Assembly (NCBI GenBank): GCA_965372715.1
Contig: CBDVDH010000007.1
Span: 18,580-82,579, forward strand
Source: an uncultured bacterium
GTDB lineage: Bacteria; B130-G9
Reading direction: 5' to 3'
DNA: 64,000 nucleotides
Shown here: piece by piece, positions 1-64,000 of the stretch
How positions within the stretch are numbered: the first letter of the stretch is position 1
Layout of the letters: each line of letters opens with the position of its first letter
The notes under the pieces: model-generated
Told to the model about the DNA's origin: nothing
The model's database searches: none
Seen by the model: only the letters and a program-made list of their open reading frames with translations
Position numbers and translations under genes: made by a program

Positions 1-72
1 ATCGCGAGCGGCAATTGGACGAGTAAGAGGTTGAACTCCTCGCCGCTATCCCCGGCCATAGCCTGCCCCGAC

Positions 73-2157
73 CTACTCTGACGCTTTTTCCACAAGACAG
101 TAGCAGTGGATTACATCTTCCTCCTGGTAATCCTGAAAGCCGTGCAGACCGATGCCGCAGTCGAAATTCGTTTGAACCTGTTTGACGTCCTTCTTGAATC
201 GCTTGAGCGACCCAATCCGGCCAGTATAGACCTCCTCGCCGCCGCGCAGAAGCCTTGCCTTGCCATCGCGGGTTATCTTGCCGGTCAGGACGTAGCAGCC
301 CGCCACCTTGCCGAGCGAGGGAATCGAGAATACCGCCCGGACCTCGGCCGTGCCGAGCTCCTCCTCGACCAACGTCGGCTTTTCCATCTTCTTGATGACC
401 GTCTCTACGTAGTCAAGAAGCGAATAGATGATGTCGAAGACCTTTATCGTTACGCCTTGCTGCTTAGCGAACGCGCTGATCTGTGGATCGACCTTTATCC
501 CGAAGCCGATGATCTCGGCCGAGGCGATCTCAGCCAATGACACATCGGCCTTGGTCACACTGCCAACGCCGGAGTGGATGATTTTGAGCTTCACTTCTTC
601 CGTCGCGAGCTTCGATAGCGAGCCACTGAGTGCACCCATTGAGCCGAAGACGTCCACCTTAAGGATGAGGCTAAGGCAGGTCTCTTGCCGCTGCTCCTCA
701 AGTGGCAAGAGAATCGCCTCACGACGCACCTGAGGCGCACCTCGCGACTCCTCTTCGCGCTGGAGCTCCGCGAAGCTGGCCAGGTATTCCTTCGCCTTTC
801 TGCTCTTCGGAATAACGTTGAAAGAATCGCCCGCGTCAGGAAGCGCGTCAAAGCCCATGACCTCGACCGGGTGCGAAGGGCCGGCCGCTTTGACGGTGCG
901 GCCACGGTCGTCGGTCATAGCTCGCACCTTGCCCGAGATTGTCCCAGCAACGAAAACGTCGCCGCGCTTCAGTGAACCTTCCTGAACCAGAACCGTTGCG
1001 ACAGGTCCCTTGCCTTTGTCCAGCCTTGTCTCGATGACCACGCCTTTGGCCGGGCCCTCACGAGGCGCCTTCAAATCGGCCATCTCCGCGACCAGGAGTA
1101 TCATCTCGATAAGCGAGTCCAAGCCCTGGCGCTTGATTGCGGACGTCGGAACGAAGATGGTCTCCCCACCCTCTTCCTCCGGAATGAGCCCAAATCGCGC
1201 GAAAGTCCGCTTCACTCGTTCCACGTTCTGCTCGGCCCGGTCCATCTTGTTGAGCGCAACCACTATCGGAACACCCGCGGCCTGTGAATGACGTATTGCC
1301 TCTTGCGTCTGAGGCATAACGCCGTCGTCAACCGCGACCACCAGAACGACGATGTCGGTGACGTGAGCGCCGCGAGCACGCATCGCTGTAAACGCCTCGT
1401 GCCCGGGCGTGTCCAAGAAAACCACGTCACCCTGCTTTGTATTAACGTAATATGCCCCGATGTGCTGGGTAATGCTGCCAGGCTCGGCCTCAGTTATCTT
1501 CGACCGCCTTATCTCGTCCAAGATCGTCGTCTTGCCGTGGTCAACGTGACCCATAATCGTAACGACGGGCGCCCTGCGACCGACGTTCTTTCGCGCCTCC
1601 TTGGTGTCCAGCGCGATTTTCAACAGCGCGTCCTTCGCTCCCTTTCCAACCTCGATCTCAAAACCAAATCGCGAGGCGAGGCGCATCGTGGTCTCAACGT
1701 CCAGGACCTTGCTGGCCGCCATCTCCTTGCCTTCCTCTCGCAAGGCGTCATCGAGCTGTTCCGACGCGACCCCGAGCTGATTGGCTAGGCCCTCAACCGT
1801 CAGCGACCTCGTCAGGACGATCTTGGGTGGAGCCTCAACTTTCTCTTCGACCGTGGGCTTCTTCCTTTTGACCATCTCCTTCTTGGGCTTGGTGGGCTTG
1901 ACCTTCTCGGCGGCTACCCTTGCAGGCTTACGAGCGGCGGTTTTTGAGACCTTGGGCTTCGCTTCTCGCGCGACCTTGGCCTCGCTCGGCGGCTTCTCTT
2001 TCTCGGCAAAATACTCCCTGACCAGCTCGGCCGTCACTTCCTCGATCCCACTCATGTGAGATTTCGCAGGAACGCCCAGCTCTTCAAGCACGGACAGAAT
2101 ACTCTTTGGACCCAGCTGAAGCTCTTTGGCGAGCTGATATACGCGCAGGTTGGCCAT
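73..2157 (-). CDS. infB: translation initiation factor IF-2
   Basis: 694 aa. N-terminal [13 protein letters not shown] is typical of IF-2. GTPase G1 motif [11 protein letters not shown]. Downstream of nusA in the conserved rimP-nusA-infB order. Confidence 0.95.
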
Positions 2158-2490
2158 ACCTAACTTCTATATACTCTCAAGGATGCCAGTTATTGTACAG
2201 ATCAAACGAACTCAAGTGCCATATTCCTCTAGATACATCCCGCCAACAAAAACAGGCTAAGGTGGGGCCTGCCTACGCTGCATGACAGCACGCTAGCAGA
2301 TGAACGCGCCACCGATGCTTGCTTCCACAAGTCTGCACGCTATCAACCTCGACCCTTTGACGCCCCGAAAGGAGACAATGCGAGCGGCCATGGGTGAACC
2401 CCACAAGCCGCATAGCGGTAGAACGAACCAGTTCTGAAGGAGCAGAATAACGCTCAAAAAGGATTGTAGGTGATTCTATTGCGCTAAGCA

Positions 2491-3807
2491 CTAGTCACCA
2501 GTTCCCTCTCGAGCCGCTTGACCGGCCTTCGCGCCGGCCTCGGTGTCCACACGCATCTTGCCCTGAGCGTAATGGACAGCGGCCCGGGCCAACTTCATCT
2601 TAATATCAAGCAGTTTAGCGAGCTCAACATACGTCTTGGCCGCAATAGCCTCAATTGACAACAATCCTTCCCTATCAAGCACGTTGAGGCTCTCCTCGTC
2701 GAGCCCAACCTCGTTGACAAGCGACTCCTTGAAGTGCTCAAGAGCCTCTAACCTGCGGCCATCCTCCTCCCTGGCCGAGGACTCCTTCAGGACCTGGAGC
2801 GAATAGCCAGTCAGCTTGCCCGCCAAGGAAACGTTCTGCCAGTGCCGCCCCACTGCTTGAGAGAAATCCTCATCAGGAACAACCACTCGAGCCGTCTTCT
2901 TTTCCTCATCAATCTGGACAGAAAGGACCTTGGCCGGAACGAGCGCGTTGCGAATGTAGTTCTCTGGGTTTGGGTCCCAGTTGACGATGTCGATCAGCTC
3001 GCCTTTGAGCTCCCTAATCACCGTCTGGACCCTAGACCCCCTAACGCCTACGCAAGCGCCCACCGCGTCAACGCTTTCGTCATGGGATACGACGCTTAGC
3101 TTGGTCCGCTCACCCGCTATCCTTTCTATGTCCTTAATCTCAACTATCCCGCTTCCCACCTCAGCCACGGCGGACTCGAAGAGCCTCCTGACGAGACCGG
3201 GATGAGCACGAGAGAGAATAACCTGCGCACGACTTCGACGCTCCGCAACCTCCACAACATAAGCACAGACCCGGTCGCCGTAGCGAAATCGTTCTTGGGC
3301 AAGCTGGGCACGCCTAAAAACCATCCCCTCGGCTCGCCCGAGGTCCAAGACCGTCCCGGCCGGCTCCGAACGGATCACAAGGCCGGTAACCATCTCACCA
3401 ACTCTGTCGCCGTATTCGGACTGAACTGCCTCCTTCTCCGCCTCCCTAACCTTCTGCATGATTACCTGCTTGGCAATCTGCGCAGCAATCCGTCCGAAGT
3501 CCCTGACCTCCTTGTAGGTCTTGACCAAATCGCCTTCTAGGTGAGCGTCGGGAGGGAGGTCCTTCACACGGGAGGCTTCTATCTCGAGGTCAGGCTCGGA
3601 TACGACCTCAACGATGCGCTTGACCTCAAAAATGGAGACCTCGCCGCTTAAAGGGTCTATCTTAACCTCTACATTCTTCGGCGCCGCCTCAACGTCGCGT
3701 CCCACGGCAGCCGCTAGCGCTGTCTCCACAGCACTTATCAGCTTCTCTTTGGATATACCTTTCTCGAACTCTAAGGACTCTATCGCCTTGATTAGCTGCT
3801 TGTTCAT
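2491..3807 (-). CDS. nusA: transcription termination/antitermination factor NusA
   Basis: N-terminus MNKQLIKAIESLEFEKGISKEKLISAVETALAAA, followed by S1/KH-like regions. Start re-assigned to the internal ATG (MNKQ); the track ORF begins at an upstream GTG at 3828. Confidence 0.92.
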   Translation of the reverse strand: MNKQLIKAIESLEFEKGISKEKLISAVETALAAAVGRDVEAAPKNVEVKIDPLSGEVSIFEVKRIVEVVSEPDLEIEASRVKDLPPDAHLEGDLVKTYKEVRDFGRIAAQIAKQVIMQKVREAEKEAVQSEYGDRVGEMVTGLVIRSEPAGTVLDLGRAEGMVFRRAQLAQERFRYGDRVCAYVVEVAERRSRAQVILSRAHPGLVRRLFESAVAEVGSGIVEIKDIERIAGERTKLSVVSHDESVDAVGACVGVRGSRVQTVIRELKGELIDIVNWDPNPENYIRNALVPAKVLSVQIDEEKKTARVVVPDEDFSQAVGRHWQNVSLAGKLTGYSLQVLKESSAREEDGRRLEALEHFKESLVNEVGLDEESLNVLDREGLLSIEAIAAKTYVELAKLLDIKMKLARAAVHYAQGKMRVDTEAGAKAGQAAREGTGD

Positions 3808-3827
3808 AAACCCGGTCCCGACACCCA

Positions 3828-4328
3828 CTATTTCCTGTCAACACCGGCCAGCAATTCCTTCGTCGTATAATACAGATTAGCTCGCCGGATAAGATCAAAC
3901 GGCACCTCGAGCTGCTCCTTAGACGAAAGCTCAAAAACTATTGCTACGCGGTCATCTCTCTGAATCACGCCTTCAATCTTGCCCACGAACTTCATTCTGT
4001 TCCCAACTATCTCGGAAAGAAAAACCCTGGCCTTTTGACCACTAAATCGCTCGAAATCATCAGGCCGCTTCAGGGGCCTCATAATCCCGGGCGAAGAGAC
4101 CTCCAGTACATATTGATGCGGAATAAAGTCCTCGATGTCCAGAAGAGGGTCAAGCTGAGCACTCAACTCTCTCAGGTCGGCTACCGTGACACCGCCCACC
4201 TTGTCCGCTAAGACGGTCAAGAACCACTTATTTCCCCTCTTCCTAAAATCAACATCAACAAGCTGAAGACCGAGCTCGGCACAGACCGGCTCAGTCAGAG
4301 CCCATGCCTTGTCGGCTACTGCATTCAT
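3828..4328 (-). CDS. rimP: ribosome maturation factor RimP
   Basis: LTEPVCAELGLQLVDVDF...FLTVLADK matches the RimP N-domain. It sits immediately upstream of nusA. Start is probably the second ATG (MNAVADK), which has a weak RBS. Confidence 0.85.
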   Translation of the reverse strand: MNAVADKAWALTEPVCAELGLQLVDVDFRKRGNKWFLTVLADKVGGVTVADLRELSAQLDPLLDIEDFIPHQYVLEVSSPGIMRPLKRPDDFERFSGQKARVFLSEIVGNRMKFVGKIEGVIQRDDRVAIVFELSSKEQLEVPFDLIRRANLYYTTKELLAGVDRK

Positions 4329-4694
4329 GTCTTGCCCTGCGCACATTATTTGTCAGGCGCTAGAATCGCAACAACAATAAGTTGCTCGACATTTTCTGTC
4401 AAATGTTTTCGTCCAATGGGTTTGCGCACACCACCCCTAGACTCGGCGAAAAAACGGATGCAGGACAAGTAGGGAAAAGCGGAGGAGCCTCCTTTTCAGC
4501 CAACGTTCGCCGCGAGCCACAAACTATTGAGCCTTCGTAGCTACTACGGCGAAGTGGGCTGGCGAAGTCTGCCGTCCTCCTTGTGTCGAGGACTCCGTTC
4601 GCCGAACGGCACAACGAGGCGCACTGCGGGGAACAAGAGGGCGAAAGGCCGGTGACAAAGCCCGTGATAAGGGCGGGCCAGCACTATTCTTCGT

Positions 4695-5972
4695 TTAGGA
4701 GCGACTCCGCAAAAGCGCACGTCGCAGCAGCATCTGTGCTAACCTGAAACTCAAGAACAAGCCCTTTCTTAGAATGGCGGGCCGCAACAGCCTGCGAGCG
4801 TAACAAAGATACCTAAGCAGGGAACCCTCGGACACCCCATAATGCCGCGCTACGGCTGCAACAGGCGGGAAACACCTCCTGAAGAAGCGCCTCAGCTTTG
4901 CTCGATCCATGACCTCTCGACGTAACAGAAGATTATAGGCCAGCCGCTTGACATCGTCCGGACGATTCTGCAAGAACCTCTTCGCAATCATCGCCCAGTC
5001 TGTGCCAACTCGAGAATCATCCCCTCCCAACAACGCGTCATAAACCTGTTGTGGGACGTCCGTTCCAAACAAAGCCTCCGATAACCTAAAATAGCTGTAG
5101 CAATGCGTCCCCGCCCTCGAAAACGAAACTATCTGCTGCAATTCCCCCCAATCAAGGCTCGCGCCGTCGCTGCGAATTATCGCGTCGATATCGCAAGCGC
5201 ATTGCATGGTCAGGTATGAGCCGTCCCAAATCTCGGGACTGAAACCATGCTGCGCAGTATGAAGGCAAAGGTGATAAAGCCTATGCTCAGCAGAAGGCAC
5301 AAGAACCGAGGCATCCCCAAACTTGTGACGCTTAGCCCTTTCCCACAACGGGACCTCATTCGTCTTAAACTTCTCACTCAGCCTATAGTGGAGGTCGATC
5401 GTAATGATCTGCCCGTACGAGCTCTGCCTCACTAGCGGCGGAAACGTTTTACGGTCCTCGCGACTCTTCTGCAGAAGATGCTTCCTGGACTCCGGAACCT
5501 CGAAGCCGATCTTCATGAGTGCGTCAGCCGCTGTCTGCATCTGCTCGACCCGAACCAAAAAATCAAGGTCGCCAAAGAGCCGCAGGCCCGGGCTGGCATA
5601 GTTCATCGCCGCGAGAACCGGCCCCTTCAACAGCATCGCATCAACCCCACTTGCCTTAAGAGCAAGGCTTATCGAGGGCAACTCCCGACCGAACATCCAG
5701 AACTCGTTCCTGACGACCGCCGACCAAAGAAGTGCGTCATAGCGCTTGCGGAGTTCCGGTAGGATGATGGCGTCACCGTCGAAGGCCTTCAGGTTGTAGG
5801 CCACGACGTGAGAGAGCCTGAAACGTCTGCATAGGAGCTCAAAACGGGACCAATCGGGACCGTTATCGGCGATCTCTGTCGCTCGGCGCCTTTGCGCCTC
5901 AGTCAACTCCGAGCGCAGCAGTAACAAGAACAGCTCCGCCTCGGGCCAAAGCATCTCTCCCAAGTAATGCAT
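4695..5972 (-). CDS. nucleotidyltransferase family protein (Pol-beta superfamily, NTP_transf_5-like)
   Basis: 425 aa with an LFGDLDFLV motif (hG[GS]...DhD-like). Overall resembles the uncharacterised nucleotidyltransferase family often found near RiPP or polysaccharide loci. Confidence 0.55.
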   Translation of the reverse strand: MHYLGEMLWPEAELFLLLLRSELTEAQRRRATEIADNGPDWSRFELLCRRFRLSHVVAYNLKAFDGDAIILPELRKRYDALLWSAVVRNEFWMFGRELPSISLALKASGVDAMLLKGPVLAAMNYASPGLRLFGDLDFLVRVEQMQTAADALMKIGFEVPESRKHLLQKSREDRKTFPPLVRQSSYGQIITIDLHYRLSEKFKTNEVPLWERAKRHKFGDASVLVPSAEHRLYHLCLHTAQHGFSPEIWDGSYLTMQCACDIDAIIRSDGASLDWGELQQIVSFSRAGTHCYSYFRLSEALFGTDVPQQVYDALLGGDDSRVGTDWAMIAKRFLQNRPDDVKRLAYNLLLRREVMDRAKLRRFFRRCFPPVAAVARHYGVSEGSLLRYLCYARRLLRPAILRKGLFLSFRLAQMLLRRALLRSRS

Positions 5973-6550
5973 CTACCTATATGGCCTCGCCAAAGGAATG
6001 TGGACCAATGCTAAACGAAGGCGCCGCTGCCCAAGACATCTATTCAACACTAACATTATCGTCTGCGAAACTGGATAGATTAACAGGGTAAAGCAATACA
6101 ACATTATGCCCTGAACGAGAACCCCTACGCTCAACGGCCAGTCGTGTAAAACCTCCATCCTTGTGCGCCGACCAATCCCAGGTCCCCCGAAAGGACCTCG
6201 GTTTGTGAGCGTCCCAAGTTATCTTTCTGCGAGCCCGCTATGGCGTTTGCTGATATCATTCAGGAGGTTTCCCCAAATACGAGGTTCAAATCCCTGAGTG
6301 AGCTCCTGTATAGCCCTATTCAGCACTGTTGCGAAGTGGAATACGCCTGGCAGAAGGCCCGCACCAGGGGCCGTGCCCCGTTCGTGAGGGGCAGTTTGGC
6401 GCCTTTACAGTGGCTTAAACCAGTCCCTTTTCTCCCGTTTCACCAATGGGGAAACTCCTCTGGCGCCTTTGCGTTGACCAAGCTTGTTGTTATTGTTGTG
6501 GTCGTGTCGCGGATTTCAGCGGATTTGCCGAAGGTCTTGGGAACATACGG

Positions 6551-7855
6551 ATGTCGAACGTTACTGCACTTATGGATGACGCAACGAAGGTATGCCTGAG
6601 ATGCGGCTCGTGCCTTTCAGTGTGCCCGGTCTATAAGAGGCAGCTGACCGAGATGGTTACGCCTCGGGGCAAAATGGCGCTTGCCGAGGCGGTCTCGACC
6701 GGCGAGATCGGCGCGAAGCGCGACGTCGCCTCGTATCTCTCGCAGTGCCTCGTCTGCACGGCGTGCATGGACGAGTGCCCCAACAACCTCGACGTCGATG
6801 TCCGAATGATCGCCGGGCGGTCGGCCCTCCGGATGTACAAGCTCAGCAACTTGCCGTTTTTCGCAGCATTTCGCACCGTTTTGCAGACAAGGTCGCTGAT
6901 GGACCTCGGCGTATTCATCGGACGCCTGTTCCGCCGACTCTTGTTCTTCAAGGTTCCGGGCGAATCAGGGATGCACCTTCGATTTCCGATTATGGTCTCG
7001 AGGGATCGGCTGCTGCCAAAGATCGCACCCAGATCGTTCCTCAAGTCAGCCGCCGCCAGGCGCCGTTCCACGCCGAAGCAGACTACCAAGTGCACATCGG
7101 TCGCGTATTTCGTCGGCTGCATGGGCAACTACTCCTGCACTGAAGTCCCCCGCCATCTGCTCGAGCTGTTGCCTGAAGGCGACATCGCACTGTCGATCCC
7201 TCTGAAGCAGAAGTGCTGCGGAATGCCGGCCATCGTCTCCGGCGACCTCGTCTCCGCCAGGAGGCTGGCCAGGCAGAACGTCAAGGCCCTGCTCGAAACT
7301 GCCCCAGACAAGATAGTGATTGCCTGCGGCTCGTGTGGCTCGACGATTAAGCACTATTACCCAGTGCTCTTCAAGGATGACCCAAAGATGCGCGCCTCGG
7401 CCGAGGACGTCGCCTCGCGCATAATCGACGTGTCCGAGCTGCTCGTTGACATCCTGGGCCGCAGGGACTTCTCGGTCAACCGGGCTCTGCTAGAGCGCTT
7501 GGGACTCGATACTACAAGGCCCGTGAAGGTTACCTACCACGATGCGTGCCATCTAGGTCGGAGAATGAAGGTCATTGCTCAGCCGAGGACGATCCTGAAG
7601 AACACTGACGGCGCTAAGTTCGTTCCGATGCAGGATGAGACCGTCTGTTGCGGCTGTGGCGGGCTGTTCAGCGTGCACCACTACGACATTTCAAGCGCCA
7701 TAACTGCCGACAAGGCGCGAAACATCAAAGCGTCCGGAGCGGACATCGTCGCGACCGGCTGCCCGGCCTGCGCAATGCAAATAGCCGATGGACTTGCCCA
7801 CATCGGCCACAACATCCCCGTCGTCCACACAATCGAGCTGCTTGCGACTGAGTGA
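6551..7855 (+). CDS. (Fe-S)-binding protein, GlcF/LutA-like, with two CCG domains
   Basis: Two 4Fe-4S ferredoxin motifs (CLRCGSCLSVCP, CLVCTACMDECP) followed by two cysteine-rich CCG domains (CCGMPAI, CCGCGG). Start taken at the internal ATG (MSNVTALMDD); the track ORF begins at 6446. Confidence 0.75.
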   Translation: MSNVTALMDDATKVCLRCGSCLSVCPVYKRQLTEMVTPRGKMALAEAVSTGEIGAKRDVASYLSQCLVCTACMDECPNNLDVDVRMIAGRSALRMYKLSNLPFFAAFRTVLQTRSLMDLGVFIGRLFRRLLFFKVPGESGMHLRFPIMVSRDRLLPKIAPRSFLKSAAARRRSTPKQTTKCTSVAYFVGCMGNYSCTEVPRHLLELLPEGDIALSIPLKQKCCGMPAIVSGDLVSARRLARQNVKALLETAPDKIVIACGSCGSTIKHYYPVLFKDDPKMRASAEDVASRIIDVSELLVDILGRRDFSVNRALLERLGLDTTRPVKVTYHDACHLGRRMKVIAQPRTILKNTDGAKFVPMQDETVCCGCGGLFSVHHYDISSAITADKARNIKASGADIVATGCPACAMQIADGLAHIGHNIPVVHTIELLATE

Positions 7856-7968
7856 TCGGCCACGACCCACCAAACTCAATCAGGCCCGAAAGCCGGGTTC
7901 AGCTCCCCGACGCACAAGACGCCGCGTGGTAGCAACGGCCGGCGCAGGCCTGCCCAATGACGCGCACT

Positions 7969-7986
7969 TTGTCCCAAATGGGACAA
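7969..7986 (+). promoter_or_regulatory. NifA-type upstream activator sequence 1 (TGT-N10-ACA palindrome TTGTCCCAAATGGGACAA)
   Basis: Perfect 8-bp inverted arms around an AA centre. Matches the bEBP (NifA-like) UAS consensus TGT-N10-ACA. Lies about 210 bp upstream of the sigma-54 -24 element. Confidence 0.55.
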
Positions 7987-8001
7987 TTGGGCAAAAATCG
8001 C

Positions 8002-8017
8002 TGTCCCAAATGGGACA
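8002..8017 (+). promoter_or_regulatory. NifA-type upstream activator sequence 2 (TGTCCCAAATGGGACA)
   Basis: Second copy of the same palindrome, centred 32 bp (three helical turns) from the first. Confidence 0.55.
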
Positions 8018-8184
8018 ATTAGGGCAATGTAGTTACCTCGCGATAAGACATGATATAGGGCGTTTATGGGCGATATGATGCCACTTCTTGCAGAGGGGCA
8101 GATTCGCGTGCGAACGTGGGCCAAAAATCAGCTCGATGCTCGTAATCCCGCTTCCTGTCGGCAATGTGGAATGATGCCAGCCAC

Positions 8185-8201
8185 TTTGGCACGGAATCTG
8201 C
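8185..8201 (+). promoter_or_regulatory. sigma-54 (-24/-12) promoter, TTGGCACGGAATCTGCT
   Basis: TGGCACG-N4-CTGCT with correct GG/GC spacing, against the consensus TGGCACG-N4-TTGCW. Two enhancer palindromes lie 180-210 bp upstream. Confidence 0.55.
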
Positions 8202-8211
8202 TAAAAATCAC

Positions 8212-8405
8212 TATGGAACGCCTAATGAGGAGGCGGTAAGAAGAGACGTCAAGGAGGTGTTCATATAAGGTTCGCCCCGATGAGCCACAAGTGGCTCAAC
8301 TTTTAGCCCTCGGCAGGCGCCTGATGCGCCTGCCCGACCCCATCCAGTTCGAGGGCAAACTTGGCCCGGGGGACCGTCGGCCCTGACGGTCCCCCAACAT
8401 TTTTC
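8212..8405 (+). ncRNA. candidate sigma-54-dependent small RNA (~190 nt, hairpin-rich, no credible ORF)
   Basis: The region between the predicted TSS and the terminator has only 8-20-codon ORFs without an RBS. It contains perfect hairpins GAGCCAC-AA-GTGGCTC and GGCAGGCGC-CTGAT-GCGCCTGCC. It ends at the GGGGGACCGTC...GACGGTCCCCC stem plus AACATTTTT. Confidence 0.4.
8367..8405 (+). terminator. intrinsic terminator-like hairpin (11-bp GC stem, T5 tract after a 4-nt gap)
   Basis: gggggaccgtc-ggccct-gacggtccccc followed by aacattttt. Confidence 0.45.
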
Positions 8406-8702
8406 CCGCTTCTGCTGTCCCGTATGCTTGTGCTTGATCTGTGCGAACCCGCCGCGATTGTGTGGGGAGGAGTCTCTTTCACAAAGACACTAAGGCACTA
8501 AGGCACTAAGAAGACCATACATTCGGTCGCGCATTTTTGAATAGGCATAGCATTGACGCAATTGATCCGAACGGGCGGCGTCTGATACTCTTCGCGCAGT
8601 TGAGGCGTGGGTCTTGCACAAATGAGGAGGATGTATAGTGCCCTGGAAGCTCTCGCTCGGGCGGGGCGCTGCCAATAGAGCAGGCTCTGTGGAGAAGAGA
8701 CA

Positions 8703-10106
8703 TTGACGAAGGATTTGGAACTCGACTTCGACGGCACGCAAGAGCAGGAAGGCCGTAGAATATATAAGGTTTCGGAGCTTGCCGCAGAAATAAAGGGCCT
8801 GCTTCAAAGGCGTTTCTTCGACGTATGGCTCGAGGGCGAGATAACCGATTTCAAGCGTTCAGGCGCCGGCCATCTCTACATGCGGCTGAAGGATGACAAG
8901 GCCCAGATCAGCGCCGTAATGTTCCGCAACAAGGCCATCTTCTTGCGCTTCAAGCCCGAGAATGGGCTGGCAGTCATCGCGAGAGGGTCGGTCAGCTGCT
9001 ACCCGCCTTCGAGCACGTATCAGATCATTGTTGACTACTTCGAGCCAAAAGGCGTCGGCGCCCTTCAGCTGGCGTTTGAGCAGCTCAAAGCCAGGCTCAA
9101 CGCCGAGGGCCTCTTCGCGCCGGAACGAAAGAGGCCTATCCCCAAGATGCCCAAGACGATCGGCGTCGTCACCTCACGGACCGGGGCCGCGATTCGCGAC
9201 ATCCTCAACATCACGAGGCGCAGATTCTGTTCGGCGCACATCATTCTGTATCCTGTGCTCGTGCAGGGCGACAAGGCGCCGGGCGAGGTTTCGCACGCTA
9301 TTGACGAGATGAACCGCCTCGCTCTGGTTGACGTCCTGATCGTAGGCCGGGGCGGGGGCGCCGCGATCGACCTTTGGGCCTTCAACGAGGAATGCGTCGC
9401 GCGCGCAATCGCGAGGTCCGAGATACCGATAATCTCTGCCGTTGGGCACGAGGTCGATTTCACGATCGCTGATTTCGTTGCCGACCTTCGCGCGCCGACG
9501 CCGTCCGCAGCGGCAGAGCTCGTAGTGCAAAACAGGGCAGAGCTTCTTTCAAAAGCCGATTCTTTCCGCGGCCGTCTGCTCAGGATGACGCTGGACAGGT
9601 TGGCGTTTGTGCGGGAAAGACACAAAACGATGTCCGCGGCGCTGCGGCTGAATAGTCCCGAACGGCCTATACAGCTTCTGATGCAGAGGCTGGACGAGTT
9701 CGACGCCAGGCTGCGGCGAGGCGCGTTGGCCTACATCGAGCGGAGGCGACAGAACGTTTCAGCCCTTTCCGCCCGCAATCAGTCGCTCAAGCCGACGGTT
9801 AAGATTGCGGCCATGACTTCAGTCCTCGAGGGTTACGACAGCAGGCTCTCTGCCGTGATGCAGGCCAAGCTGGAATTGCTGGGTACACGTTGCGACGCGG
9901 CTCACAACCGGCTAATCTCGCTGAAGCCACAAAACGTCATCAGAAGGGGCTATGCGATATGCCAGAACGCGGCAACCGGCAAGCCTGTCTCGAGGGCGAG
10001 AGACACCCACATCGGAGCCGCGATTCTTGTGACGCTGTCGGACGGAAACCTGGGCTGCCAGGTCAACGACATCTCTATCTCCCAGGACGCCTCGGACAAT
10101 GAATGA
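8703..10106 (+). CDS. xseA: exodeoxyribonuclease VII large subunit
   Basis: 467 aa with RIYKVSELAAEIKGLLQRRFFDVWLEGEITDF, an XseA OB-fold N-terminus, then the catalytic region. TTG start. Confidence 0.9.
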   Translation: MTKDLELDFDGTQEQEGRRIYKVSELAAEIKGLLQRRFFDVWLEGEITDFKRSGAGHLYMRLKDDKAQISAVMFRNKAIFLRFKPENGLAVIARGSVSCYPPSSTYQIIVDYFEPKGVGALQLAFEQLKARLNAEGLFAPERKRPIPKMPKTIGVVTSRTGAAIRDILNITRRRFCSAHIILYPVLVQGDKAPGEVSHAIDEMNRLALVDVLIVGRGGGAAIDLWAFNEECVARAIARSEIPIISAVGHEVDFTIADFVADLRAPTPSAAAELVVQNRAELLSKADSFRGRLLRMTLDRLAFVRERHKTMSAALRLNSPERPIQLLMQRLDEFDARLRRGALAYIERRRQNVSALSARNQSLKPTVKIAAMTSVLEGYDSRLSAVMQAKLELLGTRCDAAHNRLISLKPQNVIRRGYAICQNAATGKPVSRARDTHIGAAILVTLSDGNLGCQVNDISISQDASDNE

Positions 10107-11091
10107 CTTAACTGGCGGCAATTCGGAGACTGTGGCCAAGCTGCTCAGAACACGGCTTTCGCAGCTGGAGATGAGAAGCCCGATTGTCATCGCGTCGGGC
10201 ATCTTTGGCTACGGCGATGAGTATCTTCGTGTCAAGGGCTTCTCGCTCGACGCTGTCGGCGCAATTGCTCTGAAGGGCGTCACTGTCAAGCCCCGAACGG
10301 GCAATCCGCCGCCGCGTATCCTCGAGACGTCGTCCGGAATGCTCAATTCCATTGGCCTGGAGAACGTCGGGGTTGAGGCGCTCGTTGCGGAGAAACTGCC
10401 AGCGCTTAGGGAGCTTGGCACGCATATCATCGTCAACGTGGGCGGGGACCGGCCGGAGGACGTTATAGACGCCGCGAAGGCTCTGTCATACTATCAGGAC
10501 ACGTTCTCCGCGATCGAGATCAACATATCTTGCCCGAACCTCGACGGCAGTCCCATCGGCGAGAACCGGAACACCACGGCGAGGGTCGTAACCTCTGTGA
10601 GGAAGATGTATCGCATTCCAGTTATCGTGAAGCTTGTGCCGAACGCCGCGTCGATCGCTGGATTCGCGAGGGTCTGTGAAAAGGCCGGCGCCGACGCGCT
10701 CACGGTCGCAAACTCGTTCCCAGGCATGGCCATCGATGTCTTCACGAGGCGCCCGATGCTGGGCGCCAACTTCGGCGGCCTTTCGGGCCCCGCCATAAAG
10801 CCGCTCTCGCTTCTGCTCGTGCATCTCGTCTATCAGGCGGTCTCCATACCCATCATCGCATCCGGCGGTATCGCATGCGCCCGCGACGCCGTGGAGTTCA
10901 TAATCGCCGGCGCCTCAGCCATCTCAGTCGGCACCGCCCTGTTCTACGACGCCCACGTATGCACGCGAATCGCCGAAGGCATCGTCGATTACCTCATCGA
11001 GGACGCCAGTCGCAACGCCCTCGACCACCCCCGCCCCCTGAGCGACTACGTCGGCACGCTGGCGCTGAATCGCCAAAAGGATGAAGGATAA
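10099..11091 (+). CDS. pyrD: dihydroorotate dehydrogenase (class 1-type catalytic subunit)
   Basis: SPIVIASGIFGYG...NSIGLENVG plus TIM-barrel DHODH motifs. The last codons (QKDEG) are encoded by the GGATGAA repeat. Confidence 0.9.
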   Translation: MNDLTGGNSETVAKLLRTRLSQLEMRSPIVIASGIFGYGDEYLRVKGFSLDAVGAIALKGVTVKPRTGNPPPRILETSSGMLNSIGLENVGVEALVAEKLPALRELGTHIIVNVGGDRPEDVIDAAKALSYYQDTFSAIEINISCPNLDGSPIGENRNTTARVVTSVRKMYRIPVIVKLVPNAASIAGFARVCEKAGADALTVANSFPGMAIDVFTRRPMLGANFGGLSGPAIKPLSLLLVHLVYQAVSIPIIASGGIACARDAVEFIIAGASAISVGTALFYDAHVCTRIAEGIVDYLIEDASRNALDHPRPLSDYVGTLALNRQKDEG

Positions 11092-11214
11092 AGGATGAAG
11101 GATGAAACAGGGAAGCAGGACGACTTGCGGAGCCGGACGAGGAGCTTCGCCCTTCGTATTATTCGCCTATATTCGTCGCTGCCGAAGACCACCGAGGCCC
11201 AGGTTAGTGTGCTA
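11092..11214 (+). pseudogene. truncated four-helix-bundle (Avd-like) protein gene fragment
   Basis: 40-codon ORF MKDETGKQDDLRSRTRSFALRIIRLYSSLPKTTEAQVSVLN*. It matches the N-terminus of four-helix-bundle proteins (ELRxRTxxFALRIIRLYxxLPKTxEAQV) but stops after helix 1. Confidence 0.35.
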
Positions 11215-11442
11215 AACTGAACGCAATAACATAGTATTAGCAAAAGGAAGAATATGCAGGTATAATCCGTAACGTTTCACAATACGGTTGATGATCAATT
11301 ATCACCCATCGGAAAGCAAGAACTCAGAAAAGGGATCGTTGTGCGATAGCCAGCCACGGAGGGTCGGGTTGCTGTTTTGTCTTGTCAACAAGGCGGAGAT
11401 TCTCTGTTTGTCTTTCAACTCAGGAAGTAGGAGGAGGATGCA

Positions 11443-12126
11443 ATGCAGAAAACAGGGCTCTATTACAGGGAGCTGATCGGACTTAGAAAAGAGTTGTTGA
11501 GCCTGAAAAACTGCCAGATCACGTTTCTTACGTTTTCGGTCACAGCAACCGGCGTGCTCCTAGGCGTGGCGACTTCAATTGGCAGGATGAGCCCTGTCTT
11601 CGAGCTCATATTCCTGTTTCCCCTCATCGTGCTAGTGCCGTCGTGGTGGATCTTCTTTGACAAGGCGACAACAATCACTCGTGTAGTCGGGTACTACCGG
11701 ATCCTAGAAGACTTAGTCCTTGAACGCTATTCCGCTGACCAGTTTGTCGGTTGGGAGAACGCACTTCGCGAATTCAGAAAACGCCACGCAGCAAGCCAGC
11801 TGGGACCGCCCGCGAATGATGACCCTCACTCTTGGATTCGGCGGCTTTACCACACAATCGCTCTCCGGACGGGCCACAAGTATTGGATTATCTCATTCTC
11901 CACGTTTGCAGCGTTATCAGCGCTATGTGTCTCAATGAGCATTCAGGCCGCTAGATCCTGTTTTGCGCTTGCTATCGCCCTTACAGCTCTGGTGCTATTC
12001 TTAGCCTCCTTCGCTTGGAACGTGAGGCTGGTCTGGCTTTTTATATGTGGGCGCCACTCTTATGATTCGAACGAAAAATACTGGAAGGCTATACTGGGAG
12101 TCACACAACCTCGCACCCACACTTGA
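11443..12126 (+). CDS. hypothetical integral membrane protein (4 predicted TM helices)
   Basis: 227 aa with hydrophobic segments. No recognisable family. Located in the repeat-bounded accessory island. Confidence 0.45.
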   Translation: MQKTGLYYRELIGLRKELLSLKNCQITFLTFSVTATGVLLGVATSIGRMSPVFELIFLFPLIVLVPSWWIFFDKATTITRVVGYYRILEDLVLERYSADQFVGWENALREFRKRHAASQLGPPANDDPHSWIRRLYHTIALRTGHKYWIISFSTFAALSALCVSMSIQAARSCFALAIALTALVLFLASFAWNVRLVWLFICGRHSYDSNEKYWKAILGVTQPRTHT

Positions 12127-12273
12127 GGATACCGAGCATTTCCAGAAGGTCGTCGCTGTGCTCCGTGAAACAATCCGCCTCATCCAGGAAATCGACGAGG
12201 CCATCGGCGCTCACGACGGCTGGCCGATCAAATGAGGAGTTGAACCATTCAACCAAGACCGGAGGAGTTAGAC

Positions 12274-12738
12274 ATGTGCGCAGACCAACATCAACTTCCA
12301 TATTGGCAGGACGATGAGTCACTAGATCCCGAGATCTTTTTCAAGCTCCTTGTGAAGTGGTATGCGGGCCGGGATTTGACAGAGGCCGAATGCAAAGAAG
12401 GTGTCACTTTGGTAAGAGAGACTTTCGGCATCAGCCAGCTTCCTGGAGTCACTGGCGCAATCGCATCAGTTGTCCGAGGAAAAGGACCCAATGAGCCGAA
12501 CCTCAGGCTGGCCAAAGCTTCACGGGACGGAGGTTCTATGAGCCAGACTGATTTTGAGAAATTCTCAAAAAAACAGTGGTTGCGCACCAGACAGGACAAC
12601 TTCGCGGCTTGTCGTGGAGCCTTGCTCAATTGGATCCAGAACTATTGCCTTGAATTCACACAGAAGAAGACCAAGGGTCCGCTCGTCACCGACAGTATGG
12701 ATGAGTGGTTGAAACGTGTATTCGCGCTGAAATCGTAG
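12274..12738 (+). CDS. hypothetical protein
   Basis: 154-aa ORF in the accessory island. No recognisable motifs. Confidence 0.35.
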   Translation: MCADQHQLPYWQDDESLDPEIFFKLLVKWYAGRDLTEAECKEGVTLVRETFGISQLPGVTGAIASVVRGKGPNEPNLRLAKASRDGGSMSQTDFEKFSKKQWLRTRQDNFAACRGALLNWIQNYCLEFTQKKTKGPLVTDSMDEWLKRVFALKS

Positions 12739-13139
12739 GCCATGCTCCCCCCGGGACAGGCCGATTTGTTTTGGTCGGGACAGTACCCGGTTCCGCGGAG
12801 CGAGAGCCTTAGGCGGATGGCATAGGCTACGCTCGTGCCACAGTAAGTCTCAGTTGGCTCTTGAGGATGCCCTGGTATCGGCAAGGTAGGCTGGAAAGCC
12901 CATCCCACATTGGCCTATACTCATTCTTGAGATGTGCACGTAGGAGTAAATGGGTCAAAGGGTCAATTGTGGATTGCGGATTTGGGATTTCGGATTGGGG
13001 AAGAGGCTGTGATCGATAGTTCATCGTTCATAGTCCATAATTCAGCCTTAGAATGGCTCATTGACCTCAGGGGCGGGATGAGGTCTTGTCCAAGCCGGCT
13101 CTATCCCGTCGTCTGAGACGAAGATGTGGGAAGGCCCTA

Positions 13140-13373
13140 TCACAGCAATTCTATGAATTCCTCCTTTGAAAGGCCGGCCTGTTCCAAGATTGAAACCAGT
13201 GTCCCTCTGGGAATCTCCTTTCTATCAGGCACAATGACGAGGCGAGTGCTGTCCTTATCTCTTTTCACAAATGCCGAATGACTTCCCTTTCCTCTCTTGG
13301 GAGCATATTCAAAGCCGCTTTTCCGCAACACGTGGATTATTTCTTTTGAAGATAAGACAGGCAGTTTCGGCAT
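13140..13373 (-). CDS. hicA: type II toxin-antitoxin system HicA family toxin
   Basis: 77 aa: SSKEIIHVLRKSGFEYAPKRGKGSHSAF...IPRGTLVSILEQAGL, the HicA/YcfA fold signature. Confidence 0.85.
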   Translation of the reverse strand: MPKLPVLSSKEIIHVLRKSGFEYAPKRGKGSHSAFVKRDKDSTRLVIVPDRKEIPRGTLVSILEQAGLSKEEFIELL

Positions 13374-13609
13374 TATCTGGCAAGTTCTACATGGGACGTG
13401 TATTTTTCCCGTGCTAAAAGACTCTCTTCTACATCTTCCAATAATCCGAGGGCTTCCGCGTTTTCAAGATAGAGCTCTACTGCCTCCTTAAGATTCTCTG
13501 TTGCCTCAGTGATTGAATCTCCACAACTGGCAACACCAAGTTCGGGGCATTTTGATACATAAGCTCCTTTTTCCTTCCAAACTACTACTGTATAATCGAA
13601 TGTTTTCAT
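13373..13609 (-). CDS. hicB: type II toxin-antitoxin system HicB family antitoxin (UPF0150)
   Basis: MKTFDYTVVVWKEKGAYVSKCPELGVASCGDSITEATENLKEAVELYLE. AAGGAG RBS 7 nt upstream of this ATG. Coupled 1-nt overlap with hicA. Confidence 0.8.
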   Translation of the reverse strand: MKTFDYTVVVWKEKGAYVSKCPELGVASCGDSITEATENLKEAVELYLENAEALGLLEDVEESLLAREKYTSHVELAR

Positions 13610-13774
13610 AGCGGCTCCTTTCTTCATGATGAACCTTCACTTCGTCTGTTGCGTCCATACAATTAGGATATGATAGGGTGCCAGTTTCGTAAAGAGAAGT
13701 AAGGATGAAAGCGGAAGGATGCTCTTGAAGGATGAAAGATTTCGGATTGCGCAATGAGGAGGGATGAAGACGAC

Positions 13775-14860
13775 ATGACGAATCTGCCAGAGCGACGGGG
13801 TGATTCTCAGATTCTCCTCTACCAGATAGAGGACGGCCGGACGCGGATAGAAGTCCGCTTGGAACGCGAGACCGTTTGGCTGACGCAGCAACTGATGGCG
13901 GACCTCTTCCAGACAACAAAGCAGAATATCAGCCTCCATATTCAGAGCATTTTCCGGGAGGGGGAGCTGTCGCCGGAGGCAACTGTCAAGAAATACTTGA
14001 CAGTTCAACGCGAAGGCAACCGAGACGTGAGGCGTTATCTGGAATACTTCAATCTCGACGTAATCATATCCGTCGGCTACCGTGTGAAGTCCCACGTGGC
14101 CACCCGGTTCCGCATCTGGGCGACCCAGCGATTGCGGGAATACATTGTTAAAGGCTTCGCCTTGGATGACGAACGGCTGAAACAGGCCGGAGGTGGCAGT
14201 TACTTTGACGAATTGCTGGCCCGGATTCGCGACATCCGCTCTTCCGAGAAGGTCTTCTGGCGGAAGGCCCTGGATATATATGCGACGAGCATTGACTACA
14301 ACCCCAATACCGACGTGTCGCGCCAGTTCTTCAAGGTCGTTCAGAATAAGATCCACTGGGCGGCCCACGGGCACACGGCCGCCGAGATCATCAGTGCGAG
14401 GGCAGATGCATCCCGACCGAATATGGGGCTGACCTCATGGAGGGGAAGCAAGCCGACACGGGAGGACATCGACATCGCCAAGAACTACTTGAGCCTCGAG
14501 GAACTGGACGTCTTGAACCGAATTGTCTCCATATATCTGGACTTCGCGGAACTCCAAGCCCTGAACCGAAACCCCATGTATATGAGCGACTGGATCGCCA
14601 AACTAGATGACTTCATGCGCATCAGCGAGCGGGACATCCTGACGCACGCCGGGACTGTAAGCCACGATGAGGCGCTGGGAAAGGCACGAAAGGAGTATGA
14701 GACATATCGGAAGAGGATGCTGGAGGGACCTTCCGCGGTGGAGCGGCATTTTGTTGAGGTCGTCAATGAAGTGAAGCAGTTGGAGAAGAGCAAGCCACGA
14801 AAGGCCAAGAAACGCGCCAAACGTGGAAGGATGAAGGATGAATGGCGCTCTGATGTATGA
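13775..14860 (+). CDS. RhuM family virulence/Fic-like protein
   Basis: ILLYQIEDGRTRIEVRLERETVWLTQQLMADLFQ...YFNLDVIISVGYRVKSHVATRFRIWATQRLREYIVKGF, a RhuM hallmark. Start at MTNLPE is likely; the track ORF begins at 13754. Confidence 0.85.
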   Translation: MTNLPERRGDSQILLYQIEDGRTRIEVRLERETVWLTQQLMADLFQTTKQNISLHIQSIFREGELSPEATVKKYLTVQREGNRDVRRYLEYFNLDVIISVGYRVKSHVATRFRIWATQRLREYIVKGFALDDERLKQAGGGSYFDELLARIRDIRSSEKVFWRKALDIYATSIDYNPNTDVSRQFFKVVQNKIHWAAHGHTAAEIISARADASRPNMGLTSWRGSKPTREDIDIAKNYLSLEELDVLNRIVSIYLDFAELQALNRNPMYMSDWIAKLDDFMRISERDILTHAGTVSHDEALGKARKEYETYRKRMLEGPSAVERHFVEVVNEVKQLEKSKPRKAKKRAKRGRMKDEWRSDV

Positions 14861-14923
14861 TTCATCCTTCATATTTCATAATTCAGCCTTCCGATTTCAT
14901 CCTTCATAATTCATCCTTGTTTC

Positions 14924-16249
14924 ATGAGAAAACGGATACCAACGATAAGCATTGTGGGGCGGCCGAACGTCGGGAAATCGACGCTTTTTAATCGGCTCGT
15001 CCGTCGGAGGAAGGCGATTGTGCACAGCACGCCGGGCGTCACCCGTGACAGGAACTACGACGTCGCGTCCCTCGATGACACTGAGGTCATGCTGGTTGAT
15101 ACCGGCGGCTTTCTGCGAGATGCGCCCGATTCGATCGGCAAGGCCGTGGCCCAGCAGGTTGAGTTCGCCATTGCGGAATCTGACGCGATCGCCTTCATGG
15201 TTGATGGCCGGTCCGGCCTGCTGCCGCAGGACGAGGAGATCGCCGAATACCTGCGACCAATGGCCGATTCCGTCGTGCTCGTCGTCAACAAAATCGACAC
15301 GCACAAGCAGGAAGCGGACGCCTCCGATTTCTACCGCCTCGGCTTTGAGAGGTTGTGTCCCATCTCCGCGGAGCACAAGGTTGGGATTGACCCGCTGATC
15401 AGCGAGCTGCTAACGCTCGTCGCCTCGGACAAGATGGCGCCCCAGGATGAGGCGGACGAGGCGACGTTCTGTGCCATTGTGGGCCGGCCGAACGTTGGAA
15501 AATCGTCGATAGTCAACGCTCTTCTCGGCGAAGAACGCGTGCTCGTGCACGAGGAGGCTGGCACGACGCGCGACGCTACGGACAGCCCTGTCCGTGTGAA
15601 CAAACGGGACTACACGCTGATTGACACCGCGGGCATAAGGCGCCGGAGCAAGATCGCCGAGCTTCTGGAGAAGCAGAGCATCATGATCGCCGAACGGAGC
15701 ATCCGCCGGTCGGACGTTACGCTCCTGGTGCTGGACGCTGCCGATCCCGCGACGAGTCAGGACCTGCGCATCGCCTCAATCGTCGTCGAGCAGGGCAAAG
15801 GGCTGATAGTCCTCGTCAACAAATGGGACCTGATTGAGAAGGACGACAGGACGATGGGCGCCTTCGTCAAGGACATTCAGGCAAAGATGGCGTTTGCGAC
15901 ATTCGCGCCGATTGTCTTCGTCTCAGCGGTCACGAGGCAGCGCCTCCTGAAGATGTTCCCGCTGATCGAGGCCGTGAACGCTGAGTGCCAGAGGCGCATA
16001 AGCACGGGCGTTTTGAACAGGTTCATGCAGGACGAGGTCTTCGGTAAGCACCCGATGATCAAGCGCAAAAGGCCGGTCAAGTTCTATTACACGACGCAGG
16101 CCTCGGTTCGCCCTCCGACGTTCGCCATCTTCACGAACCGCCCTGACGACGTTGACGACGCCTACGTGCGCTACATCGAAAGCTCCCTCCGCGAGAAGTT
16201 CGGCTTTGAGGGCGCCCCCTTGCGAGTGTTTATGCGCAAGCACCATTGA
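14924..16249 (+). CDS. der: ribosome biogenesis GTPase Der (EngA)
   Basis: Two tandem GTPase domains (IVGRPNVGKSTLFNRL and IVGRPNVGKSSIVNAL) plus a C-terminal KH-like domain. Confidence 0.95.
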   Translation: MRKRIPTISIVGRPNVGKSTLFNRLVRRRKAIVHSTPGVTRDRNYDVASLDDTEVMLVDTGGFLRDAPDSIGKAVAQQVEFAIAESDAIAFMVDGRSGLLPQDEEIAEYLRPMADSVVLVVNKIDTHKQEADASDFYRLGFERLCPISAEHKVGIDPLISELLTLVASDKMAPQDEADEATFCAIVGRPNVGKSSIVNALLGEERVLVHEEAGTTRDATDSPVRVNKRDYTLIDTAGIRRRSKIAELLEKQSIMIAERSIRRSDVTLLVLDAADPATSQDLRIASIVVEQGKGLIVLVNKWDLIEKDDRTMGAFVKDIQAKMAFATFAPIVFVSAVTRQRLLKMFPLIEAVNAECQRRISTGVLNRFMQDEVFGKHPMIKRKRPVKFYYTTQASVRPPTFAIFTNRPDDVDDAYVRYIESSLREKFGFEGAPLRVFMRKHH

Positions 16250-16307
16250 GGGTGTGAGGCGTGCCCAGTGTTCCGTCTGTTGGGAAACAGCAGGGCAATC
16301 TCCGAAC

Positions 16308-19300
16308 TCACAGGTCAAACTCGTAGTAGGGCAGTGGATTCTCGCCAGCGCCCTGCAGCCAGCGCGCATCCGGTTTCCATGCGCCGTTCTTTTTCGTCCG
16401 CTTGCGAGCCTGAACTTTCACCTTCGCCTTCTCAACTGTAATCAGGCTGTATTGCCAAGGAACGGTCGGTGGTAGGTTTTCTGTCTTTACGCCGAATGTG
16501 CCGGCTGCGAGCACTTCGATCCTCCTCCCGCCTTGCTTGGCGTCGTACTTCCATAGCTGGTCCTGTGCTCCGTGAATGTGGCCGTGAAGCACTAACCTGA
16601 AACCCTCCAGCGCCAGAAGCTCCAAAAAGCCGTCTTCTTTGATGTATCCGTCTGATGCAATCGTGACTGGATGGTGCCAGACTCCTATCTTGAGGCATTC
16701 CTTGTATTGGTCGCGCTTCTCCGACATAGCGGACAACGCCAGCCCGAGCGCCTCAACGCATATATCCGATCCATCCTCATTGGATTTGTCGATCTGCCAC
16801 GCCGAGTTGAGACCGAGGAATACGACGCCCAGCTCTGGTATGTGGCGAAGGGTGACCTGTTTGCTGGGCGTCATTGAGTAGCTCGTGCCGGTTATTGCGT
16901 GATAGAACCGGGCGAAGTGATCCAATCCCCTCCTGGGTAGATTTGGGTCAGGTTGCGCGCTCGGCCGAGGCCCTGCGCTAGATGCTCCCGCAACGAGCTT
17001 GTAGTTGACGTCGTGGTTGCCTGGCACAATCACGACACGGTTCGGACCCACCCCAAATCGCTGCGTCAGTTTCTTGAAGAACCGCTCTGCCTCGGCATAT
17101 TCATTCCCGGTGGACAAGGTCCCCACGTCGCCAGAGATGACAATCGCGTCCAGTTGCTCGCAGTTCAGCTCCTTCGTCAGGTCCAACTGCAGCTGGCTGA
17201 ACCATAAGTCAGCCCTTTTCGCGGTAGTGAAATGAAGGTCCGAAAGGTGGAGAATGCTCATAGACTTGTCCTTTCTCGTATGTAAGTTATGACTGTAATA
17301 CCAACACTTCTGCTGGATGGCGGGGATTGCGTCTCTAGCAAGCGAGTAGTCTTGACCCGTTCGCATCCATGTTTCTAGCAAGGAGAGAGCTCGGGGATTC
17401 CCGGTTTCGGCCAGTGCATCAGCCGCTCTGTCGCGAACGGACCATTCCTGGGTTTTCAACGCTTGAAGTAGCGGAGTCAAAGCGGCTTCAGTGCCGATTC
17501 TGGCCAGTACGTGGACCGCGGTGTGGCGAACGTCCGAGTCCCCGTCTTCCAGCGCTTGAAGCAGCGGCATCACTGCGGCTTCACTCCCAATCTCGCCAAG
17601 GGCGTCGGCCGCGCTAGAACGAACATGCCAGTCCTTGTCTCTCAGCGCTTGAAGCAACGGTGTCACAGCGGATTCACTTCCGACCTCGCCCAGTGCGTAG
17701 GCCGCGCTGCTCCGAACAGCCGAGTTCTCGTCCTTCAGGGCTTGAAGCAGAGCCGTCAGAGCGGATTCACTTCCGATCTCGCCCAGTGCGTAGGCCGCCC
17801 TGCTGCGAACGACCCAGTCCTCGTCTTTTAGCGCTTGAAGCAGCGGCGTCACTGCGGCTTCATCCCCTATTCTGCCCAGCGCTTCGGCCGAGCTCCAGCG
17901 AACGGCCGAGTCCTCGTCTTTCAACGCTTGAAGCAGCGGCGTCACTGCGGCTTCAGTTCCGATCTTGCCCAGTGCGTCGGCCGCCATGCTGCGAACGAAC
18001 CGGTCCTGGTCTTTGAGCGCTTGAAGCAGCGGCGTCACTACCGCTTCTGTTCCGATTCTGCCCAGTGCGAGGGCCGCCTGCATGCGAACGTCCCGGCCCT
18101 CGTCTTTCAGTGCTTCAAGCAGAGCCGTCAGAGCGGATTCAGTTCCGATCTCTGCCAGTGCTTCGCCCGCGCTGCAGCGAACGAACAACTCCTCGTCTTT
18201 CAGCGCTTGAAGCAGTGGCGTCACTGCCGCTTCTGTTCCGATTCTGCCCAGTGCGCGGGCCGCCTCCTCGCGAATTTGCTGGTCCTCGTCTTTCAGTGCT
18301 TGAAGCAGTGGTTTCACAGCGGCTTCCGTTCCAATTTTGTCCAGTGCGCCGGCCGCGCTGCGGACAACGTGCCAGTCCTCGTCTTTCAGTGCTTGAAGCA
18401 GCGGCTTCACTGCGGCTTCAGTTCCGATTTCGCCCAGTGCGTAGGCCGCCATGCTGCGAGCGCACCAGTCCTCGTCTTTCAGTGCTTGAAGGAGCGCCTT
18501 CACAGCGGCTTCAGTTCCGATCTTCCCCAGTGCGTCGGCCGCGCTGCGGACAACGTACCAGTTCCCGTCTTTCAGTGCTTGAAGCAACGCCTTCACAGCG
18601 GCTTCAGTTCCGATTTCGCCCAGTGCGTAGGCCGCCTGGCGGCGAACGTACGAGACCTCGTCTTTCAGTGCTTGAAGCAACGCCTTCACAGCGGCTTCAG
18701 TTCCGATTTCGCCCAGTGCGTAGGCCGCCTGGCGGCGAACCGACCGGTCCCCGTCCTTGAGCGCTTGAAGCAGCGGCGTCAAAGCGGCTTCAGTTCCAAT
18801 TTTGCCCAGTGCGCCGGCCGCGCTGCTGCGAACGCAGAAGTCCTGGTCTTTCAGCGCTTGAAGCAGCGGCGTAACTGCGGCTTCAGTTCCGATTTCGCCC
18901 AGTGCTTCGACCGCGCTCTCGCGAACCATCCCGTTCTTATCGTTCAATGCTCGGACAAGTGGGGGCACGGCGGCTTCAGTTCCGATCTCGCCAAGCGCAT
19001 TGGCCGCGCTGCGGCGAAGGTCCGAGTCCTCGCCCTCCAAACTCATTGATAGGGGGGCCAGGGCCGCCTCCGAATGGGTCCTTTCCAGGAGGTCGATGAT
19101 AAGCGGCAAGTGAAGATCGAGGCCGGTTACCAGCTTAACCGACTCATCCTGAAATTCCCGCCTCACCGAGCCCGCCAACCTCGCTCCCAGCATCAAATCT
19201 ACATCAAGAGCCAGCCGCACTATGCGCAGCGCCTGCTCCTTGTTATCAACTAACTCCAACATCAGAGCCAGGGGCTCGGTCCACTTCAGGTAGTTCAGAT

Positions 19301-20531
19301 ACTCGCGCTTGAGCGTTTCGTCATCGAGCGTCAGGACAATCGTGAGGAGCTGCTCGGCGGCGTAGTATTCCTGGATCAATTGGTGTCGGAACTCGATGGC
19401 GTTGTCTGAAGCACGCTGGATGAGGTGATGGTTGATGAGATCCCTGAGCAGTTCGGCAGCGTCGATCTTCCCGGCCAAACCGCTGTCGGCAATGAACCGG
19501 CCCAGGATGTCCTTTCCCTGCTTCCCGTCAACAACAAGCCGAAGCTCCGTGGGTGAATCCGCTTGCAACATCTTGAAGGCCAGTTGTTGCAGCGCCTGCT
19601 CCCACGAGTCCCTGGATTCCTCCTTGACGGGCGCACCGTGTTTGACCGTCTTCTGGTATTGCTCGGCGAATGTCCGGAAGACCAGCCCAAGGTTCTCAGG
19701 CATCTCCTCAGTTCCCTTAAAGAGCGCGCAGAGCATCCAAAGGAAGAGCGGCGTTCGGGCCAATTCCTTGACACGGTCCCGCAGCTTCCTAACAAAGGCC
19801 TCTGACCGTCCCGGCAAGTATGCCTCGACGAACTGCTTGAGCTGCGGCTCTGTTAGCGGGAGCATGTCCAGCCGGCGCTCGATCCCAAGATCGAAGGCGC
19901 CGCCGAGCTCGCGCGTTGTGAAGGCCATCGGTGTCTTGGGGTGCAGGCTGCGGAAAGAGCTAACGGCCCTGCGAGAGTCCTCGGACGGAAGCTCATTCAG
20001 CCCGTCGAAGAGCAGGAGAAACCGCCCTTCGTCGAGCAGCCTATTCGCCTCGTCTTCTATAAGCTCCAACCCATGTTGCCCCAGAGAGCGCCTGATCAGA
20101 TTCATCGGCGTCTCCTGGTAGTGTTTGAGCTCCAATAGGACGGGGATTCTCTTCTTGGGATCGCGGCTGGCGGCTTCGGCCTCTTCCAAGAATAGCCGGG
20201 CCAGGGAGGTTGTCTTTCCGGACCCGGGCCGGCCGACGAGCAGGACGTGTTCGTTGGCGTATTTGCGCAGCCCCTCGACCACGCCCAACTTCTCGACACT
20301 CTCGCGTCTCGGCTCGCCAAACTTCCTTTCTTCCTTGCGTTGGCCGCGTTCTGGTCGCTGAGCTCTTTCCTTGAAAGCCTCCGCCATCAGGTCGAAGAGG
20401 TCGCGGCACCGGGTCTCTTCGCGCGACGCGTCAATCGGCGCGAACCGGTCCCACCACTTCGCGTGTTCCGCACAAACCGACTTCAGGTAGTCTTGCCACA
20501 GCTCACGGCTGACCATCGTGGATTCCTTCAT
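16308..20531 (-). CDS. NACHT-family P-loop NTPase / HEAT-repeat array (~18x31 aa) / C-terminal calcineurin-like metallophosphoesterase fusion protein (1407 aa)
   Basis: N-terminal Walker [13 protein letters not shown] with Walker [10 protein letters not shown] in a STAND/NACHT context. About 18 repeats of [23 protein letters not shown], a PBS-lyase HEAT signature. C-terminal [23 protein letters not shown] match PF00149 metallophosphoesterase motifs. Confidence 0.85.
17350..19070. repeat. tandem array of ~18 near-identical 93-bp units (HEAT repeats of the NACHT protein)
   Basis: Recurrent strings such as gcttgaagcagcggcgtcactgcggcttcagttccgat. The array also generates long spurious antisense ORFs on the + strand (17835-19049). 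Confidence 0.85.
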
Positions 20532-20890
20532 TGCGACTCACACATCGATATAGAGAACCTGCTGCGAACTTCGTTAAGGGGAATATAGCAAATGATATGC
20601 CGTTTGTCACGCCGCAATAGATGATTCAGCGGTGTTGAGGCAAGGAGACAGGTTCCTTTGAGATCGCGCCGTTCACAATCGTTGCGATTTCGTGGGCCCT
20701 GGATCATTGAGGAAGCGAATTATGGAGCCCCTACGCCCACCCACCACCCCAAAACACATAGATGAGGCCACTGTTCCCCAGGCTGCGCCTCTCGGCTTGC
20801 CTGGGGCTACTCACGTTATCCCCTTTCAGGGGATTCAGGATGGCTTCTAGGGAGGATTTCAGGCTTTGTATAGATTGACCATTCTCCACA

Positions 20891-21127
20891 TCAGCTGGAT
20901 GATGCGGCCAATCCTGTCCTTCCGATGGCGATGTCCTCGATCACAACCTTCCGGAAAACATCCGGATCGCCAAATCGCTTTTTCGCATCAAGAATCTCTA
21001 TCCCGGCAATGCGCCCGTCTTCTGCATAGTCAACGGCGAATCCTTCCGCAAGATGCTCTGTTGTTACGGTCGTTTCTATGAAGCGGATGTATAGCGCATC
21101 CAGATCGGCATCATATGTGATTCTCAT
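20891..21127 (-). CDS. DUF2283 family protein
   Basis: 78 aa: MRITYDADLDALYIRF...DGRIAGIEILDA (YDxExDxLYI motif). 4-nt overlap with the upstream PIN gene. Confidence 0.7.
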   Translation of the reverse strand: MRITYDADLDALYIRFIETTVTTEHLAEGFAVDYAEDGRIAGIEILDAKKRFGDPDVFRKVVIEDIAIGRTGLAASSS

Positions 21128-21540
21128 TTCCTCGAACTTCTCCGCAGCACATCGGCCGGCGTTTTCCGGCCCAGGTCTGTTCGGTCGAAGTCGCTGTCGA
21201 AGCTCAGAATGGTGAGGCCGTGCTTTTCTGCTACAACGTATTGATAGGCATCGTCGAAATCCAATTCAAACCTGCAAGCCGCGTCGGTCATGTCTTGCAT
21301 GTCTTCGGCAGACAGAGCGATCACTATCGTTCCGGCGTCAAGAATCATATCGGATGTGAACTGCTGGAAGAGCTCGTGCTTCTTCAGGCGAAAGAGAATA
21401 ACTCCTATCGAATGAAATGAGAAAGCTGAGATGAAGAGGTCATGCCTGTCCGCAGCTGCAAGGATGGACCGAGCCTCATCGGCCCGCGCCCGATCCAGAA
21501 TCACTTCAAGGAAAATGTTGGCATCGACTAATAGCCTCAT
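21124..21540 (-). CDS. PIN-domain ribonuclease toxin (VapC-like)
   Basis: RLLVDANIFLE N-terminal PIN acidic motif and further conserved Asp residues. ATGA start/stop overlap with the upstream antitoxin. Confidence 0.8.
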   Translation of the reverse strand: MRLLVDANIFLEVILDRARADEARSILAAADRHDLFISAFSFHSIGVILFRLKKHELFQQFTSDMILDAGTIVIALSAEDMQDMTDAACRFELDFDDAYQYVVAEKHGLTILSFDSDFDRTDLGRKTPADVLRRSSRK

Positions 21541-21761
21541 TCTTGCTCGATTCGCCAATCGGAGGCTTTGTGCTGCAATTCAACTGAGGTGTATTTGTCC
21601 CTCAAGTCCTTCAAGCCTCCCGCCCAGTCGAATCGGGGCTTGCGCCGCGGTCTGTTTGTGTGTTTCTCAAGCAGGAAGCCAGCGAAATCCCTTACTTCGA
21701 TCTGAAGGTTAGGAGGCAGCTCCTTGACAAGATCTTCCAGTGACTTTGCCATGTTACCCAT
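21537..21761 (-). CDS. DUF2281-type antitoxin
   Basis: 74 aa with LPPNLQIEVRDFAGFLLEK. Translationally coupled to the PIN gene. Confidence 0.6.
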   Translation of the reverse strand: MGNMAKSLEDLVKELPPNLQIEVRDFAGFLLEKHTNRPRRKPRFDWAGGLKDLRDKYTSVELQHKASDWRIEQE

Positions 21762-21945
21762 TGTTCTGTCCTTTATTCATGAAGCGGGCTCAAGCGCCTG
21801 GTTGCGCTACGTATTATCCTATAGTATCAGAACGTGGAGACTCTATCGGATTGCAGTGCTTTGATCAAACCAGCCAAAGCGCTGCTCATTGCCTGCTTGA
21901 TGCGCCGCGGTGGATTTGGGACAATACGAGTGATTTGTGGATTGA

Positions 21946-24057
<2,112 letters not shown>

Positions 24058-24141
24058 CCAGGGTTACCCGTGCGGCAGCGTGTGGGGTCGCCTGATGACC
24101 CCGCGTGGGCACCACAGTTGGGCATGTTTGGGGTATAGGCA

Positions 24142-25629
24142 ATGGAAGACTTTGAAGGCGAACTGAAGCTGCTCATACGTGCTCGTTATCCGATAATATA
24201 CCTTGTCAGCTGGGAGGAGCGTCGGGTCGAGCGAATAGTGCGTCGGGTCGCCTCGTCGCTGGGCAAACACGTCGTCGTGTGGACCTGCTCTATGGGGTTC
24301 GATCCGAGTGACACCAGGGTCTCTGATTCGACGAGGCCTTTCGCCGCGCTGTCGCACATTCTGCAAGTGCCTGAGAAGTCGGTATTTCTCCTGAAGGATT
24401 TTCACGCGTTTCTGAGCGATCGCGAGCCGGCGGTGACTCGGCGCTTGAGGGATGTGGCGGCCAAGTTGAAGACAAGCTACAAGACGGTCATGATCCTGTC
24501 GCCGGTGCTGAATATCCCGATCGAGCTAGAGAAAGAGATCTCGGTGCTCGATGTCCCGTTGCCGACGGAGGATGAGCTGCGCAGGATACTGGATTCTGTT
24601 CTCAAGCAGGCGAGGCGCGACCCCAGGCTGAAGGTTGACATCCGCGACGATGTTCTGGACAAGATGATCAGGGCCACGTGCGGGCTGACGGAGGAGGAGG
24701 CGGAGAATGCCTTTGCCAAGGCGCTCGTGAACGATGGCAAGTTCACGGAGGATGACCTGCCGCTCATCATCAAGGAAAAGAAGCAGATAATCCGCAAGAC
24801 GGGTGTTTTGGAGTATTACGATCTGTCGGAGACGTTTGCGGCGGTGGGCGGGCTCGCCAAATTGAAAACGTGGCTTTTGAATCGCGCGGAAGCCTTCGGG
24901 TCGGAGGCTCGGGAGTTTGGGCTTCCTGAGCCGAAGGGGCTGCTACTGGTGGGGGTTCAGGGCTGCGGAAAGAGCCTCACCGCGAAGGCGGTCGCATCGC
25001 TGTGGAAGCTTCCGCTCTTGCGCCTCGACGTGGGCAGCCTCTTTGGCTCCTACATTGGCACGTCCGAGGAGAATATGCGGAAGGCGATCAAGATCGCCGA
25101 GTCGCTCAGTCCGGCGGTACTATGGCTGGATGAGATCGAAAAGGGCTTCTCCGGCGTTTCCAGCTCGGGCATCTCCGACGGTGGGACGACGGCGCGGGTC
25201 TTTGCGACTTTTCTGACTTGGCTTCAGGAGAAGACCAAGCCGGTCTTCGTTGTCGCCACTGCAAACGCCATCGAACAGCTGCCTCCAGAGATGCTGAGAA
25301 AGGGTCGGTTCGACGAGATATTCTTCATTGACCTGCCGACTCTTGAGGAGAGAAGGACTATCATGGACATACATCTCAGGAAGCGGAAAAGAGAGCCAAA
25401 ACGGTTTGCAGTTGAGCACTTGGCACGCGAGTGCGAGGGGTTCAGCGGCGCAGAGATAGAGCAAGCGATCATCTCGGCGCTTTACGACGCTTTCGCCCAG
25501 AAGCGGGACATATCAACCGAGGACATTCAGCGTACTTTCAGCGAAAGCGTCCCGCTCTCGACCATGATGAAGGAGCAGATAGAAGCGTTCAGGGCGTGGG
25601 CGAGCGACCGCGCGAGGCGGGCGTCGTAA
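24142..25629 (+). CDS. AAA+ family ATPase (Ycf46-like)
   Basis: N-terminus [24 protein letters not shown]. Single AAA module with [19 protein letters not shown], Walker B LWLDEIEK and a sensor region. Confidence 0.8.
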
Positions 25630-25713
25630 CCGATTGGCGCCGAGATTAAGGGGCCGGGTCCATGAACAGACCGTTATATTGACCGTTTGAGGAGATTGCG
25701 CAAAGGAGGAGAC

Positions 25714-26517
25714 GTGGAGCTTTCAAAGGCACAACAGCAAGCCCTGGATGACTTAACAGAGAAGCTGAAACGGGACCCGCTGTCCAACCCTCTTCTTCTG
25801 GCTGACTTAACGCAGCTTCGGGCGAACTGTGACTTTCTCGTGTCGCTAAAGGCTAACGGGAAGCTGAGGGGCCTTCTTGCGATAACGCGGCACCTGCCGC
25901 TAACCGCTATTGCGTTTTCCGATATGACCGCCGAAACATTCGTCGAACTGATGGGGCAGGCGCTCGAACTGCCGCAGTGCAGGTCCGGCGTATTCTGCTG
26001 TCTCGCGTCCAGTCATCGACGCAACTTGATCAAGTGCGTTTCGTTCATTAGGTGGGAGATTGCCGAGTTCAGATTCGGTCTCGCGGGAGACGCGGCGCTG
26101 GAGCCTCTTACAGTGCAGCTTGACGAGGGCCTCGAGCTCAGGGAGCTTTCCCTTGAGGATGCGGACGCTGTTATCGCGCTCTATGACGAGGTGCCGGCCG
26201 TCGCCTTCGGTCGCAAAGCCATGGAACTCGGTCCTTGGGTCGGCATCTTCAGTGGCGAGGGCCTGATAGGGGTCGCGGGGGTGCACTTCTCAACGCCCTG
26301 GGTGACGGAGATCGGACACGCCGCGGTCCACCGCGAATTCCGCAGGATGGGCTGTGCTAGGGCGCTTCTTAGCCGCCAGATTCAGCTTCTGACCGGCAAG
26401 ACTAAGCACATACTCGCCTGCTGTTTCCAGGAGAATCTGGCGCCTCAGAACCTCTTGGAGTCGATGGGTTTCAGGAGACACGAGCAAGTGTGGTTGATGG
26501 AGTTCTCTGTTGGCTAG
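25714..26517 (+). CDS. GNAT family N-acetyltransferase with an N-terminal unknown domain
   Basis: C-terminal VAGVHFSTPWVTEIGHAAVHREFRRMGCARALL, GNAT motif A. AAAGGAGGAG RBS before a GTG start; the track ORF begins at a TTG at 25687. Confidence 0.65.
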   Translation: MELSKAQQQALDDLTEKLKRDPLSNPLLLADLTQLRANCDFLVSLKANGKLRGLLAITRHLPLTAIAFSDMTAETFVELMGQALELPQCRSGVFCCLASSHRRNLIKCVSFIRWEIAEFRFGLAGDAALEPLTVQLDEGLELRELSLEDADAVIALYDEVPAVAFGRKAMELGPWVGIFSGEGLIGVAGVHFSTPWVTEIGHAAVHREFRRMGCARALLSRQIQLLTGKTKHILACCFQENLAPQNLLESMGFRRHEQVWLMEFSVG

Positions 26518-26591
26518 ACACCGAGTTGTCTGAGTTGTCTGACCCGTCTGACCTGTCTGACTTGTATGAGCCTAGCTGAGGGGAGCCCCGG

Positions 26592-27290
26592 ATGCGAAAG
26601 GTAGCACTAATTGCTGCGAAGGAGCTCAGAGTCTATTTCGGCTCAGTTACCGGCTATGTAGTGGTATCTGCGTTCCTCGCCATGTCGGGCGTTGCGTTCT
26701 TCTTTTGGGTCAATCAGTTCAAGGCATCGAGCATGAGGCCCGTCTTCCAGATGATATGCGTTGTCCTTCTCCTGACGGCGCCCGTGATTACGATGCGGCT
26801 TCTCGCTGGGGAGTTCGCGTCCGGGACCGCAGACCTGCTGGTCGTGTCCCCCGTCGCGCCGGTTCAGATCGTGTTGGGCAAGTTCCTTTTCTGCCTGTGT
26901 TTGGTGTTTATTCTATTGCTCTGCACGTGTCATTTCCCGCTTCTGTTGCTCAATTACGGTGGCCCTGACATGGGTGAGGTACTTGCCGGCTACATCGGCC
27001 TATTCCTTGCAGGGGCGTTCTTCTGCTCCGTCGGTCTATTCACCTCATCCCTGACAAGGAATACCGCGCTTGCGGCGGTCATAGCCCTCGGGACTCTCCT
27101 GGGCCTGTTCTTTCTTCCTAGTGGGAAGAATGGGGCAGTCTCAATCGCCGCGCCGCTTTCTCCGTTCGCACATTTCGCCGGCTTCGCTAAGGGAGTTCTC
27201 GACACGGCGGACATTGGGTATTTCCTGCTAGGCGTTTGTCTCTTTTTATTCTTGACGACCCGCGTTCTTCGGCTGAGGCGCCGGATATGA
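26592..27290 (+). CDS. ABC-2 type transporter permease (GldF-like)
   Basis: 232-aa polytopic membrane protein with an ABC-2 N-terminus, MRKVALIAAKELRVYFGS. Confidence 0.7.
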   Translation: MRKVALIAAKELRVYFGSVTGYVVVSAFLAMSGVAFFFWVNQFKASSMRPVFQMICVVLLLTAPVITMRLLAGEFASGTADLLVVSPVAPVQIVLGKFLFCLCLVFILLLCTCHFPLLLLNYGGPDMGEVLAGYIGLFLAGAFFCSVGLFTSSLTRNTALAAVIALGTLLGLFFLPSGKNGAVSIAAPLSPFAHFAGFAKGVLDTADIGYFLLGVCLFLFLTTRVLRLRRRI

Positions 27291-28921
27291 CGCGTTCGAC
27301 GCCGAGTTCTCGCCTCGTTCGCAAGGTCGCGCCAGTTCTTGCGATAATCTGCGGGTTCGTGTCTCTGATGATCTATCTGTTCTTCTTCGAGTTCGTGTTC
27401 TCCGCCAAGCTATACCTCGGCGCGGCCTTCGTCTTTGCAGGCCTATGGGCGCTTTCGAGCCGCGAATCGATCAGCAGGTCATTCAGAAAACTCCTCGCCG
27501 CGGGTGTCCTGTCGTTCGTGTTGGACGCAGCGTCAGTCGTTGTCATCGCAGCGGTTGTCTTCAGTATTACTGACAATCACAAGACGGTTTTTGACCTGAC
27601 CGTCAACGAGAGTTTCACGCTTTCTCCGTTCTCCGAGAAGGTGATCGAGGGGCTCGACCGGCAGATAGAGATAATCGGGTTCGTGCGAGCCGATGACCCA
27701 CGCGTCACCACGGCGCGCGACCTCCTCTCGCAATTCGACACCGCGTCAGACCGTATCGATACTCGCATCATCGATCCCGACGCCAGCCCGGCTGAGGCGG
27801 CGCGATATGGTCGGAACTTAGAGGGCAAGGTCGTGGTTCGCTATGGGACCAGGCTGGAATGGTCTGCCTCGTGGCGCGAGCAGTCGATTACTGGCCTCAT
27901 CGTCCGCGCGACAAACGCCTCCCGGCCGAGGGTCTGCTTCCTGACTGGGCACGGCGAGCGACCGATCTCGGGAGGCGCCCCTGACGGCCTATCCCAGGCC
28001 GCGCAGTATCTACAGTTCGACGGCTTTGACGCGACCTCACTGGACCTGTTGTCGGGCCGGCGGATTCCCACGGACGCGTCCGTCGTCGTGGCATCCGCGC
28101 CGAGCGTTGACCTATTGCCGACCGAGGTTGAGGCAATGAGAGACTATTTGGCCTCCAGCGGCAGTATGCTGCTTCTCATCGAGCCGGACGGCGCGGCGAC
28201 GTTCGCCCAACTGCTCAACGAGGTCGGCCTCGAGGTGCTGCCCGGCGAGGTCATCGATCCGGCCAGCAACGTCTTCAACGATCCGCGCAGCCCCGCTGTC
28301 TCACGAGCCGGCCAGCTCTCAGCCCCAATTACGGCCGGCCTCCCGGCAGTCTTCTTCCCGGGCGCCTCATCCATCAAACCCCTCAAATCGCGGTCAGCTG
28401 AGGTCGATCTTGATGGCATGCTGATTTCGAGTCCCCAGTCCTACGTTCTGTCGGGTGATGGCCGGCCCGGTTCAGAGCCGATACTTGGCCCGTTCTATCT
28501 CGCGGCGTCAGTCGAGGCGCCGGCAGCGTTCTTTGAGGCGCCGACAAGGGAGGAGCCGCCCGCTTCTCGGCCTGAAAAGGGCGAGTCGCCGAGCCTGCTT
28601 TCACATCCGGGCGTGGTCGAACAGATGCGCAGGGCAAGGAAACAGGCGGGCGAGAGGCAAGCCCGGCTCGTCGTCATCGCAGACGCGGACTTCGCGAGCA
28701 ACCGGTTCATCGACGAGTTGGGCAACCGGCAGCTTCTCATCTCGTCGGTCAAGTGGCTTGCCGAGAGCGATGATGTCGCCTCAATCCCACACAAGAGCAC
28801 ACGACGGGGCCGCATCGTCCTGACCAGCCTCGACCTCAACGTCATCAAGTTCGTCTCCATCGTCCTGTTCCCGCTGCTGCCGCTCCTCGCCGGCGTCGTC
28901 GTCTGGTGGCGCCGGCGCTAG
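27236..28921 (+). CDS. GldG-like ABC-transporter-associated periplasmic protein
   Basis: 561 aa with an N-terminal TM and a C-terminal TM. DFASNRFIDELGNRQLLISSVKWL is typical of the GldG family. Confidence 0.7.
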   Translation: MSLFILDDPRSSAEAPDMTRSTPSSRLVRKVAPVLAIICGFVSLMIYLFFFEFVFSAKLYLGAAFVFAGLWALSSRESISRSFRKLLAAGVLSFVLDAASVVVIAAVVFSITDNHKTVFDLTVNESFTLSPFSEKVIEGLDRQIEIIGFVRADDPRVTTARDLLSQFDTASDRIDTRIIDPDASPAEAARYGRNLEGKVVVRYGTRLEWSASWREQSITGLIVRATNASRPRVCFLTGHGERPISGGAPDGLSQAAQYLQFDGFDATSLDLLSGRRIPTDASVVVASAPSVDLLPTEVEAMRDYLASSGSMLLLIEPDGAATFAQLLNEVGLEVLPGEVIDPASNVFNDPRSPAVSRAGQLSAPITAGLPAVFFPGASSIKPLKSRSAEVDLDGMLISSPQSYVLSGDGRPGSEPILGPFYLAASVEAPAAFFEAPTREEPPASRPEKGESPSLLSHPGVVEQMRRARKQAGERQARLVVIADADFASNRFIDELGNRQLLISSVKWLAESDDVASIPHKSTRRGRIVLTSLDLNVIKFVSIVLFPLLPLLAGVVVWWRRR

Positions 28922-29116
28922 GCCGCGAAGAAGTAGTCGCACCACTGTCAGTGGATGTTTGGGTAGTGAGAGCCAAACCCGGCGGGGATCAGTGATTTGT
29001 ATGCTAAATGATGATGAATCCAGTATTCTAGTAACCGTGCGCGATGGATTGCTGCCGAAGTTGCCTTCGGGCGAGATCCTGGTGAGAGAGACGCAGAACT
29101 TTGTGGAGGATAGGAG

Positions 29117-29827
29117 ATGAATTTTGAGGTCTATTGCGACGAGAGTCATCCAGACGTCTTCTGGTCTCAGTCAAATGCTCGAGCGAGGTTCCTTCTGATC
29201 GGGGGTCTCTGGCTTGCGTCGGACCTGCGGCAGCAAGTTAAGGCAGACATCAACGCCCTCAAGCAACGCAATGGATTTGATTTGGAACACGAAATCAAAT
29301 GGCACAAAGTTCACCGAGGCAGACAGGATTTCTACACCCGCCTCATCGAGCTTTTCGTCGACTATGGTGATCGCTTGCGATTCCGGTGCATCGCGGTTGA
29401 GGGTGACCGGGTCGACCTGGTGCGGTGCCATGAAAGCGACAGCGAGCTCGGATTCTATAAGTTCTACTATGAAATGCTTAACGGTTGGATTGAGGATTCC
29501 AATGAATATCGGATCTTCTGTGATGAGAAGACGAACAGAGCCGGAGACAGGCTCAATACGCTGAGGACGGTCCTTCAGAACTCCAATAGCCTGTCGAGAA
29601 TCATATCGGTTCAGGCTTTGCCGTCCAGGCAGGTTCTCCTTATCCAGCTGACTGATTTCCTGCTTGGCATGGTATCGTCCAGAATGAATAGCTCAGTTCC
29701 CCGCGGTGGCTTCAAGGACACATTGATCAGGCGCCTGGAACAACACCTTGGCCGAGGCCGCATGGCCCCAACAGCGAAGTCCGAGGCGAAGTTCAATATC
29801 TTCCGAATTCACCTGCAGGACGAATAG
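29117..29827 (+). CDS. DUF3800 domain protein
   Basis: MNFEVYCDESHPD is the N-terminal DUF3800 signature (hhhDESG-like). 236 aa. Strong RBS ggaggataggag. Confidence 0.7.
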   Translation: MNFEVYCDESHPDVFWSQSNARARFLLIGGLWLASDLRQQVKADINALKQRNGFDLEHEIKWHKVHRGRQDFYTRLIELFVDYGDRLRFRCIAVEGDRVDLVRCHESDSELGFYKFYYEMLNGWIEDSNEYRIFCDEKTNRAGDRLNTLRTVLQNSNSLSRIISVQALPSRQVLLIQLTDFLLGMVSSRMNSSVPRGGFKDTLIRRLEQHLGRGRMAPTAKSEAKFNIFRIHLQDE

Positions 29828-29915
29828 CAGGATGCCACCTCCACCAAAGGTCAAGTATGCAACGGAATAGGAATATCGCGAATATTTTGAGAGCGTATAC
29901 TGTAGGACGCCGATT

Positions 29916-30272
29916 GTGACCTTCGATGGCATTCCGGTCCGCTTCAGAGAGAGCGACTTCGATCATTGCATGTTCGAGAGCTCAAAGCGCAACGGAGTCA
30001 AGGAAACATTCTCACGCAAGCGTGCTGAGAGGATAGACTGGATCAAAGCGACATTGGCTGATCCATCGGCCGATCTGCGTCAGGGATGGGATAAGCGGAG
30101 AAAGAGGATCGCGCCCGAACGCCGCGTTGCGATTGCATATGAGGAGTTCGCGGTGATTATTGCCATCAGCAAGCCAAAAAGAGGCGGATATATAGCGGAC
30201 TTCGTCACGGGCTTCTTGGCTGAAAACAACATCTTGAAGATCAAGGCGATGCCGCGTTGGGTAGGAATATGA
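29916..30272 (+). CDS. hypothetical protein downstream of the DUF3800 gene
   Basis: 118-aa ORF, same strand, 88 bp downstream. Confidence 0.35.
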   Translation: MTFDGIPVRFRESDFDHCMFESSKRNGVKETFSRKRAERIDWIKATLADPSADLRQGWDKRRKRIAPERRVAIAYEEFAVIIAISKPKRGGYIADFVTGFLAENNILKIKAMPRWVGI

Positions 30273-30528
30273 ATGCCGCTGGTGTGGCCCAGCGGCAGAA
30301 GCCTCTGTAGGTTCCCTACACTTGGTAAAGAACAACTATAACATAGTATCGTGTATAAGCTATGTCAAGCTTAAACATCCGGAAAACATAACAACAGATG
30401 AAAGCAAGTCTGAACGAGAACGCGCTGGAGCGAGCTACGCTACCATGGTTTGAGGGCTTCGGCTGAGAAGCCCTACAGGGGCCGGGCAAGGAGGCTGGGT
30501 TTGATCGGTACAAAAGGAGCATCGGGAC

Positions 30529-31086
30529 ATGCATGGCAAGGGAGACTTGATTCGGCCGCATGGCGGGTACCGCAGGCTGCGCAGTTTTCAGACGGCCCAA
30601 CTCGTGTATGACGCGACCGTTGTATTCTGCAGTCGCTTCGTTGACAAGCGTTCTCGTACGCACGACCAAATGGTGCAGGCCGCCCGCAGCGGGGTGCAGA
30701 ATATCGCCTAAGGCAGTATGGCCTCGGGAACCTCGAAGAAGATGGAACTCAAGTTGACGGACGTTGCGAGAGCCAGCCTGGAAGAACTGCTCCTGGACTA
30801 CGAGGACTTCCTGCGGCAGCGGGGATTGCGCATCTGGGCGAAGGAGTCGCCGCAGGCGCTTTCGGTGAGGAGGAAGTACCGGTCGGACAGGTGGGACACG
30901 TCGTATATCTATGGTATCAAGACGGCTTCTGCCGAGGTTGCGGCGAACACCATCATCTGTTTAGTGAACCAGGCGAGTTTCCTGCTTGGGAGGCAATTGA
31001 AGAAGCTGGAGCAGTCATTTCTTGCAGAGGGGGGATTCACCGAGCGGCTTTACCGCAAGCGGCATGAGCGACGAGGGCATACATGA
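30529..31086 (+). pseudogene. four-helix-bundle (Avd/TIGR02436-like) protein gene interrupted by an in-frame TAA
   Basis: Two ORFs in the same frame, 30529-30711 and 30718-31086, are separated by a single TAA exactly where the family motif NIAEG is expected (reads QNIA*GS). Confidence 0.5.
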
Positions 31087-31143
31087 TCGTTTTCAAGCAA
31101 TCCAACCTCGAAGAGCGGCGTTGGCTTGACTGGAGGACCTGAC

Positions 31144-32043
31144 TCAGCGCAGCAGGGCGTATATGTTCGGCCAATAGACCAGGATGAGGACGCAGGCGAT
31201 CCAGAGCAGGACGTCGATTATGAGCGGAGTGTCCTCGAGCAGTATCTGCGCCGGGCTGCCGCCCATCTCCTTCCGATAGACGAGATACAGGTATCGCAGC
31301 AGGCCATAGAGCACGAACGGCACGGTTATATACAGGTATTTGGTGCCGAACTTCTGCGCGGTCTCCGGCGACATCGTGTAGAGCGTATAGGCCATGATCG
31401 TCGAGGCGGTAACGATGCTGATCATCTGGTCGAGCAGCCGAGGCGTGTATTCCTTCAGGATAATCCGGTGGGCGATTGCGTTGTCGCCCAGGCTGACGAG
31501 CTCGTGGCGCCGCTTGGCGATGGCCAAAAACAGCGAGAGGAAGATGGTGCACGCGATGAGCCAGTTTGAGAACTCGACGTTGACGACGATTGCGCCGGCG
31601 AGCGCGCGTATGACGAAGCCCGCCGATATGGTCATGATGTCGAGCATGACGAGGTTCTTGAGAAGGTAGGAATAGAGCACCTGGATGATTAGGTACAGGG
31701 ACGAGACCAGTGCGAAGCCCGGGGAGAGGTGAAATGCGACTACGAGTGCAACCGCTGCCAGCACGGCCGAGGCGGGGAGGGCGAATGCGGGCGCAAGCGC
31801 CCCTGACGCAATTGGTCGATGCTGCTTCTCAGGGTGTTTCTTGTCCCTCTCGATGTCTGTGATGTCGTTGAGCACATAGACGAAGCCCGAAAGGATGCAG
31901 AAGACGAAGAACCCGACAAGCGCCTTTAGGAAGGAATCAGGCTCGAACAGGTGTTTTGAAAAGACGATGCCGCCGAACAACAAGACGTTCTTGGTCCATT
32001 GCTTGGGCCGCATCGATTGCAGTAGTAGCAATACTCGCATCAT
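31144..32043 (-). CDS. UbiA-family prenyl/phosphoribosyl transferase (decaprenyl-phosphate phosphoribosyltransferase-like)
   Basis: N-terminal RPKQWTKNVLLFGG plus NDITDIERDK (Asp-rich) and 8-9 TM helices. Resembles DPPR synthase (Rv3806c type). Confidence 0.75.
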   Translation of the reverse strand: MMRVLLLLQSMRPKQWTKNVLLFGGIVFSKHLFEPDSFLKALVGFFVFCILSGFVYVLNDITDIERDKKHPEKQHRPIASGALAPAFALPASAVLAAVALVVAFHLSPGFALVSSLYLIIQVLYSYLLKNLVMLDIMTISAGFVIRALAGAIVVNVEFSNWLIACTIFLSLFLAIAKRRHELVSLGDNAIAHRIILKEYTPRLLDQMISIVTASTIMAYTLYTMSPETAQKFGTKYLYITVPFVLYGLLRYLYLVYRKEMGGSPAQILLEDTPLIIDVLLWIACVLILVYWPNIYALLR

Positions 32044-32566
32044 GTTTCGTTCCTAAGTGGTTGAGGTTCACACATGCCTGCAATGGCCATGTAAGGGGTG
32101 GTCTCAGACCTGACAATTGTACGCATATTCTGGAGGGTAGGTTTCTCTGACTCACCGCGTTTTAACCCGGTAATATAAATGGCTCTCATTATCATAACAC
32201 CCGACTTCAGTCGGGTGGCCAGAGAAGCCCGGGACGCCCCGCCCTTCCTCCCCGGAAGCCTCCACTGGAGAGGAGAGAGGAGGATGTCGGGCTGCCGCAA
32301 ATCCCCCATCTGAAGATGGGGGTTAGAACAATGATAGCCCTCTTGCATCGCCTCGGCTGAAGCCGGGCGATGAAGCCCCCGACACACCTCATCCAAAATA
32401 TGCGGATAAATGTTAGGTCTCAGACCCGCCGGTTCGAATTGACTGCCGCATTGTGGATGCCACAATCGATGGATCGATATTGGCGGGCGGGTCTGAGACC
32501 ACGCCCCTACGCGGCAATTCAGACAATCTGATTGCGGTCCTGTCTCCACGAACACGCCCTTATAGC
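32044..32566. other. highly structured non-coding intergenic region
   Basis: GGTCTCAGACC motif three times. 15-bp inverted repeat 32416-32430 / 32486-32500 enclosing ATTGTGG-ATG-CCACAAT and ATCGATGGATCGAT palindromes. Hairpins CCCGAC-TTCA-GTCGGG and CCCCAT-CTGAAG-ATGGGG. Confidence 0.4.
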
Positions 32567-33310
32567 TCATGCCCCTGCTCGATGGAAAACGGTCAGTAGT
32601 TCCTTGATGCTGCTTATCGTGAAATCAGGGCTCACGTCACCTGTCTCATTGATGCGATAGTGCTTCTGCTGGCGGGAAAGAACCGTCAACATGCCGATTC
32701 TCGCCGCCGGCGCGATGTCCCAAGCGATCCTATCACCGACAATCGCCGCCTGGTGTGGCCGAACGGCCGCCATCTCGCACGCCTTCTCGTATAGGGCGGT
32801 GTCCGGCTTGTGAAGGCCGACCTCGTCGGAGATTACGATGTGTTCGAGGAGGCCGATCAGGCCGGCCTCCGTCAGCTGCCTCCTCTGCGTCTGCCCGTTA
32901 CCCTCTGTGATTACGCCAAGAGGGTATCGCCTGCCGAGCTCCGCCAGCACCTCTTTCGTGCCGGGATATAGCTTGATGCCCTCCAGTCTGTATCGTGAGT
33001 ATTCCTCGCCGACGTCATTGAAACGTTCGACCAGCCCTGGGCCAACGCTTCTCAGGAACATCTCGAATCTTGCCCTGCGGTCTTTGAGCAGCGTTCGAGG
33101 GACCTCGCCCCTTGCGTCCTTGTTCTCGAGGTCTTCCAGAAAGTCCCACTGCGCGCGCAGGAACGCGTCGAGCTCCAGCGAGCAGCCATCCCCAATGACC
33201 TCCCACAGCTTCGTCATCGCGTAATCAACCGACGCCTCGTAATCCGTGAGCGTTCCATCAAGATCGAAGAATATCACTCTTGTCTTCGATACGTCAGGCG
33301 GTCTGTGCAA
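32567..33310 (-). CDS. HAD family hydrolase/phosphatase
   Basis: VIFFDLDGTLTD (motif I), plus motif II/III residues. Confidence 0.8.
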   Translation of the reverse strand: MHRPPDVSKTRVIFFDLDGTLTDYEASVDYAMTKLWEVIGDGCSLELDAFLRAQWDFLEDLENKDARGEVPRTLLKDRRARFEMFLRSVGPGLVERFNDVGEEYSRYRLEGIKLYPGTKEVLAELGRRYPLGVITEGNGQTQRRQLTEAGLIGLLEHIVISDEVGLHKPDTALYEKACEMAAVRPHQAAIVGDRIAWDIAPAARIGMLTVLSRQQKHYRINETGDVSPDFTISSIKELLTVFHRAGA

Positions 33311-33342
33311 CTGAGTGGCTCCGACTCCAATCTCTCTGTCTG

Positions 33343-34542
33343 TTAGATACCCGGCGCGAGTTCTTTCAGAAATGAGGCGAGCTTTTCCGCCCGTTTTCGC
33401 CAGGTATGCTGCATGGCGGTCTCGTAACCATTGCTTGTGAGAGTCAACGCTAGCTTACTGTCGAATGCAACCGTCTTGATGCCTTCCGCAAGCGCTTTTG
33501 GGTCATCAGGGCTGACGAGATACGCGTTCTCGCGGTGCCTCAGTATCTCCCGCAGCGCAGGCACGTCGCTGGCAACGACCGGGATTCCGGCGGCGAGATA
33601 CTGGAACAGCTTGAGGGGGCAGGTAAAGAAGAGCGGCTCGGCCGAATGCTGAGCAGGAAGCGTAATTGCCGCGGCAGCGAACTTATGTGAAGTCAGGAAA
33701 GGCATGACGTCCCCGGGTGGGAGATAGCCCGTGAGCGAGAGGCTGCCCTCTGGCAGGGGATGGGTCCTCAGCGGGTCCGAGGCGCCGGCGCCCTCTGCCG
33801 CCACGCCGCCTCCGACGACAACGAGCTGGAATTCCTCGAGCAAACGCATGGCGCGGAACAACGCATCAGTGCCCTTCCAGCCGCCGAGACTGCCGACATA
33901 GACGATCCGCAGGCGGCCATGCCCATTCTCTTCAGGCGCCGACCCCGGCTCACCGTCCGCCGCCAGCCGGACTGGCTCAGGCCCGCCATTTCTGGCGACT
34001 ATGACGTCCCGTTCCCGACCGAAAAGCGTCCGAGAAAGCGCGGCAACAGCTTCCGATGTGCACACAAGTCCCCGGGCCCTCCGTAAGACTTCGCTCTCCG
34101 CCCTAAACGTGCGCAACACCTTGCGCGGAACTTGCCTCGCCGAAAGGCCCGCCAGTCGCGCCTCGTCCGAGACAACCATAAAAGCGATCTTGTGCGCCTC
34201 ATAAACGAGAGGCGTCCCAGTGCGCTTGCTCAACGGCAGGAGCATTCTCGCCGTTCTGAGATTCCTACAGAACAGGATTGTGCTGCTGGATGACTTCGTG
34301 CGGATTGCGGTCCGGACCGCGTGCGTGATACTGCGTTTAGGGCTGGTGGTGATGAACATGTTCTTGGGCCATTCAAGCCCATAGAAACTGGCAAGCTCGG
34401 AGGCGTTTTGGCTGTCGCATTTCTCAACCACGAGATTCACGTCGGTCCCCGCACTGGCCAGACTGACGCAGGTGTTGACCACCTGGATAGCTCTGGCATT
34501 TTCCCCCGGGATTGTCGCCTCGTGAACGTAGATCAGCGTCAT
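33343..34542 (-). CDS. glycosyltransferase family 4 (GT-B)
   Basis: 399 aa with a GT1/GT4 C-terminal EX7E-like region. Confidence 0.8.
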   Translation of the reverse strand: MTLIYVHEATIPGENARAIQVVNTCVSLASAGTDVNLVVEKCDSQNASELASFYGLEWPKNMFITTSPKRSITHAVRTAIRTKSSSSTILFCRNLRTARMLLPLSKRTGTPLVYEAHKIAFMVVSDEARLAGLSARQVPRKVLRTFRAESEVLRRARGLVCTSEAVAALSRTLFGRERDVIVARNGGPEPVRLAADGEPGSAPEENGHGRLRIVYVGSLGGWKGTDALFRAMRLLEEFQLVVVGGGVAAEGAGASDPLRTHPLPEGSLSLTGYLPPGDVMPFLTSHKFAAAAITLPAQHSAEPLFFTCPLKLFQYLAAGIPVVASDVPALREILRHRENAYLVSPDDPKALAEGIKTVAFDSKLALTLTSNGYETAMQHTWRKRAEKLASFLKELAPGI

Positions 34543-34548
34543 GCTGAA

Positions 34549-35649
34549 TCAGTGGCCCAGGAGTCGCTTATGACCGGGCAAGAATGGCGACGAGCTACCC
34601 CCATACTTGACGCTCATATACCTGGCGCGGAGCGCAAGTCCCATCGCGACTGCGAAGATCGGCGAGGCAGGCGTCATCGAGTCCTTGGACAGGCTCCTGA
34701 ATTGATGCGCCAAACCACGAAACGGGTCCAGGACCGTCAGACCGTATCTGAAAACCGGCGATAGGGCCTCCACGAGGCGAGGAAGCGCCGCGGCGCCGCC
34801 GCACACAAGCATCCTGTCGAAGTACCAAGTTTGTGAGTGGAGCCTTGCGCGCCATATCAAATCCCTGATGCGGCTTACAAAGGTACCTATATCACTCTGG
34901 ACGCTTTTGACCGCGTAGTCGGGGTCGAGTCCGGCCGCTTCTCGACCGGACAAGAGCGCAACCGCTGGCCACAGCGCAACGCCGAGCTTCTTTTGAAGCG
35001 CAGAGATGACAGAACGGCAGCCAACATCCATCTCGTCGTAGAAGAAGAAGCCGCCTTCCTTGAGTAGGATCATCTTCGTCGAAGACTCCCCGATGTCCAG
35101 TATCCCCATCAATTTGTCGTCGGAACGTAGTGAGGCTCGCTGGTAGGTCGCCGCTAGCGCAAGCCCCGCCGCCTCGAACTCGACCGGATTCTTGTGCGAG
35201 GACATCAGTACCTCGTCGTAGAAGTCGCACATCGATTGCCTAATCCCGACGAAAGCGACCTCGCTGCCCTCCGCCTTCGGATTAAGCACGGGATTCGTCG
35301 TAGTGAACCCCTTGATGTAGCGTTGCCCGTTCTGCGGCAAGTACTGCTCTGACTCTGCCTCGGCCGCTGACGCAAGATCGCCCCTCGAAAGCCCCGTCAA
35401 GTCGATGCGCTTCAGGACGACGTTTGGCCCGCCATAGACGCCCAGCGCCGACTGAGCCGTCCGCCTCAGGCGCCGCGGGAAGATATGCTTCAAAGTCCTT
35501 ATCAGCATCTGCCGCCCAGGAACCTTGTCTCTCGGTATCTCTATGCAGATACCCGATGACATGGTTCGCCCCTTACGCGGGTCGTAACGAAGCTCGACTA
35601 GCTTCACCAAGTGGTGGCCGATGTCTATGCCAAAAGTACTCTTATGCAT
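34549..35649 (-). CDS. actin-like ATPase, PilM/FtsA-like
   Basis: FGIDIGHHLVKLVEL, AEAESEQYLP, ILDIGESSTKMILL and VCGGAAALPRLVEAL correspond to the PilM phosphate/adenosine motifs. Confidence 0.55.
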   Translation of the reverse strand: MHKSTFGIDIGHHLVKLVELRYDPRKGRTMSSGICIEIPRDKVPGRQMLIRTLKHIFPRRLRRTAQSALGVYGGPNVVLKRIDLTGLSRGDLASAAEAESEQYLPQNGQRYIKGFTTTNPVLNPKAEGSEVAFVGIRQSMCDFYDEVLMSSHKNPVEFEAAGLALAATYQRASLRSDDKLMGILDIGESSTKMILLKEGGFFFYDEMDVGCRSVISALQKKLGVALWPAVALLSGREAAGLDPDYAVKSVQSDIGTFVSRIRDLIWRARLHSQTWYFDRMLVCGGAAALPRLVEALSPVFRYGLTVLDPFRGLAHQFRSLSKDSMTPASPIFAVAMGLALRARYMSVKYGGSSSPFLPGHKRLLGH

Positions 35650-35749
35650 CTCACCATTATTTATCGTCAGTTTTCAAAAACAAACAAGCCGAGATCGCGA
35701 TAGCTTGCGCCTTATCGCAGAGTCAGCAAACGGCGAGGGAAAACCCCTC

Positions 35750-36550
35750 TTACGTTCCGGTTGACTCGTAGCGGGCGAGGCCTGCCTTCCAGAAGCGTGA
35801 GGCGACGAGGACGAAAGCGAGTGCGACGAGCGGCGCCAGGCCAGCCATGTTCAGGAACTCGCCGCGATCCAGAATGACTGTTGCGGGGTAAAACGCGACG
35901 AAGGCAAACGGAACGAGCCACGTCAAGAACAGACGGATGCCGAGCGGGTAGATTGTAACCGGGAATCGCGAGAAATCGCTGATTGGAAACAGTGGAGAGA
36001 AAAACCCGGCCCGGTCAATTACCCAGAAGGACAATGAGGCGAATATCGTGAAGACCGAGGAGTAGATTGCGACCGCGCTCAGGCAGAGTAGAGCGGTTAT
36101 TAGCAGGTGAGCCACGGAGAGGTCGAGCGAGAGCTGCGAGGAGGCGTAGATGACGATGCCGATGCCCTTTATGACGATGATTATGTCCTTGAAGTTGAAG
36201 CCTTCGGCGGCCAGCTGGAGGTAGGTCGGCGCCGGCCGAGTGAGTATCTGATCGAGCTTTCCCTCGACGATGTAGTGCGACGGCACGCGATATAGGAACG
36301 TGAAGAACATGGCAAACACGCCGAAGTTGAGCTCGCCCAGTCCGTAGATCAGCAGGAGCTCGTTAAACGACCAGCCCAGAAGCGTCGGAATCCTGGAGCA
36401 TATCGCATACAGAAGCGAGATGTTCATTACGCCGAACGCCACCGTGGACACCGTGCTTATGAAGAAGTCGAACCGATAAGCCATTGATACCTTCACGCGC
36501 TGCGCAAAAAAGGAAGCGAGCAGATGGAAAGTCCGGCAGATGGTTTTCAT
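35750..36550 (-). CDS. ABC-2 family transporter permease
   Basis: 266-aa polytopic protein, partnered with a second permease and an ATPase. Confidence 0.7.
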   Translation of the reverse strand: MKTICRTFHLLASFFAQRVKVSMAYRFDFFISTVSTVAFGVMNISLLYAICSRIPTLLGWSFNELLLIYGLGELNFGVFAMFFTFLYRVPSHYIVEGKLDQILTRPAPTYLQLAAEGFNFKDIIIVIKGIGIVIYASSQLSLDLSVAHLLITALLCLSAVAIYSSVFTIFASLSFWVIDRAGFFSPLFPISDFSRFPVTIYPLGIRLFLTWLVPFAFVAFYPATVILDRGEFLNMAGLAPLVALAFVLVASRFWKAGLARYESTGT

Positions 36551-36580
36551 TGCTTGGCTACTTCCACGTCTGTGAGCCTC

Positions 36581-37375
36581 TCACCCGCCGTGGATGGTGA
36601 GGCGCCTGGCGCCGATTACGTAAAGGATGTGTCCGAGAGTAAGCATCCCGATTAACCATAGGATTCCTGTTAGAAGCGCTGGGATTATCTCCCCGACTGG
36701 GATACGTCCCAGGTAGATTTGAATCGGTAAGAAATAGATATATCTGAACGGCGAATAGAGCAGAAAAGATGCGATTTTCTCAGGGAAGAAATCGAGCGGA
36801 ATCAAGAGTCCCGCCAGCAATCGGACAGTCATGTCAACGGTCCACGAGAGCTCGACGTTGTATTCAATAAAAAACGCAGCGATGCCCACCAGCAGGTAGA
36901 TTGAGAATGTCATCAGGTATCCGATTGCGATGCTGGCAGCAAGGAACGCCCAGTTGCCGAGGTCCTTCGGGGGTGAGACATCGAGGACTGTTGCGCTGAA
37001 TACAACGAGCGGGACCGATATGATTACTGCTCGGCCCATTGACCTCCCCAGTCCTTGCCAGAACACGAGCGCCGGGTAATAGACGGGTCTCATCAAGTCC
37101 AGCGCGATGTCGCCGGAGCGAACACGGCTGCCGATAAGCCGGTCGGTCTGCGTGTTGAAGGCCGATCTGAGCAGCCAGGCTATGCCCATGTAAGTGATCG
37201 CTTGAGCGACGGTGTATCCGGCAACCGTGTCAGCGTTCTTGAAAATGGCGGAATACAGGCAGTAGTTGGCGAGCATGATGACGGGGTATGCGGACAGCAT
37301 CATTAGTGGCTTCAGACGAAAGGCGACGGTCTCAAGCACGCCGACCTTGATGAGCGACCCGGCGAGGCTACGCAT
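36581..37375 (-). CDS. ABC-2 family transporter permease
   Basis: 264-aa polytopic protein. Confidence 0.7.
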   Translation of the reverse strand: MRSLAGSLIKVGVLETVAFRLKPLMMLSAYPVIMLANYCLYSAIFKNADTVAGYTVAQAITYMGIAWLLRSAFNTQTDRLIGSRVRSGDIALDLMRPVYYPALVFWQGLGRSMGRAVIISVPLVVFSATVLDVSPPKDLGNWAFLAASIAIGYLMTFSIYLLVGIAAFFIEYNVELSWTVDMTVRLLAGLLIPLDFFPEKIASFLLYSPFRYIYFLPIQIYLGRIPVGEIIPALLTGILWLIGMLTLGHILYVIGARRLTIHGG

Positions 37376-38381
37376 CGATCCGCTCCTTGCCTTCGTATAT
37401 ACGTCGCACGATTTCAGAGAGATCGGGGCCCTTCAGGACGATGTCTTTGACCGGGAACCTCGACAGGAGCATCCTGACGAGGTCGCTCGGCGCGATTGCC
37501 TCGACCTCAAAGCTCAGCCCAACCTGCTCGGGAGTTATCTGCTCGAGTTCAAGCGGCTTGCCATCGAACAGATTGGAGACGGCCGACGCCGGCACTTCAC
37601 GGTGGAAGTCGATGATCGCCTTTCTCGTCTTACCCAGCTTCCCCTTGATGCTCCTGACGAGTCCGTCGAAGATTATGCGTCCCTTGTCAATTATGATGAT
37701 CCTTTCGCACAGGTCCTCGATATCCGCCAAATCGTGCGTCGTGAGCAGGATCGTTTTGCCTCGCGCCGACGCGAGGTGACGGATGGCGTCTCGCACTCTG
37801 AACTTCGCTGAGACGTCCAGGCCAATCGTCGGCTCATCGAGGAACAGAATCGGCGGGTCGTGGATCATGGAGGCTGCGAAATCACACCGCATCCGCTCCC
37901 CCAGGCTGAGCTTCCTCGTAGGCTTCGAGAGTAGCGGCGCCAGGTCCAGAAGCGTTGTCAGCTCCTCGAGGCGCCTGTTGTAGTCATGTTTCTCGACGCG
38001 GTAGATTTTTCGTAGGAGATTGAGGGTCTCGATGACGGCGATGTCCCAATAGAGCTGCGTCCGCTGGCCGAAGATCACGCCGATGTTCCGCGTGTGTCTC
38101 CTCCGCTGCTCCCAGGGCACAAGCCCATTTATGACTGCTCTTCCCGACGTCGGCCGCAAGATACCCGTCAGCATCTTGATCGTGGTTGACTTGCCCGCGC
38201 CGTTAGCGCCGATATAGCCGACGATCTCGCCCCTTCCAACCTCGAACGAGACGGCGTCAACCGCCACCGTCCGCGAATACCGGCGGTTGACTAGGTCCAA
38301 AGCCGCGCCCAAGAGCCCCTCGCGCCTCGCAAAGGTCCGATAGACTTTGGTCAGATTCTCAGCAACTATCGTTCTGGTCAT
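37368..38381 (-). CDS. ABC transporter ATP-binding protein
   Basis: GANGAGKSTTIKML (Walker A), LSLGERMRCDFA (signature) and ILFLDEPTIGLD (Walker B). Confidence 0.9.
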   Translation of the reverse strand: MTRTIVAENLTKVYRTFARREGLLGAALDLVNRRYSRTVAVDAVSFEVGRGEIVGYIGANGAGKSTTIKMLTGILRPTSGRAVINGLVPWEQRRRHTRNIGVIFGQRTQLYWDIAVIETLNLLRKIYRVEKHDYNRRLEELTTLLDLAPLLSKPTRKLSLGERMRCDFAASMIHDPPILFLDEPTIGLDVSAKFRVRDAIRHLASARGKTILLTTHDLADIEDLCERIIIIDKGRIIFDGLVRSIKGKLGKTRKAIIDFHREVPASAVSNLFDGKPLELEQITPEQVGLSFEVEAIAPSDLVRMLLSRFPVKDIVLKGPDLSEIVRRIYEGKERIDA

Positions 38382-38574
38382 ATTCTGTCATATCAGCAAA
38401 AGGGAGGCCAGCTGCGGCACGTTCAGCGTTTCTTGATTTCCGGGATATTAGCCAGGTGCATTTCAGCACGCAAGCTTAAGACATGCTCTTGGCGGCAATT
38501 CCCAGTATGGCTGTTGACGTTGAGGTTAGGCTGACTAGAATAAGATCGACATTGGCATTTCATAGGGGTCGAGG

Positions 38575-39630
38575 TTGATGCTGCAGGAGGGACAGTTCTA
38601 CAACGAAGATTGCATCGAGGGCTGCAAGAGACGCATCCCCGGTGATTCGGTTGATCTGATAATCACGGACCCGCCCTACGGGATCGACGGCGACCGGCTT
38701 CACAAGCACTACAATCGCAAGGAGGGTTTCGTGCTCGACGGCTACGTCGAGGTCCCAGCCGATGAATATGCTGATTTCAGCATGGCCTGGATACAACAGG
38801 CGGCGCGCATTCTGAGGCCCGGCGGCTCAATCTACATCGTGTCGGGCTATACGAATCTCATCCACATCCTGAATGCCCTGCGTGCCACGTGCCTGAAAGA
38901 GGTCAACCACATCATCTGGAAATACAACTTCGGCGTTTTCACCAAACGGAAATACATCTCATCGCACTATCACATTCTCTACTACGTGAAACCCGGCGGC
39001 AGAGTGACCTTCAATACACACAGCCGATACGGCGCTGACGAACGAGACGACGACCATGGCTCTTTGAATTATCGGGACAGAGAGGACGTCTGGATAATCA
39101 ACAGGGAATACAAGCCCGGCCAGCGTAAGAACAAGAACGAGCTCCCTAAGCAGCTGCTGATTAAGCTCATACAATACAGCAGCAACGAGGGGGACCTCGT
39201 CTGCGACCTATTCCTGGGCAGCTTCTCTACCGCGAAGGTCGCCATCGGCCTCAACAGACGTGCGATGGGCTTCGAGAAGAGCAAGGTCGCGTTTGACTAT
39301 CAGATTGACCAGGTGTCCAAGGTCGAACCGGGCTCCCTACTTCCGAGTTTGAGGAGCCCTCAGCAGAGCAAGCTTCCCAATCAAGGCAGGCCCTGGACCG
39401 AGGCGGAGAAGCAGCGGCTTTGGCAGCGCTACCAAAGCCTGATCCGCATGCACCGCGTAAAGAAGAAGGTCATCAAGCTTCTAACCGAGGAATTTGGTCG
39501 GGGGAGGTTCGCCCTATCAAAGGTCATCCATGAGATGCATGGGGCCGCAACTGAGGAGGAGCAGCATTCTACGGTTGAGCGATCTGGCGAACTCGTTTAC
39601 CGCTCAGGCAGACATTCCCAGATTCCTTGA
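38575..39630 (+). CDS. beta-class DNA methyltransferase (N6-adenine/N4-cytosine, CcrM/HinfI-like), apparently solitary
   Basis: NEDCIEGCKRIPGDSVDLIITDPPYGI (motif IV) at the N-terminus, LVCDLFLGSFSTAKVA (motif I FxGxG) later, and a ~100-aa C-terminal extension. Confidence 0.85.
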   Translation: MMLQEGQFYNEDCIEGCKRRIPGDSVDLIITDPPYGIDGDRLHKHYNRKEGFVLDGYVEVPADEYADFSMAWIQQAARILRPGGSIYIVSGYTNLIHILNALRATCLKEVNHIIWKYNFGVFTKRKYISSHYHILYYVKPGGRVTFNTHSRYGADERDDDHGSLNYRDREDVWIINREYKPGQRKNKNELPKQLLIKLIQYSSNEGDLVCDLFLGSFSTAKVAIGLNRRAMGFEKSKVAFDYQIDQVSKVEPGSLLPSLRSPQQSKLPNQGRPWTEAEKQRLWQRYQSLIRMHRVKKKVIKLLTEEFGRGRFALSKVIHEMHGAATEEEQHSTVERSGELVYRSGRHSQIP

Positions 39631-39635
39631 TTTTG

Positions 39636-39713
39636 AATCTGTGTAATCTGCGGATGAGTTCTCCTAGCGCATCTGAGAAGCTAGGTCCACAGATTACGCA
39701 GATTACACAGATT
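39636..39713. terminator. bidirectional terminator-like long hairpin between the methyltransferase and GxxExxY genes
   Basis: 17-bp stem AATCTGTGTAATCTGCG / CGCAGATTACACAGATT (39636-39652 with 39697-39713) enclosing an inner hairpin CCTAGC...GCTAGG. Confidence 0.5.
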
Positions 39714-40083
39714 AGGTGAGGATGAAACGGCGGTATTGGAGCGATTTCTGGCCGAAGTTGAGAATCAGGCCGACGGCCAGACCTGAGGCTTTCAAATAAT
39801 TGAGTATCTGCGCCTCGTGCACACCTGTGATCATATCGACGGCCTTCAGCTCAACTATGACTGAGTCAAAACAGACGAAATCAGCCTTGTATTGCGTGTT
39901 GAGCTGCTTCCCCTTATACAACACCGGCAGCCCAACCTCCCGCTTATTCGGTATCCTCCTCTCCGTGAGTTCCGATGCCAACGCCTCTTGATACACTGTC
40001 TCCAGGAATCCGCAACCCAGCTCGCGGTGCACCTCCATCGCGGCGCCAATAATCGCATAGGTGTCAGGATCCTCCTTGTTCAT
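39712..40083 (-). CDS. GxxExxY family protein
   Basis: IIGAAMEVHRELGCGFLETVYQEAL is the GxxExxY signature. 123 aa. Confidence 0.8.
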   Translation of the reverse strand: MNKEDPDTYAIIGAAMEVHRELGCGFLETVYQEALASELTERRIPNKREVGLPVLYKGKQLNTQYKADFVCFDSVIVELKAVDMITGVHEAQILNYLKASGLAVGLILNFGQKSLQYRRFILT

Positions 40084-40108
40084 AACTCGGTGCGAACTTG
40101 CTCTGCCT

Positions 40109-40135
40109 AATCTGTGTAATCTGCGTAATCTGCGG
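40109..40135. repeat. TAATCTGYG repeat copy (inverted relative to 39688-39713)
   Basis: AATCTGTGTAATCTGCGTAATCTGCGG lies upstream of the GxxExxY start. Its reverse complement sits at the gene's 3' end. Confidence 0.6.
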
Positions 40136-40153
40136 ACAAATCAATACCAGGAA

Positions 40154-41314
40154 TCACCCCGGAAACAGCGGGGACATCTTGCGGAGCTCGTCGATGATGG
40201 GGGGGAGGACCTCGAGGACGTAATCCACATCGTCTTGGGTGTTCATTCGACCCAGGCTGAACCTGATGGCGCCGTGCACGTGCTGCGGCTCGATGCCCAT
40301 CGCGGTCAACACGGGCGAGGGCTCCAGCGACTCAGACGAGCATGCCGAGCCTGTCGATACGCATACGCCTTTTGCGCTTAAGCGCAGCAGTATGGATTCA
40401 CCCTCGATGTATTCGAAGCGGATGTTGGCCGTGGAACAGAGCCGCTTCTCGGGATGCCCGTTCAGCGTCGTGTGCGGGATTCTTTCTTGGATGCCCTTCT
40501 CCAGCTTGTCTCGGAGCTCGCAGATGCTAGTCGGTTCGGCGCCGCAATGCTCTGAGACGAGCTTGCACGCCTCGCCGAGCGCCACGATGCCAACCACGTT
40601 CTCGGTCCCGGCCCTTCTGCCTCGCTCCTGGTGGCCGCCGTGCATGAGTTGCCCGATCTTCACGCCCGACTTGATGTAGAGCGCCCCACAGCCCTTCAAC
40701 GCGTATATCTTGTGCCCAGAGATGGCCATCATATCGACGCCGAGCTTATTCACGTCCAGCGGGACCTTGCCGAGGCTCTGGACGGCGTCCGTGTGCATCA
40801 GAACGCCGGCCTCGCGCGCGATCTTCGCTATCTCTGCAATCGGCTGAATCGTCCCAACCTCGTTATTCGAGTGCATCACTGAGACGATGACGGTCTCGGG
40901 CCGTATCGCCCGCTTCACGTCGTCAGGATCGACCATTGCATATTGATCCACGGGCAAAAACGTAACGTCGATGCCTTGCCTCATAAGGAACTTGCACGTG
41001 TTGCGAACCGCCTCGTGCTCAATACTCGACGTTATGACGTGTTTCTTGTCGTTCTTTGATGCGCTAATGGCCCCCTTAATCGCCCAATTGTCCGCCTCGG
41101 TTCCGCTGGATGTGAAGAAAATCTCCTCCTTCTTCGCGCCGACCGCGGCAGCCACGTGCTTTCTCGCCTCGTCCAGCGCGGCCTTCACTGGCCTGCCTGC
41201 CTCGTGAATGGATGACGGGTTGCCAAACCGCTCACCGAGATAGGGAAGAGTTGCATCCCTTACCCTGGGATCGACGGGCGTCGTTCCGTTGTTGTCAAGA
41301 TACACCATTCTCAT
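40154..41314 (-). CDS. cysteine desulfurase (class V aminotransferase, NifS/IscS-like)
   Basis: MRMVYLDNNGTTPVDP, a PLP-lysine region SGHKIYALKG, and the active-site Cys region. GGAGG RBS before the MRMV ATG; the track ORF begins at 41416. Confidence 0.9.
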   Translation of the reverse strand: MRMVYLDNNGTTPVDPRVRDATLPYLGERFGNPSSIHEAGRPVKAALDEARKHVAAAVGAKKEEIFFTSSGTEADNWAIKGAISASKNDKKHVITSSIEHEAVRNTCKFLMRQGIDVTFLPVDQYAMVDPDDVKRAIRPETVIVSVMHSNNEVGTIQPIAEIAKIAREAGVLMHTDAVQSLGKVPLDVNKLGVDMMAISGHKIYALKGCGALYIKSGVKIGQLMHGGHQERGRRAGTENVVGIVALGEACKLVSEHCGAEPTSICELRDKLEKGIQERIPHTTLNGHPEKRLCSTANIRFEYIEGESILLRLSAKGVCVSTGSACSSESLEPSPVLTAMGIEPQHVHGAIRFSLGRMNTQDDVDYVLEVLPPIIDELRKMSPLFPG

Positions 41315-41432
41315 TTTAAGCCTCCTTGACGGCGAATTGACTTTCGTCCAAAGTCTAATCGAGATATCAGTCTCCAACTTCCACATTAGCACGGGGTCTG
41401 GAATTCGCAATTCCAAGCTGGAGGGCAGCGAG

Positions 41433-42806
41433 ATGATCAGGACGGTCAGCAGATTGATTGTGATCGGGGCATCGGCCGCGGGGCTTTCAGCCGCAAGTCG
41501 GGCGAGGCGCCTGGACCCCGGCCTCGAGATAGTCGTGCTGGAGAAGACGGAGCACGTCTCTGTAGGCTTGTGTCAGCTGCCTTATCTAGTTGCGGGATAC
41601 ATTAAGGACAGACGAGATGTTGTGGCCATCCCGCTCGACGACCTGCGTGAGAAGCGGAACATCGATGTGCGGATCAAGCACGAGGCGCTGGGGATCAACC
41701 CGACTGCGAAGACCGTAGCGTTCTCGGACCTAGAATCGGACAAAGAGCACGAGATGGAATACGACCGGCTGGTCTTGGCGACGGGCGCACTTCCAATCAG
41801 GCCGCCTATCTCTGGCCTCGAGGCGCCGAACGTGTTTGTCCTCCGTTCTCTAGAAGATGCGCTTGTGATCATGAATTACATCAAAGAACGAGGTCCGAAG
41901 AACGCGGTAATCGTTGGCGGCGGCTACATCGGGCTTGAGATGGCCGAGGCGCTCGCGCGGAACGGTCTTTCGGTAGCGATGGTTGAGATGCTGCCGAACG
42001 TTCTCGGGACGATGGACGATGAGCTCACGTCGCCAGTCGAGGCGCACCTTAGGAAACAGGGCGTGAATCTGCTTCTATCATCGCGGCTTGAGAGCGTGAA
42101 GTTGGGTATCGAGGGCTACGCTAACGCGGTTGCGGCCGGAGGTAAGGAGCATCCTGCGGACCTGGTTCTGATGTCACTTGGGGTTCGCCCGAACACTGCG
42201 ATTGCGAAGGAGGCCAGACTGACCATCGGCGAGACGAGCGCAATCGCGACAGATTGGAAGCAGAAGACGTCCGATGAGAGCATCTTCGCTGCGGGAGACT
42301 GCTCAGAGTCGCAGGACATCGTGACGGGCAGGAAGGTGTGGGTACCGCTGGGCTCAACGGCCAACAAGCAGGGCCGCGTCGCTGGGGGCAATGCGGCCGG
42401 CGGATACTCGACTTTCCGAGGGATCACCTCGACGGCCATCTCGAAGACGTTTGACATCGAGATCGGTAGAACAGGCCTGACGGAGAAAGAGGCGAAGAGG
42501 CTCGGTCTGGATTACGAAGCCGCTGTAATCACATCACGGTCGCGTTCCGGCAATTATCCAGGCTCTAAGCAGATGACCGTGAAACTGGTCTTTGAACGCG
42601 TAGGGGGCAAGCTGCTCGGCGGTCAGGTCGTCGGCGAAGATGGCGTCCTCGCCCGAATCAACGTTCTGGCCTGCGCGCTGTTCAAGCGCCTCACCGTCGA
42701 GGAGGCCGCCCGCCTCGACCTCGCCTATGCGCCGCCATTCGCTCCGGCGTGGGACCCCGTGCTCGTCGCGTGTAATCAGGCGGCCAAGAAGGTGAAGGTG
42801 ACATGA
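41433..42806 (+). CDS. FAD-dependent pyridine nucleotide-disulfide oxidoreductase (CoA-disulfide reductase/NADH oxidase family)
   Basis: LIVIGASAAGLSAA (FAD GxGxxG), a second Rossmann IVGGGYIGLEMAE and the redox-active Cys region. Start at MIRTV, which has a GGAGGG RBS; the track ORF begins at 41289. Confidence 0.8.
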   Translation: MIRTVSRLIVIGASAAGLSAASRARRLDPGLEIVVLEKTEHVSVGLCQLPYLVAGYIKDRRDVVAIPLDDLREKRNIDVRIKHEALGINPTAKTVAFSDLESDKEHEMEYDRLVLATGALPIRPPISGLEAPNVFVLRSLEDALVIMNYIKERGPKNAVIVGGGYIGLEMAEALARNGLSVAMVEMLPNVLGTMDDELTSPVEAHLRKQGVNLLLSSRLESVKLGIEGYANAVAAGGKEHPADLVLMSLGVRPNTAIAKEARLTIGETSAIATDWKQKTSDESIFAAGDCSESQDIVTGRKVWVPLGSTANKQGRVAGGNAAGGYSTFRGITSTAISKTFDIEIGRTGLTEKEAKRLGLDYEAAVITSRSRSGNYPGSKQMTVKLVFERVGGKLLGGQVVGEDGVLARINVLACALFKRLTVEEAARLDLAYAPPFAPAWDPVLVACNQAAKKVKVT

Positions 42807-42825
42807 TTAACAGAATCGCATTGGG

Positions 42826-43449
42826 GTGAGCGTCAAGATGAAGGGACTATTAGAGCTGTCTGCCCTCTTTCTAGGGATAATCAACGGGCTGATCCTTCTG
42901 CGACATTATCTTCGAGATAGGCCCAAATTGAGGGTGCGAGCCCTGCATCCTGATCAATACCAGTGGTGGTTCAGATTGCCTCCAGGCGAGTATAAAGGCC
43001 AGCCGACTAGAAAGTACGGCTTCTTGGCTTATGTCCAGATCACTAATCGAGGGCTTCGAGACGTGAGCTTCGAGTCTTGGGGAATTAAGATCAAGGCAAA
43101 AGGTGGCGAGAAGCTGGAACTGCATCCGATAAGCATCCCTCAGCCGAGCGGCATTCTCGGGGATTCCGAAAACGTCAAGCTCTATCCGGTTCTAGGTCAG
43201 AGGACTCTCTTGTTCGAGGGCAGCACTATGGTCAAATCCGGTGATAGCGCGTCAGGGATGGCTTACTACATGGCCGAGGTTTACGGCGACGAGGGCTGGG
43301 GCCCCGCGATCACGGGGGACGGGAAGGTGCAGGCGGAGCTTGATATAGACGACGTGTTCGACAAAAAAGCCAGCTGCAAGTTCTGGTTCTCAGAGATCAG
43401 CCTCGAGCGTGCCGAGAAGATGGTGCCAGGGATCGCGAAGATCGGGTGA
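42826..43449 (+). CDS. hypothetical N-terminally membrane-anchored protein
   Basis: 207 aa with one N-terminal TM (LLELSALFLGIINGLILL). Confidence 0.4.
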   Translation: MSVKMKGLLELSALFLGIINGLILLRHYLRDRPKLRVRALHPDQYQWWFRLPPGEYKGQPTRKYGFLAYVQITNRGLRDVSFESWGIKIKAKGGEKLELHPISIPQPSGILGDSENVKLYPVLGQRTLLFEGSTMVKSGDSASGMAYYMAEVYGDEGWGPAITGDGKVQAELDIDDVFDKKASCKFWFSEISLERAEKMVPGIAKIG

Positions 43450-43502
43450 CGCCGGATGATGCGCGTTCGTAGCCGATGAAGCCAGATTTAAGCAACATGG
43501 TG

Positions 43503-44420
43503 TCAAGTCCTCTCGTTCCGGCCGAAACATTCACGTATCCACTTGCTGATAGGACCATTCAAATCCTCCCCGCTGATCCGTCTGCCAGTGTATCTTTGTA
43601 GGAGCTCGTCGATTTTGAGAAGACAGTGTGAACTCATGTTGAGAGCGCAGGCTCTTTCGATGGCCCGTGCACTCTTCTGGTCAAACTCCAGTTGGCTCAT
43701 TTGCCCCTTTCTTCTGAAGCGCTCTAGCCTTTCTATGTCGAACCTGGGGTCTTCACGCAGCGTAAGGTCTTCAATCTCGACATTTGGGATACTAGGGAGC
43801 TCGTCAATGTTCAGTATCTTCAGCAGCATATTCTTCCCGTTGAGCCTTAATTCGTGAGAGATATCGCGGTCTGAGTAGTACTCGACCATCTGGGTGATAA
43901 ACAGCCATCCGTCCTTTGTTTCGTTCCGGAAGTCCCAGTTGTTTCTGATAGTTAGCAGCTGCTCGTAGGCCTTTCGGGCCAGTTCGTCGATATCCCCGAA
44001 GAAATAGCACCATCTTCCGGTATCATAATCGCTCACCTTCTCCACCAGTTGTTGCATGCTTGGATGCCTTTCTGGCACCTCTTTGATGAAGAATCTGCTT
44101 GTCTTAGCGGAATCCATGGCCCTGTCGAATTCCTCCTCTGTTGGAGATTTGCCTGATTCTGTCCCCTCATAGCCATACTTCTCGCCGAACAGAAAAATGC
44201 AGATGTCGGCTTCGTCAACCATTCTCAGGCAGGCGTGCCCGGGGCTTTCCTCTTCTCCCACATGAGGGGGATCTTCGGAATGCACGGGAGTCATTTCCAA
44301 ATCACAAATGAGATCCACTAGCATCTGGCGCTCCTCCTTGAATTCCGAGACAACCGAGGAGATGAAGACCTTCAGCGGTCGTTCGCCGCATTCTGGCAGC
44401 GGATGAGTCTCTTCAAACAT
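43503..44420 (-). CDS. DUF4062 (TIR-like) domain protein
   Basis: LKVFISSVVSEFKEERQMLVDLI is the DUF4062 N-terminal signature. 305 aa. Confidence 0.65.
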   Translation of the reverse strand: MFEETHPLPECGERPLKVFISSVVSEFKEERQMLVDLICDLEMTPVHSEDPPHVGEEESPGHACLRMVDEADICIFLFGEKYGYEGTESGKSPTEEEFDRAMDSAKTSRFFIKEVPERHPSMQQLVEKVSDYDTGRWCYFFGDIDELARKAYEQLLTIRNNWDFRNETKDGWLFITQMVEYYSDRDISHELRLNGKNMLLKILNIDELPSIPNVEIEDLTLREDPRFDIERLERFRRKGQMSQLEFDQKSARAIERACALNMSSHCLLKIDELLQRYTGRRISGEDLNGPISKWIRECFGRNERT

Positions 44421-44470
44421 CGTAATCCAGAGTGTTCGTCCTCAGTCCCCTCATCCCCCACGTCCCTCAA

Positions 44471-44504
44471 CATTGAGACTATTATGCCGACTGCGACGGC
44501 GAAC
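44471..44504. repeat. 34-bp perfect direct repeat, copy A (remnant of the flippase-like gene's 3' end)
   Basis: attatgccgactgcgacggcgaaccagagcgtgc is identical to 45166-45199. About 45 bp of diverged homology continues leftward in both copies. Confidence 0.8.
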
Positions 44505-44533
44505 CAGAGCGTGCGGGATACCACGCAACCGCA

Positions 44534-45064
44534 CTACCCCTCCTCATCCCAATCGATGTATTGTGGCGGGCTCGCCCCGACGCGCTTCGTCACGATTGGG
44601 TAGTTCTTCTTTGGGACCTCGTCCTCGATCGCGACGACCTTGATCTTGTGCCACCAGTCGTCGCCGAAGTCGAACCAATAGAAGAATGACTGGCGAACTC
44701 TGAGGCCCAAGGAGCGGATTGTGACGCTTGTGTCACCGATGTCTGGATCATCGACCCCGTCGTCCGCAAAAAGAGCGTCCAAGGGGGACGAGCATCTGTA
44801 GCACATGTTGTCAGGAGCGTGGGGGCGCTTTCCAAACTGAAACTCATACATGTGTTCGTCGTCCCGGTCGAACGCCCTAAAGATGGCCAGGTGCAGATTG
44901 TCCAAGCTCTGATCGCCTCGCATCTGAATCGTGCGAGAGACCTTGGGATTCTGTTTGGCAAACTCTTCTGTCTCGGGCCCACTTATGAGGAGGACTTCCA
45001 GCGTGTAAAGCTGATTGGATTTGGATTGTCCCTTTTTAGCTTTTGTCTGCGAATTCTGTTTCAT
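44534..45064 (-). CDS. pRiA4b ORF-3-like (PRiA4_ORF3) family protein
   Basis: FFYWFDFGDDWWHKIKV is the family's YxYDFGDxWxH motif. Confidence 0.7.
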   Translation of the reverse strand: MKQNSQTKAKKGQSKSNQLYTLEVLLISGPETEEFAKQNPKVSRTIQMRGDQSLDNLHLAIFRAFDRDDEHMYEFQFGKRPHAPDNMCYRCSSPLDALFADDGVDDPDIGDTSVTIRSLGLRVRQSFFYWFDFGDDWWHKIKVVAIEDEVPKKNYPIVTKRVGASPPQYIDWDEEG

Positions 45065-45113
45065 AGTAGCTCCTCTGTTTCATATTAAGTGTCAAAGGTA
45101 GCTTAAAACGAAG

Positions 45114-46121
45114 TCAATCAACGTTCCCATCCTCCTCGCCGATGTCCTTCAGCAGCATCGAGGCGATTATGCCGACTGCGACGGCGAACCAGAGCGTGCA
45201 GAGGCGGATGACGATCGTCGCGGCCCCGGCGGCGCTCTTGTCCGTGCATTGGGTGAGCTTCAGCAGGAGGCCGGTCAGGCTGACCTCGGTGAGGCCTATC
45301 CCGCCGGGCATCATGGTCATAGCGCCCACAAGCGTCGAGAAAGCGTAGATGAACACTGCGTCCCCGAAGGACGCGAAACGGGTGATGTCCAGCGCCTCGA
45401 GCACAATGTAGAATGCGACGCACTCGCAGAACCAGGAGACGACACTCAGCCCGACGGCCGGAACGAGTCGCCGAAGCCTTATCAGCTGATACATCGACTC
45501 GTACGCCTCGGCTGCTTTGTCCGTGAACCTCTTCAGAAGCGGAATCATGCCTACGAGAGTGAGAATCGGCTGGGCGAGGCGCCTCGAGCCGACGATCACG
45601 ATGACCGCGACGGTTATCGCGGCGCCAATCAGGAGCACCTTGCCGCCGGTTGCGAATGTCGCCGCGCCCCAGGCGGAGAGGATGAGGAATGCAATGAAGT
45701 CGGTGAAGCGTTCTGCGACGATTATGGGGGCCGTCCTGGCGATAGCGGAGCCATCGACCATCTTGAGAAAGAGGGACTTTATGACCTCGCCAAACCTACC
45801 GGGGCTTATCGTCATCGTCAGCCCGGCAAGGAATATCTTGAAACTCTCCTTTTTGCTGATCGCCACGCCCAAGAGGCGCAGGTAGTAATCCCACTTGAAG
45901 AACCTAAGGATGTAGTTGACGAAGGCCAGTCCGAGGACGCAGGGCAGATACCAGAGGTTGAAGCTGGCGAGCGATTGGGCGAAGTCGTCGAAGCCAGAAT
46001 AGACCGAGATGATGAGGAAAACACCCGCTCCAAGAATGACTGCAATTACGAGCTTCTTGCGCAGGCGATGAAGTATGCTCAAAGGCCCATCCTTTTGAGT
46101 ATCATCTTGTTCTCGGTCCAC
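45114..46121 (-). CDS. flippase-like / lysylphosphatidylglycerol-synthase-TM (UPF0104) family membrane protein
   Basis: 335 aa, 8 TM helices, N-terminal LVIAVILGAGVFLI...FKWDYYLR. Contains copy B of the 34-bp repeat (45166-45199) near its 3' end. Confidence 0.7.
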   Translation of the reverse strand: MDREQDDTQKDGPLSILHRLRKKLVIAVILGAGVFLIISVYSGFDDFAQSLASFNLWYLPCVLGLAFVNYILRFFKWDYYLRLLGVAISKKESFKIFLAGLTMTISPGRFGEVIKSLFLKMVDGSAIARTAPIIVAERFTDFIAFLILSAWGAATFATGGKVLLIGAAITVAVIVIVGSRRLAQPILTLVGMIPLLKRFTDKAAEAYESMYQLIRLRRLVPAVGLSVVSWFCECVAFYIVLEALDITRFASFGDAVFIYAFSTLVGAMTMMPGGIGLTEVSLTGLLLKLTQCTDKSAAGAATIVIRLCTLWFAVAVGIIASMLLKDIGEEDGNVD

Positions 46122-46987
46122 TTGTCCCTAACTTTGACGAAGATGTGCAAAAACACCTTGGACCCGAGCATGGCCTCCATCTCCTGCCGCGCCAGCGTCC
46201 CGATTTGCTTCAACATTTGGCCGTTCTTGCCAATTACTATAATCTTCTGGCTCGATCGTTCAACGTAGATCGTGGCGTCTATTCTGATTAGCGTCTGCTC
46301 GCCCTTTTGCTCTTCCTCGACGGATTCGACGACGACGCCTGTGGAATACGGGAGCTCCTGGCGTGTCAACATCATCGCCTTCTCTCTGATGATCTCCGCG
46401 AGGATGAATTCCTCCGACAGGTCGGTGACAGTTTCTGGGGGATAATACATCGGGCCTTCGGGCAGCAGGCCGATGAGTGTGTCGAGAAGCGAATCAACGT
46501 TCGTGTTCCTAAGCGCCGAGATGTGAAAGGTCTCCTTAAAATCTAGAAGCGAGCAATAGCGCTCGGTCATATCCCTGATGTCTATCTCGGGATGCTGAGG
46601 CAGAAGGTCGCATTTGTTGATGGCCAGCAGAACAGGGCACTGCACTCTGCCGAGGCTTTTGAGTATGAATATGTCCTGGGGATGAGCCTTTCTCTTCACC
46701 TCTGTCAGGAAGACTATTGCGTCCATGTCCGACATGGCGTTCAGCGCCGCTCTAACCATCATCTTGTTCATGAGCTTTGGCGGCTTGTGTATGCCGGGTG
46801 TATCCAAGAGGATAACCTGTGCGTCGGGGAGCGTCTTCACGCCTAGAATGCGATTGCGCGTCGTCTGCGGCTTGTCGGTGATGATCGCTATCTTCTTGCC
46901 GACGATGAGATTGATGAGCGTCGATTTGCCGACGTTTGGCCTGCCGATGATCGAGACGTAGCCTGACCTGAAGGCCCGCTCAGCCAT
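46079..46987 (-). CDS. era: GTPase Era
   Basis: GYVSIIGRPNVGKSTLINL, DTPG, NKCD and a C-terminal KH domain. Start at MAERAF; the track ORF extends to 47200. Confidence 0.9.
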   Translation of the reverse strand: MAERAFRSGYVSIIGRPNVGKSTLINLIVGKKIAIITDKPQTTRNRILGVKTLPDAQVILLDTPGIHKPPKLMNKMMVRAALNAMSDMDAIVFLTEVKRKAHPQDIFILKSLGRVQCPVLLAINKCDLLPQHPEIDIRDMTERYCSLLDFKETFHISALRNTNVDSLLDTLIGLLPEGPMYYPPETVTDLSEEFILAEIIREKAMMLTRQELPYSTGVVVESVEEEQKGEQTLIRIDATIYVERSSQKIIVIGKNGQMLKQIGTLARQEMEAMLGSKVFLHIFVKVRDKWTENKMILKRMGL

Positions 46988-46991
46988 TCCT

Positions 46992-48350
46992 CTAGTCTTG
47001 CTCTTCGCCTTCGGGTTCGCCAATGGGCGCAATCTCGCCGGAGCCGGAAGCGAGCTCGTCCGCCAATTGAAGCCCCTGCTCAATCGAATTGTCCATGTTG
47101 TTATACCAGAACAGCCCAGTCCGGCCGGCCAGGTGGACGTTCGCGAAGCTCTTGACATCCTCTTTGAACCGCTCCTTCTCCTGTCTGTAGCCGAGCTCAT
47201 AGAGCGGGTATGTGTTATCGACTCTCTCGGTGTGAATGTCTAGGATGTTACCGCGATTGCACATGCCGACCTTCTCGAGGTCATCGATGATGTTCTCGCG
47301 GTTGGACTCGGCGTATTCCACATCGGCCGGGCCGAGGCTCGTTATCTCAACACAGACACCGCTCTTGCCCTCTGGGACCATGTGCGGGCTGAAGTTCTGG
47401 GGGAATGAGGCCCTCGTCAGCGTCAGGTCCTTGCTCGGGAAGTATATCCACTGATCGTTGAGGCCGACCTTGTGGTCGATCTCGATATTGAAGGCCACTA
47501 GCGAGAGATAATGAAGGTTTGGCTTTCGTATTCCGAGCTTCTCCGCAAGAAGAGGAGCCGGCGCCGTCCAGATCAGAACGTCCACGTCGTCCTTCTGGCC
47601 ATCATACGCAATCGATGATACTCGGTTCTTAGCCGTGGTCAGCTCGACATCTTGCACGTCGCACACGACACTGCCCCCGAGCGACTTGATGCTGGCCTCG
47701 AGCTTCTTGCTGAAAACATCGACGCCGTGCTTGGGATACACGAACTCGGTCGTAACGGGACTGGGCAGCAGCGTTACCTTGAGCGTGTCCCACAGGGTGT
47801 TCATGCTGGCCCGCTTGTCGATGATGGCCCTGTCGATGCTCGCTGAAGCCCACGTCGCGTGCAGCTTCGCCGGGTCCGTCCAGCAGTACTTCACCGTGTA
47901 GTCGTGGAAGAATATCTCGTAAAGCGTTGGGCCATACTTGCTCTTGATGTAGTCGTCGAAGCGCTCCGTCGTGAACTCCGGCCGCCTAAACAGGTCGAAA
48001 AAACACCTGATAAGCGCAGATTTCGGCAGCTTGAGCAGCGATTTCGGTCTGAGCGGCCATTGATGGTATCTGTCAAAAAGATACACGCTGGAGTGCCGCT
48101 CGATCGTTATGCTCTCGTCTCCCAAAATGTCCTTGATGAAGCTGCTAACATGTGGGTTGTCGGTATGAAACCGATGTGGACCGATATCGAAGGAAAAATC
48201 GCCATACCTGAACGTTTTGGCCAGGCCACCGACCTCGCTGAGTTTCTCCAGCACGACAACGTCGAACCCGCGCCGCGCCAGCTCGTAGCCAACCGTCAAG
48301 CCGCTTATTCCAGCGCCAATTACGTGCGCTCGTCTCTTCTTTTCGCTCAT
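46992..48350 (-). CDS. FAD/NAD(P)-binding amine-oxidase/CrtI-like oxidoreductase
   Basis: RAHVIGAGISGLTVGYELARRGFDVVVLEKLSEVGG, a dinucleotide-binding fold. AGAGG RBS at the MSEKK start; the track ORF begins at 48374. Confidence 0.75.
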   Translation of the reverse strand: MSEKKRRAHVIGAGISGLTVGYELARRGFDVVVLEKLSEVGGLAKTFRYGDFSFDIGPHRFHTDNPHVSSFIKDILGDESITIERHSSVYLFDRYHQWPLRPKSLLKLPKSALIRCFFDLFRRPEFTTERFDDYIKSKYGPTLYEIFFHDYTVKYCWTDPAKLHATWASASIDRAIIDKRASMNTLWDTLKVTLLPSPVTTEFVYPKHGVDVFSKKLEASIKSLGGSVVCDVQDVELTTAKNRVSSIAYDGQKDDVDVLIWTAPAPLLAEKLGIRKPNLHYLSLVAFNIEIDHKVGLNDQWIYFPSKDLTLTRASFPQNFSPHMVPEGKSGVCVEITSLGPADVEYAESNRENIIDDLEKVGMCNRGNILDIHTERVDNTYPLYELGYRQEKERFKEDVKSFANVHLAGRTGLFWYNNMDNSIEQGLQLADELASGSGEIAPIGEPEGEEQD

Positions 48351-48694
48351 AAAAACCTCTAAGAATCTTAACACCTCTTCTGATTGCAGGAGCCGGGCGA
48401 AGTAGTCCTACAATCTGATCAACAGGTATAATGCCATGCGGAAATGATTTGACCAGTCCCAGCGCGGAGTAGGCGTGGAATACGACAACGGTCCGCAGGC
48501 TCAGGCCCCGTGACGTTCGGACATGCTTGTGGCGGTGTTGTGTAAGGGCGCGGTCTGAAGAGCCGCCCGTTTTAATTGATTGCCGTATCGGAGGTGCTGC
48601 ATTCGATTGAATCCACAAGGCGGGCTGGTCGGAGACCAGCCCCTACAAGACCTCGCCAGCCTTCGTGAATCGCCATCACAGAGCTCCGTCCTCA

Positions 48695-50143
48695 TCAATT
48701 CGCTTTATCCAAATAGCTTTGTGAAATCCTCATCTCAGGCATCAGCCCGAAGAAAAAATGCTTCATCCGAAATCGTGCTATCGGCTGATAAATCGACGCC
48801 AGTAGCGTCAGGAGTTTCGTGCAGACGAAGTCCTTCGCCTTTGAATCGATGAAGAAGGACAGAAAATACAAGCTCTCAAGCACCCTCTTATCGCGCCTCG
48901 AAAGCCAGGGCATATCGCTTCTCTCCATCTTGAGCTCGCCCCACTCAGCGAGGGTCTCCGGCTCCTCGAAGCCGTATCGCAAGGTGTCCTCGTAGAGGTC
49001 GGAACCAGGATACGGGATATAGGTCGCAAGCGCAGTGATCGTGGCTTTTGGGTTCTCAAGCATCACCCGAATGATCAGCTCAACCGTCTTCTTAAGGTCC
49101 GCCTCACGCTCATAAGGAAGCCCCGTTATGAAGCTGTATCGCGGGATTATATCGACCTGGGCGAGGCGCCGGTTCACATCGAACAGCTGGGCCATCTTGA
49201 GCTTCTTGCCGACTCGCTTGAGTATGCGCTCAGAGCCCGATTCGACACCGAAATAGAGCCTGCGGCAGCCGCTTCTTTCTAGCAGCTTGAGGTCCGCGTC
49301 GCTCAACGTTGACATCTCCGGGATGTGGCCGCCTGTCGTTGTCCAAGTTATGCCGGCCCCAACGAGCGCCTCGGATATCCGCATTACTCGCTTGATATCG
49401 ACTGAGTAGTTCTCATCCACGATGTAGAAGTGCTTTGCGTTGAATCGCTCGCCCGCTCTCAGCATGTGCTCGACGAAAACGTCCGCCGAGAACGCGCGCC
49501 ATCTGCGTCTATGGAAGACCTTGTTGTAGCAGAACGTGCAGTTGTTTGGGCAGCCTCGTGAGCTCTCGATGTAGAACGTGGGCTTCTCAAATTCAAGCGG
49601 CAGATAGTCTGTGAAATCAACGAGGTCGTACGGCATTTCGGGCAGCGTGTCCATCTCAATGAGGTCCCGAGGGCCAGTGTAGTGCGGCTTGCCATCCAAC
49701 TCGAACCACAGGCCGAGCACGTCCTTGAGGTCTGTGCCGGATTTGAGAGCACTCAGGAGCTCAAAGAACGTCGCTTCACCCTCGCCCTCGACGATGATAT
49801 CGACGCCTGGGTCTGAAAGCGACTGCTCAGGCAGCAGCGTCGTGTGGGCCCCGCCCCAGACGATTGGCACGTCTGAATGGGCCCGGACGAACGATGTGAT
49901 CTCTAGCGCGTGCTTGATCTGGTTGCCGGTCAGACTGTGGATACCAACGCAGAGAGGTGATGAGTTCAGCTCCTTCAGAAGGCTCTGACGCCATTCCTCA
50001 TCGACGCGCTGGTCAATGAGGACTGTGTCAAACTCACCCGCGACGTATCGCGCGGTGGCGAGCAGACCCAGAGGCGGCGTCGGGCTCGTCCTGAGCGTGT
50101 CCCAGTGCCCGAATATCGGCTCCACCAAAACTACTTCAGCCAT
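48695..50143 (-). CDS. B12-binding domain-containing radical SAM protein
   Basis: N-terminal cobalamin-binding fold, then CPNNCTFCYN (CxxxCxxC). Confidence 0.85.
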   Translation of the reverse strand: MAEVVLVEPIFGHWDTLRTSPTPPLGLLATARYVAGEFDTVLIDQRVDEEWRQSLLKELNSSPLCVGIHSLTGNQIKHALEITSFVRAHSDVPIVWGGAHTTLLPEQSLSDPGVDIIVEGEGEATFFELLSALKSGTDLKDVLGLWFELDGKPHYTGPRDLIEMDTLPEMPYDLVDFTDYLPLEFEKPTFYIESSRGCPNNCTFCYNKVFHRRRWRAFSADVFVEHMLRAGERFNAKHFYIVDENYSVDIKRVMRISEALVGAGITWTTTGGHIPEMSTLSDADLKLLERSGCRRLYFGVESGSERILKRVGKKLKMAQLFDVNRRLAQVDIIPRYSFITGLPYEREADLKKTVELIIRVMLENPKATITALATYIPYPGSDLYEDTLRYGFEEPETLAEWGELKMERSDMPWLSRRDKRVLESLYFLSFFIDSKAKDFVCTKLLTLLASIYQPIARFRMKHFFFGLMPEMRISQSYLDKAN

Positions 50144-50379
50144 TCAGTCACTTTTCTCCAGAATAGCAGGTTTTTCAACCAAGATGGACGGCAATATCGC
50201 TACGGTCGTGGCGAATATAGCCATTAGGCAGCACGGCTGTCAAGGAACAGCTTACGGAAGTGGAAGGGCGAAGGGGGAAAGGGATGGGCCGGCGTATGAT
50301 TGTGTAGTTCCCTGCGCTTCAGAAGTGGCCGCCCGGGAGCTTTCGGACACAGGGAGTCCATGCACGCCGTGTCGGATTT

Positions 50380-53300
50380 CTATTGAGCCGAAATCGGGTA
50401 GTGAAAGCCCATATCGACCGTGCCGGTGTCGGGTGAGCCGTCCGCCTGCGTCGTCCGATCCGATAGCCCGGCCATTGCCGACGACTGGCTGCCGGCGTCT
50501 ATGCAAGGGCTTTCGGGATGAAGGTAATACTCGCCGAACGGCCCCGTGACCAACAGCGGGTCATCGTGGATGTTGCCCTCGCCCTCGTCGTGGTCCTCAA
50601 TACAGCAATAGGTCCCGGAGCAGCCCTCTAGGTCGTCGCCGTTGCCCCAGATGATGCAGTTCTCAATGGTTGGGGTGGCTTCCTCCTCACAATAGATGCC
50701 GCCGCCTGCGCCGGATTCCGCTGCCGAGTTGTCAACTACAGTGTTGTTAGTGATGATTGGTGAGCTATGAGAGTCGCAATATACCCCTCCCCCGTCGAGG
50801 CCACCAAACAATGCATACACCCAATTGGCGATTATCAAGTTGTTTGAAATGGTTGGCGAACTGAGAGCGCAGAGTATCCCGCCACCACGCTTGCCCGCAC
50901 TGTTCTGCCCAATAGTGTTGCCACTGATCGCCGGCGAACTCTCATCAAGAAATATCCCCCCGCCGTCGTACCATACTGAGTTGTTCCTTATTTCGTTGTC
51001 CAGGATCGTCGGCGAACTGCGCTTGCAGTATATGCCTGCGCCGCCGCCCCACGAGGAGTTGCGCGTTATCGTGTTGCTTAAGATGATCGGCGAGCTATCG
51101 TTTTCGCAGCAAATGCCGCCGCCCAGAGAGTGAGTGGTGTTTTTATTGATGGTGTTTTCCGAAATTGTCGGCGAGCTCTCATCGCAGAGTATGCCCCCGC
51201 CCAGCAAGGACGCAAAATTGAGGGTTATCATGTTGCCCTTGATCGTTGGCGAGCAGCTCTTGCAGCATATTCCCCCTCCACCACTGTTAGTCTGCGCCGC
51301 CGACCCGTGCGCACCATTTCCCTCAACGATGTTATCCAAGATCATCGGGGAGCTCTGTGCGCAGTATATCCCGCCGCCGCTCAGAACTGCCGTGTTGCGT
51401 GATATCTTGTTTCGTTCAATCAAGGGAGAGCTGTCCGATTCGCAACAGACTCCGCCCCCAGAGGAGAACGCCAAATTGCCGGTGATCGTGTTATTCAGCA
51501 TCATTGGCGAGCTTTCACTGCAGTAGATGCCCCCGCCCCCGACGGCCGCGTAGTTATCCGTTATTATGTTGCTCTGGATTCGCAAAGAGCTGTTGACGCA
51601 ATACACTGCCCCGCCGCACTGATCAGCCTCCGACGCACCATAGGCCGAGCCGCCGGTCATCGTGAGACCCTCCACAATGAGGTTCTCCACGCCGATGCAG
51701 CGAATGATGTGATGGGCGGAGTCCTCCCCGTCCAGAATGGCAGTGTCGGCGCCGTCGCCTGAGATGGACACGAGGCTTCTCATCGTGAGAGGGTAAGTCT
51801 CGCCGTTCGTGGTTGCCGAATACGTGCCGGCCGCAGCGTGGATGGTCGCCGGCCTTTCCTCGGAGACCGGGGCCGAAGCGAGTGCGCAGGTAATCGTTTT
51901 GAACGGCGCCTCCGGGGAGCCATCGCCCAAGTCGTTGCCCACCTCGCCATTCACATAGAGGTGCTGCGTCCCCTCAATCCAAATGGCCAGCCTTTCAGTG
52001 GCCGACTCGGACCACTGGTAATCATCGTCCCGAACCCGGAATGAGATGGTATGGGTGCCTAGGGAAAGATCGCTTGCGAGCCTCTGAAAGTCCTTCTCAA
52101 CAGATAAGACACCGTCGAGGTCTGAGCTCCATTGGTAAGCCTCGATTGTCCCATCCTTGTCGGTGCCATGGCCTCGGAATCCAACTGTGTCACTGCCGTA
52201 TATCGCGGGATTCGGTGATATCGAATCGATATAAGCCACCGGTAACGGAAACTGAGCCTCGATGACAAGCTCCTCGGTGGCCGCCCTCGACCAGAGTCCC
52301 GAATCATCCTGCACTCTGTAGGAGATGACGTGCGCGCCCAATTCGAGGCGCCACGCGGGGTAGCTGAAGTGCTCGCTAGTGCTGAGAATGCCTTCGAGGT
52401 CAGAAGACCATTCGTGCATGTTAACGGTCCCGTCAGCGTCGGTCCCGTGCCCGACGAATTGAATGGTGTCCACGTATTGTGTAGCTGGATTGGGCGAAAT
52501 GGAGTCGATATATGCGATCGGTCGTTCGCCTGCCGGGATCGGGTAGTGAAAGCCCATATCGACAATATCAGTGTCGGGCGCGCCATCTGCCTGCGTCGTA
52601 CGGTCGGACAGGCCCGTATCCTCTGCCGACTTGCTGCCGGCGTCGATGCACGGGCTGTCGGGGTGAAGGTAGTAATCTCCCAGAGGGCCAGCGACGAACA
52701 TGGGGTCGCATTCGATATTCCCCTCGCCGGAATAATGGCCGTATCCCTGCCAGACGCAGCAATACCTCGGCGTTCCGATGTTATCATTGGTTTGACCTAT
52801 GAAGATGCAGTTCTGAACTTCTATGCGGCCATCTTCGTTCTCTATTGCATCTGCGCCCCACCCTGAGTAATTCCCCTTAAATGTGCAGTTCTCGATTACT
52901 GTGGTAAAACCATCAAAACTGCCACAGTATATCCCACCAGCTTTGCCCCAGCCAACATCATTCCACACGATCAGGCAATTCGTGACAGTTGGGTTGACAG
53001 CAAAAATGCCTGCCGCTTGATTACCCGCGTAATTATCACCTATGACACAATCTGTGATTGTGATAGTGCTCTCTGGTCCAGGAGAGTATATCCCTCCCCC
53101 AAAATCAGCTTGATTGTTCTCGATCACACAATTCCGGACTTCAGTGGCGCTGTACCTACAGTATATCCCCCCACCGGAACTGTGGGAAGTCTCACTTGCA
53201 CCGTTTTCCGTTATTGTATTGTCTAGTATTCTGAGATGGCTGTTGTAGCAGTATATGCCGCCACCGCCGTTTTCTTCATGTTCATAGTCCCAATGACTCC

Positions 53301-54072
53301 CTGTGCCTCCCGTAATGGTCAATCGTTCAATTGTTGCGCCGGTCACATTCATACAATAGAATATATGTCTGGAGTACATCTCTCCGTCGAGAATAGTATT
53401 TTCCGCACTATCGCCGACAACCGACACCCAGCTCTTCATGTTGAGTGGGAAGCTCTCACCGTTGGTCCAGGCAGCGTAGGAGCCGGCCGCGACGTGGATC
53501 GTGATCGGATCCCCCTCGGATCCCCCATAGCGAAGGCTACGGTTTATCGTCTTCCAGGGGGAGCCTTCGGACCCGTCATAAGAGTCGTTACCCAGCTGGC
53601 CATTGACGTAGTAGTGAGTGCCGACCGCCTGGTAGATCTGAAACGGGCACTGGTCAACGGAGAGGATGCCGGAGGCGCCTGTGCCCGCGCGGGAGACCGC
53701 GGTCACGTAGGTGTAGTTGCCGGGCACAGCGTCGGTCGGTATAACCTGATCGATGATCATCTCCGGTCCCGCGGCGAAACTCGAAGGCAGCGTCAGATCA
53801 GAATACCAGGGCCAGATGCCGACTGCGAAGCCGTTTTGGGTGAGCGAGACCGTGGAGCCGTCCGGCAGCACGATTGCAGCGAAGATATCCACAACGATAT
53901 CCACGCCTCGGTTCTCAACACTCATAAAGCCCTGTAACACGTCGCCTGCCGCGAACTCGTCCGCATTAAGCGAACAGCTCACCTCTATATCGACCTGCGC
54001 CTGCATCGCGAGAACGGCCACGGGCAGCCAAATCAGCAGGAGAGAGATCAGTATGATCCAATGTCTTCTCAT
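50380..54072 (-). CDS. secreted right-handed parallel beta-helix repeat protein (two beta-helix modules plus Ig/PKD-like domains)
   Basis: Signal peptide MRRHWIILISLLLIWLPVAVLA. Dozens of GGGIYC...N.I..N units. Internal duplication (AYIDSISPNP...EWSSDL appears twice). The track ORF begins at 54093. Confidence 0.8.
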   Translation of the reverse strand: MRRHWIILISLLLIWLPVAVLAMQAQVDIEVSCSLNADEFAAGDVLQGFMSVENRGVDIVVDIFAAIVLPDGSTVSLTQNGFAVGIWPWYSDLTLPSSFAAGPEMIIDQVIPTDAVPGNYTYVTAVSRAGTGASGILSVDQCPFQIYQAVGTHYYVNGQLGNDSYDGSEGSPWKTINRSLRYGGSEGDPITIHVAAGSYAAWTNGESFPLNMKSWVSVVGDSAENTILDGEMYSRHIFYCMNVTGATIERLTITGGTGSHWDYEHEENGGGGIYCYNSHLRILDNTITENGASETSHSSGGGIYCRYSATEVRNCVIENNQADFGGGIYSPGPESTITITDCVIGDNYAGNQAAGIFAVNPTVTNCLIVWNDVGWGKAGGIYCGSFDGFTTVIENCTFKGNYSGWGADAIENEDGRIEVQNCIFIGQTNDNIGTPRYCCVWQGYGHYSGEGNIECDPMFVAGPLGDYYLHPDSPCIDAGSKSAEDTGLSDRTTQADGAPDTDIVDMGFHYPIPAGERPIAYIDSISPNPATQYVDTIQFVGHGTDADGTVNMHEWSSDLEGILSTSEHFSYPAWRLELGAHVISYRVQDDSGLWSRAATEELVIEAQFPLPVAYIDSISPNPAIYGSDTVGFRGHGTDKDGTIEAYQWSSDLDGVLSVEKDFQRLASDLSLGTHTISFRVRDDDYQWSESATERLAIWIEGTQHLYVNGEVGNDLGDGSPEAPFKTITCALASAPVSEERPATIHAAAGTYSATTNGETYPLTMRSLVSISGDGADTAILDGEDSAHHIIRCIGVENLIVEGLTMTGGSAYGASEADQCGGAVYCVNSSLRIQSNIITDNYAAVGGGGIYCSESSPMMLNNTITGNLAFSSGGGVCCESDSSPLIERNKISRNTAVLSGGGIYCAQSSPMILDNIVEGNGAHGSAAQTNSGGGGICCKSCSPTIKGNMITLNFASLLGGGILCDESSPTISENTINKNTTHSLGGGICCENDSSPIILSNTITRNSSWGGGAGIYCKRSSPTILDNEIRNNSVWYDGGGIFLDESSPAISGNTIGQNSAGKRGGGILCALSSPTISNNLIIANWVYALFGGLDGGGVYCDSHSSPIITNNTVVDNSAAESGAGGGIYCEEEATPTIENCIIWGNGDDLEGCSGTYCCIEDHDEGEGNIHDDPLLVTGPFGEYYLHPESPCIDAGSQSSAMAGLSDRTTQADGSPDTGTVDMGFHYPISAQ

Positions 54073-54653
54073 CGCGAGGTCCTCCAAGTTCATTACACTT
54101 ATAGCAACGCAGCGAAAACACTGGACGGATTCATAAGCAGATTCCGTACCAATTAAATAGAATACCTGCTTTTTGGCGCATTTGCTCGGATCTTTGTGGT
54201 CCCCAATAATCAGATTGATTTGGTATCGCGAATCGTAGGATCATATGAATCGGGCACTTGAAAGGTCAGTTGTCGGGCCATAGTTGGTTTTGGTCTTGCA
54301 CCCGTTGGGTGATGATTTGGAGTGCGGGGACCTGGCACCGCTTTCACTTGCCGCAGCCCGATGCGGCGCCTTTTTTTGATTAACAGCTCCGGGAAGTCCG
54401 GATCGGTGCCTTTAGGGTCTTAAGAGCCGTGCATTAGGGGTGGTGTCGAGCCACCACCAATGAAATCCGCCGCGCGGCGGACGCACTCCAAAAAGCCAGA
54501 ACCAGCTTGGGTCATTTGACTATTGCGAGCGCGGCTGATCGTTGCTTTTTTGGCACTAGGTCTGCGATAATCCACAACACGTGATAACACCTGATACAGA
54601 ATCATAGTGTGGCTTGCTGGCTGCGTGTGTGCTGCAATCAACGGGAAAACCAA

Positions 54654-55454
54654 ATGAGGGTCGGATTCTTCCAGTTTTGTCCCGAATGGGGCGAGAAGAG
54701 TAAGAACATTGATAGGGTGCGCAGACTGGTCACAAGCGCGGCATGTGATCTTTGGGTTTTGCCAGAGCTGTTCAACACCGGATACTTATTCTCGGGCATG
54801 GATGAGGCGCGGGATTTGGCCGAGGAGGTTCCGTCGGGGCAAACCACACAGGCGCTGCTTCAGATCGCCTCGAAGAACCATGTCGCGATCGTCGGCGGGC
54901 TGGCCGAGCGCGACGGTGACAAGCTCTTCAACTCGTCAGTGCTGGTCGGCCCCAGCGGTGAGGTGTTCTGCTATCGCAAGCTGCATCTATTCGGCTACGA
55001 GAAGGAGGTATTCGAGCCCGGAGACCGCGAGCCGGAGGTCTTCGAGGTTCTCGGCGTCAAGGTCGGGATGATGATCTGCTTCGATTGGTATTTCCCTGAG
55101 ACGGCGCGGATACTGATGCTGAAAGGGGCGCAGATTATCTGCCACCCCGCCAACCTCATCCTGCCATATTGCCAGAAGTCGATGCCGACGCGGTGCCTGG
55201 AGAATCGGGTGTTTGCCATCACGGCGAATCGCACCGGGACCGAGACCGTCGGAACGCGAGAGTTGACTTTCACGGGCGGCAGCGTCATCGTCGATCCATT
55301 GGGAAACGTTCTGGCCAGCGCGTCGATAGACGGCGAGGAGTTTGAGGTTGTTGATATCGATCCTGAGGCGTCATCAGATAAGAGGTTGACGAGCAGGAAC
55401 GATCTTCGCTCGGACAGACGTGTTGAGCTCTACGGTGAGTTGCTGCAAGAGTGA
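54654..55454 (+). CDS. carbon-nitrogen hydrolase family protein (nitrilase/amidase superfamily)
   Basis: RVGFFQF...LWVLPELF (catalytic Glu), a CFDWYFPE/Cys region, and a Lys. The track ORF begins at 54609. Confidence 0.8.
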   Translation: MRVGFFQFCPEWGEKSKNIDRVRRLVTSAACDLWVLPELFNTGYLFSGMDEARDLAEEVPSGQTTQALLQIASKNHVAIVGGLAERDGDKLFNSSVLVGPSGEVFCYRKLHLFGYEKEVFEPGDREPEVFEVLGVKVGMMICFDWYFPETARILMLKGAQIICHPANLILPYCQKSMPTRCLENRVFAITANRTGTETVGTRELTFTGGSVIVDPLGNVLASASIDGEEFEVVDIDPEASSDKRLTSRNDLRSDRRVELYGELLQE

Positions 55455-55475
55455 GACCTCAGATGGAACATACAC

Positions 55476-57626
55476 GTGGCTGAACGCAGAAAACCAGGCA
55501 AACGTCGCAGCTTCGTGCTGACGAGGCGCATGACGATCTACGATCTGTTTCGCGAACGCGTCTTCAAGGAGGCGCTCTCTGTTCTGATGATCGCTGTCGC
55601 GGCGATCTCGCTCGTCAGCCTCTGGGGCGGGGATTCGGAGACCAATCCGGTCGGCCTTGTCGGCCGCTTTCTATCCGGCGCGTTCGCTCTTGTTTTCGGG
55701 GAAGTCCCATCCTATCCGCTCCTCGTGATTCTGTTTGCATTCGCTTTTGCCACGCTAATCAGGAGGAAACCGAGGCTTCTGCCGCTGAAGATCATCGCCA
55801 CTTTCGTGTTCACAGTAGCGCTCGGGACGATCTACGCGCTCATCAAGGGGCACGCGTCGATGCAGGAGGCGTTTTTCGCACGCGAGCTCGCCAGGTTCCT
55901 GATTGACTATTTCAGTGCGTTTGGGGCCATCGTCCTGATCATAGCTCTTTTGCTCGCCTCGGCAATGCTCGTGGCCGGGGTTGGCATCGGTCAGGTCTTT
56001 GGCTTCCTTCTCCGCATCTTCGGCAGAACGGCTAAGCAACGGGCGGACGTGCTGGCTGAGCCAGCCTTGGCGACTTCAAAGGCGAAGAGAAGGCGAGAGG
56101 CCAAGAGGCCAGGCGAAACGCCCGCCTCGGGCCCTGCTGGCATAGGGTGCCCCGCTATCGCGAGCGAGGGTTACCAGGCCCCGGCGGTGGACCTTCTGGA
56201 CCCGACCGGGCGCATGGACAGCGCTGAGCGGCAGAGCAATCTGATCAGAAAGGGCGAACTGATCGTCGAGAAGCTGGCCGACCACAACATCGAGGGCAAG
56301 ATAGCGGGCATCCTCACGGGGCCGATCATCACGAGGTTCGAGTTCCGGCCAGCGCGGGGAGTGAAGCTCAGCAGGATAGTCTCACTCGCCGACGACCTTG
56401 CGCTGGCGATGAAGGCGAAATTCGTGCCTCGTATAGCGCCCATCCCGGGCAGGTCGGTGGTCGGGATCGAGATCGCCAATGAGAACCGTCGCATAATAAG
56501 GTTCCGCGAGGTTCTGTCGTCAGGCCAATTCCATGATAATCCAACGAAGCTGAAGCTCGCCGTCGGAACTGATATCGCGGGCCAGCCGCACGTCATCTCC
56601 CTCGAGAGCATCACGCATATCCTCATCGCTGGGGCAACCGGGACGGGCAAGTCAGTCTGCATCAACTCGATGCTTTGCAGTCTGCTCTACTCGACCAGCC
56701 CGGAGGAGCTTGAACTCATCCTCATCGACCCCAAGATGCTGGAGCTGTCGCCATACAATGGCATCCCGCACCTGCGCGAGCCGGTTATCAGCGACGTGCA
56801 GAGCGCGGAACTCGCGTTCAGATGGGCAGTCTCCGAGATGGACCATAGATACCAACTCCTGGCCGAACGGAGGGTCCGCCACCTAAACGAATACAACGAG
56901 CGCGTTCTCGAGGAACGGAAGGCTCGCGCGAGCGAGCTCACCGGACTTGGGCCCCAGGAGATGCCGCCCGAGCTCAAGACCATCCCCAACCTCGTCATAG
57001 TCGTCGATGAGCTTGCCGACCTCATACTCTCGGCGAGGCAGGCAATCGAGGTCCCGATAATCAAGCTCGCCGCCAAGGCCCGCGCCGCTGGCATCTATCT
57101 CGTGCTCGCCACACAGCGGCCATCTGTTGATGTGGTAACTGGGCTTATCAAGACAAACTTCCCATCGAGGCTCGCGTTTAGGGTCGCCCAGAAGGTCGAT
57201 TCGAGGACGATACTCGATCAAAACGGCGCCGAGAAACTGCTCGGCAGGGGCGATATGCTTTTTCTGACGCCTGGCGTCGCAGGTCTCACTCGTCTGCACG
57301 GCGCCTTCATTTCTGAGCGAGAGATCGAAAGGATCGTCAGGCATCTGAAAAAGCAGCCGGCGCCGGTTCGCGAGAGCTCGATCTTCGACGAGGTCGAGCA
57401 GCAGGAGACGCTCGATATCGAGGGCGCGGACGATCCGCATTACAGAAACGCCGTCGAGATAGTCGTCCGCTCCAAATACGCCTCGATCTCGCTGCTTCAG
57501 CGCAAGCTCAAGATCGGCCACAGTCGTGCGGCCCGCTACATCGACATGATGGAGCAGCAGGGCGTAGTCGGCCCCTTTAGAGGCAGCAAGCCCCGCGAAG
57601 TCCTCGTGGACGACGTCAGCTTCTAG
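55476..57626 (+). CDS. ftsK: DNA translocase FtsK
   Basis: N-terminal TM helices, motor domain HILIAGATGTGKSVCINSML, and a C-terminal gamma domain. GTG start. Confidence 0.9.
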   Translation: MAERRKPGKRRSFVLTRRMTIYDLFRERVFKEALSVLMIAVAAISLVSLWGGDSETNPVGLVGRFLSGAFALVFGEVPSYPLLVILFAFAFATLIRRKPRLLPLKIIATFVFTVALGTIYALIKGHASMQEAFFARELARFLIDYFSAFGAIVLIIALLLASAMLVAGVGIGQVFGFLLRIFGRTAKQRADVLAEPALATSKAKRRREAKRPGETPASGPAGIGCPAIASEGYQAPAVDLLDPTGRMDSAERQSNLIRKGELIVEKLADHNIEGKIAGILTGPIITRFEFRPARGVKLSRIVSLADDLALAMKAKFVPRIAPIPGRSVVGIEIANENRRIIRFREVLSSGQFHDNPTKLKLAVGTDIAGQPHVISLESITHILIAGATGTGKSVCINSMLCSLLYSTSPEELELILIDPKMLELSPYNGIPHLREPVISDVQSAELAFRWAVSEMDHRYQLLAERRVRHLNEYNERVLEERKARASELTGLGPQEMPPELKTIPNLVIVVDELADLILSARQAIEVPIIKLAAKARAAGIYLVLATQRPSVDVVTGLIKTNFPSRLAFRVAQKVDSRTILDQNGAEKLLGRGDMLFLTPGVAGLTRLHGAFISEREIERIVRHLKKQPAPVRESSIFDEVEQQETLDIEGADDPHYRNAVEIVVRSKYASISLLQRKLKIGHSRAARYIDMMEQQGVVGPFRGSKPREVLVDDVSF

Positions 57627-58458
57627 CGGCGAGCCCAGTCCGTTTCAGCAGGCACTCCCGCAAGGCCACGAGGTCTGAGGGACGCCGGTCATTGGAGACC
57701 TGCCATTCGGCCACGGCCTCGGCCAAGTCGATGTCGGCTTCCCCAGGCGCAAGACTGCCCTTCGAGCCGCGTATGTAAGACCGCGCCTCTCGAAAGAGCG
57801 GCTTGCCGGGGAAGGTCTGGGGCCAGTCGCCGGCATTGATGGTCTGCTTGATCTCGTTGTGATACTTGGAGAGGTTGCTAGCGATGCTATTCTCTGCCAG
57901 GTTTGCTCTCGGGAGACCGCAGACATGCCTATGCCAGTCCTTGGTTTCCAATATGTAGTCCAGAGCACTTGTATGGTCTGTTATCTCGTCTTGAGTAGGG
58001 TCGGGGGGAAAGCTTCGTGTCAGTTCGATACGAAGGTCTGAAAGAGATCTCTTGCACACAACCCACCACGTCAGCGCTGTGGCCCTCTTCTTTACCCGAC
58101 GTTCTATCTCGGACGCTCTCCTGGTCAACCCCTCTGCGGCACAATTCGCAAGCGCGTCCCAGTCAAGCAGGTAGTTCTCGACCTCGTACCGCGGAATAGT
58201 GAAGACGTAAGCGTGGGGATTCGTCCAATCCGGGAAGTTGGTCTCGCCGAAATCTTTGTCTCGAACTCCAAAGACATTCGTGCGTTGGTCCGGGCCTGAA
58301 CGAGCACCAGTTGTCAGCGCGCTCACGCTTTCCCGGCCCCCGGCCACGGCGAAGCCGATTCTCGGGTCTTTCTGCCAAAGTGCGCGGAGGTATTCCTTTG
58401 TCAGCTCGTCCTCCACCCAGACGACGACAGCTCGCCTCTTGTATAGCGACCTAAGCAT
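57616..58458 (-). CDS. DUF4435-like (TOPRIM-like) protein, AriB-like partner of the upstream ATPase
   Basis: 280 aa. N-terminal VVVWVEDELTKEYLRAL resembles the VEGxxD motif of OLD/TOPRIM-like DUF4435 proteins. 8-nt overlap with the ATPase gene. Confidence 0.45.
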   Translation of the reverse strand: MLRSLYKRRAVVVWVEDELTKEYLRALWQKDPRIGFAVAGGRESVSALTTGARSGPDQRTNVFGVRDKDFGETNFPDWTNPHAYVFTIPRYEVENYLLDWDALANCAAEGLTRRASEIERRVKKRATALTWWVVCKRSLSDLRIELTRSFPPDPTQDEITDHTSALDYILETKDWHRHVCGLPRANLAENSIASNLSKYHNEIKQTINAGDWPQTFPGKPLFREARSYIRGSKGSLAPGEADIDLAEAVAEWQVSNDRRPSDLVALRECLLKRTGLAARS

Positions 58459-59506
58459 TGTGCTCCGGTCGGTCCCGGATCACAGGCTTGTCGTTTGGAC
58501 CGAGACGCGGGTCGCCCTCGTGAAGCAGCCAAAACCGCTCGTAGCTCATTACCGAATCGAGGATCTCTGCCGAATGCGTCGCCACGATGATCTGCGTGTC
58601 AGGCAGAAGCACTCTCAGTGCTCTCATTATGGCGCAGTGCCACTCTTCGTGCAGGTGTAGCTCCGGCTCGTCGATCAGGACGATTCCGCCCCGGTAGTCG
58701 TTCATCGTGAACCAGCCGGCCATCGTCAGAACCTCGATCTCGCCGGAACTGAGGTCGTTCACCGGGATTTCTGCGCCGTCTTTTCTCCGAAGGTAAAGGT
58801 TGTAGCCTCCATCAGGGTCATCCATATCGACTGACCTGACGAAAAACTCCGCCTCGTCCCCGGGATAGAATATCTTCCAGGCCTTCTCGAGAGGATCAAT
58901 GATGGCTCGCACCTTGGGATTCGATCCAGGATCAAGCCTGTTCATGGTTGAGTATAGCCACAGATTCCTGCACTTCTTTTGGAGAGCTACGAGCCGGTCT
59001 GCTTCCTTACGGTCTTCGTCCTTATCTCCCTTCTCATCCGCGACCGGCAGCGATGCAACAAGCTTGGGCGTCCGCCAAGATGTGAAATACGAAATCGGGA
59101 TTGCGACGCGACGAAGAAGACCGGGGACAGGCCAATCCATCGCGGCAATCTCGAGTCTCATCGTCCGGTGATCTTCGTCCCACACTTCCCCAATGTGCCA
59201 TTTCATCTGATCGGATTGCCACTCCGTCTGAACAGACTCATCTTTAATCAGAGCATCGGCTTCGATCTCGAAGTTTTCAGCGCCGGCTTTCACGTTGCTC
59301 AATGGATTCTCAGCTGAAGCAGCCATTAACTGCTTGCGGCCGCAAGCGATCAGGATCGCTTCCAGGACGGAGGTCTTGCCGCAGCCGTTGGGGCCGGCGA
59401 GGACTACGAGGTCGAGCGGATTGCCGTCGGGATCGGTGAAGTCGAGGTCGAGCTCGCCGATGCACCTGAAGTTGCGAATCTTGAGGCCTTTGATCTTGAT
59501 TCCCAT
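58451..59506 (-). CDS. ABC/SMC-like ATPase (AAA_15/AAA_21 type), AriA-like
   Basis: IKGLKIRNFRCIGELDLDFT...VLAGPNGCGKTSVLEAI (Walker A), VLIDEPELHLHEEW (Walker B / D-loop) and a terminal ATHS. Confidence 0.75.
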   Translation of the reverse strand: MGIKIKGLKIRNFRCIGELDLDFTDPDGNPLDLVVLAGPNGCGKTSVLEAILIACGRKQLMAASAENPLSNVKAGAENFEIEADALIKDESVQTEWQSDQMKWHIGEVWDEDHRTMRLEIAAMDWPVPGLLRRVAIPISYFTSWRTPKLVASLPVADEKGDKDEDRKEADRLVALQKKCRNLWLYSTMNRLDPGSNPKVRAIIDPLEKAWKIFYPGDEAEFFVRSVDMDDPDGGYNLYLRRKDGAEIPVNDLSSGEIEVLTMAGWFTMNDYRGGIVLIDEPELHLHEEWHCAIMRALRVLLPDTQIIVATHSAEILDSVMSYERFWLLHEGDPRLGPNDKPVIRDRPEHNA

Positions 59507-59631
59507 GCCGAAAGGTTACATTTCCCGTCCGCTGCATTCAAGCACGATCGTGCCCGAAACCCGGGATACCCACGAGCCACCGCACTCCCCGTCCTCGAAG
59601 GGCCGCCTGCCAAACACACGATGTCAGGCTA

Positions 59632-60993
59632 TCATGCGCTCGGCGAGGAGCGTGCGAGCAGCGAGTAGAACATCCCGTCGCAGTCAGAAGTATGTGGCAG
59701 AAGGGTTATGCCGAGGCCGGTTGCGGAGGCGCGCAGCGCCTCGGGGAAGTTGCGGACGGGCTGCACTCGAAAATCGCCGTTGCGCCTCAAGAACTTCCCG
59801 ATCACTTGCTCGTTCTCCTCAGGCTCCAGGCTGCACGTGGAGTAGAGAATCGTTCCGCGGGGCTTTGCGAGGGTCGCGCACGATTCCAGCATCTTCAGCT
59901 GTAGCCTGGCGAGCTTCCCAAGATGAGCCGGCCCTACCCGCCACCTTATCTCCGGGTGCCGGCGGATGGTGCCGGTACCTGAACACGGTGCGTCCAGCAG
60001 CACAAGATCGAATGATTCCGTTCTCAAGGGCGCATAAAGAAGATCGCTTGCGACGAGTCGGACGTTCTTCAGGCCGAGCCGCTCAACCTGCCGTCTGGCG
60101 TCTTTGACCTTTCTTGCGTAGATGTCGTTGCCGAATACCGATGCGTTGGGAAAGAGCTCCGAAAGATGCGTGAGCTTCTGGCCGACGCCGGCGCAGACAT
60201 CGACAATCGATTGCGGCTTGAGCCCTTCAAGCACCAGGCTCAACATCTGGGCGCCCTCGTCCTGAATCGTGAATAGGCCCTCATGCCATTCCGGGGTCTC
60301 CTTTGGCGAGCCCGTGCCTGAGAGCCTTAGCGTGTGCGGGCAAACAAGGGATTTTCTGGCGTCAAAACCTCGCTCCTTGAGTTTCACTGCAAGACCGCTG
60401 GGCGTCGTCTTCGTTACGTTGACCCGAACGGTCTTCGGAGGCGCCTGATTGAGCGCCGAGACGAGTCTGACCAGCTCCTTCCTCCCGAAGCGCCGACTCC
60501 ATCTTGAGATGAGCTGTTCGGGGAACGAAAAGGCCAGTGCCACAGACCTGATGAACTCTGCCTCATCCGCCTTGAGCGCGATTTGAGGCGGCTCAAGGGA
60601 GGTTTTACGGCTCACGAGGCGCCTCAGGAGGGCGTTGACGAAGCCAGACGCCTTTTCACCGCAGCGCTGTTTGGCGATTCGCACCGTCTCGCTGACTGCG
60701 GCGAAATCAGGCACGTTGTGCAAAGACATTATCTGATACGCCCCGAGCCTAAGCGCCGTGGCTGTTGGGACGTCGGTTCTGTCCGGCTTGAAGGAACCAG
60801 CCTGCGCGAGATAGTAGTCGAGCAAGGTCTGGTTTCTGAGCGCGCCAAAGACGAGTTCTGTGGCCAGATGCCGTTCCGCGGGAGGCAGATCGGGGTTTCT
60901 GGCAAGCAGCGCGCTCAGCAGCACGTCCGAGTGGCTGCCCTGGGTCTGGACGCGCGTCAGGACTTCAAATGCTATTGCTCGAGCGGAGGTCAC
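59632..60993 (-). CDS. rsmB: 16S rRNA (cytosine967-C5)-methyltransferase
   Basis: NusB-like N-domain, then a Fmu/RsmB catalytic domain with DAPCSGTGTIRRHPEIRWR. Confidence 0.9.
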   Translation of the reverse strand: MTSARAIAFEVLTRVQTQGSHSDVLLSALLARNPDLPPAERHLATELVFGALRNQTLLDYYLAQAGSFKPDRTDVPTATALRLGAYQIMSLHNVPDFAAVSETVRIAKQRCGEKASGFVNALLRRLVSRKTSLEPPQIALKADEAEFIRSVALAFSFPEQLISRWSRRFGRKELVRLVSALNQAPPKTVRVNVTKTTPSGLAVKLKERGFDARKSLVCPHTLRLSGTGSPKETPEWHEGLFTIQDEGAQMLSLVLEGLKPQSIVDVCAGVGQKLTHLSELFPNASVFGNDIYARKVKDARRQVERLGLKNVRLVASDLLYAPLRTESFDLVLLDAPCSGTGTIRRHPEIRWRVGPAHLGKLARLQLKMLESCATLAKPRGTILYSTCSLEPEENEQVIGKFLRRNGDFRVQPVRNFPEALRASATGLGITLLPHTSDCDGMFYSLLARSSPSA

Positions 60994-61580
60994 TTTCCAG
61001 CTTGCGAGAGTATCTGCCTCAAGAGCTCTGGCCTTCCCATGCCGGTCTTTGATGAGAAGAGTATCACCTGCGAGCCCTGCACACCGTCAATCGCGCCGGT
61101 TATCCACTCGACAGCAGCCTTGTGCTTCGAGCGGGTGATCCTGTCGGCCTTAGTTGCGACCACGACGAACCTCACCCCGTGCGCGATCAGCCATTGCCAT
61201 AGCGACACATCTGACGTTTCAGGCGGCCGTCGGCAATCGACAAGCAAGACGCAGAGCGAGGCTCGACCGGAGGATAGATAGGCCTCAACCAGCGGGGCCA
61301 GCCTTGCCTGAATGGCCTTCGGTGCTTTTGAATAGCCGTATCCAGGGAGATCGACGAAGCAGATGGTATCGTTGACGTTGTAGAAATTGATGCATCTCGT
61401 CCTTCCGGGGCTTGCGCTGGACTGCGCGAGTCGCTTTCTCCGGACGAGGCAGTTGATCAATGAGGACTTGCCCACATTTGACCTTCCGGCGAACGCGACC
61501 TCCGGAAGACTCTGTTCAGGCAGCCATTCCAACGAGTGGGAGCTCCCAACGAATTGAACCGAGCTAATCCGCATGGTCAC
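60990..61580 (-). CDS. engB: ribosome biogenesis GTP-binding protein YihA/YsxC
   Basis: FAGRSNVGKSSLINCL, DLPGYGY and TKADR. 4-nt overlap with rsmB. Confidence 0.9.
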   Translation of the reverse strand: MTMRISSVQFVGSSHSLEWLPEQSLPEVAFAGRSNVGKSSLINCLVRRKRLAQSSASPGRTRCINFYNVNDTICFVDLPGYGYSKAPKAIQARLAPLVEAYLSSGRASLCVLLVDCRRPPETSDVSLWQWLIAHGVRFVVVATKADRITRSKHKAAVEWITGAIDGVQGSQVILFSSKTGMGRPELLRQILSQAGK

Positions 61581-61695
61581 ACAAATAGGTCAATCCAGCA
61601 CATAGAGCTGGTCGCCAATCACGAAATGAATCGGCAGAGGCTGCCGTGCAAGCCAACAACCTCTGCCGCCGATAATCCTGAAATCTGTGCAGCTG

Positions 61696-63999
61696 CTAAT
61701 CGAGCGTCTGGCCCAGACTCTTCTGCGCCTCAACCAGACAGCCATTGCCGTTGGATGAGTTGTAGAGAAGCGCCCAGGCGATGAGAGGCAATGGGGCCAC
61801 GGCCTCTGATGTAATGGTCAGACAACCGTAACCGACGCTGTCCGCGTCGCTGGCACGCACCTCGACGAAGCCGCCCGGAATCACCTCAAATGGGAACTCG
61901 CCAACAAGGAGACCGTGCCGGTCCTTGAGGGATATCTTACCGGGCACGTTCACCTGGTTCGGGTTTCGGACCCAAATGAACGTCTCCTGATACCGCAGCC
62001 CATCGAACTCCCAATATGGGATATAAATGGGTGGCGTGTAGCTTCTCGACGCCGGGACAGGATAGAACTGCGACCTCTTGGCGTTCAGCCAGACAGCAAA
62101 TACGCCGATCTCATCGTCGTCAGCCCAAATCGCACGAGCCCAGCCACTTTCCCCGGCCATCGTGCATCTGCTCGCCTGAATGACACTCATACCGCCTGCC
62201 GATACCGATGTGAGGTCTGCGCCCCGAATCATACCCATATCATTGTAGAAGCTTATCTGGGGAGCGGCTAAGGTGTCACCGAGGTTTGAGAACACTATGT
62301 ATGTGTCGAGGTTGAAGAGCGGTTGGTTTCTCCAGGTCGGCACGAAGTAGGGTGACAGCTCGGCGTTTTCGAGAACGGGCAGCTCGAATCCGCCGCCCCT
62401 GACCCTGTTGAGCATAACGGCCCATACCCGGAGCGGATCGCTGAAGACCATCCTTGCCGAGCCGATGTTTGTGTCCAGAACCGTCTCTGACAGCAGCAGT
62501 GCCCTGGTTCCAGAGGGAGCCATGTTGGCGTGTATTGTGTCAATCTCGGCGCCAAACTCATCAAAGAGGATGATCTCAGCGCTCACGTCGCGGTCGTGCT
62601 GGTTGGCCAGGGCGATAAACGTGTCGAAAGTGACCTCGTTCCCGCCGCCGGGTGAATTGTCCCTAATAACCTGCCAGAATGGCATCTGAAGCGGCCCTGG
62701 CCTCGCGCCGGCCAGGTCCAGGGATATGGTCGGACCAACATCTACCTTGCCCCAGACGACAAGACTGCCATTCCTCCAGCTGATGTAGCCTGTTCCGGAG
62801 TCGGAGCCGGTTACACCCGGGACCTCAGATATCTTCAGCACCTTTGTCTCTTTTCCAGCTACCGGCACCAGATACCGCTCTATCGGCTGGCCATTGTATC
62901 TCGAAAGCACCACTTCCACACCAACAGGGTCCGGGCCAATGTTGGTCATCACTATACTGGTCTCGAAGTTTGGTGATATGTTCTTCTCAACGAGCCAGAA
63001 TGGGATGGCGGCCTCGTCTCCGTGCTTGATCACGGGGCCGATGAGGTAGCCGGTTTCGGGAACTCTCGCTGTTCCTCCGTAGCCGTCATTCGCAAAGAAG
63101 TAGTAATGGTGCTCGCCAGTCGATAGCGTTCCAGGTGATGCAGTGTAAGCGTATGTTCCGTCGTAGTCTTCTCCAGAGGTGAGCCACATCCGGCGCTCTT
63201 GGCCGTCCAACCATACGGACATGAGATGCGGCGCATCTCCCTGTTCATCGAAGTAATCAACTGAGAACACGTATCTTTCGAGGAAGCCGCCCCGCTCTGG
63301 GTCAACCGCTGGATTGCTCAGAATGGGAGGGATGTTGGTCTTGCGGACGTAGGGACCCTCGAACTCATCCCCGGGCGTTCCCGGCATTCTCGTCTCGGCG
63401 CCCAGGCTGTCCGTGGCGTAGAACCAATACGAGTGGAGTCCCTCGAAAAGGCCCACAACTGGCACACCGTAAACACCGTTCTCAGGTGTCCCGGACAAAA
63501 GCTCCATCTCGTAAAGCTCCCCATCGAGATAAAGATGCGTCTGCCCAGCTGGATTGGCGTTGATGTCTGAATACCTGGCGCTGAACATAAACTCGGTGGT
63601 CGCGGTGCCGGACGCGGGGTCCACCATCCCGTCGGTCAGAACAGGGCGCGTGTTGGTCCCGGTAACGTTCGGGCCAGATATCTCGCCCCTGATCGGGAGT
63701 CGACCTGCGCCGCCCGTCTCATCGATAAAGCTGAAGTAGAAGCTGTGGCTGCCCAACGCGAGATCAGATATCCTGCAATAATAAGTGGCGCCGCTCGCGA
63801 AATTTGTCAAGGCCGGTACCGTCGTACTCTCGCCCTCGTCAGTCACGCCCTCCAGGAACGTCATCTCGTGTGGAGAGCTATCGACAACGACCGTCTTGTT
63901 GATCGGCATATAGTCGTGAGGACTGGTATAACGCACGGTGAACGTAACCGGGGTCTCGACCAGCGGGTTCCTGGGCGAAACGATGCCGTCTGAGAGCAT
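61696..63999 (-). CDS. large hypothetical (probably extracellular) protein, N-terminus beyond the window end
   Basis: More than 767 aa of open frame running off the window. Ser/Gly/Thr-rich with repeated YxxxxxGxxxF segments. No catalytic motifs recognised. Confidence 0.5.
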   Translation of the reverse strand: MLSDGIVSPRNPLVETPVTFTVRYTSPHDYMPINKTVVVDSSPHEMTFLEGVTDEGESTTVPALTNFASGATYYCRISDLALGSHSFYFSFIDETGGAGRLPIRGEISGPNVTGTNTRPVLTDGMVDPASGTATTEFMFSARYSDINANPAGQTHLYLDGELYEMELLSGTPENGVYGVPVVGLFEGLHSYWFYATDSLGAETRMPGTPGDEFEGPYVRKTNIPPILSNPAVDPERGGFLERYVFSVDYFDEQGDAPHLMSVWLDGQERRMWLTSGEDYDGTYAYTASPGTLSTGEHHYYFFANDGYGGTARVPETGYLIGPVIKHGDEAAIPFWLVEKNISPNFETSIVMTNIGPDPVGVEVVLSRYNGQPIERYLVPVAGKETKVLKISEVPGVTGSDSGTGYISWRNGSLVVWGKVDVGPTISLDLAGARPGPLQMPFWQVIRDNSPGGGNEVTFDTFIALANQHDRDVSAEIILFDEFGAEIDTIHANMAPSGTRALLLSETVLDTNIGSARMVFSDPLRVWAVMLNRVRGGGFELPVLENAELSPYFVPTWRNQPLFNLDTYIVFSNLGDTLAAPQISFYNDMGMIRGADLTSVSAGGMSVIQASRCTMAGESGWARAIWADDDEIGVFAVWLNAKRSQFYPVPASRSYTPPIYIPYWEFDGLRYQETFIWVRNPNQVNVPGKISLKDRHGLLVGEFPFEVIPGGFVEVRASDADSVGYGCLTITSEAVAPLPLIAWALLYNSSNGNGCLVEAQKSLGQTLD

Positions 64000-64000
64000 A

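Follow-up and report, generated by a model that had tools for sequence, protein, structure and literature searches.

Results

The DNA analyzed here, called the window, is a 64-kb stretch (64,000 nucleotides) from a Coatesbacteria-like genome. Between a gene for an Fe-S (CCG) protein and xseA it holds a compact unit at 7970–8405 on the forward (+) strand, on which all features described below lie. The unit opens with two copies of a putative activator dyad, each an inverted repeat of 7+7 positions around an AA core: the distal UAS-1 (TGTCCCAAATGGGACA, 7970–7985) and the proximal UAS-2 (8002–8017), which has the same sequence, lies 32 bp from UAS-1 and is part of a direct repeat that runs on to ...ACAATT(A)GGGCAA. 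The earlier note on this DNA described two perfect palindromes. The inverted repeats are present, but the AA core is non-complementary, and "perfect" slightly overstates the symmetry. The dyads do follow the TGT-N10-ACA format given for them. Their placement three helical turns apart and about 180–210 bp upstream of a promoter was also accurate, the measured values being 32 bp from start to start and 185 and 217 bp to the -24/-12 element. Two exact copies exceed chance by far: shuffling of the 64-kb window gave an expectation of 0.19 for the dyad pattern with an N4 core, and the observed count of the full dyad pattern was reached by none of 100 shuffles. A counterpart of UAS-1 sits at the matching relative position in four homologous loci (L081, L087, L096 and L098) and at a further locus in L096 that carries a gene for a 91-aa protein (p91). 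The start-to-start spacing of the dyads is 32 bp in all six loci, and the distances from dyad to promoter are 185, 185, 176, 186, 185 and 186 bp, with the 176-bp spacing of L087 being about one helical turn shorter. Midway between dyads and promoter lies a GATAT-rich box (8049–8080); its GATAT(A/T) is kept in the six aligned regulatory regions, the spacer around it is not conserved, and the box is possibly a site for a DNA-bending protein. The same box was also scored as a weak sigma-70-like match.

The promoter element TGGCACGGAATCTGCT (8187–8202) matches TGGCACG-N4-TTGCW at 15 of 16 positions, and its -24 GG (8188–8189) and -12 GC (8200–8201) are exactly ten bases apart. Among the validated sigma-54 promoters of Salmonella, those of glmY and astC, for example, have CTGC at -12 (PMC3844500). 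On its own such a match is within chance, since 43 of 100 shuffles of the 64-kb window contained at least one site with no more than one mismatch; the significance of the promoter comes from its conservation only, not from the match in a single window. TGGCA-N7-TGC with identical spacing is invariant in the six aligned loci and its flanks vary, and promoter identity to the window is 73%–92% compared with 57%–71% for the upstream spacer. The near-consensus -24/-12 promoter proposed earlier is supported by this retention of its elements and spacing in orthologous and paralogous loci. Motifs, spacing and conservation together point to dependence on sigma-54 and a bEBP. A second sigma-54-like site in the window, near 54140, has no upstream inverted repeat with arms of at least 12.

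Transcription from this element is predicted to yield a non-coding RNA of ~193 nt (8213–8405), its start being placed by reference to the -12 GC and its 3′ end by the T-run. The predicted RNA closes with an intrinsic terminator (8368–8404), in which a stem of 12 pairs (8368–8379/8384–8395), 9 of them G-C, carries a GCCC loop and is followed by AACATTTTT to 8404, with the T-run at 8400–8404. The 11-bp GC stem with T-tract described in the earlier note had the right location and T-run; the stem is one pair longer. After the hairpin, the window, L081 and L087 have a good T-run, and in L096 and L098 the hairpin is retained with a poor or degenerate U-run (CCUUAUC).

The RNA is non-coding in character. 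The claim that the segment has no ORF longer than 20 codons was wrong as stated, since a GTG-initiated ORF of 31 codons runs from 8291 to 8386 in the window, though it is not conserved; a short ORF of 49 codons in L087 is also confined to a single lineage. When six frames were compared, no frame on either strand was open across all five lineages. Nor was any frame with an RBS and start codon kept across the homologs, each frame having stops in at least one lineage. A 1-nt insertion in the loop of hairpin Pa in L087 shifts every reading frame and leaves the helix intact.

The RNA begins with a 5′ module, GGAAC...AGGAnnnGGUAAGAA (8213–8243), that is RBS-like and without a start codon. It is followed by an SD-like GGAGGUG (8251–8259), which is invariant in all lineages and has no start codon at working distance. 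A C-rich block of 17 nt, GUUCGCCCCGAUGAGCC (8270–8286), is identical in five lineages and is a candidate seed. Part of it is predicted to pair with the SD-like element, RNAalifold placing GGAGGUG opposite CGCCCC at 8273–8278; because neither side ever varies, this pairing affords no covariation test. Hairpin Pa (UGAGCCA/UGGCUCA, 8281–8298) has 96% of cells paired, and one of its positions varies between G-C, G-U and A-U among lineages. In the adjoining domain Pb/Pc (8306–8356) the outer helix GCCCUCG/CGAGGGC surrounds the hairpin GCAGGCGC-CUGAU-GCGCCUGC, with Pb 98% and Pc 91% paired and one change on both sides, and the domain also contains a conserved C-rich single strand, CCGACCCCAUCCAGUU (8334–8349). 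The Pb/Pc helices recur in single-sequence folds of five of six sequences; in the single-sequence fold of L096, Pb is kept and Pc is swapped for an alternative pairing.

Over four helices, 92.9% of cells are paired compared with 32%–45% when the partners are slid, and none of 500 shuffles reached the pairing or covariation score. Changes on both sides affect six pairs in total, five of which belong to the terminator stem; Pa and Pb show almost no variation across lineages. With only five independent lineages, the covariation is suggestive and not statistically decisive. The window segment folds better than 200 of 200 shuffles (z = -4.2) and the helices are conserved with compensatory changes, so that the structured transcript of about 190 nt proposed earlier, closed by a terminator and without a conserved ORF, finds support. 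A long-range pairing of a 5′ GGA...GGU with ACC...UCC, seen in the first alifold, was discarded: it is gone in the five-lineage alifold and, by our own inspection, is also broken in L098.

No family in Rfam 15, including Qrr, GlmY/GlmZ, CrcZ and riboswitches, gave a gathering-level match in the window, and in the four homologous loci nothing recurred. The best hit of a permissive scan was tfoR, whose 24.9 bits stay below the threshold of 70; this identity was rejected because the score reflects hairpins and terminator only.

Four further, diverged Coatesbacteria-like lineages (the homologous loci above) carry the complete unit, and their neighboring proteins are 69%–87% identical to those of the window. 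The RNA is 191–199 nt long among the five lineages, and the covariance model gives the homologs 180–238 bits. The RNA is 74%–88% and the enhancer 79%–92% identical to the window, compared with 55%–71% for the flanking spacers and 78% for the final 300 nt of the neighboring coding gene; this pattern reads as a phylogenetic footprint. Searches with nhmmer and the covariance model found no second copy of the RNA in the window or in any of the loci compared with it, leaving one per contig. A pattern scan of metagenomes that used two invariant blocks of the RNA brought up nothing beyond two strain-level fragments of this locus. In a scan of GTDB genomes with XseA, the best relatives were 46% identical and the dyad was present in none of 80 loci.

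The further locus in L096 shows that the regulatory module is not confined to the RNA: the same double dyad and promoter precede the clade-specific p91 gene. In the alignment, the 5′ UTR and RBS of p91 are paralogous to the 5′ module of the RNA; within L096 the sequence is GACATCTCGTAAGGAATTGGTAAGAA in the sRNA and AACACCTGTCAAGGAGGTGGCAAGAA, followed by AATG, in the p91 leader. The p91 protein has no match in Pfam, NCBIfam or PDB.

Discussion

The unit at 7970–8405 is very likely a stand-alone sRNA gene of the sigma-54 type. It has its own predicted promoter and terminator, no conserved ORF and no obligate co-directional neighbor. We further consider it probable, with less assurance, that this is a self-contained gene for a regulatory RNA of ~193 nt that is driven by a bEBP and sigma-54 and acts in trans. 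The proposal of a bEBP-dependent sRNA with an activator encoded elsewhere agrees with an architecture kept in five lineages and with convergent neighbors in two. As the earlier note had it, no bEBP is encoded nearby: a six-frame motif scan of the 64-kb window found no bEBP motif (GAFTGA, ESELFGH, Walker A) and no RpoN box, and rpoN and bEBP motifs were also absent from loci L081–L095, which the scan covered in addition.

In the mechanism that we favor, dimers of a bEBP encoded elsewhere would occupy the two TGTCCC-N4-GGGACA dyads, which lie on one face of the DNA. The DNA would then loop, possibly with the help of a protein on the conserved GATAT box, and so bring the activator to the sigma-54 RNA polymerase, 185 bp downstream at the -24/-12 element. 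Transcription would begin near 8213 and end at the terminator, and the RNA would afterwards act in trans. Together with at least one small clade-specific protein, p91, it would form one regulon. The most likely mode of action would be that the C-rich single strands GUUCGCCCCGAUGA and CCGACCCCAUCC, which are invariant, base-pair with mRNAs at G-rich ribosome-binding regions. We put this base-pairing mode forward tentatively, since taken by itself it is somewhat less likely than not. A target search of the 64 kb gave longest exact complementarities of 10–12 nt, which is chance level, and none at a start codon. RNAduplex energies against the start regions of neighboring genes were not better than background, a test that is uninformative because long inputs yield non-specific duplexes.

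Among the alternatives, the one that survives best concerns the mode of action. The RNA could be a protein- or ribosome-sequestering sponge, in which RBS look-alikes lacking a start codon (AAGGAnnnGGUAAGAA and GGAGGUG) titrate an RBS-binding factor, e.g., a CsrA-like repressor or 30S, and so relieve or impose control on mRNAs of the p91 type. GGAGGUG is invariant and GGUAAGAA is conserved, neither is followed by a usable start codon, and p91, which is co-regulated, has a genuine RBS region to which the 5′ end of the RNA is paralogous. Precedent exists in CrcZ/CrcY, driven by sigma-54 and the bEBP CbrB (PMC8871633). However, just two or three GGA motifs are present, all in the 5′ third and not in predicted hairpin loops, and the most conserved block is C-rich and not GGA-like. 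We regard a sponge as unlikely, and prefer trans-acting base pairing by the C-rich strands.

Much less probable is a cis-acting 5′ leader or attenuator of an operon of a beta-propeller gene and xseA, with a terminator regulated in a riboswitch- or attenuation-like manner. The same Fe-S (CCG) gene always precedes the unit, and the downstream neighbor varies. In the window xseA follows, starting at 8703, about 300 bp past the terminator as had been reported. In L081 and L087 a beta-propeller gene (1023/1055 aa) and xseA lie downstream, giving a co-directional gene 200–300 bp past the terminator in the window and both of these lineages. A GGGC/GCCC hairpin cannot form together with the Pb helix, and the two could in principle make up a switch. 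In L096 and L098, however, the downstream gene is a conserved membrane-protein gene (70% identical) on the opposite strand, convergent with the RNA, and no co-directional ORF of at least 70 aa occurs until well inside it. The RNA is therefore not a 5′ leader, the reading being already contradicted in these two lineages, and assignment to a riboswitch or attenuator class was rejected on the same ground, as a co-directional regulated gene is not downstream in all members. The downstream genes are also served by a sigma-70-type promoter of their own, TTGATC-N16-GATACT, which is conserved after the terminator and is present too in L084, a lineage without the RNA at this locus. No riboswitch family in Rfam matches, and the unit is independent of the gene that follows it: in the window lineage the beta-propeller gene has been lost and the RNA unit is kept intact.

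Hardly credible, finally, is a decaying remnant of a sigma-54-dependent protein gene with a p91-like promoter and leader, or else a gene for a tiny protein: promoter and 5′ leader are indeed paralogous to those of p91, gene loss at the locus is seen in the window lineage and the two short ORFs exist in their single lineages, but the 190-nt body is conserved like neighboring coding DNA in five lineages, with its 17-nt invariant block and maintained helices, tblastn with p91 found no trace in the RNA regions, and no frame is open everywhere, the loop indel of L087 shifting all of them.

The sRNA gene favored here is comparable to several known systems. The "Nif-type" label that the earlier note gave to the enhancer is unsupported, because the TGT-N10-ACA format is generic and the controlled units, an RNA and a 91-aa protein, are not nif genes. 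NifA upstream sites at nif promoters (PMC2820453, PMC6066989) consist like the dyads here of TGT, ten bases and ACA upstream of a -24/-12 promoter. The same format is also reported for RosR, an unrelated archaeal regulator (PMC7145548). In contrast to the NifA sites, the conserved part of the dyad here is longer (TGTCCC...GGGACA), and in place of the nif and fix targets of NifA there are an RNA and a protein without assigned function. A NifA site was accordingly rejected: the format fits, but no nif or fix genes are among the controlled units.

GlmY and GlmZ of the Enterobacteriaceae, which are under GlrR, come close in organization. They are stand-alone sRNA genes of ~150–200 nt with an intrinsic terminator and a sigma-54 promoter of the TGGCAC-N5-CTGC type, and are activated from repeated upstream dyads of the TGT...ACA type, as proposed here. 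GlrR sites have the form TGTC-N10-GACA, whereas the dyad here is TGTC-N8-GACA, in two copies. An overlapping sigma-70 promoter is not evident here, the host is Coatesbacteria-like and not a gammaproteobacterium, and sequence and structure are dissimilar, the Rfam models giving no match; the GlmY mechanism, a decoy for RapZ, is not transferable. The Salmonella glmY promoter reads TGGCACAATTACTGCATA (PMC3844500).

CrcZ, CrcY and CrcX of the Pseudomonadaceae have sigma-N promoters directly activated by CbrB and act as sponges via repeated short motifs, the sigma-54-dependent CrcZ titrating Hfq/Crc (PMC8871633). CbrB controls sRNA genes as well as protein genes, and the dyads here likewise precede an sRNA and p91. 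CrcZ adjoins the activator gene cbrB, whereas no bEBP is encoded within the 64 kb here, and its motifs are A-rich Hfq sites, unlike the C-rich blocks and SD-like GGAGG of this RNA; there is no homology.

Qrr1–5 of the Vibrionaceae, under LuxO, are trans-acting, base-pairing sRNAs dependent on a bEBP and sigma-54; their seed is conserved and single-stranded, and they have a terminator hairpin. They resemble the model proposed here in bEBP/sigma-54 control, in the terminator and in the seed, for which this RNA has candidates. They differ in being ~100 nt long, multicopy (compared with one copy per contig here) and Hfq-dependent, and neither sequence similarity nor a match to Rfam RF00378 was found. 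In RsaE/RoxS-type sRNAs of the Firmicutes, C-rich motifs pair with Shine-Dalgarno regions. By analogy only, two conserved CCCC stretches here could mask G-rich RBSs, though the accessibility of the C-rich sequence is uncertain; these sRNAs are not homologous to the present one and differ from it in size, structure and type of promoter.

The RNA family is new, and its regulatory type, an sRNA controlled by sigma-54 and a bEBP, is already known. Small RNAs under such control, Qrr, GlmY/Z, CrcZ and NrsZ among them, are central switches, and to our knowledge nearly all cases described are proteobacterial. For Coatesbacteria, our literature search turned up no study of regulatory RNA. If the reading holds, the locus would be a well-delimited example of a sigma-54-type sRNA in this uncultured candidate phylum. 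The architecture is conserved and unusually clean: two dyads at a fixed phasing precede a promoter, and the RNA has four helices and ends in a terminator. The locus would not change concepts, and testing in the native host is difficult; a covariance model is ready for the new family, and the dyad motif can be used to define the regulon of the candidate activator in metagenome-assembled genomes.

In one rather improbable scenario, the RNA gene goes back to a duplicated copy of the enhancer, sigma-54 promoter and 5′ leader of a p91-type gene, with the RBS look-alike, which lacks a start codon, kept as a working part. If so, firing of the activator would give p91 mRNA and an "RBS-mimic" RNA together. 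The mimic would be a competitor for one and the same RBS-binding factor or for 30S, or would mask and unmask itself via the C-rich blocks. In a phylum without described regulatory RNA, this would amount to an inbuilt feed-forward or decoy circuit. In L096, the promoter-and-leader module is visibly common to an mRNA and an sRNA.

Distribution of the RNA unit

The predicted ~193-nt non-coding RNA at window 8213-8405, with its upstream dyads and promoter, makes up a genuine and conserved RNA family, one that had not been described before and belongs to a known kind of regulatory RNA, and its host is a poorly known candidate phylum. A literature search for regulatory RNA in Coatesbacteria found nothing. 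Among GTDB species representatives only relatives at most 46% identical were found, none of which has the dyad. A large protein collection held a tight clade of homologs of XseA and of the CCG iron-sulfur protein encoded upstream (65–96% identity), several of them labelled Candidatus Coatesbacteria, and the contigs fetched for these homologs carry the whole element in four further independent lineages, namely loci L081-L083 (XseA 87% identical), L087 (Coatesbacteria GCA_016929465.1; 74% identical), L096 (CCG 76% identical) and L098 (Coatesbacteria GCA_003647755.1; CCG 73% identical). The element is absent from the related loci L088, L093 and L097, and from L084 and L094, in which the gene upstream of xseA is a different one. 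A metagenome scan supplied two strain-level fragments, L091 (1-158, minus strand) and L092 (1-169, plus strand), from different samples; both stop within the RNA and their ends overlap by ~125 identical nt, which suggests that the assembly graph branches here, either because strain variants are present or because the RNA core is repeated.

Conservation of the control region

Two exact copies of TGTCCCAAATGGGACA can be read on the plus strand at 7970-7985 and 8002-8017. They had been described as perfect palindromes in the earlier note, and as a pair they are well above chance (shuffle expectation of 0.19 for the N4-core pattern; the full pattern count was reached by 0 of 100 shuffles), but the two 7-nt arms of each inverted repeat (7+7) flank an AA that cannot pair with itself, so that neither copy is strictly perfect. 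The near-consensus −24/−12 element, TGGCACGGAATCTGCT (8187-8202, plus strand), stands where it had been placed and matches at 15 of 16 positions, although such a match alone carries no significance in 64 kb, since 43 of 100 shuffles contain a similar one. Its CTGC at −12 is nothing unusual, for Salmonella sigma-54 promoters with experimentally shown binding, that of glmY among them, have it too (PMC3844500).

Six regulatory regions, five from RNA loci and one from a paralogous locus, were compared. The dyads are 32 bp apart in all six, TGGCA-N7-TGC is invariant, and the proximal dyad lies 185, 185, 176, 186, 185 and 186 bp from TGGCA, the odd distance of 176 bp being off by about one helical turn. 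Identity to the window splits into two classes, with the enhancer (79–92%), promoter (73–92%) and RNA (74–88%) on one side and the spacers before, between and after them (55–71%) on the other; the last 300 nt of the CCG gene are 78% identical. The sole other conserved part of the dyad-promoter spacer is a GATAT-rich box midway (8049-8080), kept in 6/6 regions, which may be a candidate site for a DNA-bending protein. The same box was flagged in a sigma-70 scan as ATGATA-18-TATGAT. Judged from sequence comparison, this pattern resembles the footprint expected of a looping enhancer and a sigma-54 promoter.

Neither the window nor loci L081-L095 show a signature of rpoN or of a bacterial enhancer-binding protein (bEBP), in agreement with the earlier view that no bEBP is encoded nearby. 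The Nif-type label given to the enhancer is not supported, and a NifA target is not shown: the TGT-N10-ACA format is generic, being also reported for an archaeal RosR (PMC7145548), and nif genes are not among the controlled units.

Structure and possible action of the RNA

The transcript region folds better than 200 of 200 shuffles (z = −4.2), and no frame on either strand is open across all five lineages, which supports the proposal of a structured, ORF-less transcript. The statement that no ORF exceeds 20 codons was slightly wrong, as a GTG-start ORF of 31 codons lies at 8291-8386, though it is not conserved. In L087, one hairpin loop is longer by an inserted nucleotide (1 nt), which shifts every frame and leaves the helix unharmed. 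A micro-protein is contradicted by these frame and structure conservation data.

The model comprises helices Pa (8281-8298), Pb (8306-8312 with 8350-8356) and Pc (8313-8333), and a GC-rich terminator hairpin (8368-8395; 12 pairs, nine of them G-C, in a terminator scan) followed by AACATTTTT, so that the hairpin and T-tract also stand as first described. Single-sequence folds recover most helices in every lineage: Pa and the terminator in 6/6, Pb in 5/6, and the folds of L096 and L098 pair differently where Pc is drawn. In an alignment that was itself fitted to the structure and holds five independent lineages, 92.9% of cells are paired versus 32–45% with partners slid by 1–3 columns, six pairs are changed on both sides, and none of 500 shuffles came up to the real alignment in pairing or in covariation score. 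The double changes fall mostly in the terminator, Pa and Pb being nearly invariant. The earlier note had pointed to Rfam and to homologous regions; the former gave no family match to the window or the RNA, at gathering and permissive thresholds alike, and the latter show maintained helices in this model-fitted alignment. Unpaired stretches stand out for how well their sequence is conserved, with GGUAAGAA (8236-8243), an invariant GGAGGUG (8253-8259), an invariant 17-mer GUUCGCCCCGAUGAGCC (8270-8286) and CCGACCCCAUCC (8334-8345), the last less strict in L096 and L098.

The best supported reading, which we consider probable, is that a bEBP on two same-face dyads would activate sigma-54 polymerase through looping, and that the product would be a terminated RNA of ~193 nt acting in trans. 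In this it would resemble the sRNA genes GlmY/GlmZ, Qrr and CrcZ, which have bEBP- and sigma-54-dependent promoters; it belongs to none of these families, since it is not matched by their models and comes from another phylum. How the RNA acts is a more tentative matter. Our first choice, possible rather than probable, is that its invariant C-rich strands pair with G-rich ribosome-binding regions; target searches within the available DNA stayed at chance level. A role of the SD-like motifs as sponge or decoy, for which CrcZ is a sigma-54-driven precedent (PMC8871633), comes second and is rather unlikely.

Genomic context

The Fer4/CCG gene (6446-7855) always precedes the element and the next gene downstream varies. 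It is xseA (8703-10106) in the window, where a dihydroorotate dehydrogenase gene also lies downstream; in L081 and L087 a secreted beta-propeller gene (1023 and 1055 aa; PF13570/PQQ_2 in L081) stands between the RNA and xseA. In L096 and L098 the neighbor is a convergent membrane-protein gene (70% identity between the two), with no co-directional ORF before it. Past the terminator, the window (8562-8589), L081 (~829-856) and L087 (~759-786) share a sigma-70-like TTGATC (or TTGACG)-N16-GATACT element, which matches at 8/12 positions and was hence missed by a simple promoter scan. Because it follows the terminator and also occurs in L084 (~3928-3955), whose locus has no RNA, the downstream genes have their own promoter. 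The element is therefore a stand-alone unit: a leader is contradicted by the varying downstream genes, the convergent neighbors and this promoter, and a remnant by the stand-alone context together with the non-coding structured conservation.

The window lineage and strain L092 have lost the ~3.1-kb beta-propeller gene by deletion, with the window RNA unit intact. Its ribosome-binding site (GAGGAGGA) and first codons GTG CCC TGG AAG remain within window 8610-8650 (compare L081 880-925), the start remnant itself at ~8624-8650. The U-run is good exactly where the next gene is co-directional (window, L081, L087) and degenerate with a convergent neighbor (L096, L098). A tandem octamer, CACTAAGG, is present in three copies at 8488-8511 between terminator and downstream promoter, the last copy reading CACTAAGA; L081 and L092 have two copies.

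A second unit with the same module

The paralogous region lies on the minus strand of L096 (9358-8801), where two perfect dyads (9358-9343 and 9326-9311) are 32 bp apart. The sigma-54-type promoter TGGCACGGGATGTGC comes 186 bp after them, and next a leader of 38 nt and the ORF p91, of 91 aa. The leader, AACACCUGUCAAGGAGGUGGCAAGAA-AAUG, aligns with the RNA 5′ end, GACAUCUCGUAAGGAAUUGGUAAGAA, which is a ribosome-binding-site look-alike without a start codon, and the covariance model of the RNA matches weakly there (13.7 bits); an mRNA and an RNA gene thus share an enhancer/promoter/leader module. By sequence, the p91 leader is a putative paralog of the RNA 5′ end and p91 the predicted second member of the regulon. 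The protein forms 13 clusters, all inside the same clade; nothing in Pfam, NCBIfam or the PDB matches it, and its predicted fold is uninformative. It is highly conserved, with motifs VECGHVGAGK, LPRAKKK and VKSVxPI.

Another sigma-54-like element in the window, TGGTACGGAATCTGCT (54151-54136, minus strand), shares its spacer with the RNA promoter. As no TGTCCC...GGGACA dyad lies upstream, it would need a different activator. The gene that begins ~45 nt downstream of it (ATG at 54093) encodes a 1237-aa beta-helix/DUF1565 surface protein.

Follow-up and report, generated by a model that had tools for sequence, protein, structure and literature searches.

In the window, by which we mean the whole 64-kb stretch of DNA that was analysed, a single open reading frame on the reverse strand (16308-20531) encodes a protein made of three parts, in the order NACHT NTPase, 18 HEAT repeats and C-terminal metallophosphoesterase (MPE), as listed in Table 1. 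A database protein (P0241) is 100% identical to the 1407-aa protein and has its start annotated at Met6. The neighbours of the gene are HicA/HicB, RhuM and der on one side, and DUF2283-PIN-DUF2281 followed by ligA on the other, and its G+C (0.56-0.61) is like that of its surroundings. A preliminary description of this DNA had placed the gene in a TA-rich, defence-island-like context; the neighbours it named are indeed there, but because the G+C of the gene matches that of its surroundings no compositional island exists, and the neighbourhood is variable rather than conserved.

Table 1. Position of the NACHT-HEAT-MPE gene, its domains and its putative promoter in the window
Feature	Position	Strand	Basis or remark
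NACHT-HEAT-MPE coding sequence, complete including stop codon	16308..20531	-	ORF list and translation; ATG start, 1407 aa
C-terminal calcineurin-like MPE, residues 1091-1407, conflict-effector type, including family-specific C-terminal beta extension	16311..17261	-	
Linker between last HEAT repeat and MPE, residues 1052-1090	17262..17378	-	Translation; no Pfam domain
18 HEAT (PBS-lyase/alphaRep-type) repeats, exactly 31 aa each, residues 494-1051; presumed sensor	17379..19052	-	Pfam, repeat analysis, TRF
NACHT module, residues 1-490: N-terminal helical extension, P-loop NBD, helical domain, winged helix, helical domain 2	19062..20531	-	Pfam, PDB profile match, AlphaFold, Foldseek
Walker B and NACHT extension, residues 171-180	19992..20021	-	D176, G177, N179, E180 invariant in 74/74 sequences
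Walker A GRPGSGKT, residues 100-107, Lys106	20211..20234	-	Near-invariant in 74 homologs
Promoter-like site GTGACA-17 nt-TATATT with TG extension (10/12), 50-80 nt upstream of ATG	20582..20610	-	Consensus match only; putative

A contig from a related genome (L086) carries an ortholog in the same slot between der and ligA, with flanking genes that are 87% (Der), 82% (LigA) and 92% (an AAA protein) identical. The two orthologs share 67% identity in the NACHT and MPE parts and about 30% in the HEAT array, which has another length and cannot be aligned at the DNA level. Because the relative holds its ortholog in this very slot, the convergence of the gene on der, once taken as consistent with insertion, is no evidence of it; that claim is refuted, and the shared position between flanks 82-92% identical shows that the gene did not arrive here recently. 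The 93 nt upstream of the gene (20532-20623), with the promoter-like site inside, are 84% identical in the two contigs, and a 59-aa ORF (20528-20707) that overlaps the start codon and holds the same site is not conserved as a protein. The gene stands alone, apparently monocistronic, with its own promoter-like site and without a conserved partner gene. At the loci examined, neither a conserved cyclase or second effector near the gene or its homologs, nor an adjoining HAD gene, was found. As for the association of the homologs with defence islands, their loci show occasional TA pairs amid mostly unrelated housekeeping genes, with no conserved operon partner found.

That the N-terminal module is a STAND NTPase, as the preliminary description had proposed, is confirmed by both domain and fold searches. 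Pfam NACHT (PF05729) matches residues 96-239 with 38.0 bits (gathering score 26.7), AAA_22 stays below its threshold on the same protein, and a family sequence profile matches NLRC4 in the PDB (E 4.6e-10). Foldseek comparison of an AlphaFold model of the module (pLDDT 84.6, pTM 0.84) to the PDB returned animal NLRs in 50 of the 50 matches listed (NLRC4, NOD2, NLRP3, NAIP5, NLRP9 and other NLRPs), with a best E of 9e-15 and a TM score on the query of about 0.62-0.65. With animal NLRs such as NLRC4, NOD2, NLRP3 and NAIP5 the protein shares the NBD-HD1-WHD-HD2 fold, sequence homology to NLRC4, and the logic of effector, switch and repeat sensor; these proteins differ, however, in having an LRR sensor and an N-terminal CARD/PYD adaptor, where ours has HEAT repeats, a C-terminal enzymatic effector and a DGxNE motif. 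Kibby et al. (bioRxiv 10.1101/2022.07.19.500537; Cell 186:2410, 2023) give D[GAS]hDE as the NACHT signature, in which the Mg-binding Asp is followed by a small residue and later by two acidic ones. In the Walker B extension found here (D176-G-L-N179-E180; DG[VIL]NE in the family), the Asp, the small residue and the last Glu are retained, whereas Asn replaces the first acidic residue. Given that Asn179 is invariant in 74/74 sequences, the replacement is a clade-wide variant and not decay, and since DG[VIL]NE extends across the whole family, NTP hydrolysis may depart from that of canonical NACHT proteins.

The array that follows had been estimated at about 18 HEAT repeats, and counting gives exactly that number, with 31 aa in each. 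Pfam HEAT_2 and HEAT_PBS match it with E-values of 1e-143 and 1e-110, respectively, and TRF reports a 93-bp unit in 17.4 copies (17411-19032). Entropy within the repeat is highest at positions 10, 11, 14, 15, 18 and 22, a spacing equal to that of the variable positions of alphaRep proteins (18, 19, 22, 23, 26 and 30), and alphaRep proteins in the PDB are matched by sequence with E down to 4e-126. These proteins (PMC3754942) have the same 31-residue framework (…ALKDEDxxVRxxAAxALGxIG…), with six randomised positions that build a concave binding face, and the variable residues of our array fall at the positions that make up this target-binding face in alphaReps. AlphaReps are, however, engineered stand-alone binders of 1-6 repeats, whereas here 18 natural repeats lie between an NTPase and an enzyme. 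The link suggests that each residue of the recognition surface could be predicted, an uncommon situation among bacterial NLRs. Membership in the phycobiliprotein lyase / NblB group of HEAT proteins was rejected, as the models for CpcE (268.9 bits vs a cutoff of 330), NblB (230 vs 300) and CpcF (145 vs 220) stay below their cutoffs and match the repeats only. In some homologs an EAD8 domain lies in the region that precedes the MPE.

Pfam Metallophos covers residues 1091-1321 (E 3e-13), and the dimetal motifs are all present (D1098-x-H, G1134-D, G1171-NHD, WHH at ~1285-1287 and G1317-H-x-H); they are conserved across 74 homologs and do not vary in the alignment (A2). Every catalytic motif of the complete C-terminal phosphoesterase claimed at the outset was thus found intact. 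Among 18,950 NCBIfam models, the best matches of this domain are DS-9A (DS9_1, E 4e-24) and DS-8 (E 5.5e-19), with SbcD at 2e-5. The alignment to DS9_1 spans profile positions 186-481 of 486, that is the whole Cal domain, at 85 bits vs a cutoff of 420, and in the alignment to DS8 (NF053861; 67.4 bits vs 790) the MPE is the only aligned part (profile positions 1-233 of 994); scores below these whole-protein equivalog cutoffs are expected of domain-only matches. With such a score and a reversed domain order, the window protein is not a DS-8 equivalog. Lmo2642 and Rv0805, both cyclic-nucleotide phosphodiesterases, are among the solved structures closest in fold. The motifs are those of a catalytically intact enzyme, and the MPE, whose nearest curated relatives are defence MPEs and not housekeeping ones, belongs to the conflict effectors known as "Calcineurin-CE / Calcineurin-conf". 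Homologous MPEs occur in fusions with EAD1, EAD8, TIR or SEFIR domains (EAD1-MPE, EAD8-MPE, TIR-MPE, SEFIR/TIR-MPE), and lie at either end of NACHT, nSTAND1, WD40 or LRR giants (MPE-NACHT-HEAT, MPE-nSTAND1-WD40, LRR-pentapeptide-MPE). Furthermore, some proteins whose NACHT modules share 70-74% identity with those of MPE-bearing proteins have TIR or caspase at the C-terminus in place of the MPE. In these comparisons the C-terminal MPE behaves as an effector module.

Of the best 120 homologs in the database, at least 74 share the domain order, and most of the named ones are cyanobacterial. The family occurs mainly in filamentous cyanobacteria. The window protein, whose own host is probably non-cyanobacterial, has a NACHT module only 45-53% identical to that of cyanobacterial members. 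In their Table S1, Kibby et al. list a Fischerella muscicola protein (WP_016860991.1) as "NACHT+HEAT_2+Calcineurin-conf" in clade 22; the same authors count HEAT repeats among sensors of the antigen-receptor type and calcineurin-like phosphoesterases among effectors, and place some effectors "at the extreme C-terminus", after tandem repeats. Along with the homologs, this entry overturns the earlier view that no such family had been described. The resemblance to clade 22 extends to the identical domain order, the lack of an N-terminal effector, the HEAT repeats and the conflict-type calcineurin-like phosphoesterase at the C-terminus, and in its sister architectures in Table S1 the HEAT repeats lead into ABhydrolase, DrHyd or caspase instead, much as TIR and caspase stand in for the MPE in the present comparisons. 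This likeness is one of architecture, and the Fischerella protein differs in having one HEAT_2 match and ~1015 aa, as opposed to 18 regular repeats and 1407 aa. Overall, the gene does not represent a new class, for its architecture is in a published bacterial NLR census, and two other anti-phage systems already provide validation of its effector family. Our literature search found no experiment on a protein built in exactly this way. None of the PADLOC models describes the whole NACHT-HEAT-MPE protein; membership in Avs/AVAST was rejected, as no Avs model was among the PADLOC matches, all of them at the domain level (HEAT, MPE and a weak mad8).

The single chain of STAND/NACHT NTPase, HEAT array and intact C-terminal MPE originally proposed is therefore borne out by Pfam, motifs and homolog conservation, and a conflict or defence role, already suggested in the preliminary description, remains the best reading given the domain identities, the MPE relatives and the fusions, even though the protein can no longer be called undescribed. 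The evidence for an immune role is indirect, and it is consistent: variability of the repeats gathers at the alphaRep binding positions, the HEAT array is far more diverged from the syntenic ortholog than the flanks are, and TIR and caspase take turns with the MPE on closely related NACHT modules. We consider it reasonably probable that the protein is a bacterial immune sensor of the NLR-like (bNACHT) type, all in one polypeptide and with the effector placed C-terminally. In such a sensor, the protein would rest as an autoinhibited monomer until the HEAT surface is bound by a protein of a phage or other invader, or by a guarded host protein; binding would license NTP-dependent oligomerisation of the NACHT module, and this in turn would gather and activate the MPE domains. 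The MPE would then hydrolyse a nucleotide-type small molecule, most likely depleting (d)NDP/(d)NTP or NAD+, with cleavage of a cyclic nucleotide as a possible alternative, so that growth would stop and infection would abort. We infer this nucleotide-directed activity only from the biochemistry of PUA-Cal-HAD and from the fold neighbours of the MPE.

Known systems offer partial precedents for these steps. DS-8, a single-protein metallophosphatase plus NACHT system of E. coli, is validated as anti-phage and needs both the MPE catalytic residues and the NACHT ATPase residue (DefensePredictor, Science 2026, PMC13092281). It has a homologous MPE and a NACHT NTPase in one polypeptide, but there the MPE comes first, at the N-terminus, and the system is described without a HEAT array. 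The Calcineurin-CE of PUA-Cal-HAD turns dNDP into dNMP and cleaves NAD+ in vitro, with dNTP collapse and abortive infection (bioRxiv 10.64898/2026.01.15.699771). This system (DS-9; PMC13092281) is the best curated match of our MPE, and its Calcineurin-CE is activated by higher-order assembly; its sensor, however, is a PUA domain that binds m6-dAMP and not a NACHT-HEAT module, and it requires a HAD partner gene. In the anti-phage protein DSR2 (PMC11850899), a C-terminal alpha-solenoid recognises a structural protein of the phage and switches on the nucleotide-degrading enzyme to which it is fused, which is a precedent for the proposed logic, although this protein is without a STAND NTPase, has an N-terminal SIR2 NADase and is not homologous to ours.

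It is conceivable, albeit rather unlikely in our opinion, that the protein is not anti-phage and serves instead in housekeeping or developmental signalling, as a STAND-regulated cyclic-nucleotide phosphodiesterase, a factor for programmed cell death or kin recognition in multicellular bacteria, or a phycobilisome-related HEAT protein. The family is, in fact, centred on filamentous cyanobacteria, its HEAT_PBS repeats are like those of CpcE, CpcF and NblB, the MPE is annotated as CpdA-like by JGI, the homologs lie amid housekeeping genes, and the der-ligA position is stable in two genomes. However, the CpcE, CpcF and NblB models score below their curated cutoffs, no photosynthesis genes were seen among the large ORFs scanned in the 64-kb window, whose host is probably non-cyanobacterial, divergence of the sensor region has far outpaced that of the flanking genes, the effector is swapped for TIR or caspase on near-identical scaffolds, and no operon partner is conserved at the homolog loci, a set of features that fits conflict systems better than housekeeping, with some probability left for a role in cell death or kin recognition.

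Other doubts concern the MPE itself, for which a nuclease and a cyclic-nucleotide or polyphosphate phosphodiesterase had initially been put forward. Once the NLR-like switch is activated, an Mre11/SbcD-like nuclease would degrade DNA (or RNA), as the PADLOC model PDLC00736 ("Effector / Endonuclease"; residues 1094-1323, E 7e-14) and the presence of SbcD and Mre11 among the sequence and fold matches might suggest. Nevertheless, we judge this improbable, because small-molecule phosphodiesterases and the MPEs of DS-9A and DS-8, a family that acts on nucleotides, are closer; the nuclease is left as the weaker option. Membership in Mre11/SbcD was rejected, with SbcD models far below their thresholds (24.6 bits vs 77.65) and no Rad50/SbcC-like partner gene close by. 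Very unlikely, finally, is a signal-degrading or regulatory MPE that removes, for example, a cyclic (oligo)nucleotide messenger and leaves the output to a separate, unlinked effector, in spite of the cyclic-nucleotide degradation that the DS-8 authors propose by analogy with SMPDL3A (PMC13092281), of the class of "nucleotide-signal-generating/degrading enzymes" to which Kibby et al. (bioRxiv 10.1101/2022.07.19.500537) assign calcineurin-like phosphoesterases, and of the phosphodiesterase folds of Lmo2642 and Rv0805, given that on sister proteins the same slot is held by TIR and caspase, both true killing effectors, that no cyclase or second effector is conserved at the loci, and that the Calcineurin-CE of PUA-Cal-HAD acts directly on nucleotide pools (bioRxiv 10.64898/2026.01.15.699771).

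Within the NLR-like immune sensor that we favour, the array could be a natural "antigen receptor" of the alphaRep kind, diversified as one cassette through intragenic recombination and repeat turnover. The C-terminal position of the MPE would give bacterial NLRs a distinct activation geometry, and its substrate might be another than those of DS-8 and PUA-Cal-HAD. We put all this forward as a tentative and somewhat doubtful proposal. Cassette diversification would explain why the array cannot be aligned between syntenic orthologs with 67% identity in NACHT and MPE, and would imply a different recognition specificity per lineage. The window gene is a clean and fully intact representative of the sub-architecture with the effector after the repeats, and, with an ortholog in which only the sensor array is remodelled, it forms a pair that is a ready-made swap for mapping specificity.

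The protein examined here is very probably a bNACHT-type protein with a Calcineurin-CE-type effector, and its tripartite anatomy, with NACHT, 18 HEAT repeats and Metallophos in that order, was recovered together with the previously quoted motifs by Pfam and a motif check. The NACHT domain (PF05729) spans residues 96-239 and scores 38 bits, above the gathering score of 26.7, with Walker A (GRPGSGKT) at residues 100-107 and Walker B at 171-180. Combined with 35 homologs, residues 1-490 gave a profile that matched NLRC4 in the PDB over the NTPase region (E 4.6e-10), and Foldseek comparison of the AlphaFold model of this module (pLDDT 84.6, pTM 0.84) to the PDB returned 50 listed matches, all of them NACHT modules of animal NLRs, led by NLRC4 (E 9e-15, TMq 0.65) and followed by NOD2, NLRP3, NAIP5 and NLRP9. 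Taken together, the domain, profile and structural matches uphold the proposed STAND/NACHT identity and indicate that the predicted N-terminal module is a genuine NACHT. The census of bacterial NLR-like proteins by Kibby et al. gives D[GAS]hDE as the clade-defining signature (bioRxiv 10.1101/2022.07.19.500537), in place of which the target family carries DG[VIL]NE. The Asn is invariant in 74 of 74 aligned members; this motif is a family-wide variant, and not the decay of a single gene.

Features of the window and of related loci, with their coordinates
Feature	Position	Strand	Description
Target gene	16308-20531	-	ATG start, 1407 residues (ORF list, translation)
Promoter-like site	20582..20610	-	GTGACA-17-TATATT, TG extension; 50-80 nt 5' of target ATG
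Upstream segment	20532-20623		93 nt upstream of target ATG; holds promoter-like site
Small ORF	20528-20707		59 aa; overlaps start codon and promoter-like site
TA-like cassette	21124-21558	-	DUF2281-PIN-DUF2283
Antisense ORF	17835-19049	+	404 aa, inside HEAT-repeat DNA
RhuM-family protein	13754-14860	+	PADLOC phage-defence candidate PDC-S05, E 9e-147
ORF between PyrD and HicAB	11443-12126	+	227 aa
ORF between PyrD and HicAB	12274-12738	+	154 aa
CCG/4Fe-4S protein and B12-binding radical SAM enzyme	e.g. 6446-7855, 48695-50143		
ORF at window edge	61696-63999	-	767 aa
Segment without L086 counterpart	28922-31138		~2.2 kb
Cassette of L086	L086:8241-9126		103-aa ORF, then DUF2283, DUF2281
Membrane protein, Anabaena FACHB-595	L001:6869-7372	-	167 aa, predicted
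Membrane protein, Nostoc sp. MS1	L003:6835-7338	-	167 aa, predicted
FGE-sulfatase-domain protein, Desulfomonilaceae MAG	L002:2765-5848	+	1027 aa

At the C-terminus, Pfam places Metallophos (PF00149) at residues 1091-1321, and the metallophosphoesterase (MPE) motifs D1098xH, G1134D, G1171NHD and G1317HxH were all found; read from the translation, the catalytic motifs of both enzymes are intact. Among the 18,950 NCBIfam models compared, the top match of the MPE was 'DS9_1 anti-phage phosphoesterase', at E 4e-24 over profile positions 186-481 of 486. Also among the best was 'DS8 anti-phage protein' (E 5.5e-19, profile positions 1-233 of 994), with SbcD models reaching 2e-5 at best. PADLOC matches of the MPE protein were at the domain level, with PDC-S60 and an 'Effector / Endonuclease' model. 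The structure model of residues 1080-1407 (pLDDT 85, pTM 0.88) was nearest in Foldseek to B. subtilis YydB (9a6c_B), for which a literature search found no function, and then to Rv0805 and GpdQ. The Calcineurin-CE family was reportedly defined by Nicastro et al. in NAR in 2023. We took its definition second-hand, from the paper on PUA-Cal-HAD (bioRxiv 10.64898/2026.01.15.699771), the system to which DS-9 corresponds (bioRxiv 10.64898/2026.01.15.699771; PMC13092281). In that system, Calcineurin-CE turns dNDPs into dNMPs and cleaves NAD+ in vitro, and filament assembly is followed by Calcineurin-CE-driven dNTP collapse and abortive infection (bioRxiv 10.64898/2026.01.15.699771). DS-8, in turn, is a single phage-protective E. 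coli protein that combines a metallophosphatase with a NACHT, and its protection depends on the ATPase residue of the NACHT as well as on the catalytic residues of the MPE (PMC13092281). When the MPE domain alone was used as query, its family comprised 415 clusters (50% identity level) at E ≤ 1e-30, with members fused to EAD1, EAD8, TIR or SEFIR domains, or placed at either terminus of giant proteins (MPE-NACHT-HEAT, MPE-nSTAND1-WD40, LRR-pentapeptide-MPE). We therefore read the target MPE as a putative phosphoesterase of the conflict-effector type that behaves as a swappable immune effector. The earlier functional guess of a STAND defence or signalling protein was broadly right; as to the nuclease option it also offered, the matches favour a nucleotide-directed activity instead. 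A phage-borne origin was rejected, as viral contigs hold only MPE relatives of 20-34% identity.

The preliminary description knew of no described family with this organization, a claim that proved incorrect, since the architecture is widespread and has been listed before. With the NACHT part as query, hundreds of NACHT+HEAT proteins were found at 45-49% identity, the named ones being cyanobacterial, and a full-length search returned dozens of proteins of 1200-1750 aa combining PF05729, HEAT families and PF00149, from Moorena, Symploca, Anabaena, Nostoc, Calothrix, Coleofasciculus, Fischerella and one Desulfomonilaceae MAG; by motif order, 74 of the 120 best matches are tripartite. The census of Kibby et al. 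treats HEAT repeats as sensors, counts calcineurin-like phosphoesterases among effectors and notes that some effectors lie behind tandem repeats at the extreme C-terminus. In its Table S1 the entry for Fischerella muscicola WP_016860991.1, assigned to clade 22, reads 'NACHT+HEAT_2+Calcineurin-conf', with adjoining entries for NACHT+HEAT+ABhydrolase, NACHT+HEAT+DrHyd and NACHT+TCAD10+caspase (bioRxiv 10.1101/2022.07.19.500537). The target is one more member of a known, catalogued kind, with a predicted function. Over the 119 best full-length homologs, the effector is a C-terminal MPE in 73, a TIR in 11 (mostly C-terminal; 8 of them have Walker A close to residue 86-88), a C-terminal caspase in four and an N-terminal trypsin in three. 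The NACHT of TIR-bearing proteins is 74% identical to that of MPE-bearing ones, and for caspase-bearing proteins the figure reaches 70%, which at the level of sequence demonstrates modular effector exchange on one NACHT-HEAT scaffold. In Nostoc sp. HK-01, consecutive locus tags (NIES2109_27040 and _27050; P0008 and P0124) encode NACHT+HEAT (604 aa) and MPE (475 aa) separately, and similar pairs lie on one contig in Calothrix NIES-2100 and Moorena producens; the HK-01 form may be a true split, or may stem from a frameshift or an assembly break within the repeats.

One point of remaining interest in this protein is its alphaRep-like sensor. HEAT_2/HEAT_PBS families give an overwhelming Pfam signal from residue ~500 to 1075, and the region resolves into exactly 18 units of 31 residues (494-1051), encoded by 17.4 tandem copies of a 93-bp unit. 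Framework positions of the repeat are near-invariant, and entropy is maximal at positions 10, 11, 14, 15 and 18, and weaker at 22. Among PDB entries, the array finds artificial alphaRep proteins (E down to 4e-126), and its hypervariable positions are spaced exactly as the six randomised alphaRep positions (18, 19, 22, 23, 26 and 30), which form the concave target-binding face in crystal complexes (PMC3754942). By this correspondence in spacing the variable residues fall on the alphaRep binding face, and the array looks like a recognition surface. The antisense ORF within this DNA is almost certainly a shadow ORF produced by repeat composition, and no gene.

The metagenomic contig L086 follows the gene order of the window (ABC2, GNAT, AAA, LigA, small TA-like genes, the NACHT-HEAT-MPE ortholog P0244 of 1261 aa, and Der). 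Identity between the two is 92% for the AAA protein, 87% for Der and 82% for LigA; within the target it is 67% for both the NACHT module and the MPE versus about 30% for the HEAT region, which in P0244 is irregular and shorter. As DNA, the HEAT-coding part is unalignable, the intragenic flanks on both sides being 72-74% identical. The presumed sensor is therefore the fastest-evolving part of the gene, as expected of an immune receptor, and the ortholog pair with its remodelled array is a second point of interest. The gene's convergence on der had been called consistent with insertion; since its ortholog holds the same slot between der and ligA, the gene is resident there in this lineage and not recently inserted, and its G+C equals that of its surroundings, against a compositional island.

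Judged by the homologous bNACHT proteins, DS-8 and PUA-Cal-HAD, the HEAT surface would be bound by a protein of an invader or by a guarded one. This would release autoinhibition, upon which the NACHT modules would oligomerise in an NTP-dependent manner; the clustered MPE domains would then be activated, and their hydrolysis of nucleotides (depleting dNDP/dNTP or NAD+, or cleaving a cyclic nucleotide) would lead to growth arrest or abortive infection. We consider this chain as a whole somewhat probable.

The gene appears to stand alone. Across five loci of full-length homologs no conserved partner gene was found, most neighbours being unrelated housekeeping genes, and TA pairs adjoining in two of five. 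The small ORF over the start codon was rejected as a co-translated partner; it has no Pfam or PADLOC match and its protein is not conserved in L086. The lack of a shared partner, the gene's own promoter-like site and the unconserved small ORF point to a single-gene system. The upstream segment is 84% identical to L086, the adjacent TA genes being unalignable, and could carry an additional regulatory element; a terminator-like hairpin lies 3' of the DUF2283 gene. In the two Nostocaceae loci, those of Anabaena and Nostoc sp. MS1, the two membrane proteins (85% identical, without Pfam match) are encoded divergently ~600 bp upstream of the NACHT-HEAT-MPE gene, and were rejected as a general component, being absent from the window, L086 and the other three homolog loci (L002, L004 and L005). 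The FGE-sulfatase protein of the Desulfomonilaceae MAG lies ~2 kb upstream of the homolog, and between the two are a DUF4160/DUF2442 pair and two small ORFs that lack a Pfam match. It may be a second conflict gene, because Kibby et al. have FGS domains as their other 'antigen-receptor' type (bioRxiv 10.1101/2022.07.19.500537).

The neighbours are as first described: XseA, PyrD, two ORFs without Pfam match, HicA/HicB, RhuM and Der on the upstream side of the window, and DUF2283, PIN and DUF2281, then LigA, past the target start. Given RhuM (PDC-S05) and the TA-like HicAB and DUF2281/PIN/DUF2283 genes, the neighbourhood is rich in small mobile modules. Compared with L086, the region beyond der (RhuM, HicAB and the two ORFs, which matched nothing in Pfam or PADLOC) is variable, RhuM and the two ORFs lying in a segment without counterpart there; variable too are the TA genes that separate ligA from the target, the L086 cassette lacking PIN and having a changed order. 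Elsewhere, the blocks flanking the ~2.2-kb segment are only ~220 bp apart in L086, and the ORF at the window edge had no Pfam (E ≤ 1e-5) or PADLOC match. The window host is probably not a cyanobacterium, because no photosynthesis genes were found among its scanned large ORFs, it encodes CCG/4Fe-4S and B12-binding radical SAM proteins, and the best Der relatives among the matches listed (47-48% identity) come from MAGs labelled Deltaproteobacteria or Syntrophomonadaceae. As nearly all named target homologs are cyanobacterial, this suggests horizontal spread of the NACHT-HEAT-MPE family, and it is a further point of interest that a family typical of cyanobacteria apparently occurs in a non-cyanobacterial genome.

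Follow-up and report, generated by a model that had tools for sequence, protein, structure and literature searches.

The 64-kb stretch of DNA analysed here (the window) carries a perfect 34-bp direct repeat, which brackets a PRiA4_ORF3-family gene (PRiA4) and duplicates the 3' end of the neighboring flippase-like gene. We consider that this arrangement is probably a recombination scar at a gene-turnover hotspot. The first-pass annotation had taken the repeat for the footprint of an element, carrying PRiA4, integrated into the 3' end of the flippase-like gene: the indel, the displaced gene tail and the empty site implied by that view are all real, but its polarity and mechanism are probably wrong.

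The locus and its repeat

The features of the locus are the following, listed in the direction of flippase transcription.

46079-47200, minus strand: Era, the gene upstream of the flippase-like gene
45114-46082, minus strand: flippase-like gene (LPG_synthase_TM), 322 aa from ATG; PF03706 E = 4e-41, TIGR00374 E = 1.8e-22
45166-45199, minus strand: copy B, the perfect 34-mer within the C-terminal part of the flippase coding region, encoding ...TLWFAVAVGII
45129-45199, minus strand: gene-proximal copy of the ~71-nt duplicated flippase 3' end, aligning to 6884-6955 of the related locus L001
45114-45130, minus strand: last flippase codons and stop (DGNVD*), containing the left-junction motif ACGTTGATTGAC
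45065-45113, minus strand: 49-nt spacer with a GGAG ribosome-binding site, homologous to the spacer of the related locus L007
44534-45064, minus strand: PRiA4_ORF3-family gene, 176 aa; PF07929 E = 5.5e-22, PDB 2i1s E = 1.2e-5
44515-44533, minus strand: 19-nt junction from the PRiA4 stop to the second copy, its boundary between CCC and GCA being common to L007
44481-44514, minus strand: copy A, the perfect 34-mer, non-coding; putative crossover or gene-conversion tract
44421-44480, minus strand: tail A, a displaced, diverged flippase tail plus the former intergenic spacer
43503-44420, minus strand: DUF4062 gene, 305 aa, a deeply diverged allele relative to L001
42826-43449, plus strand: 207-aa ORF with no family match, a diverged allele relative to L001
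42577-44514, no strand: putatively exchanged allele block, delimited by sliding identity to L001 and by dS values
41433-42806, plus strand: Pyr_redox (pyridine-nucleotide disulphide oxidoreductase), the conserved right flank of the variable slot, of which the flippase-like gene is the conserved left flank

There are exactly two occurrences of the 34-mer, ATTATGCCGACTGCGACGGCGAACCAGAGCGTGC, in the whole window, both on the same strand (direct orientation), and it is not a dispersed repeat, a possibility that had been raised; shuffled sequences gave zero matches to it, even when up to 3 mismatches were tolerated. The repeat is perfect and two-copied, as first described, and copy B was correctly placed, but copy A is found at 44481-44514, not at 44471-44504, 10 bases off, so that the spacing of the copies is 685 nt and not 695. 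The similarity stretches to 47 nt with 91% identity (44468-44514 versus 45153-45199), and the degenerate homology of the two copies reaches about 71 nt in all. It breaks off sharply on the high-coordinate side and fades out towards the low one: the first 34 columns are free of differences, and the following 37 hold 14 (Fisher p = 3e-5). The 34-mer is the best-kept part of a ~70-nt second flippase 3' end, located on the far side of the PRiA4 gene.

As had been observed, copy B is part of the sequence that encodes the C-terminal region of the flippase-like protein (PF03706). The flank of copy A encodes ...IIVSMLRDVGDEGTED..., where the flippase-like gene has ...IIASMLLKDIGEEDGNVD*; both tails, originally presented as diverged versions of one C-terminal peptide, had been quoted correctly. 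Assignment of the enclosed gene to the PRiA4_ORF3 family is also confirmed, PF07929 scoring 78.8 bits against a cut-off of 26.6. Flippase orthologues are 70-95% identical and depart from the 34-mer at 2-7 positions; since orthologous coding copies deviate to this extent, the 34/34 identity of the two copies is not due to conservation.

Neither the segment nor the 64-kb window as a whole (47 ORFs) was found to carry an integrase, transposase or tRNA gene, and the segment ends have no terminal inverted repeats; the early remark that the segment carries no integrase can thus be extended to the whole window. PADLOC gave zero hits on PRiA4, DUF4062 and the 207-aa ORF, and a promoter and terminator scan of the region gave nothing exceeding shuffle expectation. 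Exact look-up of the flippase-like and PRiA4 proteins of the window retrieved no record, and cluster look-up returned neither names nor accessions.

Filled and empty sites, and the age of PRiA4

All sequences used, that of the window included, are metagenome assemblies, several of them on short contigs (that of L007 is only 1.7 kb). The flippase-like protein of L001 (GCA_964480475.1, MAG contig) is 95% identical to that of the window. The order in L001 is Era, flippase, DUF4062, a 205-aa ORF, Pyr_redox and an aminotransferase gene, with a single flippase gene end, 22 nt from flippase stop to DUF4062 start, and PRiA4 absent; L003, a Logan contig from an independent sample, has an identical junction. 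A 72-nt stretch of L001 (6884-6955) matches both window copies by BLAST, the gene-attached one, which stands at about the genome-wide identity level, within a 91.4% alignment, and the distal one within a 79.8% alignment. The window therefore corresponds to L001 plus 685 nt.

A second filled/empty pair, L007 and L005, features the same boundaries as the window in a different downstream context. L007 contains the flippase gene (tail ...EEDGNVD*), the homologous 49-nt spacer, PRiA4 (82% aa identity) and a second flippase end, and its flanks match the empty L005 on both sides; the downstream gene of L005 is a different one, on the opposite strand, homologous to the C-terminal part of the AAA_15/21 ATPase of L010. 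In both the window and L007 the extra DNA begins directly after ...GGCGAGGAGG, and the second copy begins at GCA(C/A). In L007 the displaced tail is intact and L005-like. In the window it occupies the ancestral position, adjoining the DUF4062 start codon: tail A is colinear with the L001 tail, stop codon and 22-nt spacer, and immediately precedes the DUF4062 ATG, just as in L001. Compared with L001 it lacks 3 nt at one place and 1 nt at another, and its stop codon is out of frame.

Presence or absence of the inter-repeat segment is a genuine polymorphism, and its empty site is exact. Sites with a single copy of the gene end, whose existence in relatives had been left to be verified, are found in L001 and L003 for the window, and in L005 for L007. 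The idea that the segment provides a replacement 3' end holds in part: the terminal DGNVD* is found only in filled genomes with PRiA4 (window and L007), and the tail is indeed displaced, but the tail still attached to the gene is orthologue-like up to ...GEE, and it is the displaced one that has diverged. Filled and empty states are interleaved among closest relatives, the flippase 3' parts being 95% identical at the nucleotide level for window and L001, and 97% for L007 and L005. No PRiA4 pseudogene remnants or leftover second copies were found at the empty sites. A flippase scan of species-representative genomes yielded 2 close relatives, 1 of which already known, the other 53 being 34-44% identical. 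A gapped 37-nt match (~65%) of the spacer following the gene-attached tail to L001, across its intergenic region and the start of DUF4062, was discarded, being indistinguishable from alignment noise.

L008 and L006 also have PRiA4 directly 3' of their flippase orthologue, overlapping it by 4 nt in L008 and separated from it by 31 nt in L006. In a tree of 60 family members, the four flippase-adjacent PRiA4 genes (window, L007, L008 and L006) are monophyletic in 100/100 bootstraps, with a topology, (((window, L007), L008), L006), consistent with the flippase identity ranking. The dS values for PRiA4 and flippase, respectively, are 0.50 and 0.35 between window and L007 (the latter resting on 118 codons), 1.13 and 1.09 between window and L008, and 2.09 and 1.80 between window and L006. 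The left-junction motif, ACGT(T/G)(G/A)AT(T)GAC, is found in the window, L008 and L006, and as a one-mismatch variant in L007; being common to all four filled loci, it indicates that the flippase-PRiA4 junction was inherited from an ancestor predating dS ~2. PRiA4 is an old neighbor of the flippase gene, most likely gained once in the clade ancestor and co-inherited since. A single gain would require at least 6 independent losses among the sampled lineages, which counts against the explanation that we favour.

The second flippase end was not found in L008 and L006, where local alignment scores equal the shuffle mean, nor was it found by local alignment in the empty loci. The repeat is much younger than PRiA4: a non-coding repeat of PRiA4's age could not have stayed 34/34 identical, so that the repeat is not the footprint of the arrival of PRiA4. 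An integration footprint is thus contradicted both by the presence of PRiA4 at this place since dS ~2, with the left junction preserved in all four filled loci, and by the lack of a second copy in L008 and L006.

Scanning metagenomes with a PRiA4 alignment retrieved 80 loci, at about 50-60% identity. Bracketing repeats were negative at 69 of the 72 distant testable loci, and none of these 72 features a flippase neighbor or a comparable duplication of a host-gene end; among the scanned loci, a flippase, DUF4062 or 207-aa neighbor was found only in L064, which is the same contig as L008. Three candidates were rejected, because they have different structures and lack a duplicated upstream host-gene end: in L108 a 54-nt repeat surrounds a two-gene module and is a copy of the final part of that module's second ORF, in L109 a 90-nt AT-rich repeat brackets PRiA4, and in L079 the bracketing repeat is marginal. 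As the family-wide search was negative, the arrangement belongs to the locus and not to the PRiA4 gene family.

The variable slot and the diverged block next to copy A

Downstream of the flippase gene, at least 6 alternative contents are found among relatives, and Pyr_redox closes the slot wherever contigs reach far enough (window, L001, L010 and L150).

Window and L001: DUF4062 plus small ORF
L010: AAA_15/AAA_21 ATPase, with AriA/GajA-like PADLOC matches
L005 and L007: homologue of the C-terminal part of the L010 ATPase
L004/L145 and L006: Peptidase_C25
L150-152: HATPase_c_4
L146 and L148: URO-D
L008: methyltransferase

Filled and empty versions are known for three of these contexts (DUF4062, AAA_15/21 ATPase and Peptidase_C25), and the presence of PRiA4 is independent of the downstream content of the slot.

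Sliding identity to L001, computed in 60-nt windows with the PRiA4 segment removed, is 92-100% along the flippase stretch, save for one 60-nt window at 83% and one at 88%. It falls at copy A to 82-88%, is as low as 48-63% in DUF4062, and is back at 92% or more only from about 42577, within the 3' end of Pyr_redox (one 60-nt window at 80%), the final ~230 nt of which fall within the diverged region. The resulting block, 42577-44514, is patchy, at 40-97% identity to L001 and below 90% in all but two 60-nt windows; over its ~1.9 kb it comprises tail A, DUF4062, the 207-aa ORF and the end of Pyr_redox. Comparison of the window with L001 gives dS values of 0.13 (Era), 0.16 (flippase) and 0.24 (Pyr_redox) outside the block, versus 0.86 for DUF4062 (dN 0.27) and 1.12 for the small ORF inside it. 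Tail A is about 79% identical to L001, and thus as diverged as the adjoining DUF4062 5' region, which makes it the left end of the allele block.

The tract ends in the flippase-end copy, at 44514, and inside Pyr_redox, at about 42577. Both ends lie within conserved sequence of the flanking genes, which is the signature of a replacement by double homologous recombination. The displaced tail, contiguous with an equally diverged and presumably exchanged block, argues against the integration footprint originally proposed; the lack of integrase, transposase, tRNA gene and terminal inverted repeats, and of any comparable duplication at the 72 distant loci, goes in the same direction.

Within the second copy, a sharp mosaic is found in both filled genomes, with opposite polarity. 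The duplicated length is about 71 nt in both, while the crossover position differs: the window copies are identical at the left 34 nt, those of L007 at the right 47 nt. In L007, 12 differences fall in the degenerate left 28 columns and 2 in the right 46 (p = 7e-5). The right part of the L007 second copy is 97.9% identical to the native tail of L001. Because the breakpoints lie at different positions in the window and in L007, homologous exchange fits better than strand exchange at a fixed core. Both window copies carry an ATAAT and an ATG state, absent from L001, L005, L007 and L004; ATAAT is also found in L008, L006 and L144. These states, common to the two copies, suggest conversion between them.

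From these observations we infer the recombination mechanism, its polarity and the role of the second copy as follows. The contents of the slot would be swapped by homologous recombination with DNA from relatives, through crossovers in the two conserved flanking genes, and copy A together with tail A would represent the left end of one block exchanged in the window. The second flippase end beyond PRiA4, being common to L007, would predate this exchange; with a second end already there, an incoming block could recombine at it and not in the real gene, so that PRiA4 would be kept. Recombination in the real gene, or between the copies, would instead delete PRiA4 and produce the empty sites of L001 and L005. 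The perfect 34 nt would be a crossover or gene-conversion tract, and conversion between repeats of 34-47 nt is postulated. The first second copy, in the ancestor of window and L007, may have originated from an illegitimate join, from a tandem duplication followed by partial loss, or from re-insertion of a circle. The same boundaries in window and L007, within different downstream contexts, would also be given by a site-specific mechanism.

Known systems and alternative readings

Chromosomal hotspots of gene turnover between core genes, diversified by double homologous recombination, have been described (Oliveira et al. 2017, PMC5635113), as have core defence hotspots (PMC10250203). The locus resembles them in having two conserved flanks around contents that vary between close relatives, no mobility genes, tract ends within the flanking genes, and defence-type ATPases among the alternative contents; for the DUF4062 and 207-aa pair, which has no PADLOC hit, a defence role is only putative. 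It differs in featuring, inside the slot, a short second copy of the flanking-gene end, which appears to act as an alternative crossover site protecting PRiA4 from replacement. This suggests that a stray flanking-gene end may serve to shelter an accessory gene by offering such a site. If a recombination scar is the correct reading, the locus illustrates how homologous exchange at a hotspot can leave behind a repeat that resembles an integration footprint. To prove insertion, an empty site in a relative does not suffice: one also needs to know how old the enclosed gene is (from its tree, and from its dS compared to that of the neighbor) and how divergence is distributed along the flanks.

An integrase-less mobile element is possible, but less likely than a recombination scar. 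In its most explicit form, which we regard as improbable, the 685-nt unit would be an integrase-less remnant or satellite, mimicking the flippase 3' end and moved by an integrase encoded elsewhere, and the repeats would be attL and attR. CIMEs, cis-mobilizable decayed remnants of ICEs and IMEs, are by definition devoid of integration genes while retaining attL and attR, located at the 3' end of their target gene (PMC5704250). The unit is like them in several respects: it has no integrase, it is bracketed by direct repeats which span a protein-gene end, one lying within the target 3' end, it has exact empty sites with identical boundaries in two backgrounds (L001/L003 and L005), and it supplies the last codons and the stop of the target ORF, the original tail being displaced; moreover, the intact, L005-like displaced tail of L007 is what a recent insertion predicts.

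Other features are unlike those of CIMEs. Neither the unit nor the rest of the 64-kb window yielded a tyrosine or serine recombinase, a cognate integrase or a parent element, and the unit was not seen elsewhere, 0 of 72 distant PRiA4 loci having a flippase neighbor or a duplicated host-gene end. The history of PRiA4 is not decoupled from that of its host gene, as monophyly, congruent topology and matching dS indicate, and the older filled lineages, L008 and L006, have no repeats. The identical stretches differ between window (left 34 nt) and L007 (right 47 nt), so that the identity blocks give no common core, and the gene-attached tail is orthologue-like.

A third reading, again unlikely in our judgement, requires host recombination only: the unit would leave by RecA-type exchange between the repeats and re-enter at the flippase gene as a circle or as transforming DNA. 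It would then behave as a clade-restricted mobile gene without an enzyme of its own. Such a cycle would account for the missing integrase and for the restriction to one clade; it agrees with the ~71-nt duplication found in both genomes with a varying crossover position, and with the interleaving of filled and empty states in the closest relatives (95% and 97%). On the other side, 71 nt, of which 34-47 identical, is short for efficient homologous recombination, and the equality of PRiA4 and flippase dS argues for little transfer between lineages; circles lack direct evidence, and the start of the diverged block exactly at copy A is left unaccounted for.

It is likewise doubtful, though conceivable, that PRiA4 and its mimic of the flippase 3' end constitute a minimal enzyme-less mobile unit dedicated to one host gene end, moved by host recombination or by a borrowed integrase. 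Were this true, the host reading frame would always be restored with the unit's own stop codon, and the second copy would shield PRiA4 from being swept out during hotspot exchange. If the unit were excised, the circle or tandem junction would read ...GGTATCCC + 34-mer + CGCCTCGATGCTG....

An assembly artefact, in which co-occurring strains were merged into one chimeric contig at the 34-mer and a second time within Pyr_redox, is suggested by the metagenomic source and by the diverged block between conserved stretches, a pattern typical of strain bubbles, but is very improbable: L007, from an independent assembly and sample, has the same flippase, PRiA4 and second copy architecture, the junction between the PRiA4 end and the 34-mer must occur in real reads, the frameshifted tail A would be an odd functional tail if derived from an empty strain, and common assemblers end with a k-mer longer than 34 nt, the length of the repeat.

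The locus is not organized as a transposon or IS, having neither transposase nor terminal inverted repeats. In this it is unlike the Mutator-like transposons of the ISAzba1 group, of which pRiA4_Orf3-like ORFs are passengers (Guerillot et al. 2014, PMC3942029), and the ~71 nt of host gene duplicated here differ from a short target-site duplication. What the enclosed gene has in common with those passengers is the protein family, PF07929, with its history of travel on mobile DNA.

The flippase-PRiA4 junction and the PRiA4 spacer

In the more distant relative L008, in which the PRiA4_ORF3-family gene (PF07929; PRiA4) directly follows the flippase orthologue, the flippase ORF ends in an extended tail (...NNNVNDKGLK*) and shares 4 nt with the start codon of PRiA4 (ATGA, L008 1526-1529), an arrangement which suggests that the two genes are translationally coupled in this lineage. 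In the window, the spacer upstream of PRiA4 (45065-45095) contains ATGAAACAGAG, 22 nt 5' of the true start ATGAAACAGAAT; it is a small duplicate of the PRiA4 start region, missing from L007, a relative carrying PRiA4.

The neighboring DUF4062 allele is itself patchy when compared to L001, the close relative lacking the PRiA4 segment: identity is only 48-63% in the N-terminal and central part (window 43926-44339), and 87-97% nearer the 3' end (43566-43805). Such an allele would be either a mosaic or under diversifying selection.

Direct repeats at distant PRiA4 loci

Direct repeats were found around PRiA4 at two distant metagenome loci, L108 and L109:

L108 4088-4141 and 5497-5550: 54-nt direct repeat, 46 nt perfect
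L109 259-348 and 1887-1976: 90-nt AT-rich direct repeat, 84% identity

The L108 repeat, which may be the leftover of a tandem copy, encloses a two-gene module, formed by PRiA4 and a 233-aa ORF and adjoined by a PIN gene, and corresponds to the 3' end (...IPATSA*) of the second ORF in the module. In L109, an unrelated contig, PRiA4 lies between the repeat copies.

Accessory and defense-type genes in the window

Among the defense-type and accessory genes of the window are:

13754-14860: RhuM-family gene
16308-20531, minus: 1407-aa protein with NACHT, many HEAT repeats and a calcineurin-like phosphoesterase domain
21124-21558: PIN-domain gene
29117-29827: DUF3800 gene
38575-40083, opposite strands: type II N6/N4 DNA methyltransferase and adjoining small PDDEXK_3 nuclease-fold protein
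57616-59506, minus: AAA_15/AAA_21 ATPase (351 aa) and DUF4435 protein (280 aa), 8-nt overlap

PADLOC matches to AriA/AriAB and AriB point to the ATPase and DUF4435 genes as a PARIS-like defense pair. The methyltransferase (PADLOC MTase_II, 3e-142) and the PDDEXK_3 protein may form a restriction-modification-like pair, and the NACHT/HEAT protein is matched by PADLOC HEAT-ARM_XIII (2e-54).

The region contains several small accessory insertions beyond the PRiA4 one: the RhuM-family, PIN-domain and DUF3800 genes are isolated singles, lying amid the housekeeping genes IF-2, NusA, RimP, LigA and EngA.

Follow-up and report, generated by a model that had tools for sequence, protein, structure and literature searches.

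A compact ATPase-nuclease gene pair beside ftsK in a Candidatus Coatesbacteria-like genome, probably a PARIS-like defence cassette

The PARIS system of E. coli B185, composed of AriA and AriB, is a class 4 system of the OLD family (PDB 8ux9, 8v45-8v49). AriA owes its CC interface, its homohexamer and its Ocr pocket to the insertion sequences IS1 and IS2 and to a four-helix coiled-coil bundle; in AriB, which cleaves tRNA, K60 and K64 are the "tweezers" that hold the anticodon loop. For detection, PARIS has been delimited by an operational rule: an ATPase scoring at least 32 bits on AAA_15 or at least 27 bits on AAA_21, adjacent to a protein scoring at least 27 bits on DUF4435 (Rousset 2022, PMC9122126).

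We analysed a pair of overlapping genes in a stretch of 64,000 nucleotides (hereafter the window) from an uncultured, Candidatus Coatesbacteria-like bacterium. On the profiles of that rule the pair scores 79.3 bits (AAA_21), 74.4 bits (AAA_15) and 29.4 bits (DUF4435), and so falls within it. Both open reading frames lie exactly where a sequence-only reading of the window had placed them:

58451-59506, minus strand: compact ABC ATPase of the AAA_15/AAA_21 type, 351 aa (open reading frame and Pfam)
57616-58458, minus strand: DUF4435/TOPRIM-like partner, 280 aa (open reading frame, Pfam, PADLOC and fold)
58451-58458, minus strand: 8-nt overlap of the ATPase stop and the partner start, ATGCTTAG (junction CAC AAT GCT TAG / ATG CTT AGG)
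55476-57626, plus strand: ftsK
59632-60993, minus strand: rsmB, on the same strand as the pair

The 8-nt overlap that had been described for the two genes is confirmed by the junction sequence and suggests translational coupling of ATPase and partner; an overlap of the gene ends recurs among distant members of the compact family to which they belong. The convergent placement against ftsK is also correct, the partner stop codon (57616-57618) falling 11 nt within the 3' end of ftsK. The pair had been described as upstream of rsmB, which is true in plus-strand coordinates only, since in the sense of transcription it is downstream of rsmB. Its immediate neighbours in the window are housekeeping genes, with no defence genes among them. 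We regard it as likely that the pair is a chromosomal two-gene anti-phage cassette of the abortive-infection type, belonging to the PARIS or class-4 OLD kind in a compact form.

The partner passes the gathering cut-off of Pfam DUF4435 (PF14491; 27 bits) marginally, with 29.4 bits and an E-value of 8.4e-7, and the match joins residues 9-110 to positions 1-102 of the 238 in the profile, that is, to its N-terminal part only. Its PADLOC matches are AriB (5e-8) and AriAB (8e-9); in fact, for this protein and four distant family partners these are the sole matches among 5027 PADLOC models, several distant members reaching just 18-24 bits on the equivalent AriB model. DUF4435 is matched by 68 of 88 family members (E <= 0.01), DUF4276 by none of the 88. 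The N-terminus VVVWVEDELTKEYL, which the sequence-only reading had likened to a VEGxxD motif, is present, but the motif is V-E-D-x-L-T: the second acidic residue (D17) adjoins the Glu, and where the motif has its Asp there is a Thr. It belongs to the following feature:

58129-58434, minus strand: TOPRIM core of the partner, aa 9-110 (DUF4435 alignment, predicted strands and conservation)

The AF2 model of the partner (pLDDT 75.8) is composed of a four-strand alpha/beta N-terminal domain (strands 11-15, 34-38, 62-66 and 85-87) and a six-helix C-terminal domain. Its best fold match in the PDB is AriB (8ux9_A, E 4.5e-4, probability 1.0, TM 0.43), and a second AriB chain (8v46_D, E 1.4e-3) is likewise matched over the full length, with modest TM values of 0.37-0.43. 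Three of these predicted strands lead into the acidic residues: strand 1 into E16/D17, strand 3 into D67-x-D69 and strand 4 into E92/E94/N95. Among the 88 family partners, which are about 30% identical, D17, D67, D69, E92, E94, G218 and K219 are invariant and E16 and N95 at least 90% conserved; the invariant acidic residues appear to be a metal-binding set placed as in TOPRIM. Set against the two-metal site of AriB (E26, D30, D88, E90 and E122) by conservation and strand position, E16, D67, D69 and E92/E94 of the partner vary little or not at all in the family; Thr20 stands at D30, for which the invariant D17 may substitute. By analogy with AriB, we propose that the partner is a nuclease effector.

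Such a nuclease could also work as in OLD and Gabija, where the ATPase-nuclease complex itself would bind and cut phage or damaged DNA, with no release of a free tRNase. OLD C-terminal nuclease regions come next after AriB among the fold matches of the partner (6njw, E 0.055), the helix 42-54 that is equivalent to the K60/K64 helix of AriB holds no family-conserved lysines, and the ATPase resembles the heads of PtuA, which serve DNA-targeting effectors. Moreover, the helical domain holds the invariant G218-K219, which may play the part of the active-site lysine of OLD, reportedly likewise located in a helical domain. This mode of action is nevertheless unlikely: OLD-like_TOPRIM (PF20469) is matched by just one of the 88 members, at 0.0033, against the 68 that match DUF4435; OLD and GajA are single polypeptides and not split pairs; and the best full-length fold match of the partner is AriB.

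The ATPase bears all the motifs of its class, the N-terminal P-loop and C-terminal Walker B/H-loop of the earlier description among them: Walker A GPNGCGKT (38-45), signature LSSGE (252-256), Walker B VLIDEPE (276-282) and H-loop ATHS (309-312). Both Pfam families are matched (AAA_21, 6.7e-22; AAA_15, 1.7e-20), and the PADLOC matches are PtuA (2.3e-30), AriAB (6e-28) and AriA (2.5e-24). In its AF2 model (pLDDT 87.6) the ABC head carries nothing beyond a two-helix hairpin (residues 169-213) between the lobes. The top Foldseek matches of this model are PtuA heads (E about 2e-17, TM about 0.55-0.63), no AriA chain being present among the 50 matches listed, and by sequence the best PDB match is again PtuA (8ee4, 9.5e-13). 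The predicted protein is not specifically AriA-like, its best matches in both sequence and structure being PtuA heads.

These matches are what would recommend a Septu or retron type I-A effector module, in which a PtuA-type ATPase works with a nuclease. They span shared ABC motifs only, however, and the NCBIfam PtuA model gives 76.7 bits against a cut-off of 500; the partner is DUF4435 and not HNH, and no HNH PtuB, reverse transcriptase or retron ncRNA is found in or near the locus, where an Rfam scan gave no family above noise. Gene content rules this identity out, and we give it next to no credence. MADS (MAD3/MAD4) was rejected as well, with 43.3 bits on NCBIfam MADS3 against a cut-off of 420 and no mad4 match of the partner.

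The alleles of the ATPase differ strongly in one part of the protein:

58802-59338, minus strand: hypervariable mid-region of the ATPase, roughly aa 57-235, comprising the N-lobe beta subdomain and the helical hairpin (allele alignment)

The allele alignment shows 87-100% conservation for aa 1-55 and for about 240-351, but only 4-35% identity across the middle. Compared with the closest relative, the middle has 59-78% nucleotide identity and indels, against 96-98% at the two ends of the gene, and a GC dip to 0.53 coincides with it. The middle is a candidate trigger-sensing surface, comparable in this to the pores with which AriA senses its trigger and which are likewise poorly conserved; by analogy with AriA, we propose that the ATPase acts as sensor and sequestering subunit.

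The compact module is widespread: its ATPases (310-350 aa) number about 800 and the cluster representatives of its partner (about 280 aa) 488, and the order, sizes and overlap of the two genes recur across phyla. A partner of roughly 280 aa lies immediately downstream in all four distant ATPases first sampled: three of these partners (L016-L018) align full-length (hhalign probability 100, E 1e-42 to 1e-55), and that of L015, which gene calling had truncated, reaches 331 bits on the family HMM. Metagenomic fused open reading frames match both family HMMs. Several distant members are found among defence genes: between hsdS and hsdR inside a type I R-M operon (L018), flanked by MmeI-type R-M, TIR and helicase+MZB+UvrD genes (L142), beside brxC/pglZ of BREX and a PIN toxin-antitoxin pair (L144), or beside another AAA_15/21 pair (L016). 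The viral contigs, sequenced phages and plasmids searched yielded no member.

Among the Coatesbacteria-like relatives, the pair is found 3' of ftsK in all genomes whose FtsK is at least 80% identical, so that it superficially looks like a core companion of ftsK and rsmB. This is broken at four points: the pair is missing 3' of ftsK in three deeper relatives that keep ftsK (L009, L011 and L012), the gene on its other flank varies between relatives, in another lineage (L003) it adjoins secG, and its dS is discordant with that of the flanks. Against the closest relative, dS is 0.48-0.68 for the pair and 0.06-0.22 for the flanks; against L001 the relation is reversed (0.56-0.66 and 0.77-0.89). The dN/dS of the pair, 0.16-0.28, indicates purifying selection. 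Because it is absent in the deeper relatives and its dS disagrees with that of the flanks, the pair is, on the evidence of these sequences, an exchangeable accessory cassette that swaps alleles at a fixed site beside ftsK, and not a set of core genes. As to the earlier idea of a module inserted into a housekeeping stretch, the cassette has long been resident there and swaps alleles; it is not a recent insertion.

The same distribution bears on a housekeeping reading, in which a head-only SMC-like ATPase and a TOPRIM protein would form a DNA-repair or chromosome-segregation factor tied to FtsK, similar to RecF/RecR. RecF is likewise an ABC ATPase without coiled coil, and RecR bears a TOPRIM domain; the ATPase has a weak N-terminal RecF match (6e-10), and the closer relatives all keep the pair 3' of ftsK. 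But the RecF match (TIGR00611), limited to residues 5-90, gives 38.8 bits where the cut-off is 172, and the absence from three ftsK-keeping relatives, the unrelated secG locus, the discordant dS, the hypervariable middle and the distant members in defence islands away from ftsK all contradict it. Distribution and evolution largely refute this reading, which we take to be very improbable.

The edges of the cassette are sharp, with identity cliffs at both sides and a mosaic interior when compared with the closest relative, and a putative regulatory region precedes the ATPase gene:

57604-57626, no strand: right-hand cassette edge, where divergence sets in sharply at the stop codon of ftsK (nucleotide identity)
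59513-59541, minus strand: promoter-like leader, TTGAAT (59541-59536), 17 nt, TAACCT (59518-59513), 6 nt to the ATG (conservation)
59537-59558, no strand: imperfect palindrome TTCGGGCACGATCGTGCTTGAA (minus-strand reading), overlapping the -35-like hexamer (inverted-repeat scan)

Identity to the closest relative is 97-100% until the ftsK stop codon and then collapses, and in that relative about 130 additional nt separate ftsK from the partner gene. The leader is kept upstream of all Coatesbacteria-like alleles, including both tandem ATPases of L006 and the secG copy of L003. A generic sigma-70 scan did not flag it; we consider it, from its conservation, a putative promoter carried by the cassette. 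The palindrome is partly conserved among the aligned leaders and, speculatively, might be an operator.

An autoregulatory operator over a promoter-like motif would also suit a selfish type II toxin-antitoxin module, in which the ATPase neutralises a toxic nuclease and which persists by post-segregational killing or spreads by recombination, with no phage sensing. The tight coupling and overlap of the genes, the exchange of alleles between genomes and the decay of the nuclease gene in several family copies are all compatible with such a module. On the other hand, a hypervariable ATPase surface beside a partner under purifying selection would seem to call for a ligand from outside that itself evolves, the family is repeatedly nested in R-M, BREX and other defence loci, and no member was found on plasmids, on which addiction modules often occur; we consider the toxin-antitoxin reading quite unlikely.

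For an anti-phage cassette of the PARIS kind, a mechanism can be proposed by analogy with E. coli PARIS, whose ATPase sequesters the nuclease until an anti-restriction protein sets it free, with abortive infection as the phenotype. In the uninfected cell, a dimer of the ATPase would keep the nuclease as an inactive monomer on the head-head surface. A phage-derived trigger would bind the hypervariable middle, and ATP binding and hydrolysis would release the nuclease, which would dimerise through its helical C-terminal domain and cut host nucleic acid (tRNA, other RNA or DNA) by two-metal catalysis, stopping growth and phage production. Since the ATPase, as modelled, is without IS1, IS2 and the four-helix coiled-coil bundle, a hexamer of the AriA type or an Ocr pocket is not expected, and the complex is most likely built on a single head-head dimer; for the same reason, the trigger and its binding site would have to differ from Ocr at the coiled-coil interface.

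[quoted passage not shown] Conserved acidic residues, putatively metal-binding in the compact family, a variable putative sensing region in the ATPase and an association with R-M and BREX are found in PARIS and in the compact family or its window member alike. The differences concern above all the ATPase, which has 351 aa against 464 in AriA, with 236 residues between the Walker A Lys and the Walker B Glu (K44-E280) against 354 (K39-E393), and whose model lacks the AriA-specific parts. In the partner, E16-D17 and DxD stand in place of E26...D30 and DxE, K60 and K64 of AriB are absent and the family conserves no lysines in their place, and sequence profiles give no connection to AriB, those built from 12 and 88 family sequences falling short of the solved AriB chains. 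Unlike E. coli PARIS, the compact family was not found on phages, satellites or plasmids. The PARIS-like ATPase-nuclease architecture claimed earlier is supported by Pfam, PADLOC and the partner fold, whereas "canonical PARIS" is an unsuitable name, because the ATPase is without the hexamer-forming parts specific to AriA.

The AriAB fusions (PARIS "merged" clades) are close as well: the AriAB model is among the best PADLOC matches of both window proteins and the top one for distant family ATPases, but the fusions are one gene where the window has two, and they score 16-41 bits against the window partner family HMM. Among solved ABC heads, those of PtuA from Septu and retron type I-A (PDB 8ee4, 8eea, 9e91, 9nnb) come closest in both sequence and fold; PtuA is longer (450-550 aa, with a longer insertion) and has an HNH nuclease, PtuB, as its partner, in some cases together with a reverse transcriptase and msDNA, whereas genes for an HNH protein or a reverse transcriptase are missing here. 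Like the window pair, OLD (P2 Old, class 1 and 2) and GajA join an ABC ATPase with a TOPRIM two-metal nuclease, but as single polypeptides with PF20469. [quoted passage not shown] Set among these systems, the window pair is a stripped-down relative of PARIS that probably serves in defence; it is a variant within a known kind, not a new one.

The sequence-only reading had described two overlapping ORFs placed convergently against ftsK and upstream of rsmB, and the layout of this part of the window is as follows:

50380-54093, a large protein (1237 aa) with right-handed beta-helix (NosD-like) repeats
55476-57626, plus strand, ftsK, convergent to the pair
57616-58458, minus strand, partner ORF, 280 aa
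58451-59506, minus strand, ATPase ORF, 351 aa
59632-60993, minus strand, rsmB, with the pair transcriptionally downstream
60990-61580, minus strand, engB, with the pair transcriptionally downstream
61696-63999, a 767-aa protein with internally repeated modules

The convergent pair is present as claimed, its two genes sharing an 8-nt overlap (ATGCTTAG), and the partner ORF ends 11 nt within the 3' end of ftsK. The pair does adjoin rsmB, but it lies transcriptionally downstream of it, on the same strand. Flanking genes were identified through 80-96% identical proteins from related contigs with the Pfam domains FtsK_SpoIIIE, RsmB-F, MMR_HSR1 and CN_hydrolase. Very large ORFs border this housekeeping block on both sides; homologues in relatives carry Beta_helix or Peptidase_C39_2, and the 1237-aa and 767-aa proteins are probably surface-exposed or secreted. 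No Rfam family was detected, and a generic scan for sigma-70 promoters and terminators did not exceed the shuffled expectation.

The ATPase matches AAA_21 (6.7e-22), AAA_15 (1.7e-20) and SMC_N in Pfam and holds the full set of ABC motifs. Among 5027 PADLOC models, PtuA, AriAB and AriA match it about equally well. It has no equivalog-level match in NCBIfam, where the scores are 76.7 against 500 for PtuA, 43 against 420 for MADS3 and 38.8 against 172 for RecF; MADS and RecF/RecR were rejected on these values, and a Septu or retron effector also because the partner is a DUF4435 and not an HNH protein. Membership in Septu or the retrons, to whose PtuA heads (Septu and retron I-A complexes) the predicted ATPase structure is closest in fold, is barely conceivable, and a housekeeping role of the RecF/RecR kind is very improbable. 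DUF4435 is the only Pfam match of the partner (29.4 bits, gathering cut-off 27), its residues 9-110 covering positions 1-102 of the profile, and among the same PADLOC models the partner matches only AriB (5e-8) and AriAB (8e-9). A published rule (PMC9122126) detects PARIS as a protein scoring at least 32 bits with AAA_15 or at least 27 bits with AAA_21, adjacent to a DUF4435 protein of at least 27 bits; the pair passes it, the DUF4435 part only marginally.

The predicted structure of the partner follows the same domain plan as AriB (PMC10802264). Its closest PDB match is AriB 8ux9_A (E 4.5e-4, probability 1.0, TM 0.43), followed by AriB 8v46_D and then by C-terminal regions of OLD proteins. 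With two separate genes, the pair was rejected as a single-chain OLD or Gabija member; that the same ATPase-TOPRIM architecture works in the DNA-cutting mode of OLD or Gabija is unlikely, though it is the rival to which we give most weight. Sequence searches of PDB chains with the single partner sequence and with 12- and 88-sequence profiles never reached AriB, nor did bridging through a more distant partner (L085) and a fused AriAB-like ORF (L115) provide a link; since family profiles never reach AriB, the relationship is remote. These searches gave no residue-by-residue alignment to AriB, and the catalytic residues were therefore mapped through predicted secondary structure. Over 88 members of the partner family (about 30% identity), D17, D67, D69, E92, E94, G218 and K219 are invariant, and conservation of E16 and N95 is 90% or higher; the acidic residues fall just past predicted strands 1, 3 and 4, as those of a two-metal TOPRIM site would. 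Unlike in AriB, the position of D30 is occupied by Thr, and K60/K64, the anticodon "tweezers" of AriB (PMC12409363), have no conserved counterpart in the family; tRNA-Lys should therefore not be assumed to be the target. DUF4435 is matched by 68 of the 88 members and RloB or DUF4276 by none, and AbiL/RloAB was rejected on the RloB result.

The ATPase also differs from its PARIS counterpart. Its predicted structure (pLDDT 87.6) is a bare ABC head whose lobes are joined solely by a two-helix hairpin (residues 169-213), whereas AriA carries a four-helix coiled-coil bundle, and no AriA chain occurs among the 50 structural matches listed for the model. Between the Walker A Lys and the Walker B Glu the spacing is 236 residues, and AriA has 354; the 118 residues by which they differ come close to the AriA insertions IS1 and IS2 combined (about 107 residues). 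In AriA, IS2 and the coiled-coil bundle build the hexamer and the interface that binds the phage trigger Ocr. Without a segment of the size of IS1/IS2 and without the bundle, the compact ATPase as modelled could not assemble or sense as AriA does. The AriA/AriB-like reading of the pair stands, as a PARIS-like variant and not as canonical PARIS, because a defining structural feature of AriA, the coiled-coil bundle with its hexamer, is missing from the model and the tRNA-recognition residues are absent.

The relatives compared are Candidatus Coatesbacteria-like MAGs. The pair lies 3' of ftsK in all genomes with an FtsK at least 80% identical (L001, L002, L006, L008/L145, L010), and the gene on its other flank is rsmB, a radical-SAM gene or a beta-helix gene, depending on the relative. 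It is absent from this position in L009, L011 and L012 (FtsK 69-75% identical), and in a further lineage (L003-L005) it sits beside secG. Synonymous divergence (Nei-Gojobori, window against each relative) also sets it apart from its flanks:

Synonymous divergence (dS) of the flanks and of the pair
Closest relative (L008/L145): flanks 0.06-0.22, ATPase 0.48, partner 0.68
L006: flanks 0.44-0.59, ATPase 1.08, partner saturated
L001: flanks 0.77-0.89, ATPase 0.66, partner 0.56

In L001 the relation of pair to flanks is inverted, and dN/dS is 0.16-0.28 throughout, wherever dS is unsaturated. Nucleotide identity to the closest relative is 97-100% as far as the ftsK stop and then collapses; the spacer between rsmB and the ATPase gene is 53-56% identical and the cassette interior is mosaic. 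About one third into rsmB (near 60600) identity falls from 96-99% to 87-93% and stays reduced to the gene end (59700-60630), which suggests a recombination tract running from the cassette into rsmB. The closest relative is represented by two contigs of one MAG (CAYZPW01), both ending inside the partner gene at about codon 86-88 (L008:10278-10862, L145:9028-9285), suggesting an assembly break from strain-level heterogeneity.

Divergence within the ATPase is concentrated in its middle: among alleles, residues 1-55 and about 240-351 are 87-100% conserved and residues 57-235 only 4-35% identical, and a dip in GC content coincides with this hypervariable segment. At L006:5789-8004, where FtsK is 90% identical, two tandem compact ATPases (333 and 339 aa) precede a single DUF4435 partner; these copies are 51% identical overall, with near-identical N- and C-termini and a shared upstream leader. 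In the N-lobe the window ATPase looks like copy 1, in the hairpin region like copy 2, a pattern of sequence similarity which suggests recombination between ATPase paralogues. All alleles, the copy beside secG among them, have the leader motif TTGAA(T/A)-N17/18-TA(A/G)CCT, with 6 nt between its end and the start codon. Its -35-like TTGAAT is overlapped by an imperfect palindrome of 22 nt (59537-59558, centre CGATCG), which may be an operator; L006 copy 1 (GCGTGATCGCGC) and L145 (AGATCT) are among the alleles with a related palindromic core.

Taken together, presence and absence, dS, the identity cliff, the hypervariable middle, the tandem copies and the leader show the pair to be an accessory cassette, functional and self-contained, with alleles that are exchanged or kept for a long time at one site; it is not a pair of core genes passed on by vertical descent. 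No tRNA gene was found within 40-64 kb, nor any flanking direct or inverted repeats pointing to site-specific integration. The proposed insertion into a housekeeping stretch holds in so far as the pair is accessory at a housekeeping junction, but with no repeats, tRNA or integrase found it is not a recent mobile-element insertion.

The pair is a member of a large, previously unnamed compact clade. A word-indexed search returned only 12 partner homologues, and an exhaustive profile search 488 cluster representatives, of which 183 reach E <=1e-30, nearly all being 270-290 aa long and aligned over their full length. Homologues of the ATPase number about 800 (310-350 aa) in Desulfobacterota, Planctomycetota and other phyla; all four of the distant ones sampled first have a partner of about 280 aa directly downstream. 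In three of these loci (L016-L018) the partner genes as called match the family profile with an hhalign probability of 100 (E 1e-42 to 1e-55), and in L015, where the gene caller had shortened the partner, the complete ORF reaches 331 bits with the family HMM. DNA pattern scans were seeded with the ATPase alignment because that of the partner is too diverse. The metagenomic loci form a continuum from the compact clade through weaker pairs to single-ORF fusions matching both HMMs. Second-tier pairs (L066, L067, L070, L072, L073, L075, L076, L083, L085) reach only 120-200 bits for the ATPase and 45-71 bits for the partner with the family HMMs; they mostly miss Pfam DUF4435 and may be further undetected PARIS-like clades. 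The compact clade itself lies at the sensitivity limit of current detection rules.

Elsewhere, the context of clade members is defence-like. For example, a type I R-M operon in a Gemmataceae MAG (L018, 300-9014) has the pair inserted between its hsdS and hsdR genes, in the order hsdM-hsdS-ATPase-partner-hsdR, a layout echoing the Campylobacter RloAB arrangement. In L142 it stands between MmeI-type R-M, TIR, HTH-M78 and QueC-like genes and, on the other side, helicase, MZB and UvrD genes; in L144 it adjoins brxC, pglZ and a PIN toxin-antitoxin pair, and in L016 another AAA_15/21 pair. PARIS-like modules nested in R-M and BREX loci were already known, e.g. RloAB and StySA. That the cassette is purely an addiction module is improbable. 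In the Coatesbacteria MAG JAFGAU01 (L001:1-2065), genes for a DEAD/Helicase_C/MZB protein and for a D12-class adenine methyltransferase are located upstream of the pair at a distance of about 5-7 kb, possibly further defence genes in a variable region beside ftsK.

The partner is decayed in several copies: a stop or frameshift splits it in L143 and L063, and an inserted gene breaks it up in L144. In the latter (7001-10044, beside brxC/pglZ) a 456-aa gene without Pfam match follows the ATPase, and the partner behind it is in two fragments; L064 has a family ATPase (326 bits) without partner. No clade member was found on IMG/VR viral contigs, where the scan gave generic AAA_15/21 ATPases of at most 83 bits against at least 340 for true members. 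A tblastn search of plasmids and sequenced phages with the partner gave no match, and BFVD no significant fold match, the best being an RloB-like protein (E 0.19). One IMG/VR viral contig (L040:2839-4647) holds a single ORF of about 600 aa with weak matches to the ATPase (44 bits) and partner (28 bits) HMMs; this phage-derived contig encodes a fusion of the AriAB or OLD kind.

We consider it probable that the pair is a compact defence module of the PARIS "cage and release" type. A head dimer of the ATPase would hold the TOPRIM nuclease until the hypervariable ATPase middle sensed a phage factor; together with the ATP cycle, this would release the nuclease, which would cut a nucleic acid and arrest the cell. 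What the analysis itself shows is the homology, the fold, the catalytic residues, the pairing, the context and the evolutionary dynamics; sequestration, trigger, target and phenotype are extrapolated from E. coli PARIS. A more specific proposal, which we advance tentatively and at slightly less than even chances, is that the clade is a mechanistically distinct PARIS without hexamer: a minimal ABC head dimer would cage the nuclease and sense phage factors through a hypervariable N-lobe/hairpin surface, with no need of the AriA coiled-coil pocket, and alleles recombining at one constant place on the chromosome, which in Coatesbacteria is 3' of ftsK, would give population-level diversity of phage sensing without a mobile-element vehicle. 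The clade would also be under-counted by current defence finders, because many members fall below the Pfam-based PARIS threshold.

Should the pair prove active in defence, it would reveal the minimal set of parts for "cage and release", an ABC head without coiled-coil scaffold, and would point to a sensing surface other than that of AriA, marked by extreme allelic variability. This could help to tell the signal-transduction core of such ATPases apart from the add-ons by which they recognise triggers. The locus is also an example, from a poorly known candidate phylum, of a defence-type cassette kept by allele exchange at a fixed housekeeping junction rather than carried by a mobile element. We regard the finding as a new compact variant, whose minimal architecture, hypervariable candidate sensor and allele exchange at a housekeeping junction deserve note; it extends the general picture of ATPase-TOPRIM defence systems and does not change it.
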